Source: Saccostrea cucullata
Taxonomy: Eukaryota
Assembly (NCBI RefSeq): GCF_032062105.1
Contig: NW_026929843.1
Coordinates: 38,440-102,439 of the forward strand
DNA length: 64,000 nucleotides
Direction of reading: 5' to 3'
Shown here: in pieces, positions 1 through 64,000 of the stretch
Position numbering within the stretch: the first letter of the stretch is position 1
Layout of the letters: every line of letters starts with the position of its first letter
Notes under the pieces: model-generated
The model's input: the letters and a program-made list of their open reading frames with translations, nothing else
Database searches by the model: none
What the model was told of the DNA's origin: nothing
Position numbers and translations under genes: made by a program

Positions 1-229
1 ATCTTATTGTATCTTATCTCTTAAAGTTTGTAATAACTTTATAACGAGGTTGCTGTAAGCACTGATAGCATTTATTATGATTATAACACAATATTAAAAT
101 ATTGATAAACGCAATGTACAAATTTTATGCATTAATTAATTGATATTAACAAATTTCATAATGACAGCAATAAAGACATCAAACTTTTTTGAAGTATAGT
201 TCATGTAAACGCACTTTCAATTTTTTTTT

Positions 230-934
230 TTATCTTTCGTTATCAGCATCAATGACTTGCCAGACTCCTTTGGAACGTATTTCCTGTAAATCATATGCTC
301 CTCTCACATGCCCCGTTGGACTGGAGGTCATGTAAATAAGAAACCAAGGCCTACTCAAGGGAGACATTACGTTATAAGGCAGTCTATCTTCAATGAACCT
401 GATGATTTTCCATTTTCCTTCTGGGCCAGGCAACCCCGCTACAGACCCACAATACCCGAGTTTTCCACTTTCCATAATCATGTGATAGGTAGGATACTTC
501 ACAGACCTGATATGATAAATGTTATCGATTTCTCGTTCTTTAACTTCTTCAAAAAGAAACTTGCAAGCTCTTTTTCGTAAATTTTTCTCTCCCCAAATTG
601 ATCCTTGTCTATCCCATCCAACCTTCATATGCCATTCAGGCCAAATTGCTGGGCGAATAAGATGCATTTTAGAGCAAAAGGTATCATATTCATCTAGCCG
701 AAAAGGGTTTATGGATTTCACACGCATGAAATGCTGAAAATGTCTAAGTTCTGTTGGGTTGAAGATGGTCAAGAAGACAATTTTCTCGAAACTTGATTTC
801 GTAAAGTTCTCCATCATTTCGCAATCTGTCTTGTCGGTTTCCTTGATAACGGCGTAAACACCACTAGTGCTAGCTTGGTCAACATTACTACTTTTCTTTA
901 TTGCATAAAGTTGCCATAGAACTAATGTTCTCAA
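230..934 (-). CDS. uncharacterised intronless ORF, 234 aa; product not recognised (weak resemblance to sugar-/sulfo-transferase motifs)
   Basis: Uninterrupted 705-nt ORF in an AT-rich genome where random ORFs this long are unlikely. Ends at a stop with no plausible donor before it. 'TGHVRGAYD' and 'VIDADNE' near the C-terminus recall transferase motifs but I cannot assign a family. Confidence 0.4.
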   Translation of the reverse strand: MRTLVLWQLYAIKKSSNVDQASTSGVYAVIKETDKTDCEMMENFTKSSFEKIVFLTIFNPTELRHFQHFMRVKSINPFRLDEYDTFCSKMHLIRPAIWPEWHMKVGWDRQGSIWGEKNLRKRACKFLFEEVKEREIDNIYHIRSVKYPTYHMIMESGKLGYCGSVAGLPGPEGKWKIIRFIEDRLPYNVMSPLSRPWFLIYMTSSPTGHVRGAYDLQEIRSKGVWQVIDADNER

Positions 935-1389
935 AATTGCCAGGCGTGCGTAGAGATCTATTTATGCGACAGCACGACTAACAGACTTTATGTCTGGCTT
1001 TGTCATAAGATTTTCTATCTTTGCTTTTAGTTTTCCCAGAAACTCTACACCTTTATAAATCGGAACTCTGTCCTGAAGAGTCTTTATTTCTTCGTCATTT
1101 GCCCTCGATCGCGGCGCCGCGTCATACCTAAGACGTAAACAAAGGTAGTGACTGTTCCTTCGCCAAGCGCTCGGCACTAGAAGTGAAAGTCACGGGTCTT
1201 TCGGATATGACCTTAAAAACGTAGGTCCCGTGTCACGGTAGGCGTTGGCACGATAAAGAACCCTCACTGCTCAATGGCCCTGAGTGCCGAGTATAGGTCT
1301 AAATTTGAAGCCCTTCACCGGCATCGGTGACGTCTCCATATGAGTGAAATATTCTCAAGAGGGACGTTAAACAATATACAATCAATCAA

Positions 1390-1859
1390 TCAATCGTCAT
1401 TTGCCTGATTATGAATTCCCTTTACGTACGCGTGTGTTGTGTAAAACAAATCTTCAAGTCCACATGCTTCTGATGTAATCTCGGAATCTTGAAATCGCTC
1501 GAAGGGTGCATATGTTTCATCCTCTTGGATTTTTTGGGCATTCACTTTCATCTTATCTCCGACAACTTGAAAAATACTTGTTATTGTTCCAAGGGTTTTA
1601 GCCACAGATTCGGCTACCGGAACATTCTCTGCGATTTTCTTTGAGCATTGGCTACCTTTGCTAGTTTGGAAAAGATATCTTCCTGTACTTCTTCTTCTAC
1701 ACACTTTTGTAATTCAGATACAGTGTTGCCTATTTCTTTTGAATTTTTAGGACCTTTAAATACCTTACCTAACTCTTTTTCAATGTTTTTTTCGTCAAAT
1801 GTTATCGTTTGAAAAGATATGTCGCCATCCACAGTAAAATTACCACTACTAACCGCCAT
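1390..1859 (-). pseudogene. small ORF split by a single frameshift (frames 1859..1614 and 1704..1390 overlap); product unknown
   Basis: Two overlapping minus-strand ORFs (81 and 104 aa) abut in the 1614-1704 overlap. No intron of plausible size fits, so this is a frameshift (real or sequencing). Confidence 0.3.
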
Positions 1860-3536
1860 GCTATGTAAAAAGAAAAATGAATTCAGATATTGAATTGTGA
1901 TTATCTTGGTCAGACGATACGTTCCCCAAATATCTCTTTATAGTATATCTTCATAATGTATGGAAAAAATACATTTTAATTATTTTTTTTATTTCTAATT
2001 GTTTTTAAAAATCTGAACCACTAAAAATGTGATTTTGGCAAATTAAGTTTTTTTTCCTAAAGGATTACATTAGAAATGTCATCCTCTGGTATCTCGCACA
2101 AATGCCTGGTAAGGTATCTCGATTTTGTGTGAGTAAACATGTTAAAGTATTTATTCTTTAATGACAAAATTTTGGAAAAAAATATATATTATTGAGGAAC
2201 GTCTCGTCTGTCCTTCATAGGCAAATTGGATACCTTACTCACACGGAAAATATTGACCCTGCTATTCTTTTTTTTTTAAATCAAAAAGAATCCTAAAGAT
2301 ATTTCACATTTTATTGAAATAAGTTATTAAAAAATACACTTTTTTAAACTTTTGATATCATACCAAGACAGATTTTGTAGATTGTCGTCATATTCATCTT
2401 TTGCATCAATGACTGTGAATCTGGAAGAAAAATGAATCATCGATAGAATCCAAAGGAATATGTTGACGATTGATAACGCAGATATAATCATGGTATAAGA
2501 GCAGATTTGAAATGCAGAAGTATATCAAGTTTAATTTTTAATACTTTTCTGAGGAAAAGCTCACACACTCAACATCTGTTGTTGTCGAAGCTGAGCTGTC
2601 ATTATTAGCAACAGAACTTCTAGAAAATGATTTCCCAAGTTCATCGATATTGCCTTCCTTCTCCATATTTGAAATAATTTTTCCTTAGATCCTTGTTCTT
2701 TTGATTTCTACTGGGGTTTTGTCGACAAATATTTATTTTTGTGTGGCTTTCCGACTCCAATTTTTTTCTCAGATCATAAATTTGTTTCCTGTATAATAAA
2801 ATAATGTTATAAAAGTCTTTAAAAATTTTTTCTGATGATATTAAATATGCAAACCATATTGATATATTCAAGGTTTCAATATCGTTATTTCTGAAGTAAA
2901 AACTTACATCTACGCCATGTTTTTACGCAGTTCGGTTTGAAATTGCAGATTGAAACACAAAAGCTTTTATCCTCCACATGCCCCAGTGGATTTAAAGTAG
3001 TACAAAAGGTGTTTGTTTTCTTGCATCTAAAGACATGCATTAAACATATTGCAGTCTAGAATAACGTTTATTTGGTCCTCTGCATTAATTTAAAGATAGA
3101 ATTTTGGATTTGGTATCCATATCAGGATATCGGAAACATTGAAAGAGATTCAAAAGGTAGAGGCAAACAAGGAACGGTGATACTTTTTACAATATTTCCC
3201 CCGATATATGGATTTTCATATCATTTCTAATCTTCTATCTAACATGCAGTAAATGTGAAATTTATGAGAATATTATTGGAGATAACCGGTTAAGTTTGTA
3301 AAGGTGGTTCAATTCAAAGGTCAAGGGATCAAATTTGGTGGTACCGAAGAAAGATCTTAATACAAGGAAAACGTGTGAAAAATTAAAACCAAAGTTAAAG
3401 GAAATCAAAGGTTATGGACGAGGTTAAACTTTTTTGCCAACAAATAGTTATTGACTTGATACTTCATTGTCCAACAATTTGCTAATTTTGATATTGCATA
3501 TAAATAGATTTCGTACACAGACTGCTTGCTTTTTAC

Positions 3537-3780
3537 ATGTAGCTCACCTCGACCAAGGTTTAGGTCATGTCACATTCTCAAGTAAGTAAAAGCTCTACCT
3601 GGACCAAACTTGCAGGGATGGTGCATCTGGGGATGCACACTACCAGACTTACTTTTGATGCTGGATCTGACCTACATTTTATGTTCTAATTCGTTTCACT
3701 CAAACGAACATAAATTATTTACAATCAAAACAAGAACACTTGTCTATATAGGAATGGAAGCGCTTGCTTGCCAATATTTA
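3537..3780. repeat. composite dispersed repeat, copy A (about 150-bp 'ccagatgagtgacc...gacctacatttt'-type unit plus 'atgttctaattcg...ccaatattt' module)
   Basis: Near-identical sequence re-occurs at 4583-4680 and 10151-10300. Seen directly in the sequence. Confidence 0.6.
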
Positions 3781-4424
3781 TTAGACGTAAACATTTACAA
3801 AAACAAGTCTTCGATGGTACCGATTCTCTACCTTCCTTCTACAATATATCAAAAATATTATTAATCACACATAAGAGTAAAAATGCATTTTAACACAATG
3901 CTTTTATATGTCCTCACTTTACCGATTAAAAACGAAATATAATGCATGTATGAATATAATTATGCTTCCCTCGCCGCCCAGGAAAAACCATAGATAAAAA
4001 ACAACATCGATTTATGTTGAAAAAACTATGGAAACCTGTAAGTCCGCAGCAATTGCGAGGTAAACAAAATGAATGGCGGACTCATTCTCACAAACTTACG
4101 TAAGGGCCATATATTATAATGTACAATTACATGACTAGTTTAAGTAAAACCTATGCAAAATAAATGTAAGTTAGAACTATCTGTAAATACATTTCGACTA
4201 TATGTAGGTACTGTGTACCATTACACAACAATCTTACATTTATATCAAATTTTACATAAAATTATTTAAAGCGACTAAGCAAATTGTTTCCCACCTTTGA
4301 CATTAATCCGTTGTGTACTAAACTTTTAATTTTCTTGTAATGAAAACAATTGCTTTCTTTATCAAACAAAAGACAAGTAAAAAAGGTTGAAGTAAATCAG
4401 GGGGTGGGTGGGTGGGTGTGAATG

Positions 4425-4680
4425 TCGCAAAGCAAAGCCTTCGAATGAGTTAAAATCGTGATTGAAGTAAATACCTGTTCTACAGGTATCGACCTTTAAA
4501 TACTGACCAATAGCTACTGCCGCTTTTATTAGCACATAATAAACAAAAGCACGTGTTCCTAGTACATATGATAAATTAATTTATGTTCTAATTCGTTTCA
4601 CTCAAACGAACATAAATTATTTACAATCAAAACAAGAACACTTGTCTATATAGGAATGGAAGCGCTTGCTTGCCAATATT
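4425..4680. repeat. composite dispersed repeat, copy B ('gaatgtcgcaaagcaaagcc...gataaattaattt' module joined to 'atgttctaattcg...ccaatattt' module)
   Basis: 4425-4585 is virtually identical to 9985-10150. 4583-4680 is identical to 3675-3780. Confidence 0.65.
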
Positions 4681-5834
4681 TCGAACATAAAGAAAGAGGG
4701 CTCTGGTTTTTCTACAAGCTCAAGAAGCAGTTAAATTTAATGATCATTTATATGAGGATTCTTTGCTAAACATTTTTGTAAATGTTGACCTTTCTTGCAT
4801 TTTTCTTGATCATACGTGTGTTTAACAATTTCTGGTGGAAAATATATTTATTTATTTATTTATATTTTAATGTAAATGCAAACGTAACCTAAATTTTCCC
4901 AAATAAATATAAAACATTCAAAGTGTTTATCCAATTCTTATGTTGAATATATGTTTAGAACAATGATCCTTTTTAAGACAAGCTTTTGTAACAAAGCAAC
5001 CAATAGCTTTGACGCTGGTACTGGAAGTAAAAAACTAGATCGTACTCACTTTGTTCAGGTCCGTGTTGCTTTTTCTATAATTGATAAAGAATAAGTATCA
5101 TAAAATAACATCGAATCTCAAAAAAGTATTAGTTCAATTAACAAAAACATTCATCTTAAGCTTTCAAACATAAGGAACTAAACAAATCATATATCCGAGT
5201 GTTTAATATATTATTGACATGTATTTCACCATTAGCAAGATTGAACGTATACATATATTTCTTTTATAAGTCTTTAAGATTTTATTTTTCAGACATGACA
5301 AATGTCATCAGATGTAAATCATCATAATATGCGCTGTTAATACAGTTGTATTACCTTCAATTCATTTAATTTTTTTTTTTTTAATTGACCCAAACATAAG
5401 TATATTCTTTTAACTATATAGAACCATACAATTTATGTCTTATTCTTTATGTATATAGATTTTGATTTTACCATTGGCCAGATTGAACGCAAACATGTAT
5501 ATCTCCTATACATTTATAATTTTTTAAATAAAAACGACATCTTTACATTCCAAACAAAACAAATGACGATTGTTTAGCTTAAGTAATCATCATGATTTTC
5601 GCCGTAAAGCATTTTCCTTCAATTTTCTTGCCGAAAGTAAATAAGTTCTGAAAATCAATTAAAATTTTCAACAAGCCTTTAAAAATAAACACATGTACAA
5701 ATATATCAATTTTGTATACCATAGTATCGCTGTAAATTATTTGCTGGCTGCATCAGACTGTGAACCAGAATTTATCATGATAACGCCACTGACAACATAC
5801 TATTCGACCAGACTTTATCAAGCTGCGACGTGCT

Positions 5835-6180
5835 ACACACAAGGAAAATGTATAGAACTCCACTGGCTGCGTCAATACGCACCAGGACTTCCACTGGCTG
5901 CAACATGCTATGCACCAGGACTTCCACTGGCTGCAACATGCTATGCACCAGGACTTCCACTGGTTGCAACATGCTATGCACCATGACTTCCACTGGCTAC
6001 AACATGCTATGCACCAGGACTTCCACTGGTTGCAACTTGCTATGCACCAGGACTTCCACTGGCTACAACATGCTATGCACCAGGACTTCCACTGGCTGCA
6101 ACGTGCTATGCACCAGGACTTCCACTGGCAGCAACATGCTATGCACCAGGACTTCCACGGATGGATCGTGCTGTGCACCA
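5835..6180. repeat. 33-bp minisatellite, about 10 units ('ctggctgcaacatgctatgcaccaggacttcca')
   Basis: Head-to-tail units with few substitutions. ORFs on both strands here are translations of the repeat. Confidence 0.85.
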
Positions 6181-7796
6181 GAAACACCCTGGAAACTCTA
6201 CTTGCGTCACATACGCACCAATATAAACTTCACTGGCTGTAACGTGCAAGAACATAATGTTAAATCTACTAGTTGCAGTATGTTTAGCGCCAGGATTACT
6301 ATAAAGATTACTGTGCATTAAATGTATCATACATTATGAATCTTCATGTGTAGTAAAACCAAAACTTCATAACTGTGCAAAATTATAACTATTTTATAAA
6401 CTTCTATTACAAAATACAATTCAGTACTGTTTTTCCATTATACTATATAAAGAATTTTTCACAAGTAAATTTTTAACGACTTCTAGATCACTATTCATTT
6501 TATATTCTGCGACAGTGTCCATGGATATGATTTTTATAACATTTTAAATTTCTTGAGCCTTTGGAGCGGCATTTCCATGTACATCTGATTTTCCAATTTT
6601 AACGAAGCAGTATCATAGATAACACAGATAAAGTATAATCACAACCGTTTAATGTTCGATGTAGATTCAAATATAGGGATATGAAAAACTTCCCTCATTC
6701 AAAATTTATAAATCATTACGATTATTTCAAAATAAAACCTAAAATAATAATAGTTAAGATATTTCTATTTATGACGTTGTGGTATTCCACCCCCAAAGAT
6801 TATATATACAATTCTATTCTTGTACGCTCTTGAAAACTTAGACTACTATCTATACACTGAATCGAAAAATTCCTCGACACACAACAACTTCAACCGATTC
6901 ATTATTTGTTCTCAAATATCTCATGTCTTTTGAAAACAATTTTTAATTTGCGTCGTAGTGTGATGAATGAAATCTAGTTTCTTCAAGTCATGTCCAAAAA
7001 TAACTTTTTTTTTTATTTTTTTTATACATTTTATTACCATTTTAGTCTTGTAGAATTATCATAAAATAACTTACTTAACTGTTTGAATATAAAATCAATC
7101 CTGATGTCTTCCCACAAAGTTTTATTAAAATAGAAAATTAGGTGTTATGAGGAAGACAGATACATTTTAATAAAACAAAATTGTAATAAATTCAATAAAT
7201 TGTATATATTTTCATTTTATTTAGTAAAATATGTATTTTGTTTAAGAAAAGAAACTCGTACATGTATAAGAAGAAAACAGATTGACTTTGAATAATTAGT
7301 GTCAGAATTTAACAAAAAGTACAAGTATTTTACAGTGTAAGAATTCAATTTGTCACCCAAGGTTTTCCTGTTTATTCAATATAAAACAGTTTTTGTACAA
7401 GTGAAAAAAAGGACTTTCTTTTACAAATATTGGCATGACCAGCTAATGGATTTCTATTGTATTTTGGTAAACAATTTACCTATGAGTTTTTAGAGTCAGA
7501 TGTTCAATAAGTATGATAATCAAATAATTGCGTAATAGTGTTAATCTCTTTTGTGATTTTGTCTTTTTGTTAAGAATGCCTAAGGGTCTGAAGTCAAGCC
7601 CAGGTGTTCAAGTTTACTCAATTACCGTGGCGGTCATTTTTATGTCACGTGATCACTCTGTTTTTAATTAATCATCTTTATTTGGAAAATTTTTACAACT
7701 TTCGGCTATTCATTAAGAAATTCTAAATTTTGATTGGCTAAAATCCTGTAATCCAAAGACGCGGAATCGTCGGTGAAAATTCGCCCAAGCTTGGTC

Positions 7797-8729
7797 ACTT
7801 TCATCGACGATTTCAAAGAATAAACTTCAGTTATTAAAAATATATTATTTCTTTATTCTTTGGATTTTTACAGGTATGTAAATCATATTAATTTTTAGTT
7901 AATTACCTCATTTTCTATTAAAGCAATTCTTTTTATGCTCATAAATAAATTTTTAAAATATTAAGTATTTTATTGATAAGTATTTTTATTTATTTCTTAA
8001 ATTGATTCTAAATTTGAGCTTGAGTTAAGTTTCCCCTAAAGATTTTATCGTTGCACAAGTTTTATGCATAGTGGCCTCATTTAGAATTTGTATAGTTTAT
8101 AGTTGTATGTTTTATTGTAATAAACGGGTTTAGCGACAGTCTCAAATAAATGTAGCGTTCTTAGAATTGTAATTTGAAATTTAGCGCCATTATATTCATT
8201 GCGCGCTCTTTAATATAAGGAGGTAAAAATGTTATTTGTTTACATCGAAAAGCGCTGGAAAAGTAAATTGTAAAATGACTTTAGAGATAAGATTGTAAGT
8301 ACACAAGCTTTTGATTGTTATGATTACCTTTATATTTAAATGATTTTAGTTCGGACTAGTTTCCACTTCAATGATCTATGATTAAAGTTAAAAGAAAAGT
8401 GTAAAATAGAATGTTTTATTTCCAAATTTTCTCTGTTTAGTAATTCATGCTACGAGACTGTCCGCTGTAACATTAGTAGTTAGATTTATATTATATCTAT
8501 GCAAGTTTAGATTTTCAATTAACAGAGGGATTTTTCCTAAATTGTTCAACCCTCTGTACAGTCACCAGGATTAATTTTAAAACATATTTTTATAATATTT
8601 TACATTGTATTTGTAACTGGTGACTGTTTGTTTATAAGATTATTAATACACACTTTCATCGACGATTTCAAAGAATAAACTTCAGTTATTAAAAATATAT
8701 TATTTCTTTATTCTTTGGATTTTTACAGC
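7797..8729. repeat. segment bounded by 77-bp perfect direct repeats (7797-7873 and 8653-8729)
   Basis: 'cactttcatcgacgatttcaaagaataaacttcagttattaaaaatatattatttctttattctttggatttttacag' occurs twice in direct orientation about 856 bp apart. Confidence 0.6.
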
Positions 8730-9984
8730 CACCGTAGAGGGCAGTCCAAGCCAGGAAGTAGCCCCACGTGTAGAGCAGTCCAAATAAGGAATAAAGTAAA
8801 ACTACCCCCCCCCCCCCCCCCAAGCGAGTGATTCCCCTAATAAACAAAATACAACACAAGTTCACGTGTAAACCCTAAATAACAACGTGACACTGAGCTT
8901 TTTCCCTTCTATCTTTCATTTAATAACGAAAAAATGAAATAATTTCATTTACAAGCAGTAGGCTTTTGTATTTTTGATTGATAGTATTTAACATACATCT
9001 ATCTTAATCTAGTGGTTTTATCTAAAGTTTTTATTGTTTTACATGTAAAGCTGAGTGTATTGCAAAGGGAATCTGTCAAAATTAAGCTGAATTATAATCT
9101 CCCGACCTAATTTAACTTAGTTGTGAAATCAAATCCAAATCAGTTTTTTAGGGTTTGTTTTAAGCATATATGTATATGTACAAATGTATTCATACAGTAT
9201 ATCAAAGCCTGCTTTAGATTCTAGCTACTCCCTCATAGTCATAATCGAAATCATTTATCGAAGTAGTACATGTATTCTGTGTGTTTAAATGTATTCAAAA
9301 CGTTTTCATTATAAATAACTTAAGTATTATCGAAAATACTTATCTTTTACTTCAATGAGCATCATGTACTCTCTGCTTATGCATGTAAAAGTCTGTTGAA
9401 CTGTTCAGGCGATTCTGGACCTTTGTCTTCCGATGAGCAGTGGAAAATTCTAAGAAGATAGAGACATAGGTGAAATAACTTATCTAAGAGGTATCTTGTC
9501 TGTGTTTCCTTTCATTGTGTACTTTTATTTTTACAATAATAAATGGTTGATAAATTAATGCCGCGTTCAAAAACTTGAACTTAAATTATCACAAAAAACT
9601 GAAAACATTGTTTTCAAACTTATCTTTTGCTTCAATGGCCCTTTTTTACTCTGTTTATGACTGTGAAATCTCCTTTGACTGTTGATGTAACGAATGCTGG
9701 ACTTCCCGTCTTTTATTGAGTCGTGAAAAGTCATAACTTCAGGTATACATGTACGTGTCTCGGGGTTGAGGATTCTCGGTCTGCATGCGTTATTCTGGAT
9801 ACTTTACTACGGGAACTGTGTTTAATGAACCGTCTCTGTAATTTCGATGGTAAACTGAATGTTTGAAGAGAATAGCTGTCTTTGTTGAATGCAATACTTT
9901 GTAGACTGGTCACTGGTTGTAGAATCTACTTTCTAAACAGGGATGGGCCTGTCTCCTTACAATTTTTGTCGTTAGGAAGTATAC

Positions 9985-10560
9985 GTCTGAATGTCGCAAA
10001 GCAAAGCCTTCGAATGAGTTAAAATCGTGATTAAAGTAAATACCTGTTCTACAGGTATCGACCTTTAAATACTGACCAATAGCTACTGCCGCTTTTATTA
10101 GCACATAATAAACAAAAGCACGTGTTCCTAGTACATATGATAAATTAATTTCCAGATGAGTGACCAGGTTAAGGTTTTAGGGGCAAGTCCATTTCCAAGT
10201 AACAATAAGCCCTACCTGGACCTAACTTGCATCTTGATGTATCTTAGAATGGACACCACCAGACTTGCTACGTATACGGATGCTGGATCTGACCTACATT
10301 TTCCAGATGAGTGACGAGGTTAATGTTTTTGGAATAGCTCTGTAGTTGTGTGACCTGTTATGATTTTACTTGCATGGGTGATGCATCTAAGAGTCCACAA
10401 TTGCAAACTTGCTTTGGATGTAGGAAATGAAAGATATCTTCTTTATTAGTGAACAGGTTAAAGATTTTGGTACAGGTCAACCTTAATTGAACTAAAAGAC
10501 CTATTTAAAAAGAACTTGCATGGATATTATTTTCAGGATGCATACTGGCTATAAAAAATA
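9985..10560. repeat. composite dispersed repeat, copy C, followed by about 3 degenerate tandem units of about 150 bp
   Basis: 9985-10150 matches 4425-4585. Units starting 'ccagatgagtgac[c/g]aggtta' recur at about 10151, 10300 and 10440 and match 3537-3680. Confidence 0.6.
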
Positions 10561-11608
10561 TGATGTGATATTTGCATTGCTTTTAAAAACTGATAACATT
10601 TGTCGAAATGGGTTTCGTAATTTTTGACTACCTATGCCTATGTTTTAACATCAAACAATTCAAAGCACAAACTTAGTCCTAATATCAAAATTTATTTTAC
10701 TGCAAAGTGACTCAATTTTTTGATAAATTGGTTTGTTTAACAAATGTGTGGTTCTTTTCTTACCTTTCCAAGGACCAAAATAAAATATAAGTTTTTTTCT
10801 TACTTTTGTAGTGTGGTGATGTCATCATATATACTTTGTTACTTTGGTGTTAAATACCTGTGATCCACAGGCACTTGAATCTGTAATACTAGTATTTTGT
10901 AACTCATAGTATACTGAACATCTTCCAAAGGTGTAAATTCAACAGGAGATGCTGACGTGCATTACTTATATTTTTCCGTTAGCTGCGTTGCAAAATATAT
11001 TGTACATAGGACTACCAGGACTAAGTGGGAAAAAAACAAACATTATAGTCAACATCTGTATTTTTTTAAAATATTTTTTCCAGAAAAATTAATTAAGATT
11101 AAATCTGAAAAGAGGACAAAAGCATATTCAGATTCTTTTTACACACAACACTTGTGGTTTTCCAATCACATTTTTGATCCAAAGGGGAAAAGGATGGGAC
11201 CGAAAAGGCCTAGGTACAAATTCAGAATAACGTGAAAGTTCAAAAGAAGTTCCGAATACTAGATCGCCTAACCGGAAATCCTCGTACTTTTAATACTAAA
11301 CAAGAATGAGGAAATGTCCGTAAATAAACATTGACTAAAATACAAACTATAATACATGTAAACGACGGCTTGTCACACGACCTGTGTTCCAATCTACGTA
11401 AGTATTGCAGTTTTTCATGATTTTGCAAAAACTTTATTTCTACTGACATGCTTTTTTTACTCATGTTACTTAATTTGCAAAACTCCTGTTCTGCTGTTCA
11501 ACTTTTAGTAAAACAACACGGTCATGGAAACTTAATCCTTACATTCAAAAACTGAAAAAGCGGTGCGCTTTACTTCCTTTTTCGCATATTCATTTGCACG
11601 GGTATATT

Positions 11609-14600
11609 CACCGTATACAACGGGTAACGCGGGGGAGTCGCTTAAAAGTATGGGGGAGTCGTTTTCAACGTATGGGGGAGTAGATTTTCACCGCTTCGGA
11701 GTCAGAAGAGATGTGGGTCACGTCTTTTTTCGGTATTTATAAGATGTATTTACACAAAACAAACAGTCCACGGAAGGTAGCAATAGTTAAGCTTTGTCTT
11801 GGTCATTTATTCGTCAAGCATATACGTCTAGTTTTCTCAAACACTTTGAAACTATTCGACAGATTTCATATTTACGTTGATCGAGTGGTTAAAATGTGCA
11901 TGATTTGCACAATCTACGGCTTGTGTAGGGATTCCGACAGTTAAAACTGCAAAAACAAACGTTCATCTTTAATATGCAACAATTAAAAAGTGTCTAGACT
12001 TTATAGAAATTAATAATAAATACATTTTCTCTTCAGACTGTAATGGTAACGTAGGGGGGAGTCGTGTCTGAAAAAACACAAAGTATGGGGGAGTTGCAAA
12101 ATAAAGTCTAATGCAAAAACTGCCAATATATTTTTATTTATTCAAAGATATCTAGAAATCGATGTTTGGTTAATTCTTTTATAATTTGAAGTTTTGACAA
12201 GGGATTGTTTTCTGTGGCTTTATAGGTTCTAGAAAAAAAGCAGCAATATACATGTTCAATTAGATTATATATCTTCGGAGCACATATGCTAGGGAACAAG
12301 ACCCCCCCCCCCTCCTAATATGTATTTTTCTTACATCTCAAAAATTCAAAAAGAATACAAACCCTCACTTTCATCATTGACAGCCTCTCCATAAAGACGA
12401 CAACCAGATTTATGATATAGGAAATTTTGTAATATCAATCAGTATTTTCTTAGAAAAAGGGAAAGCTCTGGTGCGTCAGTCCCGCCCCTTGACTTTTTTT
12501 TGGGGGGGGGGGTTAAATTTTTATACATATGCTCTCAATTTGGTCCACATATAACATTCATAATCAAATCATTTATTTATCATTTAAAGTAACACATCGT
12601 CAGGCACCAACGAATTAGTACGCTAAATAAGAATATTTTGGATAATCTGGGGTTTATACACATATGTTAATATACATATTAACATCCTGAAGACGGGACT
12701 GCAATGCATATTTCCCCAAGCGCTGGAAATGTATGTCTACAATATGATAAATAAAGAGAGAAATGTAAAAATAATTAACTGCAAACTCTAAACAGATCAA
12801 ATACCAAAATATTTCTTCACTGTATACATTTAATTATTTGATACCCTCCCTTAACTTTTCGCAGGTACATGTATATACAGTTCCTCAGAATATGACCCCC
12901 CTCCTTTTTAGCACTTTTGTGAATACATACAATGACGTATTGTTACATACCAGTAGAGGAAAACAGTGTGTTCTTTAAAAAAATATTTCAATAAAGTAAG
13001 AATTTCACACTTTAAAAACTTGTAAATTTCTTGTAACTAATATTTTAAATCATTGAAATGCACACCCATTAACCATTTATCAAATTAAAGACACGTAAAT
13101 TGAAATAAAGAAATACATGTACTAGTATTCAAAAAGATGCCTCTCATTATATTTGTTTTGTGTTCCCTGATTATCCATGCGGCATTTAAACTGCAAGTTG
13201 ACATACGTGTACATGTATAATGAGCACAAGTACATGAAATGTTCTTTCGCAGGCACGAAATTTTTGAAAGGGGCGACCAGTACTATATTCATAGAAAGGG
13301 TTCCACAGGCAACATGCGTTTTGTCGGACCGATCGAAGAACCAAACTGTTTGCCCGAGGCTGTTAGGCCGAAGGCACATAGTTTTTGCGGGGTCGACAAA
13401 ACGCATTTTCGACCGAGAACACATTCGATAAATGATTTGTTATAACTTTTACTGTTTACTATGATATTACTATCATGAAATTTTGTTTGCCCGAACTGCA
13501 GTTTAAACTTGGTCATTTCCGTAAATTTCTGACAGCTGACCCCACCCACACTGCAGTGCAATATCTCATCGACAGGTCCAACATCTCGCTCCACAGTCAA
13601 GCAGTGATTTATCTGACCGCTCAGGAAAACAGTATAAAGAAAGACTATATTTTTTTAGCAATTTTTTTTTTACAACAACAATTTTTCAAAAGAATGACAA
13701 AAAAAGAAAGGAAAAAAAAAAGAATTATAAACAACTTACCTGAAATTTGTAACAAGCAAGAAAAATGGTTTGTAGAATGAGGTTACAATTTTATTTATAC
13801 ATTAGGAAATATAACTATTCTGCACCAAAACGTTGTCCAGAAGGTTCTTCATACTACGTGCCTGTTTCGTGAAATTTTTATTCCGGGTAAGGGCAAAGTC
13901 TGAAGCTCTAATGATATTAAGAGCTATAAAATATTTAAATATCATGTCCTCATTCCAAAATATATTCTTTAGAAGAATTTATTTATGTTATGTTTGAAGG
14001 AATGTGGCGAAGCTAAAGTCCCCTTTCCTAACCCCTACCCTCTTTTCAATATTTATAGTTTTTTCTTCGACATTAACTGCCTAACGGTACATGTATTTAA
14101 TTTAAAGTGCTGAAATTTTTGAAATATGCCACTGCTTATCCGTGCAGAAACTAAAACAATATATTTCCATTTCTAATTTTTTTTCTCTGCGATAACTCTT
14201 TGAAATTTGTCGGAGTTTATTCCTTGATAATTCTGCCGGAATGTTAATTAGGCAGGTCGATAGGTCAGGAGCTAAGGAGGCCTAAAATGCATGCAAATCT
14301 CGTGCGCATCTGTCTCTGTGTCTGACGCCAAGGAGGCAAAATGTGCATGCAAATCTCGTGCGGCTGCCTAGGTGTTTGACGTCATTGAATGAGGACTATT
14401 GAAATTGGCATGGAAGTCCTCATGTAATTTAAATATATATTAGTGTATTTTTTAAAGTGATAAATGGGATAATTTAAGCATAACGGGCTTCGCCCATTAT
14501 GCAAATTATTCCATGTTTCCCACTATTGTTGATGCCCTGGCATACTCTCCTAACTAGACAGTGATTCCTTAAGTACATGTAGTAAAGTATATGAAGTACT

Positions 14601-15260
14601 GGTATATGCATGCTCATGTACTTCACAATAGGGAAGTTTTACTTGTACATATTGCATATATTGAGCAATTTTTTTAATGCATGTTACATTTTACTAATAT
14701 TATTAAAAAAGTGTAAGGAAGCCTTTAGCAAACGAAAAGTTGAAAATTAAAATGATAGTAGTATTCAACTGTGCGACTCCCCCATGCGTTGTGTTTTTCC
14801 AGAAACGACTCCCCCCTACGTTACCATTACAGTCTGAAGAGAAAATGTATTTATTATTATTTCTATAAAGTCTAGACACTTTTTAATTGATGCATATTAA
14901 AGATAAACGTTTGCTTTTGCAGTTTTAACTGTCGGAATCCCTACACAAGCCGTAGATTGTGCAAATCATGCACATTTTAACCACTCGATCAACGTAAATA
15001 TGAAATCTGTCGAATAGTTTCAAAGTGTTTGAGAAAACTAGACGTATATGCTTGACGAATAAATGACCAAGACAAAGCTTAACTATTGCTACCTTCCGTG
15101 GGCTATTTCTTTTGTGTAAATACATTTAATAAATACCGAAAAAAGACGTGACCCACATCTCTTCTGACTCCGAAGCGGTGAAAATCTACTCCCCCATACG
15201 TTGAAAACGACTCCCCCATACTTTTAAGCGACTCCCCCGCGTTACCCGTTGTATACGGTG
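11609..15260. mobile_element. foldback-type element: about 490-bp inverted-repeat arms (11609-12097 and 14768-15260) around a 2.7-kb core
   Basis: Arms are reverse complements of each other at high identity ('caccgtatacaacgggtaacgcgggggagtcgc' ... 'gcgactcccccgcgttacccgttgtatacggtg'). ORFs 11711..11944 (+) and 14925..15125 (-) encode the same peptide because they lie in the arms. The core has poly-C/poly-G tracts and an internal hairpin (about 13297-13410). Confidence 0.55.
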
Positions 15261-16556
15261 ATATTGTTACGCAATACCATTGCGCTTTGAAAAACCACGC
15301 AGTTCGTCAGTTTGTAAGAGATAGGGGAATACCCCTTCCAATTTTGGAAAAATGGACTAGGGACTGAACATTAGGACTATTTTGCACTATCCTAATGCAA
15401 AAAATTAAAAGGTAAATGCTTTTCACTTTTGTAATTTATTTTAAGTCAATTAAAAATTCATCTTTGCAAAACTTTTCTTTTTTAGACCTTTTGGAGGATA
15501 CACTATTTTACTTCTTTTAAAACCCTGTACTTTTTGTAATTCTGGGTTCACGGTGGATGGGTTCAATCACCAGTGGCCAGATAACCCTGTACAATGTTTA
15601 GAAACACCAGAGATCTAACATTTAACACTCATGCTTAACAATAACAGTGAAACCTGCCGTGAAACCTGTCTGATGAGAGGCCTGCAGGGGAAGAGCCTGG
15701 GTTGGTGTCCAGTTAGTGTGCCTACACCTATTGAAGAAGGGGAGGGGGTATGGTGGTATGACAGATTTGATTTTGCCAAGTAGCCAGATGGCTTAGTTTA
15801 GAGCATTGTATGGACCTATTCGGGGGTAGGGGGCTTTTTCCCCAATTTCTCTCCCATAGGAGTCAATGCATGTTCATTGCAAATCAGAATCCTGGTTATA
15901 GCACCAGTAATATAGGAGCATAGCCTAAAATGTATTTACAGACCAGGATTAAACCTGAACCTAAACCTGGGCAAAATTGGAAATATCCTTACCAGTTATG
16001 TGTTACAATCAAAACAACAAAAGGTATTCTGCCTAATGGTGATCAAACATCTTACTGGAAACACAGATTTAATTTGTGTCCAAATCCAGATGAGCTGTTT
16101 TCAATTATACATGAATGTATGACCAAAAATCAACTATATTTCAACCCAAAATATGTGGCTTTAACAATAATACAAGATTTACTTATAATTTTAAGAATGA
16201 AAGCATTATAACTGACAAAGAATTTTTTTCTAGGAGATGTAGCTAGCATCAGTACATACAGGAGCATAGCCTCACTATTTACAACTCATAACTAATTGTT
16301 TAACTGACTGTTACAAGTGGAAAGAACTTGGAAACAATCAAATGAGACTAAAAATAGAGGTTGCATAAATTGCAAACAGATTGTTCAAGTGTCAGATAAG
16401 ACCATTTTCACCATGTTCACTATAGTTGTATACTGTGGAAATGATAAAAAAAAAATTCAAAATAAATTGAATCTTTGAAAACTTGAAAAACTAAAAATAT
16501 GACCTTTAATATTTGTCTTTATTACAATTGAGGTAGGCGTGTTTAAACAAATCGTC

Positions 16557-16682
16557 ATGACAACAGAGGGCGTGTTTGCTGGTTGTCAGGTTGTCCTTGA
16601 CCTCAGCACCAGCGTCGGTTTCAAGAAGAAACAGGAAGTCAGAAAAACCATAACAAACAATGGTGGAATTATTTCCTACATT
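16557..16682 (+). CDS. PARP4: PARP4-like exon 1 (start codon; BRCT N-terminal half)
   Basis: ATG at 16557. 'MTTEGVFAGCQVVLDLSTSVGFKKKQEVRKTITNNGGIISYI' parallels human PARP4 'MVMGIFANCIFCLKVKYLPQQQKKKLQTDIKENGGKFSFSL'. Donor gtataa at 16683 (an in-frame stop follows if read through). Confidence 0.6.
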
Positions 16683-17193
16683 GTATAACAAAGAAGGTAT
16701 GCATATCAAATTAATACTAAAAAGAGGGTTATAAATTTTGCAAGTGTCCATGTTATTTTCACCCTTTTATCATGTTTATATTTGCTAACAATTTTGCCCC
16801 ATTTGAAATTCCCAGTCACAGTTCAGTTTAAGAATTTTTTCTGTACTCTTTGAATACACTCCATTTAAATTTGCTCACTAGTGACAAGGGTGAAAGGGGC
16901 ATAAAAAAGGGGCACAAAAATTTCCCTGTATACAGTTTATAGTAATTTTCTGCATGAATAAAGTGTCTAGTTTTGTAAAAGTGTTGAAGTGTACAAAACT
17001 GATGATTTAAATTGTCCATAATGTAGCAGAAAGGTTTTAAAGTTTTTTTAATCCCCAGAAAGAAACTATGCATGTTTTTGCATTTGGAATAGGGGATTTT
17101 AAGGGGCCCAAGTTTATAGGACAGCTGAGAATCTTGCTTAATGAAAGGCATTTTCTAAGATTTATGCATTCAGAATACTGACTTTTCTTACAG

Positions 17194-17392
17194 AGTACTC
17201 ATGTTGTGCTCAACGATCCAGAGAAAGCTGACGTCAGCTACAAATGTAAAATGGCCGAGAAATTCCGAATCCCAGTGGTGAGCCTCGATTTTATATTTGA
17301 CTGTGTTGACCAAGGGAAGCAACTCAACACTGATGATTATCTCCTTGTGGGGAAAACAAAGGCTCAGGAATTCAGCAGCGGCAAAATAATGG
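17194..17392 (+). CDS. PARP4: PARP4-like exon 2 (BRCT C-terminal half)
   Basis: Acceptor cttacag, donor gtaagg. 'STHVVLNDPEKADVSYKCKMAEKFRIPVVSLDFIFDCVDQGKQL' matches human 'CTHIILDNADVLSQYQLNSIQKNHVHIANPDFIWKSI'. Confidence 0.75.
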
Positions 17393-17793
17393 GTAAGGAC
17401 AAATAAAAAATGAAAATAGAAACTCAACAGCTGTTTTTGACTTTCTGCAGTACAGGAAGGAAGGTTGGTTGGTCATTGTTTTTTTTTTACATCCTTATTA
17501 AATTCTGGGTTGTTAATTAGTTGTTAAAACTGCAGGTTTAGATCTGTATTTGGCTTTACAAGGAAGGAATTGGTAATGGCTAAAATAAATTTCCATGTCA
17601 GGTTCTTTTTTGTACAATTCTAAACATGAAAAAAGAGAACAGATAATTTTAGAAAGATCAGTTTTGATATTTTGATTGATGGTTGATTAAATTTTTATTG
17701 CAAATTAATAACAATAAAAACAACATTTTAATATTAAATAAACTCTTTGAATTCATCAAATGATAACACTATTATTTTTTTCTTTTTGAAAAG

Positions 17794-17942
17794 CTGGAAA
17801 ATCAGGACCTAAACCTGAGGGGAAAAAGAAGAAAATGGTGTCTAGTTTTAACCCCAAGTCTGTGAAAGTTTGGCAGGAGGGGGATAAAAACATGCCCCAG
17901 TATGACAATGGGAGTGATCTGGCCAAATTCGCCATGCTTCAG
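17794..17942 (+). CDS. PARP4: PARP4-like exon 3 (linker, lysine-rich)
   Basis: Acceptor ttgaaaag, donor gtcagt. Phase 1 in, 0 out. 'AGKSGPKPEGKKKKMVSSFNPKSVKVWQEGDKNMPQYDNGSDLAKFAMLQ'. Confidence 0.6.
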
Positions 17943-18183
17943 GTCAGTTATAAACTGAAGATGCTCTAGGAATTCAAAATTATCATAAGTGATTATCTTA
18001 TGTTACATTTACCAAGTTTTTAGGAATTACTCATCTGCATAATTTTCTGTAGTAGGGAAAATAGGTCTTGGTATATTTTTTCGATGATGTTGAATTGAAA
18101 TACCAGTATATTTATTTTTAGACAAATCAATCTAATTTATGAATAATTAAGGTTCCTAAGAGATATTTCTATGTATTTTACAG

Positions 18184-18324
18184 AAATATGACAAGAAGAC
18201 ACAAATAACCCAGTTCTGTGTGCTGGAGATTCATGTATCAAAAAGAGTTATTCCCCTTGACAACAAGGAACAGTCTCCTAGGTTTTGTATCTGTTCTCAC
18301 CAGGGCAGTGTGCAGGAAGTACAG
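18184..18324 (+). CDS. PARP4: PARP4-like exon 4
   Basis: Acceptor ttttacag, donor gtgtgt. Phase 0. 'KYDKKTQITQFCVLEIHVSKRVIPLDNKEQSPRFCICSHQGSVQEVQ'. Confidence 0.55.
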
Positions 18325-18722
18325 GTGTGTAGTACCAACATATGAAACAAATATAGGATTGTCAGTGGTTTATTGTTCGATATAATTTTTATCCAATGAG
18401 TTCTGTGTTTTCTTTTTATTCACAAGCCTTAAACATGTTAAGGTGCATAAAGATTCCTTTTATCACATGCTTTAAAACATAGGCACATAGCTATTAAAAG
18501 TTTTATGAATCTTTTTTATTTTTTCTAAATTTCATAAGAAACCCTTTTGGGACGTTCACATCTCGAAAAAGAAATGTCATGTGTAACTGAAATTTAATGT
18601 ATAAAAGGAGTAAACATGATAATTGAGCTTAATAAATGTACTTAAGCTTCTAACATTTTAATACATTTTGAATTTTGGAGACCGGGATACAATCACAGAT
18701 TATTTTTTGCTTAATTTTCCAG

Positions 18723-18887
18723 GACAAGCCAGGTAGTGGCACTAGAGAGTTCCGATTTGTACAGACGTCAGAGGAAGCCCTGAGTGTGTTTAGCGCCCTC
18801 TATAAACAGATGACAGAGTCCCCAAATAGCATGACTGTCTGTCGGAAACCCCCATGTCAGCATATCGGATCAAAGAAATTTCAAAAG
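18723..18887 (+). CDS. PARP4: PARP4-like exon 5
   Basis: Acceptor aattttccag, donor gtatat. Phase 0. 'DKPGSGTREFRFVQTSEEALSVFSALYKQMTESPNSMTVCRKPPCQHIGSKKFQK'. Confidence 0.55.
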
Positions 18888-19164
18888 GTATATCATTCTT
18901 CAGAATGATATAGAGATGGACTAGAGCCATTGATACTGTATGCAATGTATCTTTTAACTTTATATATCCTACTGGAAATCATATAATCATACCGTGTTTC
19001 AAAATTATGAAATACAGTTGACTTTATATGTAGCTGTGAATATATCAATCAAGTAATTTTTACTTTCAGAATATTTTTATTCAGAGTGCAATTATGGTAC
19101 AGAGTTTAAAAATATGATGTGATAAATTGAATCTTTGAATTAATATTTTTCTTATAACATTCAG

Positions 19165-19302
19165 ATGATGGTTGAGTATGGTATGGAGGATACAGAGTTA
19201 TCTACCCCTGTGAAGGAGCTGATGCATCACATCTGGCAGGAAGCCGGGGGCGAGATAGAGGAAATCCTTAGTAGTCCACTACAATCACTAAAACTAGACC
19301 AG
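19165..19302 (+). CDS. PARP4: PARP4-like exon 6 (PARP regulatory region)
   Basis: Acceptor aacattcag, donor gtcagt. Phase 0. 'MMVEYGMEDTELSTPVKELMHHIWQEAGGEIEEILSSPLQSLKLDQ'. The 3' end of this exon seeds the downstream minisatellite. Confidence 0.6.
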
Positions 19303-19870
19303 GTCAGTAGGTCAAGGTCATAACAGACCAGGTCAGTAGGTCAATACAGTCACTGAAACTAGACCAGGTCAGAAGTTCAAGGTCATAACAGACCAGGTCA
19401 GTAGGTCAATACAGTCACTGAAACTAGACCAGGTCAGTAGGTCACTACAGTCACTGAAACTAGACCAGGTCAGTAGGTCACTACAATCACTGAAACTAGA
19501 CCAGGTCAGTAGGTCACTACAATCACTGTCAGTAGGTCACTACAATCACTGAAACTAGACCAGGTCAGTAGGTCACTACAATCACTGAAACTAGACCAGG
19601 TCAGTAGGTCACTACAATCACTGAAACTAGACCAGGTCAGTAGGTCACTACAATCACTGAAACTAGACCAGGTCAGTAGGTCAAGGTCAATCAACTCACT
19701 GAAACTAGACCAGGTCAGTAGGTCACTACAGTCACTGAAACTAGACCAGGTCAGTAGGTCACTACAGTCACTGAAACTAGACCAGGTCAGTAGGTCACTA
19801 CAGTCACTGAAACTAGACCAGGTCAGTAGGCTACTTCAATCACTGAAACTGGACCAGGTCAGTAGGTCAA
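19285..19870. repeat. 36-bp minisatellite ('cactgaaactagaccaggtcagtaggtcactacaat'), derived from the exon 6/intron junction
   Basis: The array starts inside the exon 6 3' end ('ccactacaatcactaaaactagaccag|gtcagtagg'). Each unit repeats the 'accag|gtcagt' donor context. It continues at 20670-20840 beyond the MITE. Confidence 0.85.
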
Positions 19871-19877
19871 GGTCATT

Positions 19878-20669
19878 ACTAGGGGTGGATATCGCCAGAA
19901 AAACTATATTGCGATATATTGCAATATTTGATGGCATATTGCGATGAATATTGCAATATATTGCTTTGCTGTCCATTTCATGTAAAGTTTGAAGTGAACC
20001 GAAAAATAGTGTATCTATAAACTTAAAATACCATATCTGATCATTTCACGTCAGATAATGTTTGCTGTTCACTGTTTATTTAGTTCCCTGTCAAAGTGTC
20101 TTAGTTATTTGTGTAAGAAATCGACATATTTTTCGAGTAAAATTAAGACAGTCGACATGTTCTCCTTTTCTTAAAAAAATAACTTCGTAAAAATTCAGAA
20201 ACTGTTGTTTTATGTCATATCTCAACTTTTCTTTTCTTTTTTTTTTAAACGTGGTATGTGTCCTCAGACATAGGAATCAGAATATTTAAGCATCACAAAC
20301 CTACACTGGCTAAACATCGTTTATAACATTTTTTTCGTCCGCCATTTTGATCAAGAAAAGTACGAAACCAGAGTATAAGTTTTCTGGAAAAAATTAAGTG
20401 TTGTTGAATTGAATCTTCAACATAATCCTTGTGATGATTGTAATAATTAATCCTTTTAATTCCATGCTTACCTTTTACACACTGTTGCAATGTCTATTTA
20501 CTAACAAAAACAAACTTTACAACTGCAAATACACCATATTTAGCATTTGTGTAATACTTCCGGTTTGCATATCGTCAATACCGGTATTGAAAAAATATAT
20601 TGCAATATATTATCGTTGGGTTTAATATTGCAATATACCGATATATCGATAATATTGCACACCCCTAGT
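19878..20669. mobile_element. MITE/non-autonomous DNA transposon with TIRs '(t)actaggggtg ... cacccctagt', inserted into the minisatellite
   Basis: Terminal inverted repeats at both ends. The interior is full of 'atattgcaata' palindromic motifs. Flanking 'tcatta' on both sides is a candidate target-site duplication. The minisatellite resumes right after it. Confidence 0.7.
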
Positions 20670-20840
20670 CATTACAGACCAGGTCATTGGGTCACTACAG
20701 TCACGGATACAATACCAGGTCAGTATGTCAAGGTCATTAGAGACCAGATCAGTAGGTTAGTTATGTCACTGAAACTGAACAAGGTCAATGTAATTACAGA
20801 TCAGGTAAGTAGGTCACTACAGTCACTGAAACAGATCTTT
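20670..20840. repeat. continuation of the 36-bp minisatellite downstream of the MITE insertion
   Basis: Degenerate units 'gaccaggtcattgggtcactacagtcac...'. Confidence 0.7.
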
Positions 20841-21083
20841 ATGTGAGGTCACTATAAATATATCATTAGCTTCATATAGTTAGTGAAATTGTGACAATAG
20901 ATTCATTTGTTATTTAAAAGTCTGTAGTTGAGCAACAACTAGTCAAATTTCATATGTAAAAGCAGCAGATTATCATCATTAATTTAATCTGTCATCCATA
21001 TTTCTAACTTGACAATGCAAGATTAACTTTTCTAGAAAACTCCTCAAACCATTTAAATGCTAGATTAATCACTTCCATTTTAG

Positions 21084-21251
21084 GTTGAGAAGGCGACGGC
21101 CATTTTGTCTGAGATGAAGGAGAACCAATCAGATGAGAGTAAGCTACAGAGTCTGTTTACCGAGTTCTACTCCACGCTCCCCCACAATCCCCAGCACAAG
21201 ACCACGACCTTCACCTTGTCATGGCTGGCCAGGAAACTGGACCTTTGTCAG
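21084..21251 (+). CDS. PARP4: PARP4-like exon 7 (PARP regulatory/helical region)
   Basis: Acceptor ccattttag, donor gtacaa. Phase 0. 'VEKATAILSEMKENQSDESKLQSLFTEFYSTLPHNPQHKTTTFTLSWLARKLDLCQ'. Confidence 0.6.
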
Positions 21252-21597
21252 GTACAATGTGTTATTGAATTAGTTGCATGTCCTTGATATGGAATTTCTT
21301 TGTGCTAGGAGACTAGGATCTGTATTCTGACATGGAAATCAACAATGCTTTATTTACATGACTGTACTACATGTACTATGTAAGAAAAAGACAATCATTT
21401 ATGCATTACTTGAAGTGTCTTTGACTGATAAAAAAAAAATTGTTAAAAAAATTAATTTTCATAATGTTCAATGTACATGTCGATTTTCTTGAAGCCGACA
21501 CATGTTATGTAAGAACAGTACCTGAAAATGTCTATTAAAATAACAGGCTAATATTATATTGAGACAGTCTTGAGATGATGTGGTTTTTGTGTTGTAG

Positions 21598-21746
21598 CTG
21601 ATTAAGGACGTGGTGTCCGTGAGTGAAGCTACAGACTGGTCTACAAGGGGGAACACGGAGGCCCAGTACAAAGCCCTCAGATGTCAGATATCTCACGTTC
21701 CCGGGGGTCTACCAACACCAGTCAAAAACGTTCTCAATCTTAAGGA
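21598..21746 (+). CDS. PARP4: PARP4-like exon 8
   Basis: Acceptor gtgttgtag, donor gtaagt. Phase 0 in, 2 out. 'LIKDVVSVSEATDWSTRGNTEAQYKALRCQISHVPGGLPTPVKNVLNLK'. Its 3' part is the source of the 31-bp minisatellite immediately downstream. Confidence 0.6.
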
Positions 21747-21747
21747 G

Positions 21748-22178
21748 TAAGTACAAACCTGTATAGTAGTCAGATATCACAAGTACAAAACCCTCATATG
21801 TCAGATATCACAAGTACAAAATCCTCAGATGTCAGATATCACAAGTACAAAACCCTCAGATGTCAGATATCACAAGTACAAAACCCTCAGATGTCAGATA
21901 TCACAAGTACAAAACCCTCAGATGTCAGATATCACAAGTACAAAACCCTCAGATGTCAGATATCACAAGTACAAAACCCTCAGATGTCAGATATCACAAG
22001 TACAAAACCCTTAGATGTCAGATATCACAAGTACAAAACCCTCAGATGTCAGATATCACAATTACAAAACCCTCAGATGTCATATCACAAGTACAAAACC
22101 CTTAGATGTCAGATAACACACACATCCCTGGGGGTCTTCCAACACTGGTCAAAAACATCCTCAATCAAAGTAGTATAA
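21748..22178. repeat. 31-bp minisatellite ('cagatatcacaagtacaaaaccctcagatgt', about 12 units) derived from exon 8, ending with a duplicated pseudo-exon fragment (22100-22178)
   Basis: The unit resembles exon 8 'aaagccctcagatgtcagatatctcac'. After the array, 'cagataacacacacatccctgggggtcttccaacactggtcaaaaacatcctcaatcaaag' copies the exon 8 3' end 'cagatatctcacgttcccgggggtctaccaacaccagtcaaaaacgttctcaatcttaag'. Confidence 0.8.
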
Positions 22179-22485
22179 GTATGTTCAAACTTGTAATTAT
22201 AGTAGTCAGACAAGATAATCTCTTGAGTCTGTTAGTGTTAAAGACAGTCAAAGATTATCATATTAAAAATTAATATTAGAGTAAAGTGGTGGGAAGTGGT
22301 AAAATCTCATAATTGGTGATTAGTTTCTTGTAACATTATTGCTTATCTTACTGGGTAAGTGTGGATTCTGAAAGGCCTGAATGTTGAGTTAAAGCCAAAA
22401 TGTTATCCAACCTAGATGGCAGCTAATTTATTGTAAATGTCACAGCTTCATATTTTGTGTACCTATTGCTTACTGTTTGTTTCAG

Positions 22486-22620
22486 TGAAGATAAGTTAAA
22501 TGTACAGAATGTTTATGCCGTTCATCGTCCTGGTGAGAGTGAGGTGTTCCGGGCAGACTTAAATTCTAGACTTCTCTTTCATGCATCCAATGTGGAAAAC
22601 TTTGTAGGAATTCTCTCCAG
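22486..22620 (+). CDS. PARP4: PARP4-like exon 9 (start of PARP catalytic domain)
   Basis: Acceptor ttgtttcag, donor gtaatg. 'DEDKLNVQNVYAVHRPGESEVFRADLNSRLLFHASNVENFVGILS' shows the PARP pattern (cf. PARP1 'LLWHGSRTTNFAGILSQGL'). Confidence 0.8.
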
Positions 22621-22830
22621 GTAATGAATGCTAGACATTACCTTTGATGCCAGTTGAAGCATATTCATTTATGTAATGTTCATGTGTAACAGCATTGAAA
22701 ACTAGATATGGGATAAAGTGAGCTTGCCTGCTATTGATAAATTTATTCTTGACTAGATCATTTTTTGCTTTATTAACAATTTAAACTTACAAGCACCCAG
22801 TATTGACTCTCTTGATTGGATATTTATCAG

Positions 22831-22929
22831 AGGTCTCCTGATGCCAAAGGTCGTCGTCGATGACTACGGAGGGAAGAGAACAGACCCGGGAATGCTGGGA
22901 AATGGAATCTATTTCGCCAGTTCTGCTAG
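22831..22929 (+). CDS. PARP4: PARP4-like exon 10 (PARP catalytic core)
   Basis: Acceptor tatttatcag, donor gtttgt. 'RGLLMPKVVVDDYGGKRTDPGMLGNGIYFASSA' matches the PARP 'GKGIYFA' nicotinamide-pocket motif. Confidence 0.85.
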
Positions 22930-23343
22930 GTTTGTTTATAGTAATGACAATGTAAGATTTATTTAAAAACAGAAAATTTTACTTGAAGTGATGTATTTCA
23001 ATCAAATGCCAGTGTCAGGATGTATATAAAATATTTCGAACAATCTCATATTGCAAATTTATTATATTTAATGAATGATAAGTACTGTACCCACACTATT
23101 GCTTTGGACAACCACAAAATCAAGAAATAAGGGAGGATAAAGGGAATTCTAAAATATTCTTACATTCATTTGAAAGTTATTAAATCATTATTTTCTTCTC
23201 ATGTTTAAAGGATAGTTAGCTTAATTGCCATCCAGTCTTTTGAAAGATGAACTTTAATTGTCACAGTAGGAATATAGAACATAAATAATTAATGTCTTAA
23301 TTAAAAAGCAAATTCATGATTTATGTTTTCATTCTTTGTCCAG

Positions 23344-23527
23344 CACAAGCATAAAATACTCAAAGCCAAGTAAAACAAGGAATACAAGAATGATGTTGGT
23401 AAACCTGGTGGCTCTGGGGAATACCCTGGATGTCTATAAATATCAGCGGGACCTCACAGAGCCCCCTAGTGGCTACAACAGTGTTCATGGAGTGGCGGCG
23501 ACGGAGGACTTAGAATCAGATTTTACG
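23344..23527 (+). CDS. PARP4: PARP4-like exon 11 (PARP catalytic)
   Basis: Acceptor ctttgtccag, donor gtgtgt. 'STSIKYSKPSKTRNTRMMLVNLVALGNTLDVYKYQRDLTEPPSGYNSVHGVAATEDLESDFT'. Confidence 0.75.
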
Positions 23528-23984
23528 GTGTGTTAATGAAGTGATGAGGTTTCCTCCCCAGTTACATGTTATAGAAATGATAAGGATTTTCTTGTGACTG
23601 AAGTAATTTTAATATATTTTTGAAATAGAGTGATGGACATTTTTAAGGCAAATTGTCATATGTAAAACAAGTACTAGTGTTATATAATGGTGTAACCCCC
23701 CCCCCCCAAAAAAAAAAAAAGAGTGTCCCCACAAACACCCCCTCTCTTCAGCCTTCATACCCCCCACCTATTCTTTCTAGAATCATTTATTTTCAAAATA
23801 AAATTTGAAAAAAAATAAATTGCCACCCATGCAGTAACAGTTTGATGTTTGAATTGTACAAGTCAGTATTAAGATGACTTCAGCATAAATGTGCATACCA
23901 GTGTTACACTAGAGTGAATATCTTTGCCTGCTTAACTTTGATACCTTGTTCCTCTTGTGTACATTTTCTCCATTTTTGTGACAG

Positions 23985-24126
23985 GATGATGAGTATGTGG
24001 TGTACAGTACAGACCAGCAGATGTTGAGTTATCTGGTGGAGTTTACCGTGGGAGGGGAGATACCAGGGGAGTTATCAATGGAGGAGGAGATAGAAAGGGA
24101 GACAACTGACTCAGATACAGATGTCG
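23985..24126 (+). CDS. PARP4: PARP4-like exon 12 (end of PARP catalytic domain plus acidic linker)
   Basis: Acceptor tttgtgacag, donor gttagt. 'DDEYVVYSTDQQMLSYLVEFTVGGEI...' matches the PARP C-terminal 'NEYIVYD..Q..L.YLL' signature. Confidence 0.8.
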
Positions 24127-24348
24127 GTTAGTTCAGTGTTTGATCTTTTGTTATACAATATGTCAGGTACCCTATAATTTTATTACATAATTTTGCTAAA
24201 TATACATGTACAATTCAATATAGTTTGATAAAATTTTAAAATTGTTTCTAAAGGATTAGTAAAAAGTGTTTATTGTGCCCTCTGACATTCATAAAAATCT
24301 CTTCATGATGAAAGTGAATACATATACAATAATTTGTTCATTTTTCAG

Positions 24349-24479
24349 ATATCAGTGATGTGAAAAATGTGACTGACCCTCTGACCAAGGTCAAGGTTGG
24401 ACTGGTTTCCAATGATGACACGCCTGTGTCCCTCATAGAAGCCCACATCAGAGCCAAACTGATTGACCTGGCAGGAGAG
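24349..24479 (+). CDS. PARP4: PARP4-like exon 13 (start of VIT region)
   Basis: Acceptor catttttcag, donor gtaatg. Phase 1 in, 0 out. 'DISDVKNVTDPLTKVKVGLVSNDDTPVSLIEAHIRAKLIDLAGE'. Confidence 0.65.
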
Positions 24480-24822
24480 GTAATGTAGGCCAAAGTGAAT
24501 TAGTCAAACGTGAACGTCCTTTCTTATTATTAAGTTCCTATTATGTTTTATCAGATAAGAGATTACTTTGCAGTTCTTTATTTTACATTTTATAGATACT
24601 CAATATACAAAGATACTCAGATTCAAATATGACTCCATTTATAAACATGAATTTAGTATTGTATATAACCTTGTTTGTGTCAGTTTACGCTTTATAATCT
24701 GCGAAGCTTTTTAGATATTACATGTAACTGATCAGAGGCTAGAATACGTCAAACAAAGTGAAATTATTAGATTAATATTTGCAAGTTTGTTTAATACCTA
24801 TTCTTCTGTATGAAAACAACAG

Positions 24823-25047
24823 GTAGTGGTTCTACAAGAGTACCATAACAGTAGTGACAAAGCTCTGGAAGCAAAGTACGTCTTCCCTCTGGATGACATG
24901 GCCGCCGTCTGCGGATTCGAGGCTTTCATTAACGGTAAACACATCATAGGGGAGGTGAAGGAGAAAGAGACCGCCCACAAAGAATACAAACAGGCCATCA
25001 AAGAGGGGCACGGGGCGTATCTAATGGACCAAGATGAGGAAACGCCA
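24823..25047 (+). CDS. PARP4: PARP4-like exon 14 (VIT domain)
   Basis: Acceptor gaaaacaacag, donor gtaagt. 'VVVLQEYHNSSDKALEAKYVFPLDDMAAVCGFEAFINGKHIIGEVKEKETAHKEYKQAIKEGHGAYLMDQDEETP' is a typical VIT pattern (Y.FPL...A.V..F...I.G..I.G.VKEK..A...Y..A...G..A.L). Confidence 0.85.
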
Positions 25048-25429
25048 GTAAGTCAGAAATCATGGGGGAAAATCATGAATTCAAATTCCTTGGGCTTTTT
25101 GTCACTGTTGTGGGTGAAAAGCAAACAATTACTAGGTACATGCATTGTCAGTGAGTTTTATTTGTTCTCTATATTCCAATGAACAGAGAACCTTTAATTA
25201 ACAAGGATTAATAATAAGATTTTAATTTCATAAGATTTGTGTCTTTATATGTCTCATAATGATTTTATATTGATCATGAGCATTTGTTATCATGCATTTT
25301 TTTGAATTATGAATATACCAGGTATATTCCGTTAAGTTTTTCGTTGAAGTAATATGATAACCTGTACATAGTTTAATTGTTGGAGTAATATGGGAGCTTA
25401 ATGTATCCGCTTCTTTGGTCTATTTATAG

Positions 25430-25600
25430 GAGGTATTCACAGTGAGTGTGGGAAACCTCCCCCCTAAGGCTACCGTCATCATTAAGATAACCTACGTCAC
25501 AGAGCTGCAGGTCGACGGGGAACTCATCAACTTCCGACTCCCAGGCAGCGTGGCGCCATGGAAACAGAAGTATGTCGACGCCCCAGAATTCAAAGACAAG
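25430..25600 (+). CDS. PARP4: PARP4-like exon 15 (VIT domain)
   Basis: Acceptor ctatttatag, donor gtttgt. 'EVFTVSVGNLPPKATVIIKITYVTELQVDGELINFRLPGSVAPWKQKYVDAPEFKDK'. Confidence 0.8.
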
Positions 25601-25910
25601 GTTTGTGCATTTTAAAGGAAAAGGAATGAATACCTGCAGTTTTTTGTAGATTAATTTATTAAATTCATTGAAAAACATTGAATCAGAATTGTGCTTTTGT
25701 ATGAGAACAGATGATAATACTAAGGAAGTCAAACTATAGACTGAAATGTTATTGAGTATTTTTTCAGAAAGTTTGGTTTTTATTTTGTCATGTTGATATA
25801 ACTTGTTCCTTTTTCATGTGCGTGGTAAATCATACTTCATTGTTTAATTGATACACAGTGCTAAATGATATGAGGAATGATTATATTTGATGTCTGATTT
25901 TCCTCCTCAG

Positions 25911-26021
25911 GACTGGGATACAGTACAGGTTGAGGACACAGACTGCAGTGTACAGGTTTATGTTGACATGCCTTTTGACATCAGAAGTCTGGAATGTCCT
26001 ACTCACAAAATTCTTGTAAAG
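25911..26021 (+). CDS. PARP4: PARP4-like exon 16
   Basis: Acceptor ttcctcctcag, donor gtaaaa. 'DWDTVQVEDTDCSVQVYVDMPFDIRSLECPTHKILVK'. Confidence 0.65.
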
Positions 26022-26330
26022 GTAAAACCCTCACACTACACTTGTCTGGTGAATTTTAATGAAAAGTACAATGTACTATTGCATTAGACCTATGGCATTT
26101 TATTATTTTCACATCTCCAGAAAAATAATAGTGAAAGTGATAAAACATTTCTTTTTTAATGGTTAATATTATGAAACAGTGTTATATCAAAATGATAATA
26201 TGGTGATGGCACCTTAAAAATTATACCTTCTGTTGTTAGTGCAATGAGTACAACCTCAGGAGGATAAATAAAAAGTACAATAAATAAATACACCAGAGGG
26301 TGAGTACATTAAGGGTGTTGTATTCTGTAG

Positions 26331-26465
26331 AGAACGGCCACTAAAGCCACGGTCGAGATGAAGGAGGACCAGACAATAGAAGATGGCTTCCAGCTTCTGA
26401 TTGGTCTAGCTGAGATCCACGTACCCAGGATGTGGGTGGAATCCGACGAAGGCCAAGATTCACAG
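26331..26465 (+). CDS. PARP4: PARP4-like exon 17
   Basis: Acceptor gtattctgtag, donor gtattc. 'RTATKATVEMKEDQTIEDGFQLLIGLAEIHVPRMWVESDEGQDSQ'. Confidence 0.65.
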
Positions 26466-26910
26466 GTATTCTATTAAAGTTGTGTATCATTTTACCTTGG
26501 GCGTATTATTTCATTTGAAAGATAATAAGCTTGATAAATGGTTAAATGCATTAAGTACAACTGCAAGTAAAAGGGATTTAATGAAACTTACCCTTTGAAA
26601 TTGATCATATTTATTTGATTAAGAGGATAATGATGATTTATTGTAATGTTTTTTAAAAAGCTTAAATTAGATAGAAGACATATGCGTTGCATTAGTGTCA
26701 ACTTCCTTTTTCAGCAAAGCATATATTAACTTGAAATACATGTATGGTACAATTCTGCAGAAAGTCTAAGATAAATGCATTTTGGTTTATTTGAATTGAA
26801 TTTTTAATGACACCGAGGCTAGTCTCACAAAATTTTTACTGAGTTTTAATATTCTGTAAGTTAATCACCATTAGATTAATCATTGATATGTTTACTTTTT
26901 TAATTATCAG

Positions 26911-27097
26911 GCCTGTATGCTGACCTTTTACCCTGAGTTTGAGGCGGAGGAGGAGTCAGAGGTCGAGGTCATTCTGATGATTGACAGCTCCAACTCCATG
27001 AAAGGCTCCGCCCTCCAACAAGCCAAGAAAACGGCTCTCCTGACCCTACACCTCATGGAGTCCAGCTGGAGATTTAATGTGGTGTCTTTTGGAACAG
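26911..27097 (+). CDS. PARP4: PARP4-like exon 18 (start of VWA domain)
   Basis: Acceptor taattatcag, donor gtaaca. 'ACMLTFYPEFEAEEESEVEVILMIDSSNSMKGSALQQAKKTALLTLHLMESSWRFNVVSFGT' carries the VWA MIDAS-type 'DSSNSM' motif. Confidence 0.85.
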
Positions 27098-27254
27098 GTA
27101 ACATTTTGGGAAATGATTTTAGACAGAATAGAATTAATATAGTTATAAAAAAAAAACAGTAATAGCAATCCTACATACATTGTATAATGAGTATATGTAC
27201 TATGCTTACAGCAAAGTGATCTTTATTCCTTGAGATACATTGTATGCACACAAT

Positions 27255-27466
27255 TACTGTAGAAGTACTTTTTTCCGCGTGGTATTAATCTACGCAATGT
27301 ACTCGCTTACAATTTTTCCGCGGAAATTTGTCCAAGCGTACTTAATATAAATGTAAGGCACATATAGAGACAATCTAGAAAATCCGCGTAATTTTATACC
27401 TGCGGATTAAACAGAAATTGAGATTCCGCGGAATAATGACCACGTGGAAAAAGTACGTCTACAGTA
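27255..27466. mobile_element. MITE with about 28-bp TIRs ('tactgtagaagtactttttccgcgtggt ... accacgtggaaaaagtacgtctacagta')
   Basis: Near-perfect terminal inverted repeats. A related copy lies at 52368-52579 and a partial copy at 35040-35131. Confidence 0.8.
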
Positions 27467-27706
27467 TATTTTTGGGAGCAAGAAATTAATTAAGCTTTTA
27501 ACAAAATTAAAATTGTTTTTCTCAGGTAATTTGCATATAAATTTTTAGTACATGTAGCTAGCTGTTCATACTTTGCCTGTTGAAAGAATTAATTGGTATC
27601 TCCCTGATCTGTACATCTTATATTAACATAAAATATGCAGAAGTATTTTAATTCATTTTAAATTTAGAATTTAAGTCATCTTTCTGTTGAATTTTGTATG
27701 TTGCAG

Positions 27707-27780
27707 CTTTCCAAGAGCTTTTCCCGTCCAGCCAGCTGGCCAGTAAATTTAACATACAATCAGCAAAACAGTTCATACAG
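27707..27780 (+). CDS. PARP4: PARP4-like exon 19 (VWA), followed by a putative GC donor
   Basis: Acceptor atgttgcag. '(A)FQELFPSSQLASKFNIQSAKQFIQ'. Only 'gcaaga' follows at 27781. The next VWA exon is in the +1 frame, consistent with a 121-nt GC-AG intron. Confidence 0.55.
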
Positions 27781-27901
27781 GCAAGAAATAAAAATTTTAA
27801 AACACTTACCACTTTCAAATTGATCAGTGAAATTGAACAATACAGTTATGAAGTACTGCTTGTATTTGAATTTTTAATTTTTCTTTTGATTTCTCTCTCA
27901 G

Positions 27902-28089
27902 AGGCTGCAAGCAGAGGAAGGTAACACAGAACTTTGTCGACCTTTGAACTCTTACTACCTCCTAAAACCAGAGAGTTACACTAGGAATATCTTCCTGATC
28001 TCTGATGGCCATATTAACAATGAGGAGACAACTCTGTCCAAAATCTCCCAAAATTACCAGCACACCAGAGTCTTTACACTAGGGGTCAG
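27902..28089 (+). CDS. PARP4: PARP4-like exon 20 (VWA)
   Basis: Acceptor ttctctctcag, donor gtaatg. 'RLQAEEGNTELCRPLNSYYLLKPESYTRNIFLISDGHINNEETTLSKISQNYQHTRVFTLGV' has the VWA 'GgT.l..aL' and 'ifL.tDG' pattern. Confidence 0.8.
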
Positions 28090-28309
28090 GTAATGTCAGA
28101 AAATATTTCTATAGAATTTGTTTGAAAAAAAATATTAAACAGTGTACATGTACATATAGTAACATTGATTAGCAGGAGGTGGGGGGGGGGGAGTTCATTA
28201 TTTTAACATTTTTTGCATTAATTTTAATAGAATTTAATTTAATTCAGTTACTGTAACAGTTTTATATAAGCATATTAATAAGTTTATTTCTTTCATATCA
28301 TATTTACAG

Positions 28310-28409
28310 CTCTGTGGCCAATCGTCACCTACTGAAAGCTGTGGCCAGAGTAGGAGCAGGGTCATTTGAGTTTTACGACTCCAAATTCAAATCCAAGTGG
28401 GAGGAAAAG
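28310..28409 (+). CDS. PARP4: PARP4-like exon 21 (VWA end)
   Basis: Acceptor catatttacag, donor gtaaat. 'SSVANRHLLKAVARVGAGSFEFYDSKFKSKWEEK'. Confidence 0.7.
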
Positions 28410-28526
28410 GTAAATATTTTGTCTTCAAATTAAAAAAACAAATTAAGATAGCATAATGGCAGTTTTTTCCCCTCCATATTCCAATTCCCCCTCTCTGATT
28501 ATCAATCCAACATTTTCTATTTTAAG

Positions 28527-28694
28527 GTCAAGTCCCAGTTACAGAAAGCTGCCCAGCCAGTGCTGACCTCTGTATCTGTTGATTGGCGCCATGACGACCA
28601 GCACCCTGCTCCCATCCAAGCTCCGCAGCAAATAACCGCCCTGTTTAGTGGGTCCCGACAAGTCATTTATGGCTTTGTGGACAACTGTTACATG
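28527..28694 (+). CDS. PARP4: PARP4-like exon 22
   Basis: Acceptor ctattttaag, donor gtttgt. 'VKSQLQKAAQPVLTSVSVDWRHDDQHPAPIQAPQQITALFSGSRQVIYGFVDNCYM' is typical of the post-VWA region of ITIH/PARP4 proteins. Confidence 0.65.
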
Positions 28695-28845
28695 GTTTGT
28701 ATTGCATGTATTTTGTTCAAAAGAAATCCATAATTTTTTTGGGCCTTGAATTTGAGTTTTATAGTTAAAAAGTTAGAATAATTTAGTTCTGAATCAACAT
28801 TTTTGGTACTGATAATTTTTAAAGTTACAGGGACCATTATTTTTT

Positions 28846-29320
28846 AGCTCTACTGGTCAGAGACCAGAAGAGCTTATGCGATAGTAATGCGTCCGGCGTC
28901 TGTCTAGCTGTCCGTCTGTCTGTAAACAATTTTTCAAAATGCTACTCCTGCTACAGTTTTGGTCTAATTTCAATATAACTTGGCACACAAGTAGACTACA
29001 CTAAAATACATAATTCTGTGTATCGGTTTTTGATTTCGATGAACGGTGTTGCCGTGGTTACTAAAAATAGAAATTTCTGTGAAATTCTTTCAAAATGCTA
29101 CTCCTCTTACAGTTTTGGTCTGATTTCAATATAACTTGGCACACAAGTAGACTACACTCAGAACATAAAGAGACTTTATCAACGATCATTATTCTATTCA
29201 TTGCTGTTGTAAATTAAGTTTCAAATCCCAGCTGCTAAAGTACTTTTCTCTTCCTTTGCTATAAGTTCAAACCAGTAGAGCTTCAGTCTCGACAGAGACT
29301 TCTGGTTAGATTATGCACCA
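28846..29320. mobile_element. MITE with TIR 'agctctactggt ... accagtagagct', internal (gtct)n-rich segment and an internal about 125-bp tandem duplication
   Basis: The TIRs are seen directly. 28915-29040 is repeated at 29045-29165. The 'gtctgtctagctgtccgtctgtctgtaaac' segment is shared with the family at 40030, 56345, 62335 and 63160. Confidence 0.7.
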
Positions 29321-29411
29321 ATGAAAGAGAAGTGCTTTGTTTAGTGAATATATTTTGTGTTTTATTGGTATTTTAACTTAACTGAATGACAGTGTAAATT
29401 TACTATTTCAG

Positions 29412-29492
29412 GCAACTCTGAAAGCAGAGGTTGGAGGTCAAGAGATATCAACAGTTGTGTCGACCTCTGACCTTAGTGTCACAAAGGGCAAG
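29412..29492 (+). CDS. PARP4: PARP4-like exon 23
   Basis: Acceptor tactatttcag, donor gtcagt. 'ATLKAEVGGQEISTVVSTSDLSVTKGK'. Confidence 0.55.
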
Positions 29493-29706
29493 GTCAGTTT
29501 TACAACTCACAGATAAATACAGACAAAAATAAAATCCCCTTCAGGCTGATAGAATGTCAGGCTTTTGCAATAAATTACAACAATTCTTACCATCAAGATT
29601 TTATAAGACATCCTTTCTAATGATTTTTATTTTTCCTTTGAATTCAGCAGGGCTTTTGATGAACTGTTATATAGAATATTAGCCACTGATTCTGATTTAT
29701 TTTTAG

Positions 29707-29787
29707 ATGCTGCATAGGCTGACTGCCAAAGGGGTAATCAGAGATTGGGAAGATGGAGTTCTCTCCCCTGACAGAACAGGACATGAG
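29707..29787 (+). CDS. PARP4: PARP4-like exon 24
   Basis: Acceptor ttatttttag, donor gtaaaa. 'MLHRLTAKGVIRDWEDGVLSPDRTGHE'. Confidence 0.55.
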
Positions 29788-30029
29788 GTAAAATAAACAA
29801 AAATAGAATTTGATATATATTGCAATTGATGAATTATTTTCTTAGCCAAAGCATCTTAAAAAGTTAAAAACATTATTATACATATCTCTTTAATGCAAAA
29901 CTTTTGTATGTAGTAATATTTCCAAAGTACTGATTGTAGAAACATTTGTATTACAATTGACATGAATTTGATGGTAATTAATATACAAAATGTATTATTT
30001 ATACAGTATGTATTTTTTTTGAATTTCAG

Positions 30030-30131
30030 GTGAGGAAAATGAACCTGAAGCAGTATATTATAGAGCTGAGTAAGAAGTATACCATCGTCACGTCACTCAC
30101 CAGCTTTGTCGCCATCGAGAAACGAGAAAAG
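30030..30131 (+). CDS. PARP4: PARP4-like exon 25
   Basis: Acceptor gaatttcag, donor gtaatc. 'VRKMNLKQYIIELSKKYTIVTSLTSFVAIEKREK' matches the 'LS..y.ivT..TSfVAve' motif shared by VIT-VWA proteins. Confidence 0.7.
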
Positions 30132-30520
30132 GTAATCACCTCTGAAATCTAGTTATTAGTAACTTTTTTATCTAAATTTTCAATTTTCCATCTAAATTTT
30201 ATGGATCTCACGTCAAGAAAAACAACAGATTATGATAATCAAAATATTTTAAGATTATTGTACAACATTTCTTTGTTATGATTTTATAATCTGAAAGTCC
30301 TTTTGAGATTAACTTAAGTCTATACAATGTAATTAAAACTGAGAACATCAACATCTAAATGTAGGCACTTCCTTCTTAAAATATATATACTCCTTTGACT
30401 TTTAAATCTTTAAGTATCTAATATTTTAGCCATATACACGTACATGCATTATAGACACCATTTTGAAATTCACACTTCATGTTAATTTTTTAATGGACCC
30501 GTGGATTAATTAATTTGTAG

Positions 30521-30616
30521 GATGAGGTGATTCCAGAGGATGCTCCAGACGTCTGGGACCTCCTGGAAAACGAGGACGTGGATCAGCTGAAATATTTATC
30601 CTGGGAAGGAGAGGAG
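30521..30616 (+). CDS. PARP4: PARP4-like exon 26 (last exon with recognisable PARP4/ITIH-type sequence)
   Basis: Acceptor taatttgtag, donor gtacat. Phase 0. 'DEVIPEDAPDVWDLLENEDVDQLKYLSWEGEE'. Confidence 0.6.
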
Positions 30617-31057
30617 GTACATTTAATAGAACTCGCAGAAGAAAAAGTCACATGACCACTGATTTCTATTTGATATAGTAGAAATTTATCGCTGAATTTG
30701 CATCTCGCTAAAAGAAATACGCACGCTAACTCTCGATTCTCGCCTGCATTTTGGAACCATTTAATTCAATATAAATAGCAATTTGGCCATAAAATTTTTG
30801 TCTAAAACAAAGAACAGTTCAATGGTAATTAAATAATTGTCTTAATACCAGCGCTAAAGTAAATTATCCATAATTCCAGCTCTTGAGAAAAGGGGGGTAG
30901 ACGATATTATTCACTAAAATCGGAGTTTCAAGCATCACCATATTTTGAAATAGTCTTGGAAATGATTAAATGTTCCTTATATCTTTTCAAATGTTCTAGA
31001 CAAATAAATCTAACATAAATATATCAATAAGATATTATGTTTCAGATGTAAATCGCT

Positions 31058-33730
31058 TTGAAATTGGTGGAAAATACCTTAAAATCCCGAGTATTGGGCG
31101 CACTTTTTTTCGTCAGAAAAATGTTCAAAAGTAGGGATGCACTCAATACATCGGAACAAAATTCATCCCCCTTTTTTTCAGGTCACTTTCTCAGTGCCGA
31201 GGACCATTTTCCTGATCCATTTGAATTGATTACCCTTTTGTAACCAATTACGTCAAAGTTAATCGAATTTTAGAGAGTTATATGCATAAGTCCTACCTGT
31301 TGTAGAAATATACATATACCCTAAGTATTGAAATAAAGAAAACCGTTTCAAAAATCAAATTCTGATGAAAAACGATCTTTGTTTATATTTTATTTCCATT
31401 GCATATTCCGCCATTTTGAACTACCGTCGCTTATATCATCAACGAACAGCATGTCGCTTAAGACATAGATGTATTTAATTAATACCTATAAATGAGTCAA
31501 AAATAGATTCCAAGTGCTAGAAGGATTAGAAAGTGTTGACGACATCTGGGAAAATATGATAAAAGGTTACAACGAGACAGCAGACAGCATACTTGGGGTA
31601 AAAGAAAAGGGACAAAAACCATGGATAAGCAGGGAGTCTTGGAAGGTAGTAGAAGAGAGGAAGCAGCTAAAACTCCAACTTACCAACAGCAGATCAGAAA
31701 GATTAAAAAGAAGTTTAAGAAATAAATATTCAGTTAAAGACAGAGAGGTAAAACGCAGTATGAGGAATAACAGGAGAAAGTGGACAGAAGACATGATTAC
31801 AGAAGCAGAAAGAGCAGCAAGTAATGGGCACATGAAAACAGTATACGAGATAACTAGAGTGTTAAGCAATGAAAAGAAAGGCATGACAACAGCAATAAAG
31901 GATAAAGAGGGGAAGATCCTGAGCAGTCAAGATGAAAGAAAGAAAAGGTGGAAAGAGCACTTTCAAGAAATATTAAACCGCCCGCAACCTGAACATCCAT
32001 TAGAAGTTGAAAGCGAAGATCAAGAATTAGATGAGATGGATACAAGTCCCATACGAAAAGAGGAAATAGTGAAGGCTATAAAGAACCTGAAGAATGGAAA
32101 GGCTGGAGGAGTAGATGGAATAACAGCTGAATTGTTAAAGGCAAACACAGAGACAACAGCAAGATATTTGGAAAAACTGTTTTCAACAATCTGGAGACAA
32201 GAAACCATACCATCAGTCTGGAGTAAAGGCCTGATAGTGAAGATCCCAAAGAAAGGTGATAGATCGGTATGTGATAATTATAGAGGAATAACACTTCTAT
32301 CTGTGCCAAGCAAAGTATTCTCCAGAATAGTAATACAGAGAATCCAAGATGGAGTTGAAAAACAGCTGCGTGAGGAACAAGCTGGCTTCAGAAGAGGGAG
32401 GAGTACAACTGAACAACTATTCACACTCCGAAACATCATAGAGCAATGCACCGAATGGAATTCAACATTGTTTATAAACTATGTTGACTTTGAAAAGGCA
32501 TTTGATTCCATTCACAGAGAGAGCCTTTGGTCCATCATGAAGTTCTATGGCATCCCAGACAAATTGGTCAGAATGGTGAAACTCCTATATGAATCATTCC
32601 AATGTGCAGTCCTTGAAGATGGAGAAGAAACGGACTGATTCTGGGTATCAACAGGAGTGAAACAGGGCTGCACAATGTCTGGATTCCTATTTCTGTTGGT
32701 CATAGATTACGTAATGAAAAGAACTACAGAAAGCGAGCCAACAGGAATAAGATGGAATTTCACAACAAAACTGGAAGACCTAGACTTCGCAGATGATCTT
32801 GCCTTACTTTCCTCCAAATTTCAAGACATCCAACAAAAGACACAAAGACTCAATGAAACTGCTAAGCAAGCTGGCCTCAGAATAAACACCGAGAAAACTA
32901 AAGTGATGAAGATCAACTCAGACATAAAAGAAGCAGTCAAGATTGATGGACAAGACCTAGAAGATGTAGAAAAATTTACTTACCTTGGAGGCGTAATAAC
33001 AACAAAGGGAGGTGCTGACGAGGACATTACCAACAGACTGGGAAAAGCTAAGTCCCAATTCGGAAGGCTCAGGAAAATCTGGAGCTCATCAAAGTTTTCC
33101 ATCCAAACAAAAGTAAAGCTATTTAACAGCCTAGTCCTGTCAGTTTTAATGTATGGAAGCGAAACATGGAAAACAACAGAGAGAGACAAAAAGAAAATTG
33201 ACACCTTCCAGAATAGATGCCTTAGAAAGATCTTGCGAGTAAGATGGCCCGAGAAAGTGTCTAATGAAGAACTCCATCAAAGAACAAAGACAGCTACAGC
33301 AAGTGAAATGATAACCCTCAGGAAGTGGAAGTGGATTGGCCATGTACTGAGGATGGATAACACCAGGATATGTACCACTGCACTGACATGGCATCCAGAA
33401 GGAAAGAGAAAAGTAGGCCGGTCAAAAACAACTTGGAGGAGGACCACGGAGCAAGAGACTGGGGAGGAAAAGCTGGGCGTCAGCGAGGGCAGCAGCAAAG
33501 ACAGAAACATTGGAGACTGTGTATTGGGGCCTTATGTGCCAGCGGGCACGAAGAGGACAGGTGAGGTGAGGTATAAATGAGTCAACAGCTATAATCTTTT
33601 TGATGTTTTTCTGATTTATTCTTATTTCTATAACTTATTTTTATGTTTTAAATTTAAGATATGTGATTTGAGTTACAAATTGTTAGGGATTGTATTGCTG
33701 CGTCATTGCTATATTTAACTTCAGTCTAAG
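31058..33730 (+). mobile_element. 5'-truncated, frameshifted RTE-like non-LTR retrotransposon (reverse-transcriptase ORFs 31514..32638 and 32657..33580) inside the intron
   Basis: RT motifs 'FRRGRSTTEQLFTLRNIIEQ', 'YVDFEKAFDSIHRESLW', 'GVKQGCTMSGFLF' and 'FADDLALLS'. There is no endonuclease domain upstream (5' truncation). The two RT halves are in different frames (frameshift near 32640). A short AT-rich 3' tail follows. Confidence 0.8.
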
Positions 33731-34832
33731 TTGTCACGTAGGCCATGAGTGGCATGACCATTGTTTATATAACAATTATCACTTCAACACCTGCGTTATT
33801 AAAACACTAGGCAGTGGAAGCACATATAAACGTTTTTGTTTAAACAGTCAATTACAACCAAGAAAATTATCAATGGATACCAAGAACTGTTTAATTACTA
33901 AAAGCCAACTTTTCGACATTAATATCGCTTGGGTATGACCTAATTCATAACACGCTTGGATTGGAAATAATTAAAAAGAAAATAATCAAGTATTATTACC
34001 TCTTTTTAGATAACTATTACAAAGATTAAATTAAAATGTTCATTCATGCACACTTGAATATATGTAAAGTGAAAAAAACTGACGTTCTACTCTCGTTTGT
34101 GATTCGTAAATTTTTTATTTTATTTTAAGTTAATGTACTAGAACAAGTAATGTCACATCCGATTTCTGCGTTTTTGGGATGCGCTTTTTACATAGGACCA
34201 GCGTTTTTTTCAGGATTTTTACCCCCAAAGTTGGAGGTGCGTCTTTTACAACAATGCGCACAATACTCGGGATTTTACGGTAAGCATTTCTATCGATTTT
34301 TGTCAATAAAAATATGTTCCCCCCTGTGTCACACAAAAAGTTTTCGTATGAATTTGTGAAATAACATTTCAAATTACCTGTAAAAAGGAATTTTTGTGAC
34401 ACGGAGGGGGGATGTTTTAAAAATATTTTCCGTTTTTCCGTTAATTTCTATATTGAAAAACACAAGTTTTACCAAAATTTTAGAGCTATCTCTCTTTGTT
34501 TTCCCAAATAAGTAATGTTTTATGAAAATCCATATAATTATCTAAAAAGAATACAAAAAATTAATCAAATATATTAACTTTTGAAAATTGACTTGGAGGT
34601 AGGCGGGAGAACAATACTATCGTTCGCAGTTCTTTCCACTTAATATACGGTAAACTGTAAACTTACTTTTTTCCATGGGTCAATCATTATTTCGCTAAAA
34701 TTTTCACTTATACGATATACTGTAAACTTACTTTTTTCCATGGGTCATTATTCAACGGGATCTTAATTTGTGTTGAATCAGCGTGTAGAAAATCATGCAG
34801 ATTTCTTAGACTGTTACTACATGTATATACTG

Positions 34833-35023
34833 TACAGTGGGCCTTCATTTATCCGGATGCTTTGGTTCCCAGTCAATTTGTCCGGATATGTGAAGCATTC
34901 GGATATCTGAATCACCAGTTAAACAAGAATAAATAGCATTTAAAAATTTCGTTCTGATGAAAAATCATCCGGATACTGAAGCATCTGGATATCTGGCGTC
35001 CGGATATCTGAAGGTCCACTGTA
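34833..35023. mobile_element. small MITE with TIR 'tacagtgggccttca ... tgaaggtccactgta' and internal 'tccggatat' repeats
   Basis: Inverted termini are seen directly. Confidence 0.6.
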
Positions 35024-35039
35024 TTACCTTTCATTTATA

Positions 35040-35131
35040 TTGAGTACGCTTGGACAAATTTATGCCGAAAATTTGTTACCACATACATAGTGTAGATTAA
35101 TAATACCACACAGAAAAAAGTACTTCTACAG
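35040..35131. mobile_element. partial copy (one end) of the 27255-type MITE, ending about 20 nt upstream of exon 35152
   Basis: 'ccacacagaaaaaagtacttctacagta' matches the TIR of 27255-27466. Confidence 0.55.
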
Positions 35132-35151
35132 TATTTATTTTTTTTCTATTT

Positions 35152-35205
35152 AGGATGAGAGTTCAAGTGATGAAGAAGAGATGGAAGAAGAATATTCGTC
35201 CGCCG
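35152..35205 (+). CDS. candidate exon of acidic C-terminal extension: 'DESSSDEEEMEEEYSSAE'
   Basis: Acceptor tttctatttag, donor gtaaaa. Phase 0 to 0, compatible with the phase-0 end of exon 26. Confidence 0.45.
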
Positions 35206-35654
35206 AGGTAAAATTCTTTTATTTTCATTAAAAACTAAAACTAAGTTAAACAATCAAGCATTTCTAACAATTTAGTCATAGTCAAGGAAAAGGTAAAGAT
35301 GAAATTATTTGAAGGGGGTTAAATATTCAGAAAAGTTTATTTTTGGTGGGCGAGGCATTTATTCCATGCCTGTATATTATATTTACCCCACCTCTGATAA
35401 TTTTTCCGTGAAATCCTGGCTTACGATTGGTTGAAGTATGTCACGTGAAGGCGGTGGATTTCTTATACCCGGTCAGTTGTAAATCCATACCCGGTCAGTT
35501 GTAATCTATACCCGGTCGATGTATTACGTCACAAACACAAACGTGACGTCATAGTAGGCATAGTATAAGCGTGATGAAGGATTTAGCAGAGAAAACCATT
35601 TATAAACTACAGATAAAATGTAAATGTTACATCGGTGGGGTAAATTCGTTACAC

Positions 35655-35779
35655 AGTCTTTTAGTGACAGGGTATGGGATGATACCTGGTTAGTAAATTT
35701 CATACCTGACTCGGCTCCGCCTCGCCAGGTATGAAATTTACTAACCAGGTATCATCCCATACCCTGTCACTAAAAGACT
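35655..35779. repeat. near-perfect hairpin: about 54-bp arms, 17-bp loop (35709-35725)
   Basis: 'agtcttttagtgacagggtatgggatgatacctggttagtaaatttcatacctg' and its exact reverse complement flank 'actcggctccgcctcgc'. Confidence 0.85.
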
Positions 35780-36087
35780 ATGTAACTAATAATATCCTGT
35801 TCTTCCTGTATTGCAATCAAATATGGCTCCAATATATGAAGAAAAAATGCAGTAACTGTTTTAATTAATTAGATTTTGTGATATACATGCATCAATAAAA
35901 CAATTTTTCATTCACATTGTTAAGATGTAATACCCAGAAACAAAATTCTTAAATTTGCATCATGATAAAAACAAAACCAGTACAATTGGAATTATACCTG
36001 TTACATGTTCGAGAAAGAGAGAGAGAAAAAGAGTTAAAGGGAGTGGGTTAATGAATTATATTTAGACCAGCTTAGCAGTCAGTCATA

Positions 36088-36700
36088 TAGGGCTGGGCAA
36101 AAATATCAATATTTCAATATATTGTGATACCATTATGACAAAAAATAACATATTGCAATACGATTTTGTAATATCCATATGAAATTGGCAATATGCTTAA
36201 ATTAAGGAACTTTATCATTTGATATAAAAATGGACTTTATGAAAGTTGGTTTTTAAGCCAAACAGTAAGACAGAAGTTGTTTTGTGGGAGCATTTCAGAG
36301 CATTACTTACTGTAAATCACTTTATTCGCGAGAACTTTATTTTCCCCTAATTACGTGAGACGGAATGCTCGCAAAAATTTCATGCTCGCGTATTATAGAA
36401 TTCCTTAAAATTATATAGAGTAATGACCACAATTCGTGAAAATATTGTCTCGCTAATAAAGAGGCAATGACTATCTCCCGAAAATAAGGTGTTGCGAAAA
36501 TGAAAATTATCTACAGTAATTGATATCAACCAGATTATTTTCAGGGTTGGTTTCATATCATAGGTATGTACATTCTGTATGTAAATTGAAGTAAATAAAG
36601 TGATAAAATGTCTTTTTAATTACTTTTAAAATATTGCAATACATATCACAAATATACACTCAGTTAAAAATATCGCAATATATCTCAATACCCGCCCTAG
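36088..36700. mobile_element. MITE, TIRs 'tagggctgggca ... cccgccctag', 'attgcaata'-rich interior (same family as 19878-20669)
   Basis: The termini are seen directly. A partial copy lies at 58640-58745. Confidence 0.65.
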
Positions 36701-37001
36701 TTAGTCAGAAGTATCTCTGATTAAACATCAAAGCAGAATGAAGAATTTATATGCAGCATGCAAGTTCAGTAGTCCTTGAAAAGAAGTTGAAAGTGTGAAA
36801 AAGTATACAGATAACACATGACAGACAAACAGACAGGAAAACATACTATTAGGAAACTGAACAAAACAGCTCACTTATGAGCCTTAATTTATCTCAGTTG
36901 AGCAGATCAAAAGCCAAATCTTCAATTGTATAGAGCCTATTTGCAGCATGTACAGACATCATGAGGATTATATTGACTTTGACCTCTTGACCTCTTTACA
37001 G

Positions 37002-37100
37002 GAAGGATCGGGAACAGGAGAGGAAGAGGAAGAAGATTTCGAGGAAGAAGGAGTAAAAATGAAATTTTATCGTCGCAGTGCAGAGGAGGAGGTTTGTCCA
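37002..37100 (+). CDS. candidate exon of acidic extension: 'EGSGTGEEEEEDFEEEGVKMKFYRRSAEEEVCP'
   Basis: Acceptor cctctttacag, donor gtgagt. Phase 0 to 0. Confidence 0.45.
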
Positions 37101-37113
37101 GTGAGTTCTTATT

Positions 37114-37341
37114 ACTGTATAAGCAGAATTTTTAGCAAGGAGTTAATTTTGGCACTATTAGTGAGGGTGCCAAGAATGCTAATATTGAATATTGCTAAAT
37201 ATTAATTGCATTTTATTTGTAATAGCCTCTTTTGTGAGCATTTTAAAATCGCTAAAATTACTTATTGCTAAAAATAAAACAACCATTTTTAAGGACAAAT
37301 CGCTAAATTTGTGTCTCGCTAAAATTTCCACTGATACAGTA
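37114..37341. mobile_element. about 230-bp MITE ('actgtataagcagaatttttagcaagg ... ccactgatacagta') starting 13 nt after the donor of exon 37002-37100
   Basis: Same family at 44183-44408, 44728-44954 and, in reverse, at 52190-52367. Short inverted termini 'actgtat'. Confidence 0.7.
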
Positions 37342-38497
37342 GGTATAACACCACTTGTTCCATGATAGAAGTTAACAAAATTTTCAACAGCTAAATTTAC
37401 TTAAAAAGAGTTATAGTTAACATCATGTTTGGCAAGATTTTGGAATATACAGCATTCAGATTAGATAAGTTTTACTGTATGTACAGTTGAGCCATATGAA
37501 TGAATAGGCTTGTTTTTCTAGAGTGAATTGTTTGGTATTATAATGAACCATACCTTGTAGCTCACCTCAGCCAAAGGCTTATTAACGTGTTGCTGGGAAC
37601 AAGAATCTGTACCTATTAATGTTAAAGCAAAGACCCCACCCCACCCTTAGGCTACCTAAAAAAATCTTCAGTAAAAATTCAAAATAAATTGACTTCAGTT
37701 AGTTATATAATAATGATGCTATATATACAGGAATATTTTGAAACTCTCCTGCTCAAATAAAAGTATTGAAGTATTTAAATACTGTAGCAGCACAAATTTT
37801 CTTGGGCAAAAATTTCATTATTTTGTCATCAAAAATATTTTTATGGGCATTTAATTTCATTGTTTTGAGACTAATCCTATTCAATATATAGTCATATAAA
37901 ATTTCATGTGGGATTTAATTTCGTTAGATATTGTTAACAACGAAATAAATGAAATTTAATCCCCTACGAATATATGTGCTTTTACAGTAGATATATTCAT
38001 GGGATCAATTTTGTTCAAATCAAGGCCACTGGACATTATAGGGTACATGTACAAGATTTTTAATATAACGCAAAACATTTTTTTTTTTTTGTATTTTTTA
38101 TTATAAATAATAAAGAACAGTAAATCTAGATTTTCACATTGTGAAATACAGAAATCTGGCTAATTTTGGATTTCAATGGAGAAACTTGACCAACACTTTT
38201 CATATACAGGTTTGACTCTGCCAGAGTATAAACATCCAAGAAAATTGAACCCAAATCAATTTCTCTCGGTAAAATGTCTTAAATGAGAAGGATGGAGTTG
38301 TTTTTTAATCTCTCTGTTAGTATTTTATCTTTCTTTTCTTGTGTTTCTTTGAGTTCTGAAAAATGATTGACAGAATTTGTTCAATCAAAATACAATACTT
38401 GTATGATTTATTCAAATATGGAAGTTGCTTAGAAGTTTTCGGTTGTTACAAAAAGTTAATTTACCCAATGGCATATTTATTTTTATTTAATTTTCAG

Positions 38498-38560
38498 GAT
38501 GATCTCGAGGTTTATGAAGAAGCATATGAAGCCTTTGAATGTGCAGAACCTGCTTCCGAA
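38498..38560 (+). CDS. candidate exon of acidic extension: 'DDLEVYEEAYEAFECAEPASE'
   Basis: Acceptor aattttcag, donor gtatgt. Phase 0 to 0. Confidence 0.45.
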
Positions 38561-40029
38561 GTATGTTAAGTTAGAGTTATTCATTTCACTTTTCATGATT
38601 ATCTGTGGAAACCTGAATATAAATGTAATTTAAATCAACTATTATTTGCGTAATATTTTTATTTGCGATTCATGAATATGAAACCAATTTGTAATTGTCA
38701 CAATATATTTTCATGAATGATGAAACATACTAAATACCAAGCAAAATAAATGGTTCACAGCAAGTAATATTCTTGAGATTATAGTAGGATGCAACACTTG
38801 CTGAATAGATATTTCTTGCACACAAATAAAAATCGTTTACAGTAGAAAAATGTATGTTTGTAACAAGCAAAAATAATATGCTTTGAATAAGTACATACAT
38901 GTATATTGTTCCTGGATCATACTGGTCAGTGCATATTCTGAAAGGATAGCTTAATATAGACGTTTTGACAACACAGTGGCAGTCATTTTTTTTTTTCAAG
39001 ATGAACATTATTTTAAAAATTATGTTAAGGATTTCACCATGATTTAATATTTATAAGACAATGTCTGAATGTTAAAATTATAATAAACGATCATTAGCTG
39101 TTAAAAACAGATAGGCCAAGGATACAGGGGTCACCTTCAGAACACTGTATACTGTAAATGTATTACATTTAGTGCGTACGATATTTGGTGGAAATTGATT
39201 TTTGAATGAGTTAGCATAGATTTGATTTAGTGCATATATAAATATATGAGCAAGACATTTAACGTTGTACTTTAATAAACGGAAGATCCTTTCCGCCAAA
39301 AACGCTAAGAAGAATACACAGCCAAAAGTAATATGTTTACAGTAATTATCATCATTTTGAAGAGGCAGGGGCTCAACAAAGAATTTACCATTACATACAT
39401 GTATAACTTAAATCTTTAGAAATGATAAATGTCTCATAAGCCATTGAAAATAATTTGGCAAAGAAAAAATTTCATCAAACTTTTTACTTTTAAAATTTGA
39501 TCCTTTAATATTGTTTATATCTTTAATATAGAGAGCTCTTCTTTTAAAGAGATCAATAAAGTCTGGTGGCCACATCCACCCAATCCTCTAAAAAACCCCA
39601 AAAGGTTCAATTAATTTTGTAAAATTCCTTTGACATATTTTTACCCCAAATACTGGCTTATAAAGGTTAGGTTTTCTGATACAAAAGCCTCTTTCATCTA
39701 TATGTTTGTAACTGTGTAACATTAATTGTTAATCAGTCAACTTAGTGACACAAAATATGCACAGTGGGGAAGAATTAGTAGTTCCTACACACGGCAGGAA
39801 AACTAATGAAGACTCATGCAATTATTTTTAATTAACAATGAACAAGAAAAATCTACTCAGTGATGTGAACTATTTGGGCTAGAGCATATCAGTGAAAGCT
39901 TCATAATGTCTTCAAGATCTAATGTAATTGTTGAAATATTGAATCCAGGGGACAGAATAAGGAAGATGTCTGATATACCGGAAAAAGTTCTTTTGAATCC
40001 TTTTTAGAACAGGCAAGGCAAAGTTGCAC

Positions 40030-40400
40030 ATTAATTAGGGCCCCGCTTGGCGGGCGCTCTATAATGATCAGTCTGTCCGTCCATCTAGCTGTCCATCCAA
40101 TATCTCTTGTCTGGAGCATATCTTCTTCTTGGCCCAATCTGGCTCATACCTCACCCACAGAGTGCTTTTGGGTAACTGGTGTGCAGTGACTTTGAACCAG
40201 ATATCTAGGTCAAAGGTCAAGGTCATAGCAGAATTTTATGAAAAATCCTTGTCAGGTGCATATTTTCTCTCTCCTTGGCCCAATTTGGAAATTACTTCAC
40301 TCACAGAGTTCCACTGGTCAATGGATGTGCAGTGAGCTTGGTTGAAGTGTCTAGGTCATGGTCAGAATTAGCCTCTCTGTTTAAAATCTTTGTTTGTTGC
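40030..40400. mobile_element. hairpin/(gtcy)n-headed MITE with an internal about 125-bp tandem duplication (oyster 'pearl'-like organisation)
   Basis: 'ccccgcttggcgggcgc' head, then 'gtctgtccgtccatctagctgtccatcc', then two similar about 125-bp units ('ttggcccaat[c/t]tgg...cacagag...gtgcagtga'). Confidence 0.55.
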
Positions 40401-43400
40401 ATAATTTTTCTCTCTAATTCCAGTAAATTTATATAACGGGGGATACAAGATAACTTTGATTAATATCTGTAAATACGCAATATCCGTGAAGTCGTACTAA
40501 ATTACTTTTACTATATTACACAAATGTTCCTCTTCAAAATAAACCCTAAGGCTTTTAGTCTACCGGTACCTTACGTTTTCATGTTCATTGTTGAAAGCTG
40601 GGTCCTTTGAGATGGCCACCATCTCAATGATATCTAGTTTTCTTTGTTCTGCAGCATCAGATTGCTGAAATCTTGGCTCATGGGATTGGGATAGGTAAAC
40701 ACTTTTTAAAACAAAATTTTTAAACAAAATTTAGACATCCGTTGATAGAAACACATCTCAAATTTCACCTTTTGATGAACAAAATATTGGTATTTTCATT
40801 AAATGAATGTTCAAAATATGACATTTTTGATTAATGTTAATTAAAGACTGCTCTTTAAAAAATTTGTATATGTAACAGGTCAGAAGTGTTGCAATCTTCA
40901 ACAAATAATATTTAAAAATTAGGTAAATTACAAACATTTGCCTTAAGTCAACGTCACCTATCTGCCAGTGGGATGTATGGTTCTTGGTTTAAAGTTGTAG
41001 ATTTATAAGAAAAGTCACTTTAGCTTAAGAGGCAGTCCACCGAAAAACCAGGCAATAGGTGGCACATGGCATGCCATGGATTTTAATTATTTTTTGCATG
41101 TAGACTTCTTTAAGCAAGTGTTTACACATGACAACATCAAAAATTTTTTTAGTGATCCTCTAGTCCTATTATTGGTAAATGTCTAATTTTAAGTGCAAAA
41201 AGGTCAACATTAGGGTATAAAAAATACTACGTTTTTATTTTGTTTTATATGTAACAGATACTCAAAAGCTAAATGTGTCAATCAATATTATTTATAGGAA
41301 AGACTCTTATCTTTTATTTTATAATGAATAAGACTCCAAATTTTATTTCTTTAGAAAAAAATAATGTGGTCCAAAATTGAGTTTAACAAGTGACTTTTTG
41401 AATTCAGTATCCGATTTTTGATACTTTATAAAATCCAATACATTATTATGACAGAATTTTTTCCTCATGTTATTATGAATACAAAGTACAAACTTTTGAG
41501 TCACTTCATAAAATTGGTGGGAACAGGTATATTGAGGGAAATAAAAGGAGTCAAATTCACCTATTATCTACAATTTTTCCCAAATTAAATCGATCCCGAT
41601 CGGAATTATATAAAGAAGAAAATACTATAATTGTATTGTTAAATTTGGCTCTTTTGTTGTTACATACTTCAAAATTTACTAAATCTATTTTTATACATGT
41701 CTTATAGGTGGCAGTTGCCTTTAATTTGATAACTTTACAAATTTTGAATTATTTTCGATCGGGATCAGTTTTATTTCAATCGGGTGTGGTTTTTAGGAAT
41801 ATTTCCTAAACATGGTTTTTCATTTTAATTTACCAGAGAAATAATATGCTTATCTTTTGTTTCTTTTCAGTCAGTAAAATGTTTTAGAAGATTTTGTTAT
41901 TATATTCAAATGTATATGTATATATCTAAATTCCTCATGTCTTTTACGTACGAGAATTGAAGATTACAGTGTGCATGTAAAACATCTTTGATTTCTTGAT
42001 ACTCTGTATTAAAAAAAGACATTAGTGTTTGTACATGCATTATGCAGCAGCTGAGAGATCATTAAATATCTTATTTCCAAGTAATTTTTTTTTCTTTCAT
42101 TAATGTTTTCTCAGGAATTAATAAGGAGTTAAATTCTATTAGTGGGGCACGTACCTACAGTGTAAATACAGAAAATATTTTTATGTGTATAGTCTCGGGT
42201 TTATCCAAGTTTTTTCAACCCGTCATCTGTTAATCCTTTTCCCCTATATATTCTTTCACAAAATCTTATTTTATGTAAATAAAAAAAGTTCTTTTATACA
42301 CATCATTATTTAAGAGCCCATAAATCGCAAGCAAAAAGCACGGGGGGGGGATCATGGCATCATTTTTTCAAAAACTGGTTTCATGAATATAAAAAACGTT
42401 TTAGAATTGGTCAACATAGCCACATATTTTAACTCCATATTAAAAGTGAGTGTGTAATTATTTCGATCCCCTAATTATAAAAAAAAAAATAATAAAAAAA
42501 AAACAGAAACGTTTCACTGAACCATCTTCCGTTTTAGTGTCAAATTGAAGTGGGGAGTTCAGCAGTAATCTTCCGTAATAAATATTATTGTAACTTAAAT
42601 TATTTATCAGATTTTTTTTTTCATATTTTCCGCTGCTTGTTTATTTTTATTTGACTGCAAAGATAAATATATTAAAGATATTACAAAAAATGTATCATGA
42701 TGTAAACATCTCAACTTCGTTAAATTAATTTTGCGTAAATCTAAAATATTCACGATTCCTTGATAATCAGGAAAAAAAAACTTTCACATCCCAATAACAT
42801 AAGAAATATTTGGTATAAACACTATAAAAATTAACTAGCTTTGCGCATATCCTAGTATTAAAACATGTATATGAAGATATAAAAATATTATTTAACATTT
42901 TGGATAATGCACTGTGTAGAGTAATTGAACAGAAAAGGGGAAATTACTTATTTTTAATTATTTTTCTTAGCACTTTTACGCAGAGAATTTACAAACTTTT
43001 CTGGAAGTCTTGTAACTATTTGATTGTGACGCAGTATTAGTCAGGCATATGACGTCACTGATGCATCAATGGAAACGTGGATTCAACCTGAATAATACAA
43101 CCCATTTTTATCCAAATATTACGTTTGAAGGCGTAAATGAGTTCTATTCTGAAAATAAAGTAGTTATTTTTTGTTTAATAATTTTCTTTAGTGTGTCGAT
43201 TCTAAATATTTCTCTTGGATTCCGATAGTAAGGTGTGTTTCAGATTTACCGATTCCACGGGAGATAACTCTTGCACTGCAAAATTTCATAAAAACGTCTA
43301 TATATTTTGCCAGAAAACTAATTCAAAAGTGTTTTTCCCACCGATTTTATTTTTGAAACAGAAAGATGAAATATTTCTAGATTTAGTTCAGCGTGAATTA

Positions 43401-43679
43401 TAGTACTGTTAAAAATGTATTGGAAGTTACAGTTCTTTGTTTCTGACCTAAATTCAATGGTTTATATAGGGGAACCCAATAACACGAAAGAAACAGATAT
43501 TTTACTAAATAAGTAATTTTCAAACAAATCTTCGATTACATTATTCCATTTGGACTACATTGATATTGTTTTCAATAAAATATCAAATATTCCTCACATT
43601 CGATGTGCCGCCTATCAATACAAAACTGCCTGGTTTTTCGGTGGACTGCCTCTTAAATGTTTTTTCATTCTCTTCCCAG

Positions 43680-43721
43680 GAAGAAGCTATGGACGTTGAT
43701 GAATTGTGTTTGGAGTCTGAG
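43680..43721 (+). CDS. candidate exon: 'EEAMDVDELCLESE'
   Basis: Acceptor ctcttcccag, donor gtatgt. Phase 0 to 0. Confidence 0.4.
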
Positions 43722-44182
43722 GTATGTTTTAATTACGATATATTTATTTAGTCCCATGATTACTACATGTAAGTGAGATTGAGAGTGTATAGAAACAAAA
43801 TTTGTTCAATCAATTGAAACCAAAGGAATACTTTGCAGTATATATAGCTAAGTACTGTAGTTAATACCTGACAGATATTTGTTGCTTAAAAATGACTGAA
43901 TTGCTACACAGTGAACATGCTGTAGGCCATATTTAAGGTGGACAAAGATTTGCTGAAAATATTATCATGCTTGTTTACGTAAGGGATAAATAAGGATGAA
44001 AAATAAATTTTTAAAAATAAATTTCTAAAGGTAAAACTGAAAATCAGATGGAATATTTGTTAACAATTGAAAAGAATAATTTCATTGAGTTGAATGATCA
44101 GCCTTTTTTTCAAAAGCTGATCATGATTGACAAGTTGACCTGTATAAAATCATATTTTACCTTTTTAATCAATAGACATAAA

Positions 44183-44408
44183 CCGTACAAGTGGAATTTT
44201 TAGTGATGATTTTATTTTGGCATTATTAGTGAGGGTGCTGTTGATCACTAAAATTAAATATCGCTAAAAATTGATTGCATTTTATATGCATTAGCTTCTT
44301 TCGTGAGTAATTTAAAATCACCAACATTACATCTCGCTAAAAATTGAATGCCACCATTTGAGAACAAATCGCTAATTTGCGTCTCACTAAAAATTCCACT
44401 TATACCAT
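44183..44408. mobile_element. MITE copy (37114 family), about 200 nt upstream of exon 44606
   Basis: 'ccgtacaagtggaatttttagtgatg...cactaaaaattccacttatacc'. Confidence 0.65.
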
Positions 44409-44605
44409 AATTATATCTTAATGATATTTTGATGGATCAATTTGTATCTTACAATCATCTTAAGATTATTATTGATTTTAAGGTAGCTTACATGTAATTA
44501 TAAAGAAACCTTTCTTCACTGCGCACTAAAGAGTTCTGATTCTATTGTATTTGTTCTGCAGTTTACTATAATTATAATGTTTTATTTTGAATCCATAAAT
44601 TTCAG

Positions 44606-44704
44606 ATTGACGATATCCACTCTAAAATGAAAGAAAATGTAGAAAAAGTACTAGAGAGGGGTGAAAAACTAGACAATTTAACTGAGAAATCACAAACACT
44701 TATG
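44606..44704 (+). CDS. candidate exon with R-SNARE (synaptobrevin)-like heptad sequence: 'IDDIHSKMKENVEKVLERGEKLDNLTEKSQTLM'
   Basis: Acceptor aaatttcag, donor gttagt. Phase 0 to 0. Aligns with VAMP2 '[33 protein letters not shown]' (about 12/23 identical in the core). Confidence 0.5.
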
Positions 44705-44727
44705 GTTAGTTGATTGCCTGTTTTATA

Positions 44728-44954
44728 CCGTATAAGTAGAAATTTTAGCAAGGATTTTATTTTGGCATTATTAGCGAGGGTGCTGAGATCGCTAAAATTG
44801 AATGTCGCTAAAAATTAATTGCGTTTTATTTGTAATAGCTTCTTCAGTATGCAATTTAAAAACGCTAAAATAACATCTCGCTAAAAATAGATTACCAATT
44901 TTATAGGACAAATCGCTAAATTTGTGTCTCGCTAAAATTTCCACTTATACAGTA
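44728..44954. mobile_element. MITE copy (37114 family) starting 23 nt after the donor of exon 44606-44704
   Basis: 'ccgtataagtagaaattttagcaagg ... ccacttatacagta'. Confidence 0.7.
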
Positions 44955-45136
44955 TTTGCATGTTTGTTTTCCATTTAACTGGCCCAGGGTCTGTGCTTGT
45001 AAACATGAATTTGCCACTGTGGGATAACACTACTTTCATCAGAAAGCCCGATATTGTGGACAATGCAGAAAATATTCATTAGATGCAAAATAGTTGTCTT
45101 AATATTGGACTGATGAAGAATAAATTATTTAATAAG

Positions 45137-45304
45137 GATGCCTCCCCTGTTATCATGGACATGGGTTCACTGTTTATGAAGGCGGGGTTTGCTGGGGACG
45201 ACGCCCCCGAGCAGAATTTGAGACAACCGTTGGACGTCCTCGACATCAGGGCGTGATGGTCGGCATGGGACAGAAAGACTTGTACGTCGGAAAAGAGGTC
45301 ACAG
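45137..45304 (+). pseudogene. actin N-terminal-like exon (actin exon-1 equivalent), frameshifted in a C5 run (45204-45208); possibly a real exon of the host gene
   Basis: Acceptor taataag, donor gttagg. Upstream frame '[24 protein letters not shown]'. Downstream frame '(R)[31 protein letters not shown]' matches actin '[38 protein letters not shown]'. Canonical actin has 6 C where 5 are present. With 6 C the exon would be phase 0 in and phase 1 out, matching both neighbouring exons. Confidence 0.5.
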
Positions 45305-45670
45305 GTTAGGATTCTTGTAGCTTAGATATTAAATTTTTCTTATAATTGTATAGTAATCCGAATTCAATAATAATTATCATTTAAGACTATTTTTTTTATC
45401 ATTTTGAAAAGCTCTATTAACTTATAAGTAGTATATGTATATACTTTTATTGAATTCTATTGCTCACTCAGTCTTATAGTTTTCAGGTTTTTTAATATTT
45501 TTTCCCTTGAAAATTTGCAAAATTAAAAAAACTTACTAATATAAGGAATTCAAAAATTACCCATGGCAAATTAAAGAACAAATGATATTTTATTTATGAA
45601 TTCATCACACTTTCCACAACATAAATAAGAAAAGGTTTCCTGTCTTGAGGATTGATTACTTTTTTTATAG

Positions 45671-45724
45671 GAGCAAAACCTGTGTTAGGAAAAGTATTGG
45701 AAAAGCTTTCTTCATCTTTGGAAG
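45671..45724 (+). CDS. candidate exon: '(G)AKPVLGKVLEKLSSSLE'
   Basis: Excellent acceptor ttttttatag and donor gtaaga. Phase 1 in, 1 out. Links the (corrected) actin-like exon to exon 47417. Confidence 0.45.
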
Positions 45725-46384
45725 GTAAGACTAGATGAGTAGTAACAAACCCATGTCACCATGCAGCAACAAAATTAATATTATGAACTTTCAAGTTATA
45801 ACTTAAACAACAGGGATCATATATGAGAATGGATACAAGTGATTTTATGAACCTTGCAAATATTGGCCATGCACCTGAACAAGAAATGAATTAATATTAA
45901 CAAGAACACAAATAATTTAATAATAATTTTTATGAATGTCAACAATTTAAACCTGAAAATAAAATGTTACCTGGTACACTATTTAAAAACAATTATTTAC
46001 AATACCATACTGACTATAACATAAGCAAGAAATGAATTTGGCACCTGAAGAGTTATGCATCAAATACTGGGGATTTCTGCATCAGAATCGGGTGAATTCA
46101 TAAGAATGCTATGACGAATTAAAATGGAAAATGTTTGCAAAGAAATGTGAACATCTATGATAATGAAGAAAGCTTAAATACATAGCACTTAATGTTAATT
46201 AGTTGAGTCCATTTCAAGTGGGATTATGATGGCTTTAGCCTGAGAAACCCTGGATACATGAGTCATTTTAAACCAGGCTCCAGGATCATGAAACGAACTT
46301 AGACTTAATTAATTCAAATTTTTATTCCCAAGTAAAATATTTATTTATTATTGAATTATTATACCCTATGCAACTATTTGCGTG

Positions 46385-46920
46385 AGGTATAATGTTTTTG
46401 ACCAGTCCGTCAGTCAGTCCGTCCGTCTGTCAGTCAGTCAGTCAGTCAGTCAGTCCTTCCTTTTTGTCAGCGCAACTCCTCATAAACCACTGCACAGAAT
46501 TTCGTCAAACTTTGCAGGTATATAGGACACAATGTGTAGATATGCATATTACCAGGAAATTCTGATACCATTATTTTTTTCACAGAATTTTTTGTCAGCG
46601 CAACTCCTCATAAACCGCTGCACAGATTTTTGTCAAACTTTGGAGATGTTTAGGACACCGTGTGTAGATGTGCATATTACCAGGAAATCCGATTCCTTTT
46701 TTTTCTGGGAATTTCGGCACTTTACAACTTAGATTTTTGGGGATATCTTTAATGTAGTGGTGAACAGTTTGTCAGCGCAACTCCTCATAAACCGCTGCAC
46801 AGAATTTCATCAAACTTTGCAAATATTTAGGACACAATTTGTAGATGTGCATATAACCCGAAAATTCTCCGATTCCTTTATTTTTTTTCCGGGATTTTCA
46901 GCACTTTGAGTTTTGGGGGA
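46385..46920. repeat. (gtca/gtcc)n microsatellite followed by about 4 tandem units of about 125 bp ('ttgtcagcgcaactcctcataaaccgctgcacagaatttcgtcaaactttg...')
   Basis: Units start near 46465, 46590, 46765 and (partial) 46860. Confidence 0.75.
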
Positions 46921-47416
46921 GCGTGGGGTATGTGAGCCTGCTCACTTTTTCTTTCATTCTCTTAAATTGTAGATAACAAAACATTTGTAAAGCAATATTG
47001 ACAAATAGTATAGTTTTTGTCTGCTTGGCTTATAAAACATTTTAGAAAAAATGAAAGATTTAGACTTAAGCTTATAATGTTTCATGAATCATGATCCTGG
47101 GGCCAGACCTCTAGTGACTTTCTTAACATAAGATGTAGTATTAGTCTATGCAGAAATCTTTTCCGAGCAGGTCTGAGATTAAGTATACCAGTGCATGGGG
47201 AATAGGGGCTCCTAGGCAGCTATCAGTTTTTTTGGATTGTAAGATGAACATAGTTTCATTGATCATAAAAAAATGCTTTCATTGATAACAAAGGATAACT
47301 AGATCTCACAACTTGAAGATAATTTTTCCCTTTTTTGTCACTTGTTCAGTTAAAGAGAAATTCATGTATTAAATGATTATGAAGTATTGCATGATATTCT
47401 GATTACTTTAATCTAG

Positions 47417-64000: not shown

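Follow-up and report, generated by a model that had tools for sequence, protein, structure and literature searches.

A minisatellite apparently grown from an exon/intron junction, repeating its 5' splice site and later entered by a hAT-like transposon, in a PARP4-like gene of Saccostrea cucullata

The 64,000-nucleotide stretch of Saccostrea cucullata DNA that was analysed, hereafter the window, carries on its plus strand a gene whose successive exons match, one after the other, the Pfam domains BRCT, PARP_reg, PARP, VIT and VWA. Such an order of domains is the architecture of PARP4, and the host gene is thus predicted to be a PARP4-like (vault PARP) orthologue. The window has introns of the GT-AG type, and the DNA is that of an animal. 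In a protein search, the named relatives that scored best came from the sea urchin Lytechinus pictus (a PARP4-like protein) and from the bivalve Solemya velum (a PARP/VIT protein). As to near orthologues, the top identity in that search was 48% over the exon region and, with Solemya velum, 65% over the catalytic exons. When the Solemya locus was inspected for a matching intron, the upstream exons were not found there. The parts of the gene that matter here are one coding exon, the intron behind it and the exon that follows, with a slash marking each exon/intron boundary:

19165–19302, plus strand: coding exon, phase 0 at both ends, with acceptor ttcag/ and donor CAG/GTCAGT; encodes MMVEYGMEDTELSTPVKELMHHIWQEAGGEIEEILSSPLQSLKLDQ
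19300–19308, plus strand: authentic 5' splice site CAG/GTCAGT; the junction ...LKLDQ/VEKA... is set by gap-free homology and by the sea urchin intron
19303–21083, plus strand: whole intron, 1781 nt, with acceptor ttttag/GTTGAG at 21083/21084
21084–21251, plus strand: next coding exon, encoding VEKATAILSEMKE...LDLCQ, aligned with homologues

The product of exon 19165–19302 is part of the PARP regulatory domain, as seen from the alignment with homologues and from the Pfam matches to PARP_reg and PARP. About 1540 nt of the 1781-nt intron are taken up by a repeat array and by a transposon that interrupts it.

The array is a minisatellite, with head-to-tail tandem copies of a unit between 10 and 100 bp in high copy number. 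In the output of TRF, an array with a period of 36 and 15.6 copies spans 19325–19870; periods of a higher order (72, 131 and 186) are given too, and of these the row of period 131 begins at 19270, within the exon. The 14-mer ACCAGGTCAGTAGG is present in 15 exact copies between 19298 and 19866, the first of which is the true exon/intron junction, and it also occurs in variant form, once with two mismatches at 19363 and four times as degenerate copies at 20678–20813, where chance would give 0.27. The consensus 36-mer has 11 matches at three mismatches or fewer and none elsewhere in the 64 kb. A stretch of 29 nt from the unit had no exact match in a scan of metagenome contigs, and an exact look-up likewise found no match to the 52-aa open reading frame that extends across the exon end and into the array. 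The array can be divided as follows:

19270–19305, plus strand: unit 0 of the array in the AGTAG register, made of 33 exonic bases and the intronic GTC
19303–19879, plus strand: proximal array, with an S-L-S-L edge, a near-perfect run of L units and lastly an S unit into which the transposon has inserted
20676–20840, plus strand: distal decayed array, with S-L alternation and 17–29 of 36 positions matching the consensus

S and L denote two types of unit. The sequence-only reading, which preceded this analysis, had described a single 36-bp unit; such a unit is present as type L (36 nt, GTCAGTAGGTCACTACAATCACTGAAACTAGACCAG), but there is also a second type, S, of 29 nt (GTCAGTAGGTCAAGGTCATAACAGACCAG), to which the first intronic unit belongs. 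At both edges of the array S and L alternate with a period of 65 nt, at 19303–19432 on the 5' side and from 19858 to about 20840, across the insert, on the 3' side. The central run (19433–19857) consists of L units with 0–1 mismatches, in which three L subtypes are arranged in blocks, and it also holds one S/L hybrid and two duplications, an internal one of 23 nt and a higher-order one of 186 nt. To judge from the units, this irregular pattern at several scales has the look of a drifting minisatellite. L units before the insert match the consensus at 32–36 of 36 positions, and those past it at 26–29.

The first copy lies in the exon itself. Of the 33 exon bases at 19270–19302, 30 are identical to the consensus L unit, and similarity ends upstream of 19270. 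The array does begin in the exon, as had been proposed, although its exonic reach is 33 nt and not 27. One of the three differences is an A at 19293, where all units have G, a synonymous change (CTA/CTG). The exon-matching L subtype (CACTACAATCACT) is located mid-array, away from the exon, and since the exon-like units are not the exon-adjacent ones, the founding event cannot be read off or reconstructed exactly. The pentamer AGTAG, found at 19270 and again 36 nt on at 19306, was considered as a microhomology seed for slippage and was set aside, as it is inseparable from the start of copy 2. The nuclear-receptor half-sites AGGTCA and TCAAGGTCA are frequent in the array, which we regard as a by-product of the unit sequence.

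In which direction was the sequence copied? The peptide SSPLQSLKLDQ/VEKATAILSEM, in which the tail of the exon is joined to the beginning of the one that follows, aligns without a gap to 11 homologues, bacterial ones included, across the conserved motif PLxxLxxxQ(V/I)xKA of the PARP regulatory domain, in which the proline (P93) is invariant in all 12 sequences. The aligned segments are:

Homologue P0008: SPIESFKTEQVEKAEAALMSL
Homologue P0001: VPIDSINLSTVDKAESLLLSI
Sea urchin homologue: VPVASILPGQVAKAEAVLYRM
Bacterial PARPs: TPLGILTLGQIEKGQDVLDEL

Lytechinus pictus has an intron at the identical codon boundary and in the same phase. There, the exon ends in ...CCAGGGCAA/GTACGT (CAA/GTACGT) and the next one begins at tttttcag/GTTGCGAAGGCAGAG (also quoted as GTTGCGAAGGC), to be compared with CAG/GTCAGT ... 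ttttag/GTTGAGAAGGCGACG (also quoted as GTTGAGAAGGC) at the junction in the window. Because the tail encodes conserved residues and the position of the intron is common to the sea urchin, the tail is the ancestral coding sequence and the array its copy, so that copying ran from the exon into the array. This supports the earlier proposal of an array grown from the exon/intron junction. The presence of the intron in the sea urchin also shows that the intron is old and predates the array. Two other origins were considered: birth of the intron by tandem duplication or from a tandem array is ruled out by the sea urchin intron at the same position, and exonisation of a pre-existing repeat is ruled out by the exon tail being conserved coding sequence. 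Homologue P0008 has no intron at the matching position, which is better read as intron loss in that lineage.

The array is interrupted by an inserted element that is bounded by a target-site duplication:

19872–19879, plus strand: left copy of the target-site duplication GTCATTAC, a perfect 8-bp direct repeat
19880–20667, no strand assigned: hAT-like non-autonomous (MITE-like) transposon of 788 bp with TIRs and a target-site duplication
20668–20675, plus strand: right copy of the target-site duplication GTCATTAC, a perfect 8-bp direct repeat

The termini of the element, TAGGGGTG and CACCCCTA, form perfect 8-nt TIRs, and several ATATTGCAATAT motifs lie subterminally at both of its ends. No long open reading frame is present in the 788 bp, in which the longest wholly internal one is 65 aa, and no transposase was found. 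Members of the hAT superfamily are characterized by an 8-bp duplication that fits nTnnnnAn and by termini such as TAGGG, which follow the YARNG pattern. By its 8-bp duplication, its short YARNG-type TIRs and its small size without a transposase gene, the element is hAT-like. With hAT MITEs it shares the nTnnnnAn form of the duplication, TAGGG TIRs, repeated subterminal motifs and the lack of a transposase, whereas its length of 788 bp places it at the top of the size range of MITEs. A related element at approximately 36087–36695 on the minus strand, the only one within the 64-kb window, has the ends TAGGGCGGG.../...CCCAGCCCTA and the same subterminal motifs. A MITE had previously been placed inside the array at 19878–20669; the element is indeed there, but its limits of 19880 and 20667 are two bases further in at each end.

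Excision of the insert together with one copy of the duplication rebuilds an S unit (GTCAGTAGGTCAAGGTCATTACAGACCAG), 28 of whose 29 bases agree with the first S unit. As the empty site is an intact repeat unit, the element inserted after the array existed. Past the insert the array resumes in the form of decayed S-L units (20676–20840), as the sequence-only reading had stated, and its further claim that the transposon is younger than the array agrees with the 8-bp duplication and the rebuilt S unit, with the caveat that the L run may have grown later. The distal part is far more decayed than the proximal one, so the expansion of the near-perfect L run at 19433–19857 may postdate the insertion. 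Either the array had a decayed distal edge beforehand, or the proximal block kept expanding once the insert had separated the distal part from it. The series of events is then an old intron, the array, the transposon and probably further expansion.

What does the array present to the splicing machinery? The true donor has C at +3, where four neighbouring donors of the gene have A (AAG/GTATAT, CAG/GTACAA, GGA/GTAAGT and CAG/GTAATG). In CAG/GTCAGT, 8 of the 9 bases are nevertheless complementary to the 5' end of U1 snRNA, and donor strength was judged solely by site identity and U1 complementarity rather than by a splice-site scoring model. The exact 14-mer ACCAG/GTCAGTAGG is found at 14 decoys, all of them before the insert, and with it the 9-mer CAG/GTCAGT; one further decoy reads CAG/GTCAGA, and three degenerate copies past the insert retain GT. 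More than 15 exact decoys had been claimed; the exact ones number 14, and 18 sites retain GT once the variant and the three degenerate copies are added. The distal donor-like sites come after 20682 (GTCATT), 20718 (GTCAGT) and 20804 (GTAAGT), and the copy after 20747 is without GT, so that a donor is present in nearly every unit but not, as had been proposed, in all of them.

Over the 24 nt from -12 to +12 of the true donor, 10 decoys are identical to it. No local cue can therefore mark the true donor among these sites, and the choice must depend on position. The decoys are offset from the true donor by 29, 65, 94, 130, 166, 202, 261 and further nucleotides, which modulo 3 amounts to 2, 2, 1, 1, 1, 1 and then 0, and hence they are not all in phase with the end of the exon, contrary to what the sequence-only reading had suggested. 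It had also foreseen exon extensions in frame-preserving steps of 36 nt. The first step, however, is 29 nt, and an in-frame TAA at 19321–19323, seven codons past the true donor, lies in all extensions, which read ...LDQVSRSRS and then stop. Since every extension crosses this TAA, use of a decoy would yield only a transcript with a premature stop and no in-frame isoform. The true donor defines an exon of 138 nt, and the decoys define exons of 167–693 nt before the insert and of more than 1500 nt past it. We found no sign of RNA structure that would mask the decoys, as the exon with the proximal array folds no better than its shuffles (z = -0.93).

A second exon-derived array is located in the same gene, 2.4 kb downstream, in the adjacent intron. 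A segment at 21665–21774, made of 82 nt of exon 21598–21746 with the donor GA/GTAAGT and 28 nt of intron, is duplicated at 22090–22210 with 78% identity, and between the two copies lies an 11-copy array of 31 bp (21769–22120) whose unit corresponds to exon bases 21667–21697 and is without donors. Local direct repeats number about 20 pairs per 64 kb in the window, an abundance that fits a duplication-prone genome and not a special device. Duplications of a junction on its donor side can be expected to be tolerated, because the first donor stays intact and the extra copy goes to the intron. Two such duplications in one gene are notable and yet, at this repeat density, appear not to be beyond chance.

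We consider it likely that the array is a neutral or slightly costly intronic VNTR, which grew in place from a duplication of the exon junction and was later hit by a transposon; neutrality, slippage as the mechanism, use of the first donor and decay of mis-spliced RNA are what we infer in this account. It would have started with the tandem duplication of a short segment that took in the 3' end of the PARP4 exon together with the adjoining 5' splice site; as founder one may think of a segment of 36 nt or of a 65-nt pair of S and L. Slippage and unequal exchange could then have raised the number of units to about 20 and produced the higher-order periods of 65, 72, 131 and 186 nt. With units that copy the exon tail and the donor, the intron would have come to open with a series of pseudo-donors, 14 of them exact and several degenerate. 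Splicing presumably uses the donor that comes first behind the acceptor, as the requirement for an intact protein suggests, and exon definition may favour the 138-nt exon over decoy exons of 167–693 nt. Occasional decoy transcripts would probably be cleared by nonsense-mediated decay, the stop being far upstream of later junctions. Finally, the hAT-like element would have entered an S unit, after which the upstream array may have stayed homogeneous or turned over, and about 170 nt downstream of the element would have decayed.

Could the array instead be a working regulator of its gene? Its pseudo-donors might divert pre-mRNA to stop-containing, decay-prone transcripts, with copy number setting PARP4 output, or the array might load U1 snRNP and so aid exon definition or block premature polyadenylation in the AT-rich transposon. 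Such a role would agree with the 24-nt identity of the true donor and 10 decoys, which leaves nothing local to favour the true one, with the identical 9-mer at 14 decoys and with the early in-frame stop in all extensions, as a decay-coupled switch requires. It also gains from reports that the copy number of a junction VNTR in the CBS gene correlates with enzyme activity (PMC5188458) and that intronic VNTRs which alter splicing are documented at scale (PMC10078293). However, the irregular, multi-period make-up is typical of a drifting minisatellite, a transposon sits within the array and its distal third is decaying, and the donor-free exon-derived array in the same gene suggests a habit of duplication rather than a purpose, so that we hold regulation by the array to be unlikely. 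One point bears on the other side: Eperon and colleagues reportedly found in 1993 that, among identical strong tandem 5' splice sites of mammals in vitro, the one nearest the 3' splice site is favoured. If that preference is applicable, substantial use of the decoys should be expected here, with a real cost or a regulatory role, and this counts against the neutral view. It seems quite unlikely that copy number is a heritable dial on PARP4 output, with the two arrays perhaps reflecting preferential duplication at 5' splice-site regions instead of chance.

The remaining alternatives concern the direction of copying and the assembly. A dispersed or transposon-borne satellite might have supplied the end of the exon and its donor, or the duplication might have created the intron, as in the AGGT and Zhuo models; the near identity of exon tail and repeat unit, as well as the intronless state of P0008 at this position, speaks for such a scheme. 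Yet the residues of the tail are conserved from bacteria to animals with no indel relative to the homologues, the sea urchin intron at the same boundary and phase is older than the array, and the 36-mer is absent from the rest of the 64 kb, which makes copying towards the exon extremely improbable. The locus is known from one assembled copy, and assemblies are prone to err in the copy number of repeats, so that the repeat might have been over-collapsed or over-expanded, or a chimeric join made at the transposon. This, too, is very improbable, as the ordered heterogeneity of the array (S/L edges, blocks of three L subtypes, the 23-nt and 186-nt duplications) would be hard to produce by misassembly, and the target duplication is a perfect 8 bp with a repeat unit restored on excision. 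The copy number by itself could still be wrong in the assembly. An intronic VNTR that grew from the junction, neutral or slightly costly, is therefore the reading that we prefer.

Related repeats have been described in human genes. Lievers et al., writing in 2001 (Eur J Hum Genet 9:583), are said to have found a donor in each unit of a VNTR in the CBS gene and, by RT-PCR, some alternative splicing. This 31-bp VNTR spans the boundary of exon 13 and intron 13 (PMC5188458; PMC1395315); it is polymorphic, and its copy number has been reported to correlate with enzyme activity (PMC5188458). As in CBS, the present array has its first unit partly within the 3' end of an exon, and the boundary is thereby repeated along the intron, and the two are similar in unit length (31 nt there, 36 nt here) and in number of copies (approximately 15–21 there, about 20 here). 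They differ in gene and animal, and the present locus, known from sequence alone, combines units of two types, of 36 and of 29 nt, with an in-frame stop that comes early and with a transposon inside. With a unit 0 that overlaps a conserved exon 3' end and with units that reproduce the 5' splice site including its GT, the array would be of the CBS type.

Human tandem arrays with repeated 5' splice sites and alternatively spliced introns are reported to have been described by Zhuo, Madden, Elela and Chabot 2007 (PNAS 104:882), a paper cited in PMC2812944. As in the present case, a 5' splice site recurs in every tandem repeat, and the repeats lie inside a transcribed gene. In that study, the arrays themselves reportedly create young introns, whereas the intron here is old, being common to an echinoderm, and the array merely fills it. 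A further comparison is offered by the spl-TR catalogue of intronic tandem repeats that modulate splicing (PMC10078293). In these cases, as here, an intronic repeat lies near a splice site, and its length could affect splicing at the present locus as well. The VNTR of ABCA7 is said to be an example of such a splicing-modulating intronic repeat (De Roeck et al. in 2018). Those repeats act mostly via motifs for RNA-binding proteins or via spacing, in contrast to the present array, in which the unit is the splice site itself.

In conclusion, the phenomenon of a junction VNTR is already known from human CBS, and the array described here is an invertebrate PARP4 example of it, not a new principle. 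Beyond the known cases, it has a transposon that serves as a time-marker and an in-frame stop. The locus amounts to a natural experiment in the choice of a 5' splice site, with ten sites identical over 24 nt, a spacing of 36 nt and a stop that flags mis-splicing. As such, given RNA-seq reads or genotypes, it could reveal how strict the preference for the first donor is and whether copy number has an effect on the expression of PARP4, and it shows that this genome tolerates duplications that span an exon/intron junction.

In the 36-nt minisatellite array of intron 19303-21083, the farthest degenerate unit carries CAG|GTAAGT at 20802-20810, which matches the donor consensus better than the true donor, CAG|GTCAGT. 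The window's forward strand has 61 AGGTCA hexamers, of which 41 fall in the array region 19260-20850, and five of the six TCAAGGTCA sites, an extended half-site of ERR/SF-1-type nuclear receptors, fall within its 29-nt S units. Both motifs probably recur there simply because the repeat unit contains them.

The eukaryotic PARP4-like gene at L001 6001-6606 (ENA ERZ25072196) runs uninterrupted across the Q|V codon boundary where the array-bearing intron sits, and its sole intron, 78 nt long and in-frame, follows ...DLCQ, the residues that end the next exon in the window gene. Several further ENA homologues, P0001-P0007, likewise have unbroken ORFs across four intron positions of the window gene, so their lineages, together with that of ERZ25072196, are intron-poor. 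In Solemya velum (GCA_048127485.1, L005), the regulatory-domain exons that should lie upstream are missing from the PARP/VIT gene as annotated, and just upstream a PARP4_MVP-ID gene is annotated on the opposite strand, so this assembly may have split the PARP4 locus or annotated it wrongly.

A second array derived from exon sequence lies in the same PARP4-like gene, at 21665-22210, and the window contains further repeats and mobile elements:

21665-21774, duplicated source segment: 82 nt of exon 21598-21746, the donor and 28 nt of intron
22090-22210, second copy of this segment, 78% identity
21769-22120, 31-bp array, 11 copies, between the two segment copies
31514-33580, plus strand, a pair of long ORFs of 374 and 307 aa, located 3' of the vWA exons
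~36087-36695, minus strand, second hAT-like non-autonomous element, kin to the one inside the first array
5879-6181, minisatellite, nine copies of a 33-bp unit
57956-58597, minisatellites, 171-bp and 18/36/54-bp arrays

The unit of the 31-bp array corresponds to exon bases 21667-21697, and the two ORFs look like the reverse transcriptase of a LINE-type retrotransposon. The second hAT-like element has the ends TAGGGCGGG and CCCAGCCCTA, is flanked by an imperfect target duplication (TGACTAAC / TGACTGAC), and has subterminal ATATTGCRATAT motifs in common with the array transposon. With about 20 local direct-repeat pairs in the whole 64-kb window, the genome looks duplication-prone.

Follow-up and report, generated by a model that had tools for sequence, protein, structure and literature searches.

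Intron 8 of a PARP4 (vault PARP) orthologue in Saccostrea cucullata carries a 31-bp minisatellite immediately downstream of exon 8. The minisatellite is very probably a neutral structural by-product: a duplication of the exon-intron junction, of the type called a 'mirage' in amphioxus, with a secondary minisatellite nested inside it. Mirages were reportedly first described in amphioxus by Canestro and colleagues, in NAR in 2002. Of the 739 bp of intron 8, 436 bp (59%) are derived from duplication, and the array more than doubles the length of the intron. The neutrality of the array is assumed from its absence in orthologous introns and from typical VNTR behavior. The locus serves as a worked example in which a splice-junction duplication would have seeded a minisatellite and lengthened an intron more than twofold, apparently leaving the protein untouched, and in which one can still read the source, the junction product, and the decaying distal copy. 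The window referred to throughout is the whole stretch of DNA that was analyzed, 64,000 nucleotides in length.

The host gene was identified by protein homology search, the best named relatives being annotated as PARP4. Stop-free stretches of the forward strand were joined in order and the assembled protein was compared with Pfam, which yielded BRCT_2 (7.9e-10), PARP_reg (4.9e-05, below the gathering score), PARP (5.9e-29), and VIT (8e-26), along with weak VWA matches (1e-4 to 1e-3) from a single further exon of the gene. The domain order is that of PARP4, namely BRCT, PARP regulatory, PARP catalytic, VIT, and VWA. Exons 6 and 8 alone gave no Pfam match; the domains were seen only with the assembled protein. 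Over the VIT exon the nearest relative was a Crassostrea gigas PARP4-like protein, 89% identical. Relatives covering the exon 8 region were only 40-50% identical, none closer than about 50%. Exons were counted from the BRCT exon, by which the exon ending at 21746 is exon 8; its product, LIKDVVSVSEATDWSTRGNTEAQYKALRCQISHVPGGLPTPVKNVLNLK, runs from the last part of the PARP regulatory domain into the beginning of the catalytic domain. The original prediction had placed the exon 8 donor at 21747, where a GTAAGT is indeed found, and the join of exon 8 to exon 9 reads ...NLK-D-EDKLNVQNVY... in continuous frame. The features of exon 8 and intron 8 are listed below, with X1 denoting the source segment of the duplication and X2 its distal copy.

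21598-21746, forward strand: exon 8 of the PARP4 orthologue, 149 nt, ending in phase 2 (from the stop-free stretch, splice sites, Pfam, and orthologue alignment).
21747-21752, forward strand: authentic 5' splice site GTAAGT (GGA/GTAAGT), the ancestral donor, conserved in position and phase in orthologues.
21665-21781, forward strand: X1, source segment, composed of the parts 'a', 'mid', and 'b' (from the alignment to X2 and a register table).
21665-21695, forward strand: X1 part 'a', exonic progenitor of the unit, the 31-mer AGTACAAAGCCCTCAGATGTCAGATATCTCA.
21696-21749, forward strand: X1 part 'mid', exon end plus donor (register table).
21750-21781, forward strand: X1 part 'b', intron start, 32 bp, AGTACAAACCTGTATAGTAGTCAGATATCACA, holding the second GTCAGATATC at 21769.
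21782-22089, forward strand: minisatellite core of ten units, consensus AGTACAAAACCCTCAGATGTCAGATATCACA (from TRF, a repeat search, and a unit table).
22090-22172, forward strand: exonic part of X2, a pseudo-exon fragment; decayed copy of the last 82 nt of exon 8, its frame broken by indels.
22173-22210, forward strand: intronic part of X2; copy of the donor and the first ~28 nt of the intron, with two 4-bp insertions.
22211-22485, forward strand: rest of intron 8, unique sequence, up to the start of exon 9 (22486).

The array was reported by TRF at 21769-22120, beginning 22 nt past the exon 8 donor, with a period of 31, 11.4 copies, 95% matches, and a score of 648; a repeat search returned twelve in-register copies at a spacing of exactly 31 bp. 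It is a head-to-tail array with units in the range of about 10-160 bp, and thus a minisatellite. Nine of the core units are 31 bp long and the last is 29 bp, in a register that begins AGTACAAA. The units are 97-100% alike: five consecutive central units are identical, and the remaining ones carry single changes. The core is flanked on one side by a diverged, unit-like stretch of 32 bp at the start of the intron (21750-21781) and on the other by the first 31 bp of the distal copy (22090-22120), such that the earlier estimate of about 12 copies, ten in the core plus these two, was a fair one. All three forward frames of the array are open. They include a 126-aa ORF at 21798-22178, the exact protein of which is not on record in public assemblies. 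Some caution in annotation is warranted here, as both this open reading frame and the exon-8-like X2 could be miscalled as coding sequence or as an alternative exon. An Rfam scan of 19000-23000 returned nothing, which leaves no explanation of the array as the host of an intronic snoRNA or miRNA.

The repeat unit derives from exon 8 itself, as the original prediction held: exon segment 21665-21695 and the unit consensus differ at only 2 of 31 positions. At the first of these, the G of the exon is replaced by A in all units and in X2 (AAAGCC to AAAACC). Orthologues retain Ala at this position, which suggests that the A is derived and marks the common descent of the units and X2. The second difference is synonymous, between the Ser codons TCT and TCA; the A of the unit is found also in X2 and in the intronic motif.

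The exon end is present a second time at the far side of the array. Local alignment of 21598-21800 against 22060-22300 paired 21665-21774 with 22090-22210 at a score of 104, compared with a mean of 17 and a maximum of 25 over 300 shuffles; an all-against-all blastn of the window recovered the same pair (E = 1.8e-16). Excluding gaps, X1 and X2 are 87% identical (95 matches, 14 mismatches, and 13 gap columns). The terminal segment is thus homologous to exon 8, as had been claimed on first reading, but its extent was underestimated: the copy starts at 22090 and not 22100, includes about 82 nt of the exon and not about 60, and continues to 22210. A peptide comparison that accompanied the claim did not hold, collapsing after 'CQI.H' owing to indels; the homology is at the level of DNA. 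In all, X2 is a 121-bp segment (22090-22210) corresponding to the terminal 82 nt of exon 8 and 28 nt of adjoining intron, both copies ending in ...TATAGTAGTCAGA. Because the homology passes through the donor and into the intron, the duplicated object is the exon-intron junction and not the exon tail alone. The donor at 21747 lies inside X1, of which X2 is the repeat; the 31-bp units between the two do not contain the boundary itself. The donor homologue of X2, at 22173, has been destroyed by a 2-bp insertion (GTATAAGT).

Any tandem array in an assembly is prone to error, and one of the amphioxus mirages was reported to have been mis-assembled in the draft genome (PMC3087553). The array or X2 could, in principle, have resulted from mis-joined reads or collapsed haplotypes. 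However, the 14 substitutions and several indels that separate X2 from X1, together with the private substitutions of individual units, indicate real divergence, and an artefact of assembly is very unlikely. The copy number of the array could be mis-estimated in the assembly.

Comparison with orthologues bears on which came first, the exon or the repeat. The unit progenitor encodes (Q)YKALRCQIS, which aligned to the PARP4 block KYRALRCxIxH. Several of the region's nearly invariant columns fall in this block in an alignment of PARP4 from two corals plus Acropora, Lottia, a land snail, Mytilus, Solemya, a sea urchin, and a fish. Exon 8 was also placed by tblastn in three orthologous loci, those of Mytilus edulis, Solemya velum, and the bivalve-like ENA assembly ERZ25073285. 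In all three the exon starts at the same residue (L/M-I-K/R-D), ends equivalently in phase 2, and has the same acceptor and donor position. No tandem repeat or exon duplicate was found in the orthologous intron of any of the three. The conservation of the source block, the conserved position and phase of the intron, and the absence of an array from these orthologues all argue that exon 8 served as the ancestral source: the exon and its donor are ancient, and the array and X2 are derived and lineage-specific.

The reverse scenario would have the 31-bp unit be a dispersed repeat or transposon-borne satellite, with the end of exon 8 captured from, or exonized out of, that repeat. Bivalve genomes are repeat-rich, and the window itself has MITE-like copies, a LINE, and an apparently hAT-like element inside the neighboring array. 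Against this scenario, the exon and donor are ancient in orthologues, which argues that the exon did not borrow its sequence from a repeat family, and the exon sequence that matches the unit is the most conserved block of the exon across phyla. The distal copy, moreover, extends beyond the unit to cover the remaining exon, the donor, and the first part of the intron. No terminal inverted repeats, and hence no transposon termini, were found around the array, and no further copy of the unit or of the larger duplicated segment was found within the 64-kb window. JGI metagenome contigs gave 0 matches each to the unit consensus and to a 26-mer of the exon progenitor, which is weak evidence for a species that is apparently outside that collection. 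On these grounds we consider a dispersed-repeat origin extremely improbable.

Two minor observations emerged from the same comparison. Exon 8 is 149 nt long here as compared to 161-176 nt in the three other bivalve loci, and the difference in length falls in a poorly conserved stretch right after the LRCxIxH block. In M. edulis (CAJPWZ010001022.1), the annotated protein of gene model P0141 has exon 8 as its very start and EF-hand domains ('Sulfhydryl light chain') joined to it; this looks like a truncated, chimeric model and not the true architecture.

The arrangement of these segments suggests a route by which the array may have been formed. Two tandem copies exist of a segment that runs from about 82 nt before the end of exon 8, across the donor, to 28-37 nt into intron 8; X1 is functional and X2 is decaying. 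The original event may have been a single tandem duplication of about 117 bp (about 21667-21783). X1 has an exonic copy of the motif GTCAGATATC at 21683 and an intronic one, 86 bp further on, at 21769; a 117-bp duplication would thus bring the intronic motif of the first copy to a distance of 117 - 86 = 31 bp from the exonic motif of the second, creating a 1.3-copy proto-repeat of 31 bp. Such a proto-repeat is a classic substrate of slippage or unequal exchange. Next, replication slippage or unequal exchange would have expanded it to about 11 units, with homogenization keeping the central units identical while the edges diverged. Amphioxus mirages show the same turnover, with identical units in the center and divergent ones at the edges (Ebner et al., PMC3087553). 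The composition of the unit is that of a chimera: its consensus joins an intron-type tail, GTCAGATATCACA (as at 21769), to an exon-type head, AGTACAAA.CCCTCAGAT, and the distance from the motif at 21769 to the next motif at 21800 is 31 bp. In our reading, the best explanation of the 31-bp unit is as the junction product of a larger duplication of ~117 bp, not as a simple amplification of the exon end. The nested architecture that results is neat rather than surprising.

The exact order of these events is, on balance, likely. The divergence of X2 (13%, with 13 gap columns) as compared to that of the units (97-100% alike) would fit the model. The weak point of the 117-bp model is that the exact ends of the primary duplication are not readable independently of the array, and 5 bp (TATCA) must later have been lost from the end of X2 if it is to hold. 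Two successive events, the first a template switch at a 6-bp microhomology (GTCAGA), would fit as well. The same template switch as the sole event was considered and rejected, as it would not put AGTACAAAACCCTCAGAT before X2.

By a rough donor weight matrix, good for ranking only, the authentic donor at 21747 was the sole site scoring at least 2 in 21599-22300, and no donor-like site scoring at least 1 was found in 21753-22288, which covers the array and X2. Neither the 31-bp array nor X2 thus offers a second usable copy of the splice site, the donor homologue in X2 being disrupted, and read-through beyond the authentic donor stops at once (GAG TAA). With the first donor intact and no competing pseudo-donor downstream, splicing probably still proceeds from the upstream, ancestral donor, unaffected by the array. 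The array being wholly intronic, the PARP4 protein is likewise expected to be unaffected.

The array might instead have been retained by selection as a cis-regulatory module, whether as a cluster of exon-derived splicing enhancers or silencers or as decoys following a donor that is weak on its exon side (GGA/GTAAGT), tuning the use of exon 8 or a regulated, unproductive splicing of PARP4. Exon-derived units could hold SR-protein binding motifs, the exonic half of the authentic donor scored poorly in the rough weight matrix, and human tandem repeats near splice sites are reported to be associated with splicing variation (PMC10078293). Other evidence speaks against such a role: the array is missing from the orthologous intron of three other bivalves, near-identity of the units signals recent turnover and not conservation, the array is without a donor-like site, and known boundary minisatellites mostly leave splicing unaltered (PMC1557585, PMC3087553). 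A selected regulatory role is thus distinctly unlikely, and we return to the array as a neutral by-product of junction duplication in comparing it with known systems.

Boundary-spanning minisatellites are known from human F7, IFI6 (6-16), CBS intron 13, LMNB2, and PDGF intron 4 (PMC1557585), and, as mirages, from amphioxus Adh3, globins (BflGb6 and BflGb9), troponin C, and PGBD5, where they generally occur without aberrant splicing (PMC3087553, PMC3902484). The 31-bp array belongs to this already known class, to judge by the features tested: a tandem minisatellite, boundary-spanning material, and an ancestral exon. Like the amphioxus mirages, it involves a tandem duplication that takes in the exon end and the adjoining start of the intron; its copies sit in the intron beside the authentic exon, with the coding sequence intact; its central units are homogenized and its edge units diverged; and more than one such structure is possible per gene or genome. 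It differs in that the host is a mollusc and not a cephalochordate, that only the outer copies, X1 and X2, span the boundary, and that the amplified 31-bp unit is a chimera of exon-internal and intronic sequence without a splice site. Not every unit of the amphioxus mirages bears splice signals, either (PMC3087553). Length instability is a reported property of mirages; the array described here was read from one haplotype. No report of a boundary minisatellite in a mollusc was found in the literature searched, the coverage of which was incomplete, and the present case extends to a mollusc a phenomenon so far described mainly from amphioxus and a few human genes.

In the human examples, as here, the minisatellite starts at and derives from the exon-intron boundary, and the upstream, authentic donor is the one expected to be in use. 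Only the most upstream donor is used in the 37-bp VNTR of human F7 intron 7 (PMC1557585), and splicing is left intact by the arrays of F7, LMNB2, and PDGF and by the amphioxus mirages (PMC1557585; PMC3087553; PMC3902484). Unlike F7, the 31-bp array repeats no donor and its sole donor copy, in X2, is broken, such that no problem of splice-site choice arises. Mirages have been put forward as one way in which introns change (PMC3087553, PMC3902484), and tandem duplication across splice or proto-splice sites has been proposed to account for intron gain or enlargement (discussed in PMC3087553 and PMC2891723). As in tandem duplication of the Rogers type (PMC3087553, PMC2891723), a duplication bearing a splice signal has here added sequence that is removed with the intron (436 of 739 bp). 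Unlike in intron gain of that type, the duplication made no new intron and only lengthened an ancient one, shared in position and phase by four bivalves.

A second minisatellite, with a 36-bp unit, occurs in the same gene at 19270-19879 and 20668-20840. Its first unit begins within the exon ending at 19302, and every unit carries a donor: the authentic CAG/GTCAGT at 19303 and 14 further exact copies. The unit is in frame (VSRSLQSLKLDQ); the first unit past the exon is 29 nt long and introduces a TAA. The array is split by a 788-bp non-autonomous element (19880-20667) with termini TAGGGGTG...CACCCCTA and a perfect 8-bp target-site duplication, GTCATTAC; the termini and the length of the duplication form a hAT-type signature, which suggests that the element is hAT-like. 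The block of array past the element (20668-20840) is more diverged (70-88%) than the upstream part. This 36-bp array is a very close analogue of that in F7 intron 7, its first monomer spanning the boundary and 14 pseudo-donors following, and is the more useful object of the two: with 14 perfect pseudo-donors, it provides a natural invertebrate counterpart to the F7 model of 5' splice-site choice.

The two arrays of this gene are not related by sequence. The best alignment of the 31-bp and 36-bp units scored 11, compared with a shuffle mean of 12, and 69% of 1000 shuffles scored at least as high; among the 31-, 36-, and 33-bp units of the window no shared core was found (69%, 89%, and 44% of shuffles scoring as high). 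The lack of shared sequence between the 31-bp and 36-bp units indicates that their arrays were independent events. That one gene contains two independent arrays derived from exon 3' ends was part of the original prediction and agrees with these results, the 36-bp array likewise being built of an exon 3' end plus its donor.

The locus- or lineage-specific tendency to slippage that the original prediction suggested need not be invoked to account for this pair. The simpler explanation is survivorship, which adequately accounts for both arrays: of the tandem duplications initiated in exons, only those that carry the splice site leave the mRNA intact and persist. Such a filter would leave exactly the two-array picture seen here. 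A more speculative alternative is that in bivalves, as in amphioxus, tandem duplications arising at 5' splice junctions are overrepresented across the genome, beyond the mere survivorship of harmless events. The cause would then lie in transcription or splicing, such as stalled forks or template switches at R-loops that form co-transcriptionally close to donors, and the very high heterozygosity of both groups might favor it. We consider this unlikely. If it were true, the two unrelated arrays, both at exon 3' ends in a 2.5-kb stretch of a single gene, would reflect a mutational bias of the lineage by which introns are lengthened and remodeled.

Several other repetitive features were noted in the window. 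The 33-bp minisatellite lies at 5879-6181, about 10 kb upstream of the start of PARP4, with 9.2 copies and 91% matches; it is flanked by more diverged copies and is open in several frames. Also upstream of PARP4 are short direct repeats of 99-100% identity (3678-3779/4580-4681; 4416-4582/9985-10151; 7796-7873/8651-8728), the identity of which suggests very recent duplications or young copies of mobile elements. Just upstream of the BRCT exon, an inverted repeat pair (11608-12098/14772-15261) consists of arms of 491 bp, 97% identical and ~2.7 kb apart, and could represent either a foldback or a transposon with long terminal inverted repeats. Finally, two long forward-strand ORFs (380 and 307 aa) at 31496-33580, in the same orientation as PARP4, encode a LINE-type retrotransposon (RVT_1, 2.3e-15); the gene was mapped to about 30.6 kb, and the ORFs appear to lie within a downstream PARP4 intron.

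What the first reader, a model, noticed from the sequence alone, without database searches (positions are those of the whole stretch)
44606..44704. Exon encoding a synaptobrevin-like R-SNARE heptad segment with a substituted zero-layer residue
'IDDIHSKMKENVEKVLERGEKLDNLTEKSQTLM' aligns with the VAMP2 SNARE motif '[33 protein letters not shown]'. The hydrophobic heptad register is conserved, but the zero-layer arginine position is occupied by E/K. There is no following transmembrane exon. This would be a SNARE-like coiled-coil module embedded in a soluble acidic protein. It could also be a relic of exon capture from a VAMP-family gene. The exon is flanked by two copies of the same MITE (44183-44408 upstream, 44728-44954 starting 23 nt into the downstream intron). 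That arrangement is suggestive of transposon-mediated exon shuffling.
Basis: partly seen in the sequence, partly recalled or inferred. Interest (0 to 1): 0.65.

Follow-up and report, generated by a model that had tools for sequence, protein, structure and literature searches.

The report
SNARE-like exon inside oyster vault-PARP gene
The 99-base segment is a real coding exon for part of a membrane-fusion (R-SNARE) helix with its key arginine intact, and it lies in the disordered linker of an oyster vault-PARP (PARP4) locus, where other invertebrate genomes carry the same motif next to an actin fragment.

Summary
Window 44606-44704 (+) is an open 33-codon exon with canonical splice sites. It passes Pfam Synaptobrevin (38.5 bits, cutoff 26.4). 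Its best solved relative is VAMP4.

The exon covers layers -5 to +4.

There is no TM exon in the next 19 kb, and none is expected. The exon matches RefSeq XP_062594584.1 (Saccostrea cucullata) at 33/33 residues. That model is a TM-less acidic/Pro-rich protein in which the SNARE exon is followed by an actin N-terminal fragment, a ribosomal P-stalk-tail-like motif, poly-Pro and a WH2 motif.

The locus lies directly downstream of BRCT-PARP-VIT-vWA exons on the same strand, joined by a chain of phase-0 acidic exons. In two other invertebrate assemblies (four loci), an actin fragment and a TM-less R-SNARE motif follow PARP-VIT-vWA exons on the same strand. In the three WLWD01 loci the MVP-interacting domain lies further downstream, so the module is inside PARP4's linker.

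The flanking MITEs are real. They belong to an old dispersed family (four copies in the window, 82-88% identical) and give no specific evidence for capture. Function is inferred only.

The parts
44606..44704 (+). R-SNARE exon: 99 nt, phase 0-0, layers -5 to +4, zero-layer Arg intact, VAMP4-like
   Evidence: 33/33 identical to XP_062594584.1 residues 12-44
45137..45304 (+). Actin N-terminal fragment exon ([24 protein letters not shown] / [33 protein letters not shown]). In the window a C5 run (45204-45208) shifts the frame relative to the RefSeq protein and creates an in-frame TGA.
   Evidence: (Pfam Actin 35.1 bits in P0128)
43680..43721 (+). Acidic exon EEAMDVDELCLESE (phase 0-0). It contains the Met at which the RefSeq model starts.
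38498..38560 (+). Candidate acidic exon DDLEVYEEAYEAFECAEPASE (phase 0-0). It could also read through to a stop two codons later.
   Evidence: no homology support
37002..37091 (+). Candidate acidic exon EGSGTGEEEEEDFEEEGVKMKFYRRSAEEE (phase 0-0)
35154..35207 (+). Candidate acidic exon DESSSDEEEMEEEYSSAE (phase 0-0)
30521..30616 (+). PARP4 post-vWA exon DEVIPEDAPDVWDLLENEDVDQLKYLSWEGEE (phase 0-0). By eye it resembles L003 6812-6928 (same phase, shared VD.L.Y..W pattern); BLAST did not detect the match.
   Evidence: tblastn of the L003 exon against the window found nothing here
30031..30132 (+). PARP4 post-vWA exon ...SLTSFVAIEKREK (ends in phase 0); conserved in all PARP4 loci fetched
17182..28090 (+). 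PARP4-type exons: BRCT, PARP catalytic, VIT, vWA
   Evidence: (PARP 44.7 bits, VIT 119.4 bits, VWA_3 33.4 bits; BRCT_2 26.9 bits, just below its 27.3 cutoff)
45670..45723 (+). Exon (G)AKPVLGKVLEKLSSSLE of XP_062594584.1
47417..47476 (+). Exon ESDEEDVDMGFSLFDDDDES: ribosomal P-stalk C-terminal-tail-like motif
   Evidence: (Ribosomal_60s profile 73-88/88, 18.4 bits, sub-threshold)
47599..47633 (+). Exon (F)ELPKKQAPPKE
49386..49566 (+). Pro-rich/acidic exon FQKRGPTVRPP...PPPPRGVMDDKFSESDDEDYE
62006..62143 (+). Pro-rich/acidic exon EDKPEPPPEQDELEMDDLFEELPEEPVPPPSIPARGRPPPPSTQAH. It is the last exon of the model inside the window; the WH2 motif lies beyond 64000.
44182..44405 (+). MITE copy upstream of the SNARE exon
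44726..44956 (+). MITE copy in the downstream intron (27-28 nt TIRs, 89% match)
37113..37341 (+). Third MITE copy, starting 21 nt after the 37091 donor
52164..52361 (-). Fourth MITE copy, inverted

Best explanation
The segment is a genuine, canonically spliced, phase-0/0 coding exon. It encodes layers -5 to +4 of a VAMP4-like R-SNARE helix with the zero-layer arginine intact.

It is not part of a vesicle SNARE gene. It is one of a string of short motif-bearing exons in the long, acidic/Pro-rich, disordered region that follows the VIT-vWA part of an oyster vault-PARP (PARP4) locus. The other exons in the string are an actin N-terminal/D-loop fragment, a P-stalk-tail-like motif, poly-Pro and WH2. 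RefSeq annotates this region in Saccostrea cucullata as a separate 641-aa protein, which is probably a split model.

SHOWN:
- exon integrity
- Pfam-level SNARE identity
- the layer register
- identity to the RefSeq protein
- same-strand, phase-compatible position behind the PARP4 exons
- a homologous TM-less R-SNARE next to the same actin fragment downstream of PARP-VIT-vWA exons in two other invertebrate assemblies, with the MVP-interacting domain further downstream in the WLWD01 loci

INFERRED:
- Lacking any membrane anchor, the helix cannot drive fusion.
- It most likely acts as a binding module for Q-SNARE (syntaxin/SNAP-type) helices, in the manner of the soluble R-SNARE motifs of tomosyn and amisyn. 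That would tether or recruit PARP4/vaults to membranes, or the motif could serve as bait for factors that recognise VAMPs.
For: - Exon and splice sites.
- Pfam Synaptobrevin 38.5 bits against a 26.4 cutoff.
- VAMP4 is the best PDB match (E 6e-6).
- Layers I I M N V R L L S L match VAMP4 at -3..+4.
- Independent R-SNARE profile, 43.8 bits, E 3e-12.
- XP_062594584.1 (P0128) contains the exon at 33/33 identity, followed by the actin fragment, with no TM.
- Upstream same-strand exons hit BRCT (26.9 bits, marginally below cutoff), PARP (44.7 bits), VIT (119.4 bits) and VWA.
- The chain 30031/30521/35154/37002/38498/43680/44606 is entirely phase 0, read from sequence.
- Seven acidic splice-bounded candidates (six distinct exons) lie on the + strand at 35-51 kb. 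There are none on the - strand or elsewhere.
- L003/L015/L020 have PARPcat-VIT-vWA-post-vWA-actin fragment-R-SNARE-polyPro-WH2-P-stalk-like-MVP-ID on one strand. The actin and SNARE exons there join in frame through canonical sites. Pfam gives Synaptobrevin 49.8 bits and Actin 44.1 bits.
- L047 (a further assembly) has the same order, with a precomputed Synaptobrevin hit on the ORF after the actin fragment.
- L043 shows an actin fragment between the post-vWA exon and the MVP-ID within 4.6 kb.
- P0128 against the L003 module: actin 62% (E 1e-17), SNARE 50% (E 6e-8), WH2 45% (E 0.004).
- Human PARP4 has a >300-aa disordered linker at the equivalent place (PMC10450202, PMC4038475).
Against: - No transcript evidence was available. 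The RefSeq model is computational, it starts at 43.6 kb, and it is annotated as a gene separate from PARP4.
- No MVP-ID was found in the window, so continuity with PARP4 in the oyster rests on phase compatibility and on analogy with other genomes.
- The oyster exon has only 10 of 16 layers, and no +5..+8 segment follows.
- The next exon is frame-shifted in this window (C5 vs C6).
- SNARE and actin are in the opposite order compared with L003/L047.
- L043 has no SNARE motif, so the module is not universal.
- The taxa of the comparison loci are unknown.
- No selection test had power.
- Q-SNARE binding is untested.
Confidence: 0.7

Rival explanations
1. Separate gene, as annotated in RefSeq. In oysters the SNARE/actin/Pro-rich/WH2 region has become (or always was) an independent gene that starts at about 43.6 kb, immediately downstream of PARP4. 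The upstream acidic exons would then be PARP4's own C-terminus.
For: XP_062594584.1 starts at the Met inside exon 43680-43721. Exon 38498-38560 can read through to a stop two codons on. No MVP-ID is found in the window.
Against: In L003/L015/L020 the module lies between the vWA region and the MVP-ID on one strand, and in L047 it follows the vWA/post-vWA exons in the same order. The L003 exon that carries the actin start opens at a splice acceptor and is not a first exon. The whole oyster chain is phase-0 compatible. Computational models commonly split long genes in low-complexity regions.
Confidence: 0.25
2. Decaying relic or annotation artefact. The oyster exon is a degenerating remnant of the linker's SNARE motif (or of a captured VAMP exon) that gene predictors string together but that has no function.
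For: Only layers -5..+4 remain. The adjacent actin exon is frame-shifted in this window. The SNARE exon sits in a different position from L003/L047. Exon 49386-49566 contains a possible vestige ('EQVLERR') at the position where L003 has its SNARE. No close relative of the oyster protein was found among 5,674 candidates.
Against: The exon is open, has good splice sites, and scores as well as full R-SNAREs over the covered columns. All ten layer residues are canonical, and it is 33/33 identical between two non-identical genomes. The C5 run may simply be a homopolymer assembly error.
Confidence: 0.15
3. One reading: a recent MITE-mediated capture of a VAMP exon whose zero-layer arginine has been replaced.
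For: Two same-orientation MITE copies bracket the exon. In the oyster the SNARE piece is a separate mini-exon, in a different order from other genomes.
Against: The zero-layer Arg is intact. MITE copies are 82-88% identical, there are four or more in the window, and another sits ~21 nt behind an unrelated exon. A SNARE motif is present in the same linker in distant genomes.
Confidence: 0.05
4. An ordinary VAMP4-type vesicle SNARE gene whose remaining SNARE and TM exons lie beyond the window.
For: The best match is VAMP4, which has an acidic N-terminus. Introns here are long.
Against: The RefSeq protein continues from the exon into an actin fragment and Pro-rich sequence with no TM. All downstream exons to 62.1 kb are accounted for by that protein.
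Confidence: 0.02

Closest known systems
VAMP4 (R-SNARE, brevin family; PDB 2NPS chain A)
   Same: It is the best solved-structure match (E 6e-6). Residues are identical at layers -3 to +4, including the zero-layer Arg and the +3 Ser. There is acidic sequence upstream.
   Different: Only 10 of 16 layers are present, and there is no juxtamembrane segment or TM helix. The exon is followed by an actin fragment and sits in a PARP4-linked locus.
Tomosyn (STXBP5) and amisyn (STXBP6): soluble proteins with a C-terminal R-SNARE-like motif
   Same: A TM-less R-SNARE helix inside a larger soluble protein. From established knowledge, such motifs form non-fusogenic complexes with syntaxin/SNAP-25. This is the model for the inferred mechanism.
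   Different: There is no sequence relationship beyond the SNARE motif. Tomosyn did not appear among the PDB hits. The host protein here is a PARP4-type linker, and the motif is internal and, in oysters, truncated.
PARP4 / vault PARP (BRCT-WGR-HD-ART, ITIH-like VIT-vWA, disordered linker, MVP-ID; PMC10450202)
   Same: The window has BRCT, PARP catalytic, VIT and vWA exons in that order on the same strand. Related loci add the MVP-ID. The SNARE exon lies where human PARP4 has its >300-aa disordered, rapidly evolving linker (PMC4038475).
   Different: The papers read here describe the human linker as disordered and rapidly evolving and mention no SNARE, actin, EF-hand or P-stalk-like modules in it. 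The invertebrate linkers carry those recognisable fragments.
WASP-family / WH2-containing actin regulators
   Same: Poly-Pro tracts followed by a WH2-like motif, and in L003 an acidic-Trp stretch, resemble the Pro-V-(C)-A order.
   Different: The WH2 hits are below the Pfam threshold (14.9 and 16.3 bits against 23.1). There are no WH1, GBD or SHD domains. Membership is not claimed.

Membership tests
R-SNARE (Pfam Synaptobrevin PF00957) | Sequence matches the family profile above the curated threshold | tested here: met
   38.5 bits against 26.4, profile positions 12-43/89; 35.1 bits within XP_062594584.1
R-SNARE (Pfam Synaptobrevin PF00957) | Arginine at the central zero layer | tested here: met
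   The R of KVLER aligns with VAMP2 R56 and the VAMP4 zero-layer R
R-SNARE (Pfam Synaptobrevin PF00957) | Complete 16-layer heptad motif (-7 to +8) | tested here: not met
   The exon covers layers -5 to +4 only. No continuation is found in 44705-64000 or in the RefSeq protein. L003-type homologues do reach profile 2-56/89.
R-SNARE (Pfam Synaptobrevin PF00957) | C-terminal membrane anchor (TM helix or lipidation motif) | tested here: not met
   No TM exon downstream. Maximum hydropathy of XP_062594584.1 is 0.95, and it has no CCxxM end.
R-SNARE (Pfam Synaptobrevin PF00957) | Forms a four-helix bundle with Q-SNAREs | not testable with these tools
   Needs binding or structure experiments
PARP4 / vault PARP (host locus) | BRCT + PARP catalytic domain | tested here: met
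   PARP 44.7 bits, above cutoff. BRCT_2 26.9 bits, marginally below its 27.3 cutoff.
PARP4 / vault PARP (host locus) | ITIH-like VIT + vWA region after the catalytic domain | tested here: met
   VIT 119.4 bits; VWA_3 33.4 bits; same strand and order
PARP4 / vault PARP (host locus) | C-terminal MVP-interacting domain | tested here: inconclusive
   Not found in the window, and the locus runs off the end. It is present downstream of the SNARE module in L003/L015/L020 (E 1e-7 to 1e-13). In L047 it was seen only at the end of the preceding tandem copy. A precomputed PF26156 hit exists in L043/L047. My own Pfam scan of the assembled segments gave no hit.
PARP4 / vault PARP (host locus) | SNARE exon is spliced into the same mRNA as the PARP4 exons | not testable with these tools
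   Only phase compatibility and synteny or internal position in other genomes are available. RefSeq models it separately.
MITE (flanking repeats) | Short non-coding element with terminal inverted repeats, in multiple dispersed copies | tested here: met
   About 230 bp; TIRs of 27-28 nt at 89%; four near-full copies plus two fragments in 64 kb, 82-88% identical
MITE (flanking repeats) | Evidence that the two copies moved the exon (shared outer target-site duplication, or an empty site in relatives) | tested here: inconclusive
   Only a possible TA duplication, which is too short to interpret. No orthologous empty site was available.

The most novel reading that the evidence does not exclude
The linker between the vWA region and the MVP-interacting domain of invertebrate vault PARPs is a modular array of fragments copied from abundant host proteins. 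Those proteins are classic targets or cofactors of pathogen toxins and effectors: the actin N-terminus/D-loop, calmodulin-like EF-hands, a VAMP4-like SNARE motif, and the ribosomal P-stalk tail, together with WH2 and poly-Pro. On this reading the SNARE exon is an 'integrated decoy or bait' that lets PARP4/vaults capture or ADP-ribosylate factors that attack SNAREs. That would give a mechanistic form to the proposal that vertebrate PARP4's disordered, positively selected linker is a host-pathogen interface (PMC4038475).
Probability: 0.12. Interest if true: 0.9.

Novelty: new variant of a known kind. Interest (0 to 1): 0.6.

Why it matters
Vaults and their PARP have no settled function. In vertebrates the PARP4 linker is known only as a disordered, fast-evolving region of unknown partners.

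Recognisable SNARE, actin, calmodulin-like and P-stalk-like fragments in the equivalent invertebrate region would give concrete, testable candidate partners: Q-SNAREs and membranes, actin machinery, translation factors, or toxins that target these. This fits recent observations that vaults contact ER membranes and enclose ribosomes (PMC13100048).

It also shows that a RefSeq protein named 'histone-lysine N-methyltransferase 2B-like' is misnamed and probably a fragment of a PARP4 locus.

For SNARE biology, it would add another TM-less R-SNARE context beside tomosyn and amisyn.

Tried and rejected
1. Human YKT6, VAMP2, VAMP7, SEC22B and VAMP4 probes (recalled sequences) found only the one exon in the window.
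2. Hydropathy scans and a C-terminal-half SNARE profile found no TM or +5..+8 exon downstream. A weak 'FKTTSR' hit at 63945 has no acceptor site.
3. The first protein search, with a 54-aa exon concatenation, found no candidates. The word index is clearly incomplete, so this negative is weak.
4. The exhaustive HMMER search with the 33-aa exon returned only seven hits, all duplicated-motif proteins or a spurious repeat protein. The query is too short for library-wide significance.
5. The metagenome scan returned generic R-SNAREs at 37-71% partial identity and no close orthologue. It did, however, yield the three key WLWD01 loci.
6. The human MINT probe found nothing in the window.
7. The locus DNA for XP_062594584.1 is not on record, so no synonymous/non-synonymous comparison with the window was possible.
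8. dN/dS among the three WLWD01 paralogues had no power, with 0-3 differences in the SNARE segment.
9. The identity matrix cannot separate common origin from independent capture: 17/33 to the L003 linker SNARE, 16/33 to VAMP4, 16/33 to a fungal Ykt6.
10. My initial phase model, in which 49392 was a 0->1 exon and 51170-51208 was an exon, was superseded by the RefSeq mapping.
11. Bivalve-type loci L038, L042, L045, L046 and L048 did not reach the linker within the 10 kb flank.
12. Literature searches found no description of SNARE or actin modules in PARP4.

Full report
**1. The observation**

Window 44606-44704 (+) translates without stops to IDDIHSKMKENVEKVLERGEKLDNLTEKSQTLM. It is preceded by tttcag| and followed by |gttagt, and in-frame stops lie 6 codons upstream and 2 codons downstream. 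So the open frame is exon-sized, and homology ends at the splice sites.

The peptide alone passes Pfam's curated Synaptobrevin threshold: 38.5 bits against 26.4, E 1.1e-9, profile positions 12-43 of 89. A profile I built only from eight bona fide R-SNAREs scores it at 43.8 bits. That is E 3e-12 over 4,612 open segments from the window and eleven other loci, and nothing else in the window exceeds 7 bits. At local base composition a 33-codon frame stays open by chance about 6.5% of the time. The match is therefore not a chance open frame.

**2. The zero layer**

In VAMP2 the zero-layer arginine is R56, the R of KVLER. R66, in DDRADAL, is a different residue (the layer assignment itself is established SNARE knowledge). 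In the gapless alignment found by tblastn and phmmer, exon residue 1 pairs with VAMP2 V39.

The layer residues are then I, I, M, N, V, R, L, L, S, L for layers -5 to +4. All are canonical. They are identical to human VAMP4 from -3 to +4, including VAMP4's +3 serine. VAMP4 is the best solved-structure match (2NPS_A, E 6e-6, against 1e-3 or worse for all others).

The exon lacks layers -7, -6 and +5 to +8.

**3. No membrane anchor, and why**

Hydropathy scans at two stringencies and a profile of R-SNARE C-terminal halves found no credible continuation in 44705-64000.

The explanation came from the last protein search. A composite of the open segments around the exon hit a single protein out of 5,674 candidates. 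This is XP_062594584.1 from the oyster Saccostrea cucullata, 641 aa, auto-named 'histone-lysine N-methyltransferase 2B-like', E 1.6e-69.

Mapped back onto the window, it reproduces the SNARE exon at 33/33 residues. It then continues through these exons:
- 45137-45304
- 45670-45723
- 47417-47476
- 47599-47633
- 49386-49566
- ~49707-49778
- 51334-51369
- ~54.9-55.2 kb
- 62006-62143

After that it runs off the window.

Pfam finds Synaptobrevin (residues 11-47, 35.1 bits), Actin (residues 46-100, profile 4-53 of 410, 35.1 bits) and a sub-threshold WH2 motif (residues 586-607). The protein has no hydrophobic segment (maximum 19-residue hydropathy 0.95), and its first 210 residues have pI 4.7.

The window is not the identical genome. 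The first exon and the 54.9 kb exon differ. In addition, the actin-like exon has a C5 run where the protein implies C6, which puts a TGA in frame. This is either a real null allele or a homopolymer assembly error.

**4. The genomic context is PARP4**

Upstream on the same strand, open segments from 17.2 to 30.6 kb hit several Pfam families:
- BRCT_2: 26.9 bits, just below its 27.3 cutoff
- PARP catalytic: 44.7 bits
- VIT: 119.4 bits
- vWA (VWA_3): 33.4 bits

This is the architecture described for vault PARP (PMC10450202).

The last conserved exons are 30031-30132 and 30521-30616, and both end in phase 0. Four short acidic exons follow, with good splice sites: 35154-35207, 37002-37091, 38498-38560 and 43680-43721. 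All are phase 0-0, as is the SNARE exon.

As a control I ran the same splice-bounded scan over the whole window on both strands. It found seven acidic candidates (six distinct exons), all on the + strand between 35 and 51 kb, and none anywhere else. One of them, 51170-51208, is not in the RefSeq model.

The SNARE exon can therefore be read in frame with PARP4, although RefSeq starts a separate model at the Met in exon 43680.

**5. Other genomes**

The metagenome scan returned mostly fungal Ykt6-type SNAREs. It also returned three loci of one unidentified animal-like genome: L003 and L020 on WLWD01000565.1 and L015 on WLWD01000407.1, at 38% GC. These carry an R-SNARE motif in a long ORF that continues into acidic and poly-Pro sequence with no TM.

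On the same strand and within about 19 kb, these loci have the following, in order:
- PARP catalytic, VIT, vWA and the conserved post-vWA exon
- an acidic stretch
- an actin N-terminal fragment split into three exons
- the R-SNARE motif
- poly-Pro
- a WH2-like motif
- an acidic-Trp stretch
- 'SEFDDDMGFGLF'
- both halves of the MVP-interacting domain (E 1e-7 against a human probe; E 6e-13 against an ORF with a precomputed PF26156 hit)

I read the junctions directly. The actin exons and the SNARE exon join in frame through canonical sites.

Pfam on the assembled module gives Synaptobrevin 49.8 bits (profile 2-56 of 89, the whole SNARE motif minus the TM part), Actin 44.1 bits and WH2 16.3 bits. 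VAMP4 is again the best PDB match.

The oyster protein and this module share three separate elements: actin 62% (E 1e-17), SNARE 50% (E 6e-8, with an identical EKVLERGEKLDNL), and WH2 45% (E 0.004).

A further assembly (L047, ERZ25068665) shows vWA, the post-vWA exon, the actin fragment, and then a 466-aa ORF with a precomputed Synaptobrevin hit. An MVP-ID was seen in L047 only at the end of the preceding tandem PARP4 copy.

In L043 and L044 the same linker has calmodulin-like EF-hands and the actin fragment. L043 has no SNARE motif between the actin fragment and the MVP-ID, all within 4.6 kb.

So the region between vWA and MVP-ID in these PARP4 genes is a mosaic of short, recognisable fragments that varies between genomes. 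The R-SNARE motif is a recurrent member of that mosaic.

**6. The MITEs**

The repeats are real: about 230 bp, with 27-28 nt terminal inverted repeats. The family has four near-full copies and two fragments in this window, 82-88% identical to one another. One copy begins 21 nt after the donor of a different exon (37091).

Two copies within about 550 bp is unremarkable for an old, dispersed family in a MITE-rich genome. Nothing ties them to the origin of the exon.

Some exon-level rearrangement in the oyster lineage is still likely. SNARE and actin are in the opposite order to L003/L047. The oyster SNARE piece is a short separate exon. Exon 49386-49566 begins like the L003 SNARE-bearing exon (FQKRGPTVR against RKRGSVVRS) and has 'EQVLERR' where L003 has 'EKVLERGEKL'. 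This remains unexplained.

**7. Mechanism**

Shown: identity, register, context and recurrence.

Inferred: a TM-less R-SNARE helix cannot drive fusion. By analogy with tomosyn and amisyn (established knowledge), it most plausibly binds Q-SNARE helices. In this setting it would tether PARP4/vaults to membranes, or present a VAMP-like surface.

Human PARP4's equivalent linker is disordered, positively selected, and proposed as a host-pathogen interface (PMC4038475; PMC10450202). Vaults have recently been seen on ER membranes and around ribosomes (PMC13100048).

The fragments found here come from proteins that, from general knowledge, are classic toxin targets or cofactors: actin, calmodulin-like EF-hands, a VAMP-like SNARE and the P-stalk tail. 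That motivates the speculative 'integrated bait' reading, to which I give about 12%.

**8. Limits**
- There is no expression data.
- The comparison taxa are unidentified.
- No selection test had power.
- The identity matrix cannot distinguish one ancient acquisition from repeated capture.
- The human probes were recalled from memory and were used only as probes.

**9. Verdict**

The exon is real and is a canonical partial R-SNARE motif. The 'substituted zero layer' is an alignment error. The 'MITE-mediated capture' idea is unsupported.

The unexpected part is the host: a vault-PARP linker that in several invertebrate genomes carries SNARE, actin and other protein fragments. I found no description of this in the literature searched.

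Noticed in passing
window 45137-45304 (+): Actin N-terminal/D-loop fragment exon directly after the SNARE exon. It is 100% identical in protein to XP_062594584.1, except that a C5 run (45204-45208) replaces the implied C6. That shifts the frame and gives an in-frame TGA. This is either a real null allele or a homopolymer assembly error.
   Followed up: partly
window 47417-47476 (+); L003 15038-15073; L015 15354-15389; L020 15087-15125: An exon encoding ESDEEDVDMGFSLFDDDDES, which closely resembles the conserved C-terminal tail of ribosomal stalk P proteins (Ribosomal_60s profile 73-88/88, 18.4 bits, sub-threshold). The same motif (SEFDDDMGFGLF) occurs in the PARP4 linker of the WLWD01 loci.
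   Followed up: partly
L044 15160-15734; L043 2042-2158 and 13744-13860: Calmodulin-like EF-hand units lie inside the PARP4 vWA-to-MVP-ID linker, upstream of the actin fragment. L044 has four EF-hands (EF-hand_7, 114 bits). L043, which has the EF-hands, has no SNARE motif; in L044 the region after the actin fragment was only partly covered.
   Followed up: partly
L043 (11.7 kb period); L003/L020 (28.9 kb apart on WLWD01000565.1); L047 2424-4364: PARP4 genes are tandemly duplicated in several of the compact invertebrate assemblies. The MVP-ID of one copy is followed directly by the BRCT of the next.
   Followed up: no
window ~49.4-50.6 kb and ~54.9-56.2 kb: A tandem segmental duplication of about 5.5 kb. 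It duplicates the Pro-rich/acidic exon pair (FQKRG...PPPP...SES..YE and KPD(V/F)LS...). The second copy is diverged and has indels relative to the RefSeq protein.
   Followed up: partly
window 31514-33580 (+): LINE-type retrotransposon ORFs (reverse-transcriptase-like, 374 and 307 aa) inserted in the intron between PARP4 exon 30521-30616 and the acidic exons.
   Followed up: no
window 19340-19944 and 21744-22175 (+): Long open, highly repetitive minisatellite arrays (e.g. SLQSLKLDQVSR repeats; DITSTKPSDVRYHKYKTLRCQISQVQNPQMS repeats) within introns of the PARP4 catalytic region.
   Followed up: no
XP_062594584.1 (P0128), whole protein: The RefSeq name 'histone-lysine N-methyltransferase 2B-like' has no domain support. 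The only Pfam hits are Synaptobrevin, Actin and a weak WH2. The name probably comes from Pro-rich low-complexity similarity, and the model is probably a fragment of the PARP4 locus.
   Followed up: partly
L003 14741-15085 (+): An acidic tryptophan stretch (SYSDDDDWDSD) lies downstream of the poly-Pro and WH2 motifs. The order is reminiscent of WASP-family Pro-V-A regions.
   Followed up: no

Follow-up and report, generated by a model that had tools for sequence, protein, structure and literature searches.

Architecture of the PARP4 locus

The window, by which is meant the whole 64,000-nt stretch of DNA analyzed here, is AT-rich DNA of metazoan type, with a GC fraction of about 0.33, in which retroelements and SINE/MITE-like repeats occur; it carries on its + strand, between about 16.5 and 53 kb, a gene for the vault PARP, PARP4. 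The core of this gene (16569-30616, + strand), as delimited by Pfam and tblastn, encodes BRCT, PARP catalytic, VIT and VWA domains in that order, followed by conserved post-VWA exons. Pfam matches in the upstream + strand ORFs gave E-values of 3e-30 for PARP, 1e-37 for VIT and 4e-18 for VWA, and the BRCT-PARP-VIT-VWA order on a single strand was found both in the window ORFs and in the domain tables of the orthologues. In tblastn the full-length PARP4 proteins of Magallana gigas (1559 aa, K1PUC2) and Mytilus edulis (1730 aa, CAG2205451.1) are collinear with window exons from 16569 onwards, the BRCT region coming first, and the conserved PARP4 C-terminus (...SRQLRELNYCAEWISNV) is present in the last coding exon of the window.

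The closest database protein is XP_062607148.1, annotated as 'protein mono-ADP-ribosyltransferase PARP4-like, partial [Saccostrea cucullata]', which is collinear in tblastn with window positions 24348-52979. Identity between the two is 95-100% in the VIT/VWA exons and only 45-94% in the tail exons, which suggests that the window comes from a closely related Saccostrea or else represents a divergent haplotype or paralogue. S. cucullata possesses at least two more divergent copies of the tail, located on separate contigs (P0121 and P0382). The word-indexed protein searches returned no protein longer than ~1000 aa, such that a full-length Saccostrea PARP4 may escape them.

Downstream of the core, the tail coding sequence was rebuilt from ten exons, every one of them with AG/GT boundaries. 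Three short tail exons of acidic character (approximately 35154-35207, 36990-37100 and 43680-43721, + strand), placed by mapping of XP_062607148.1 and by their phases, precede an exon at 44606-44704 (+ strand; 99 nt, phase 0 to 0) that encodes half of an R-SNARE most closely resembling VAMP4 (PF00957 positions 9-47 of 89, E 4e-10; PDB 2nps, VAMP4, E 1.5e-6). A full R-SNARE or synaptobrevin, with its 53-residue motif and membrane anchor, was rejected as an identity for this product, only the N-terminal half being encoded and the next exon being derived from actin; likewise, the host is not a SNARE gene but PARP4, in which the SNARE-like exon is itself a borrowed fragment. The SNARE-like piece is present in the Saccostrea gene model, and Pfam detected no SNARE in the M. 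gigas and Mytilus PARP4 proteins.

The actin-derived exon (45137-45304, + strand), the main subject of this work, is followed by a mini-exon, (G)AKPVLGKVLEKLSSSLE, at 45671-45724 (+ strand; 54 nt, phase 1 to 1), corresponding to XP_062607148.1 residues 774-791. Its homologues in two other bivalve-type genomic contigs, SKPIVGKVLKEQSE in L001 and GKPKVGKVMEEKLS in L009, identify it as a conserved partner of the actin-derived exon. The limits and phases given here for the two neighboring exons correct an earlier description of them. Further downstream on the + strand, an acidic exon, ESDEEDVDMGFSLFDDDDES / ESDEEDVDMGFSLFDDDD (47417-47476; XP_062607148.1 mapping), resembles the C-terminus of the ribosomal P-stalk (PF00428 positions 73-88 of 88, E 0.0034, under the cutoff), and equivalents of the P-stalk-like motif occur in M. 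gigas and Tegillarca proteins. The remaining exons, all on the + strand, encode (F)ELPKKQAPPKE (47599-47633), a proline-rich segment FQKRGPTVRPP...SESDDEDYE (49386-49566), a fast-evolving segment KPDVLSVKPVYTRVSMAMAGGIE (49708-49776), GELSKKEPSPIT (51335-51369) and the conserved C-terminus with its stop codon (52885-52982); these were placed by mapping of XP_062607148.1, except for the exon at 49708-49776, which emerged from the rebuilding of the tail.

An actin-derived coding exon and its conservation

Just as the first-pass annotation had described, positions 45137-45304 encode the N-terminal part of actin in two frames, with the switch at a homopolymer of exactly five C (45204-45208); the stretch covers actin residues ~4-57. 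The entry frame supplies 24 residues from 45137-45208 and the second frame, shifted one base back, 33 residues from 45205-45303; if the five-C run is real, the entry frame terminates prematurely at a TGA at 45254-45256. As assembled the exon is 168 nt long and its phases fail, whereas with six C it measures 169 nt and runs from phase 0 to phase 1. Addition of this one C produces a single open frame through 44606-44704, 45137-45304 and 45671-45724 and then ~200 more codons (eight exons), while skipping of the exon would also break the frame, since its flanks are in phase 0 and phase 1. The acceptor (...taataag|GAT) and the donor (CAG|gttagg, a usable GT with G at +5 and a non-consensus T at +3) are both present, and the 'M' of MDMGS is an internal residue and no start codon.

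The repaired peptide matches positions 4-53 of the 410 in the Pfam Actin family (PF00022) with an E-value of 3.6e-10, which clears the curated cutoff, and also actins in the PDB (E ~1e-18, residues ~4-60), indicating that the likeness to actin is not due to chance, and a 17-residue stretch of it is identical to actin. A search of the whole 64 kb with a beta-actin probe detected no further actin segments.

That the exon belongs to the host gene was proposed from the splice phases obtained with six C, and XP_062607148.1 bears this out: it uses the junctions 44704>45137 and 45304>45671 with its frame intact, reading ...EKSQTLM|57 residues (DASPVIMD...KEVTG)|AKPVVGRVLEKL..., with AKPV following the second junction, and its residues 718-774 correspond to the exon. 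Moreover, the Pfam Actin match falls inside the PARP4 proteins of S. cucullata, M. gigas and Mytilus edulis, where the actin-like segment occupies residues 1253-1325 of K1PUC2 and residues 1284-1355 of CAG2205451.1. These three proteins thus represent the same gene, exon and junctions, differing from the window in that their frames are intact where it has two one-base deficits (see below). Inclusion of the exon in the PARP4 coding sequence would accordingly rest on three independent gene predictions together with evolutionary constraint; among the matches of the protein search there were no spliced transcript ORFs from M. gigas, ordinary actins dominating. On this evidence 45137-45304 is almost certainly a genuine internal coding exon of a PARP4 orthologue in a Saccostrea-type oyster.

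Intact orthologues of the exon were also recovered from genomic contigs (L001, L009, L010 and L011). In the Crassostrea/Magallana-type contig L001 the exon is 205 nt long, phase 0 in and phase 1 out, and shares 80% nucleotide identity with the window within the exon and no alignment beyond it; the homologue of the 45671 exon lies about 560 nt downstream. In L009, from another species, post-VWA exons of PARP4 precede the exon in the same orientation and a KP.xGKV exon follows it, so that the contig is syntenic with the window. The donor position, ...AC(A) G|gt, is common to the window, L001, L009 and L010. About 30 intact single-frame Logan ORF variants (88-93% identical, from many sequencing runs) were detected in the first protein search, and more distant single-frame versions were found in ENA and JGI contigs.

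Pairwise Nei-Gojobori comparisons gave pS values of 0.5-1.0, which are saturated, and pN values of 0.05-0.2, with dN/dS about 0.05-0.09 where calculable. When three Saccostrea versions are compared with M. gigas, 49 of 51 exon positions are invariant, whereas the rest of the tail has many substitutions and indels. On comparative sequence grounds, the actin-derived exon is a conserved island within a fast-evolving, apparently disordered PARP4 tail, and its capture is older than the split between oysters and mussels. The first-pass annotation had offered two explanations, a real exon with a homopolymer error or the recent decay of a captured exon; the exon is real whichever of the two accounts for the missing C, and a recent capture is incompatible with its presence on both sides of that split.

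The exon spans the acidic N-terminus of actin, the beta1-beta2 hairpin, and the strand and DNase-I-binding (D-) loop. In relatives the homology extends to the acidic N-terminus proper (DDDVAPVVMD in L009, MIDEESAPIVID in L011), and at its 3′ limit the exon ends one base past the codon aligned with actin Q41. This lies within one base of intron 41/42, a classical intron position known from vertebrate and echinoderm actins. The genomic actin ORFs that were retrieved end at ...DE, ...DEAQS or ...DEAQSKRG, around ...VGDEAQ. The piece therefore appears to be the counterpart of actin's entire first coding exon, an origin that is partly inferred, and the match to a complete first exon would favor exon capture at the DNA level rather than retroposition. 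A processed actin retro-pseudogene was rejected, as the copy covers no more than the equivalent of exon 1, stops at a splice donor and is followed by no further actin. It is envisaged that this actin exon entered a PARP4 tail intron together with its splice sites, prior to the divergence of oysters and mussels, and that purifying selection would then have kept it as coding sequence.

The missing base and alternative readings

At the C-run, the intact frames of relatives read GCC CCT CGT (L001), ACC CCC AGG (L010) and also GCA CCG TTT, so that a six-C run would be specific to Saccostrea. A second one-base deficit is found in the last exon, where the reading frames encoding IKDSKDS (52885-52905) and GEQLL.../GEQLLDLQSRQLRELNYCAEWISNV* (from 52905) overlap by one G, although an internal acceptor at 52927|52928 could bypass this deficit in frame. 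The second deficit complicates a simple sequencing-error reading. Even so, we lean somewhat toward the view that the five-C run is a consensus or polishing indel error. The actin-derived exon has no other damage, every splice site is preserved and, once repaired, the frame runs without interruption. Both deficits are single-base deletions in G/C runs, the classic consensus error of long-read assemblies, and the contig, which is long, gap-free and repeat-rich, is taken to be such an assembly; the tail is highly polymorphic, and short-read polishing would be expected to do badly there. Against an artefact, the mapped coding sequence (4.6 kb) has 23 homopolymer runs of at least five bases, of which 22 are unaffected; the two deficits fall within the final ~0.75 kb of the coding sequence with the second 3′ of the premature stop, as real decay predicts; and the second deficit, from three G to two, is atypical of homopolymer errors. 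The divergent S. cucullata tail copies P0121 and P0382 also make redundancy or a segregating null allele plausible.

The competing explanation, which we would place a little short of an even chance, is that the five-C run is real. A recent frameshift, carried by the haplotype, paralogue or species sampled here, would then cut PARP4 short behind the SNARE-like exon and leave the downstream tail decaying. This reading is consistent with the second deficit downstream in the last exon, with ~3.9 kb of upstream coding sequence without frame breaks, with the intact state of the 22 other homopolymer runs, and with an unusual S/A-to-L change at 'KDLY' in the window's exon. In Saccostrea the tail exists in at least three divergent versions, which suggests paralogy or strong haplotype diversity, and oysters bear a high load of segregating loss-of-function alleles, which a lesion of this kind would fit. 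The lesion reading accords poorly, however, with the retention of canonical splice sites in 10 of 10 tail exons, with the ~200 codons that are open after a one-base repair, without a stop or the loss of a splice site, and with the last exon, in which the conserved frame and stop are kept (22 of 25 residues) and the in-frame internal acceptor could bypass the second deficit; single-base deletions in G/C runs are, besides, a form that long-read consensus errors also take. Exact look-ups of ORFs of the five-C type on both strands, and of a neighboring ORF, returned no independent sequence from the same species. Self-comparison of near-identical repeats for signs of assembly error provided only 658 aligned nt, with 15 substitutions and one indel outside a homopolymer, too little for statistical power.

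Other readings of the segment are far less probable. The fallback considered previously, by which the segment would be an inert intronic remnant of an actin pseudogene, either a retrocopy or a decayed duplicate, that was at no time included in the host mRNA, could draw on the frame broken as assembled, on the isolation of the piece in 64 kb without more actin and on the SINE/MITE-like repeats directly upstream. Its syntenic position, low dN/dS and invariance exclude it, as purifying selection on the exon extends across oysters and mussels: an orthologous exon occupies the same place among the PARP4 exons of several genera, dN/dS is below 0.1 with splice boundaries conserved, three independent annotations put the exon in the PARP4 coding sequence, and AG and GT fall exactly at the limits of the actin exon, unlike in a retrocopy. 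It is also very improbable that a second gene, divergent and actin-like, is nested within PARP4 with the segment as its first coding exon and with later exons that have diverged or lie outside the window. Upstream in-frame ATGs do exist at 45083 and 45113, and NCBI uses the names 'putative actin-29' (S. cucullata) and 'actin, partial' (Mytilus) for fragments of this kind, but both 'actin' entries run on into PARP4-tail exons and not into actin, there is no actin-like sequence in the 19 kb downstream, and across species it is the splice-in phase that is conserved and not the sequence 5′ of the acceptor.

A genuine five-C run might alternatively be bypassed, through programmed -1 ribosomal frameshifting, transcriptional slippage or a cryptic acceptor within the exon. 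In-frame internal AGs are available at 45222|45223, 45249|45250 and elsewhere, the first of which would keep the 19-residue stretch onward, but these AGs are not preceded by polypyrimidine tracts. Furthermore, GCC CCC GAG lacks an X XXY YYZ slippery heptamer, transcriptional slippage would not be efficient on a run of only five C, and all relatives encode the segment in a single frame, so that we regard bypass as highly unlikely.

Two sets of matches were set aside during these comparisons. An Hsp70 substrate-binding fragment at the end of K1PUC2 has no counterpart in the window and was disregarded, as it may be a gene-model fusion, and the tandem or duplicated actin N-termini of P0241, P0242 and P0378-P0380 are ordinary or misassembled actins that are irrelevant here.

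A mosaic tail and its possible role

A functional actin can be rejected for the exon product, which comprises ~55 of 375 residues, no other actin segment being present in the 64 kb. The phosphate-binding loop DNGSG is also changed, to DMGSL in oysters and DAGSL in mussels, and with so few actin residues and an altered phosphate loop no actin fold is possible. AlphaFold prediction on an S. cucullata tail protein gave pLDDT values of about 52-56, those over the actin-derived segment being about 52, and no secondary structure, from a shallow alignment of 12 sequences. The invariant 21-residue core corresponds to the actin strand and D-loop. In F-actin the D-loop docks in the cleft of the neighboring subunit, and in G-actin it binds DNase I. 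Most likely, judging from its sequence, the exon product is a putative linear interaction module mimicking the D-loop and N-terminus of actin; such a motif could tether PARP4 and vaults to the barbed-face cleft of actin or to proteins that read the D-loop/N-terminus surface. The composite reading, in which an ancient PARP4 exon derived from actin exon 1 has a linear-motif role and its missing C leans toward artefact, has in our estimation a slightly better than even chance of being correct as a whole.

On sequence comparison the PARP4 tail is a mosaic, in which exons neighboring the actin-derived one derive from other conserved proteins (VAMP4-like, calmodulin and P-stalk-like). In L009, a bivalve-like contig, the slot of the SNARE-like exon holds a spliced calmodulin exon (residues ~59-139; PDB E ~1e-38). 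Beyond bivalves, the VIT-VWA proteins of rotifers have a near-canonical calmodulin fragment at their end, an environmental VIT-VWA protein has ubiquitin there, and the Anaeramoeba VIT-VWA protein KAJ6254333.1 carries most of an actin.

Actin fusions, among them ones with PARP4-like proteins, are not without precedent. In primate POTE-actin a full-length actin mRNA was retrotransposed and is fused in frame to the 3′ part of a host gene that is not related to actin; it and bivalve PARP4 are both actin fusions, the bivalve one consisting of a single intron-bounded exon that is hundreds of millions of years old. Perina et al. (2014, PMC4245714) described PARP4-like (clade-5) proteins of protists and of certain deuterostomes that have C-terminal actin, 14-3-3 and ubiquitin-related domains. 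The clade-5 proteins of Salpingoeca, Capsaspora and Acanthamoeba, and KAJ6254333.1, likewise have actin-derived sequence on the C-terminal side, although the protist clade-5/VIT-VWA proteins contain a whole or near-whole actin whereas the bivalve gene contains an exon-1 equivalent of ~55 residues in a disordered tail. Bivalve PARP4 thereby joins the known PARP4-like proteins with appended actin-derived sequence, in its case probably by exon shuffling. Automated annotations already include the exon and PARP4-actin fusions are known from protists, so the novelty is modest, and a literature search located no paper describing an exon-sized actin remnant in bivalve PARP4.

In mammals, the disordered region of PARP4 between the vWA and the MVP-binding domain has undergone strong positive selection and has been proposed to be a pathogen interface (Daugherty et al., 2014, PMC4038475). 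This region (human exon 30) resembles the bivalve tail in lying between the VWA domain and the C-terminus, in its predicted disorder and in its rapid divergence, but it is one large exon without recognizable homology, whereas the bivalve tail consists of many small exons, several of them gene-derived, with a conserved island.

It is conceivable, although we consider it unlikely, that the disordered tails of PARP4 and VIT-VWA proteins are arrays of integrated baits copying host proteins targeted by pathogen toxins. Toxins would bind, cleave or modify the copied, ultra-conserved host proteins, or use them as activating cofactors, and the vault PARP would capture or sense such effectors through the baits in its tail. 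Candidate baits include actin (bivalves), half an R-SNARE (Saccostrea), the calmodulin C-lobe (the bivalve-like contig and rotifers), ubiquitin (the environmental protein), the P-stalk-like DMGFSLFD, and the 14-3-3, actin and ubiquitin-related domains known from protists and certain deuterostomes. SNAREs and the P-stalk tail are classic targets of toxins. Calmodulin, actin, 14-3-3 and ubiquitin are listed as host activators of bacterial toxins (Table 1 in Anderson et al., 2015, PMC4512716). The overlap between the appended modules and toxin cofactors, together with the positively selected mammalian region proposed as a pathogen interface, renders this idea suggestive. With the integrated decoys of plant NLRs, where pieces of host proteins that are pathogen targets have been incorporated into a defence-linked protein, the resemblance would be one of layout only, PARP4 not being an NLR, and the parallel is purely a hypothesis.

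The frameshift is itself ordinary, and the main point of the locus is the island of conserved actin D-loop sequence within the mosaic tail of PARP4, in which ~55 actin residues including the D-loop have stayed near-invariant for hundreds of millions of years within the tail of a vault PARP. A recognizable motif of this kind offers concrete peptides for tests of binding partners, and the actin-, SNARE-, calmodulin- and P-stalk-like pieces together suggest an approachable hypothesis on the role of the PARP4 tail. For annotation, 45137-45304 is best treated as a PARP4 coding exon and not as an actin pseudogene, and the possible consensus errors at 45204-45208 and ~52905 are relevant before the gene is called disrupted. 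By the same token, the entries 'actin, partial' of M. galloprovincialis (OPL32772.1) and 'putative actin-29' of S. cucullata (P0382) are fragments of the PARP4 tail.

Fragments of other conserved proteins at the ends of PARP4-type proteins

Actin is not the only conserved protein of which pieces are found in PARP4 tails. In L009, a contig from a more distant bivalve-like source that carries PARP4 exons together with the actin-derived exon (∼10052-10303), a properly spliced tail exon on the forward strand (∼8533-8779; PDB E ∼1e-38) encodes calmodulin residues ∼59-139. This exon lies 5′ of the actin-derived exon and is separated from it by a Ser/Asp/Glu-rich ORF. Across unrelated lineages, VIT-VWA/PARP4-type proteins likewise terminate in pieces of other ultra-conserved proteins, namely a calmodulin fragment in two Rotaria proteins (P0153 and P0159), ubiquitin in an ENA entry (P0235), most of an actin in an Anaeramoeba protein (P0260), and, in the Magallana gigas PARP4 model (P0243), a substrate-binding fragment of Hsp70, the last of which may be a gene-model fusion. 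Two public entries, OPL32772.1 (Mytilus galloprovincialis, "actin, partial") and P0382 (Saccostrea cucullata, "putative actin-29"), are PARP4-tail fragments that owe their names to the actin-derived exon, and are therefore probably misannotated.

Other tail exons of the Saccostrea gene

Directly 5′ of the actin-derived exon, the forward-strand tail exon at 44606-44704 codes for an R-SNARE motif of which only the N-terminal half is present and which is most similar to VAMP4. Its presence in the Saccostrea model and its absence from the PARP4 proteins of M. gigas and Mytilus make it look like a second and younger captured exon. A short interspersed repeat with abundant tcgctaaaa motifs has one copy that begins exactly at the donor of this exon, within the intron 5′ of the actin-derived exon; forward-strand copies of the repeat are located at 37091-37341, 44179-44378 and 44704-44954, and inverted copies at 52164-52308.

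Further downstream, an acidic tail exon (ESDEEDVDMGFSLFDDDD; 47417-47476, forward strand) bears a likeness to the C-terminal motif of the ribosomal P-stalk. Another piece of this kind, with AG/GT-like borders (EFEEEEDLFFGCFGDEGP; 51170-51227, forward strand) is missing from both S. cucullata models, and a donor at GTGATG would make it a 39-nt cassette of phase 1-to-1. The last coding exon (52885-52982, forward strand) exhibits the second one-base deficit of the gene when compared with the RefSeq PARP4-like model XP_062607148.1; the break falls at ∼52905, where TCGGTGAA is present and a continuous frame requires TCGGGTGAA. Use of an acceptor inside this exon (52927/52928) would result in an in-frame join to ...SRQLRELNYCAEWISNV and the stop codon.

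Repeats and mobile elements in and near PARP4

The intron that follows exon 21598-21747 contains a forward-strand tandem array (21676-22171) of ∼12 copies of a 31-nt unit, which derives from the 3′ part of that exon itself (coding ...YKALRCQISH). After the array comes a degenerate copy of the exon end, which makes the arrangement an internally expanded partial exon duplication within the intron. A tail intron harbors a non-LTR retrotransposon remnant on the PARP4 (forward) strand (31514-33580), with matches to reverse transcriptase (RVT_1) and DUF6451 and a stop that divides the ORF in two. Located 5′ of PARP4 is a pair of ∼490-nt inverted repeats (11608-12098 and 14772-15261; 97% complementarity, 2.7 kb spacing) that resembles a foldback or TIR-type element, without an obvious transposase ORF. 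Minisatellite arrays of 36-nt units (19270-19947, within a PARP4 intron) and 33-nt units (5843-6205) were also detected.
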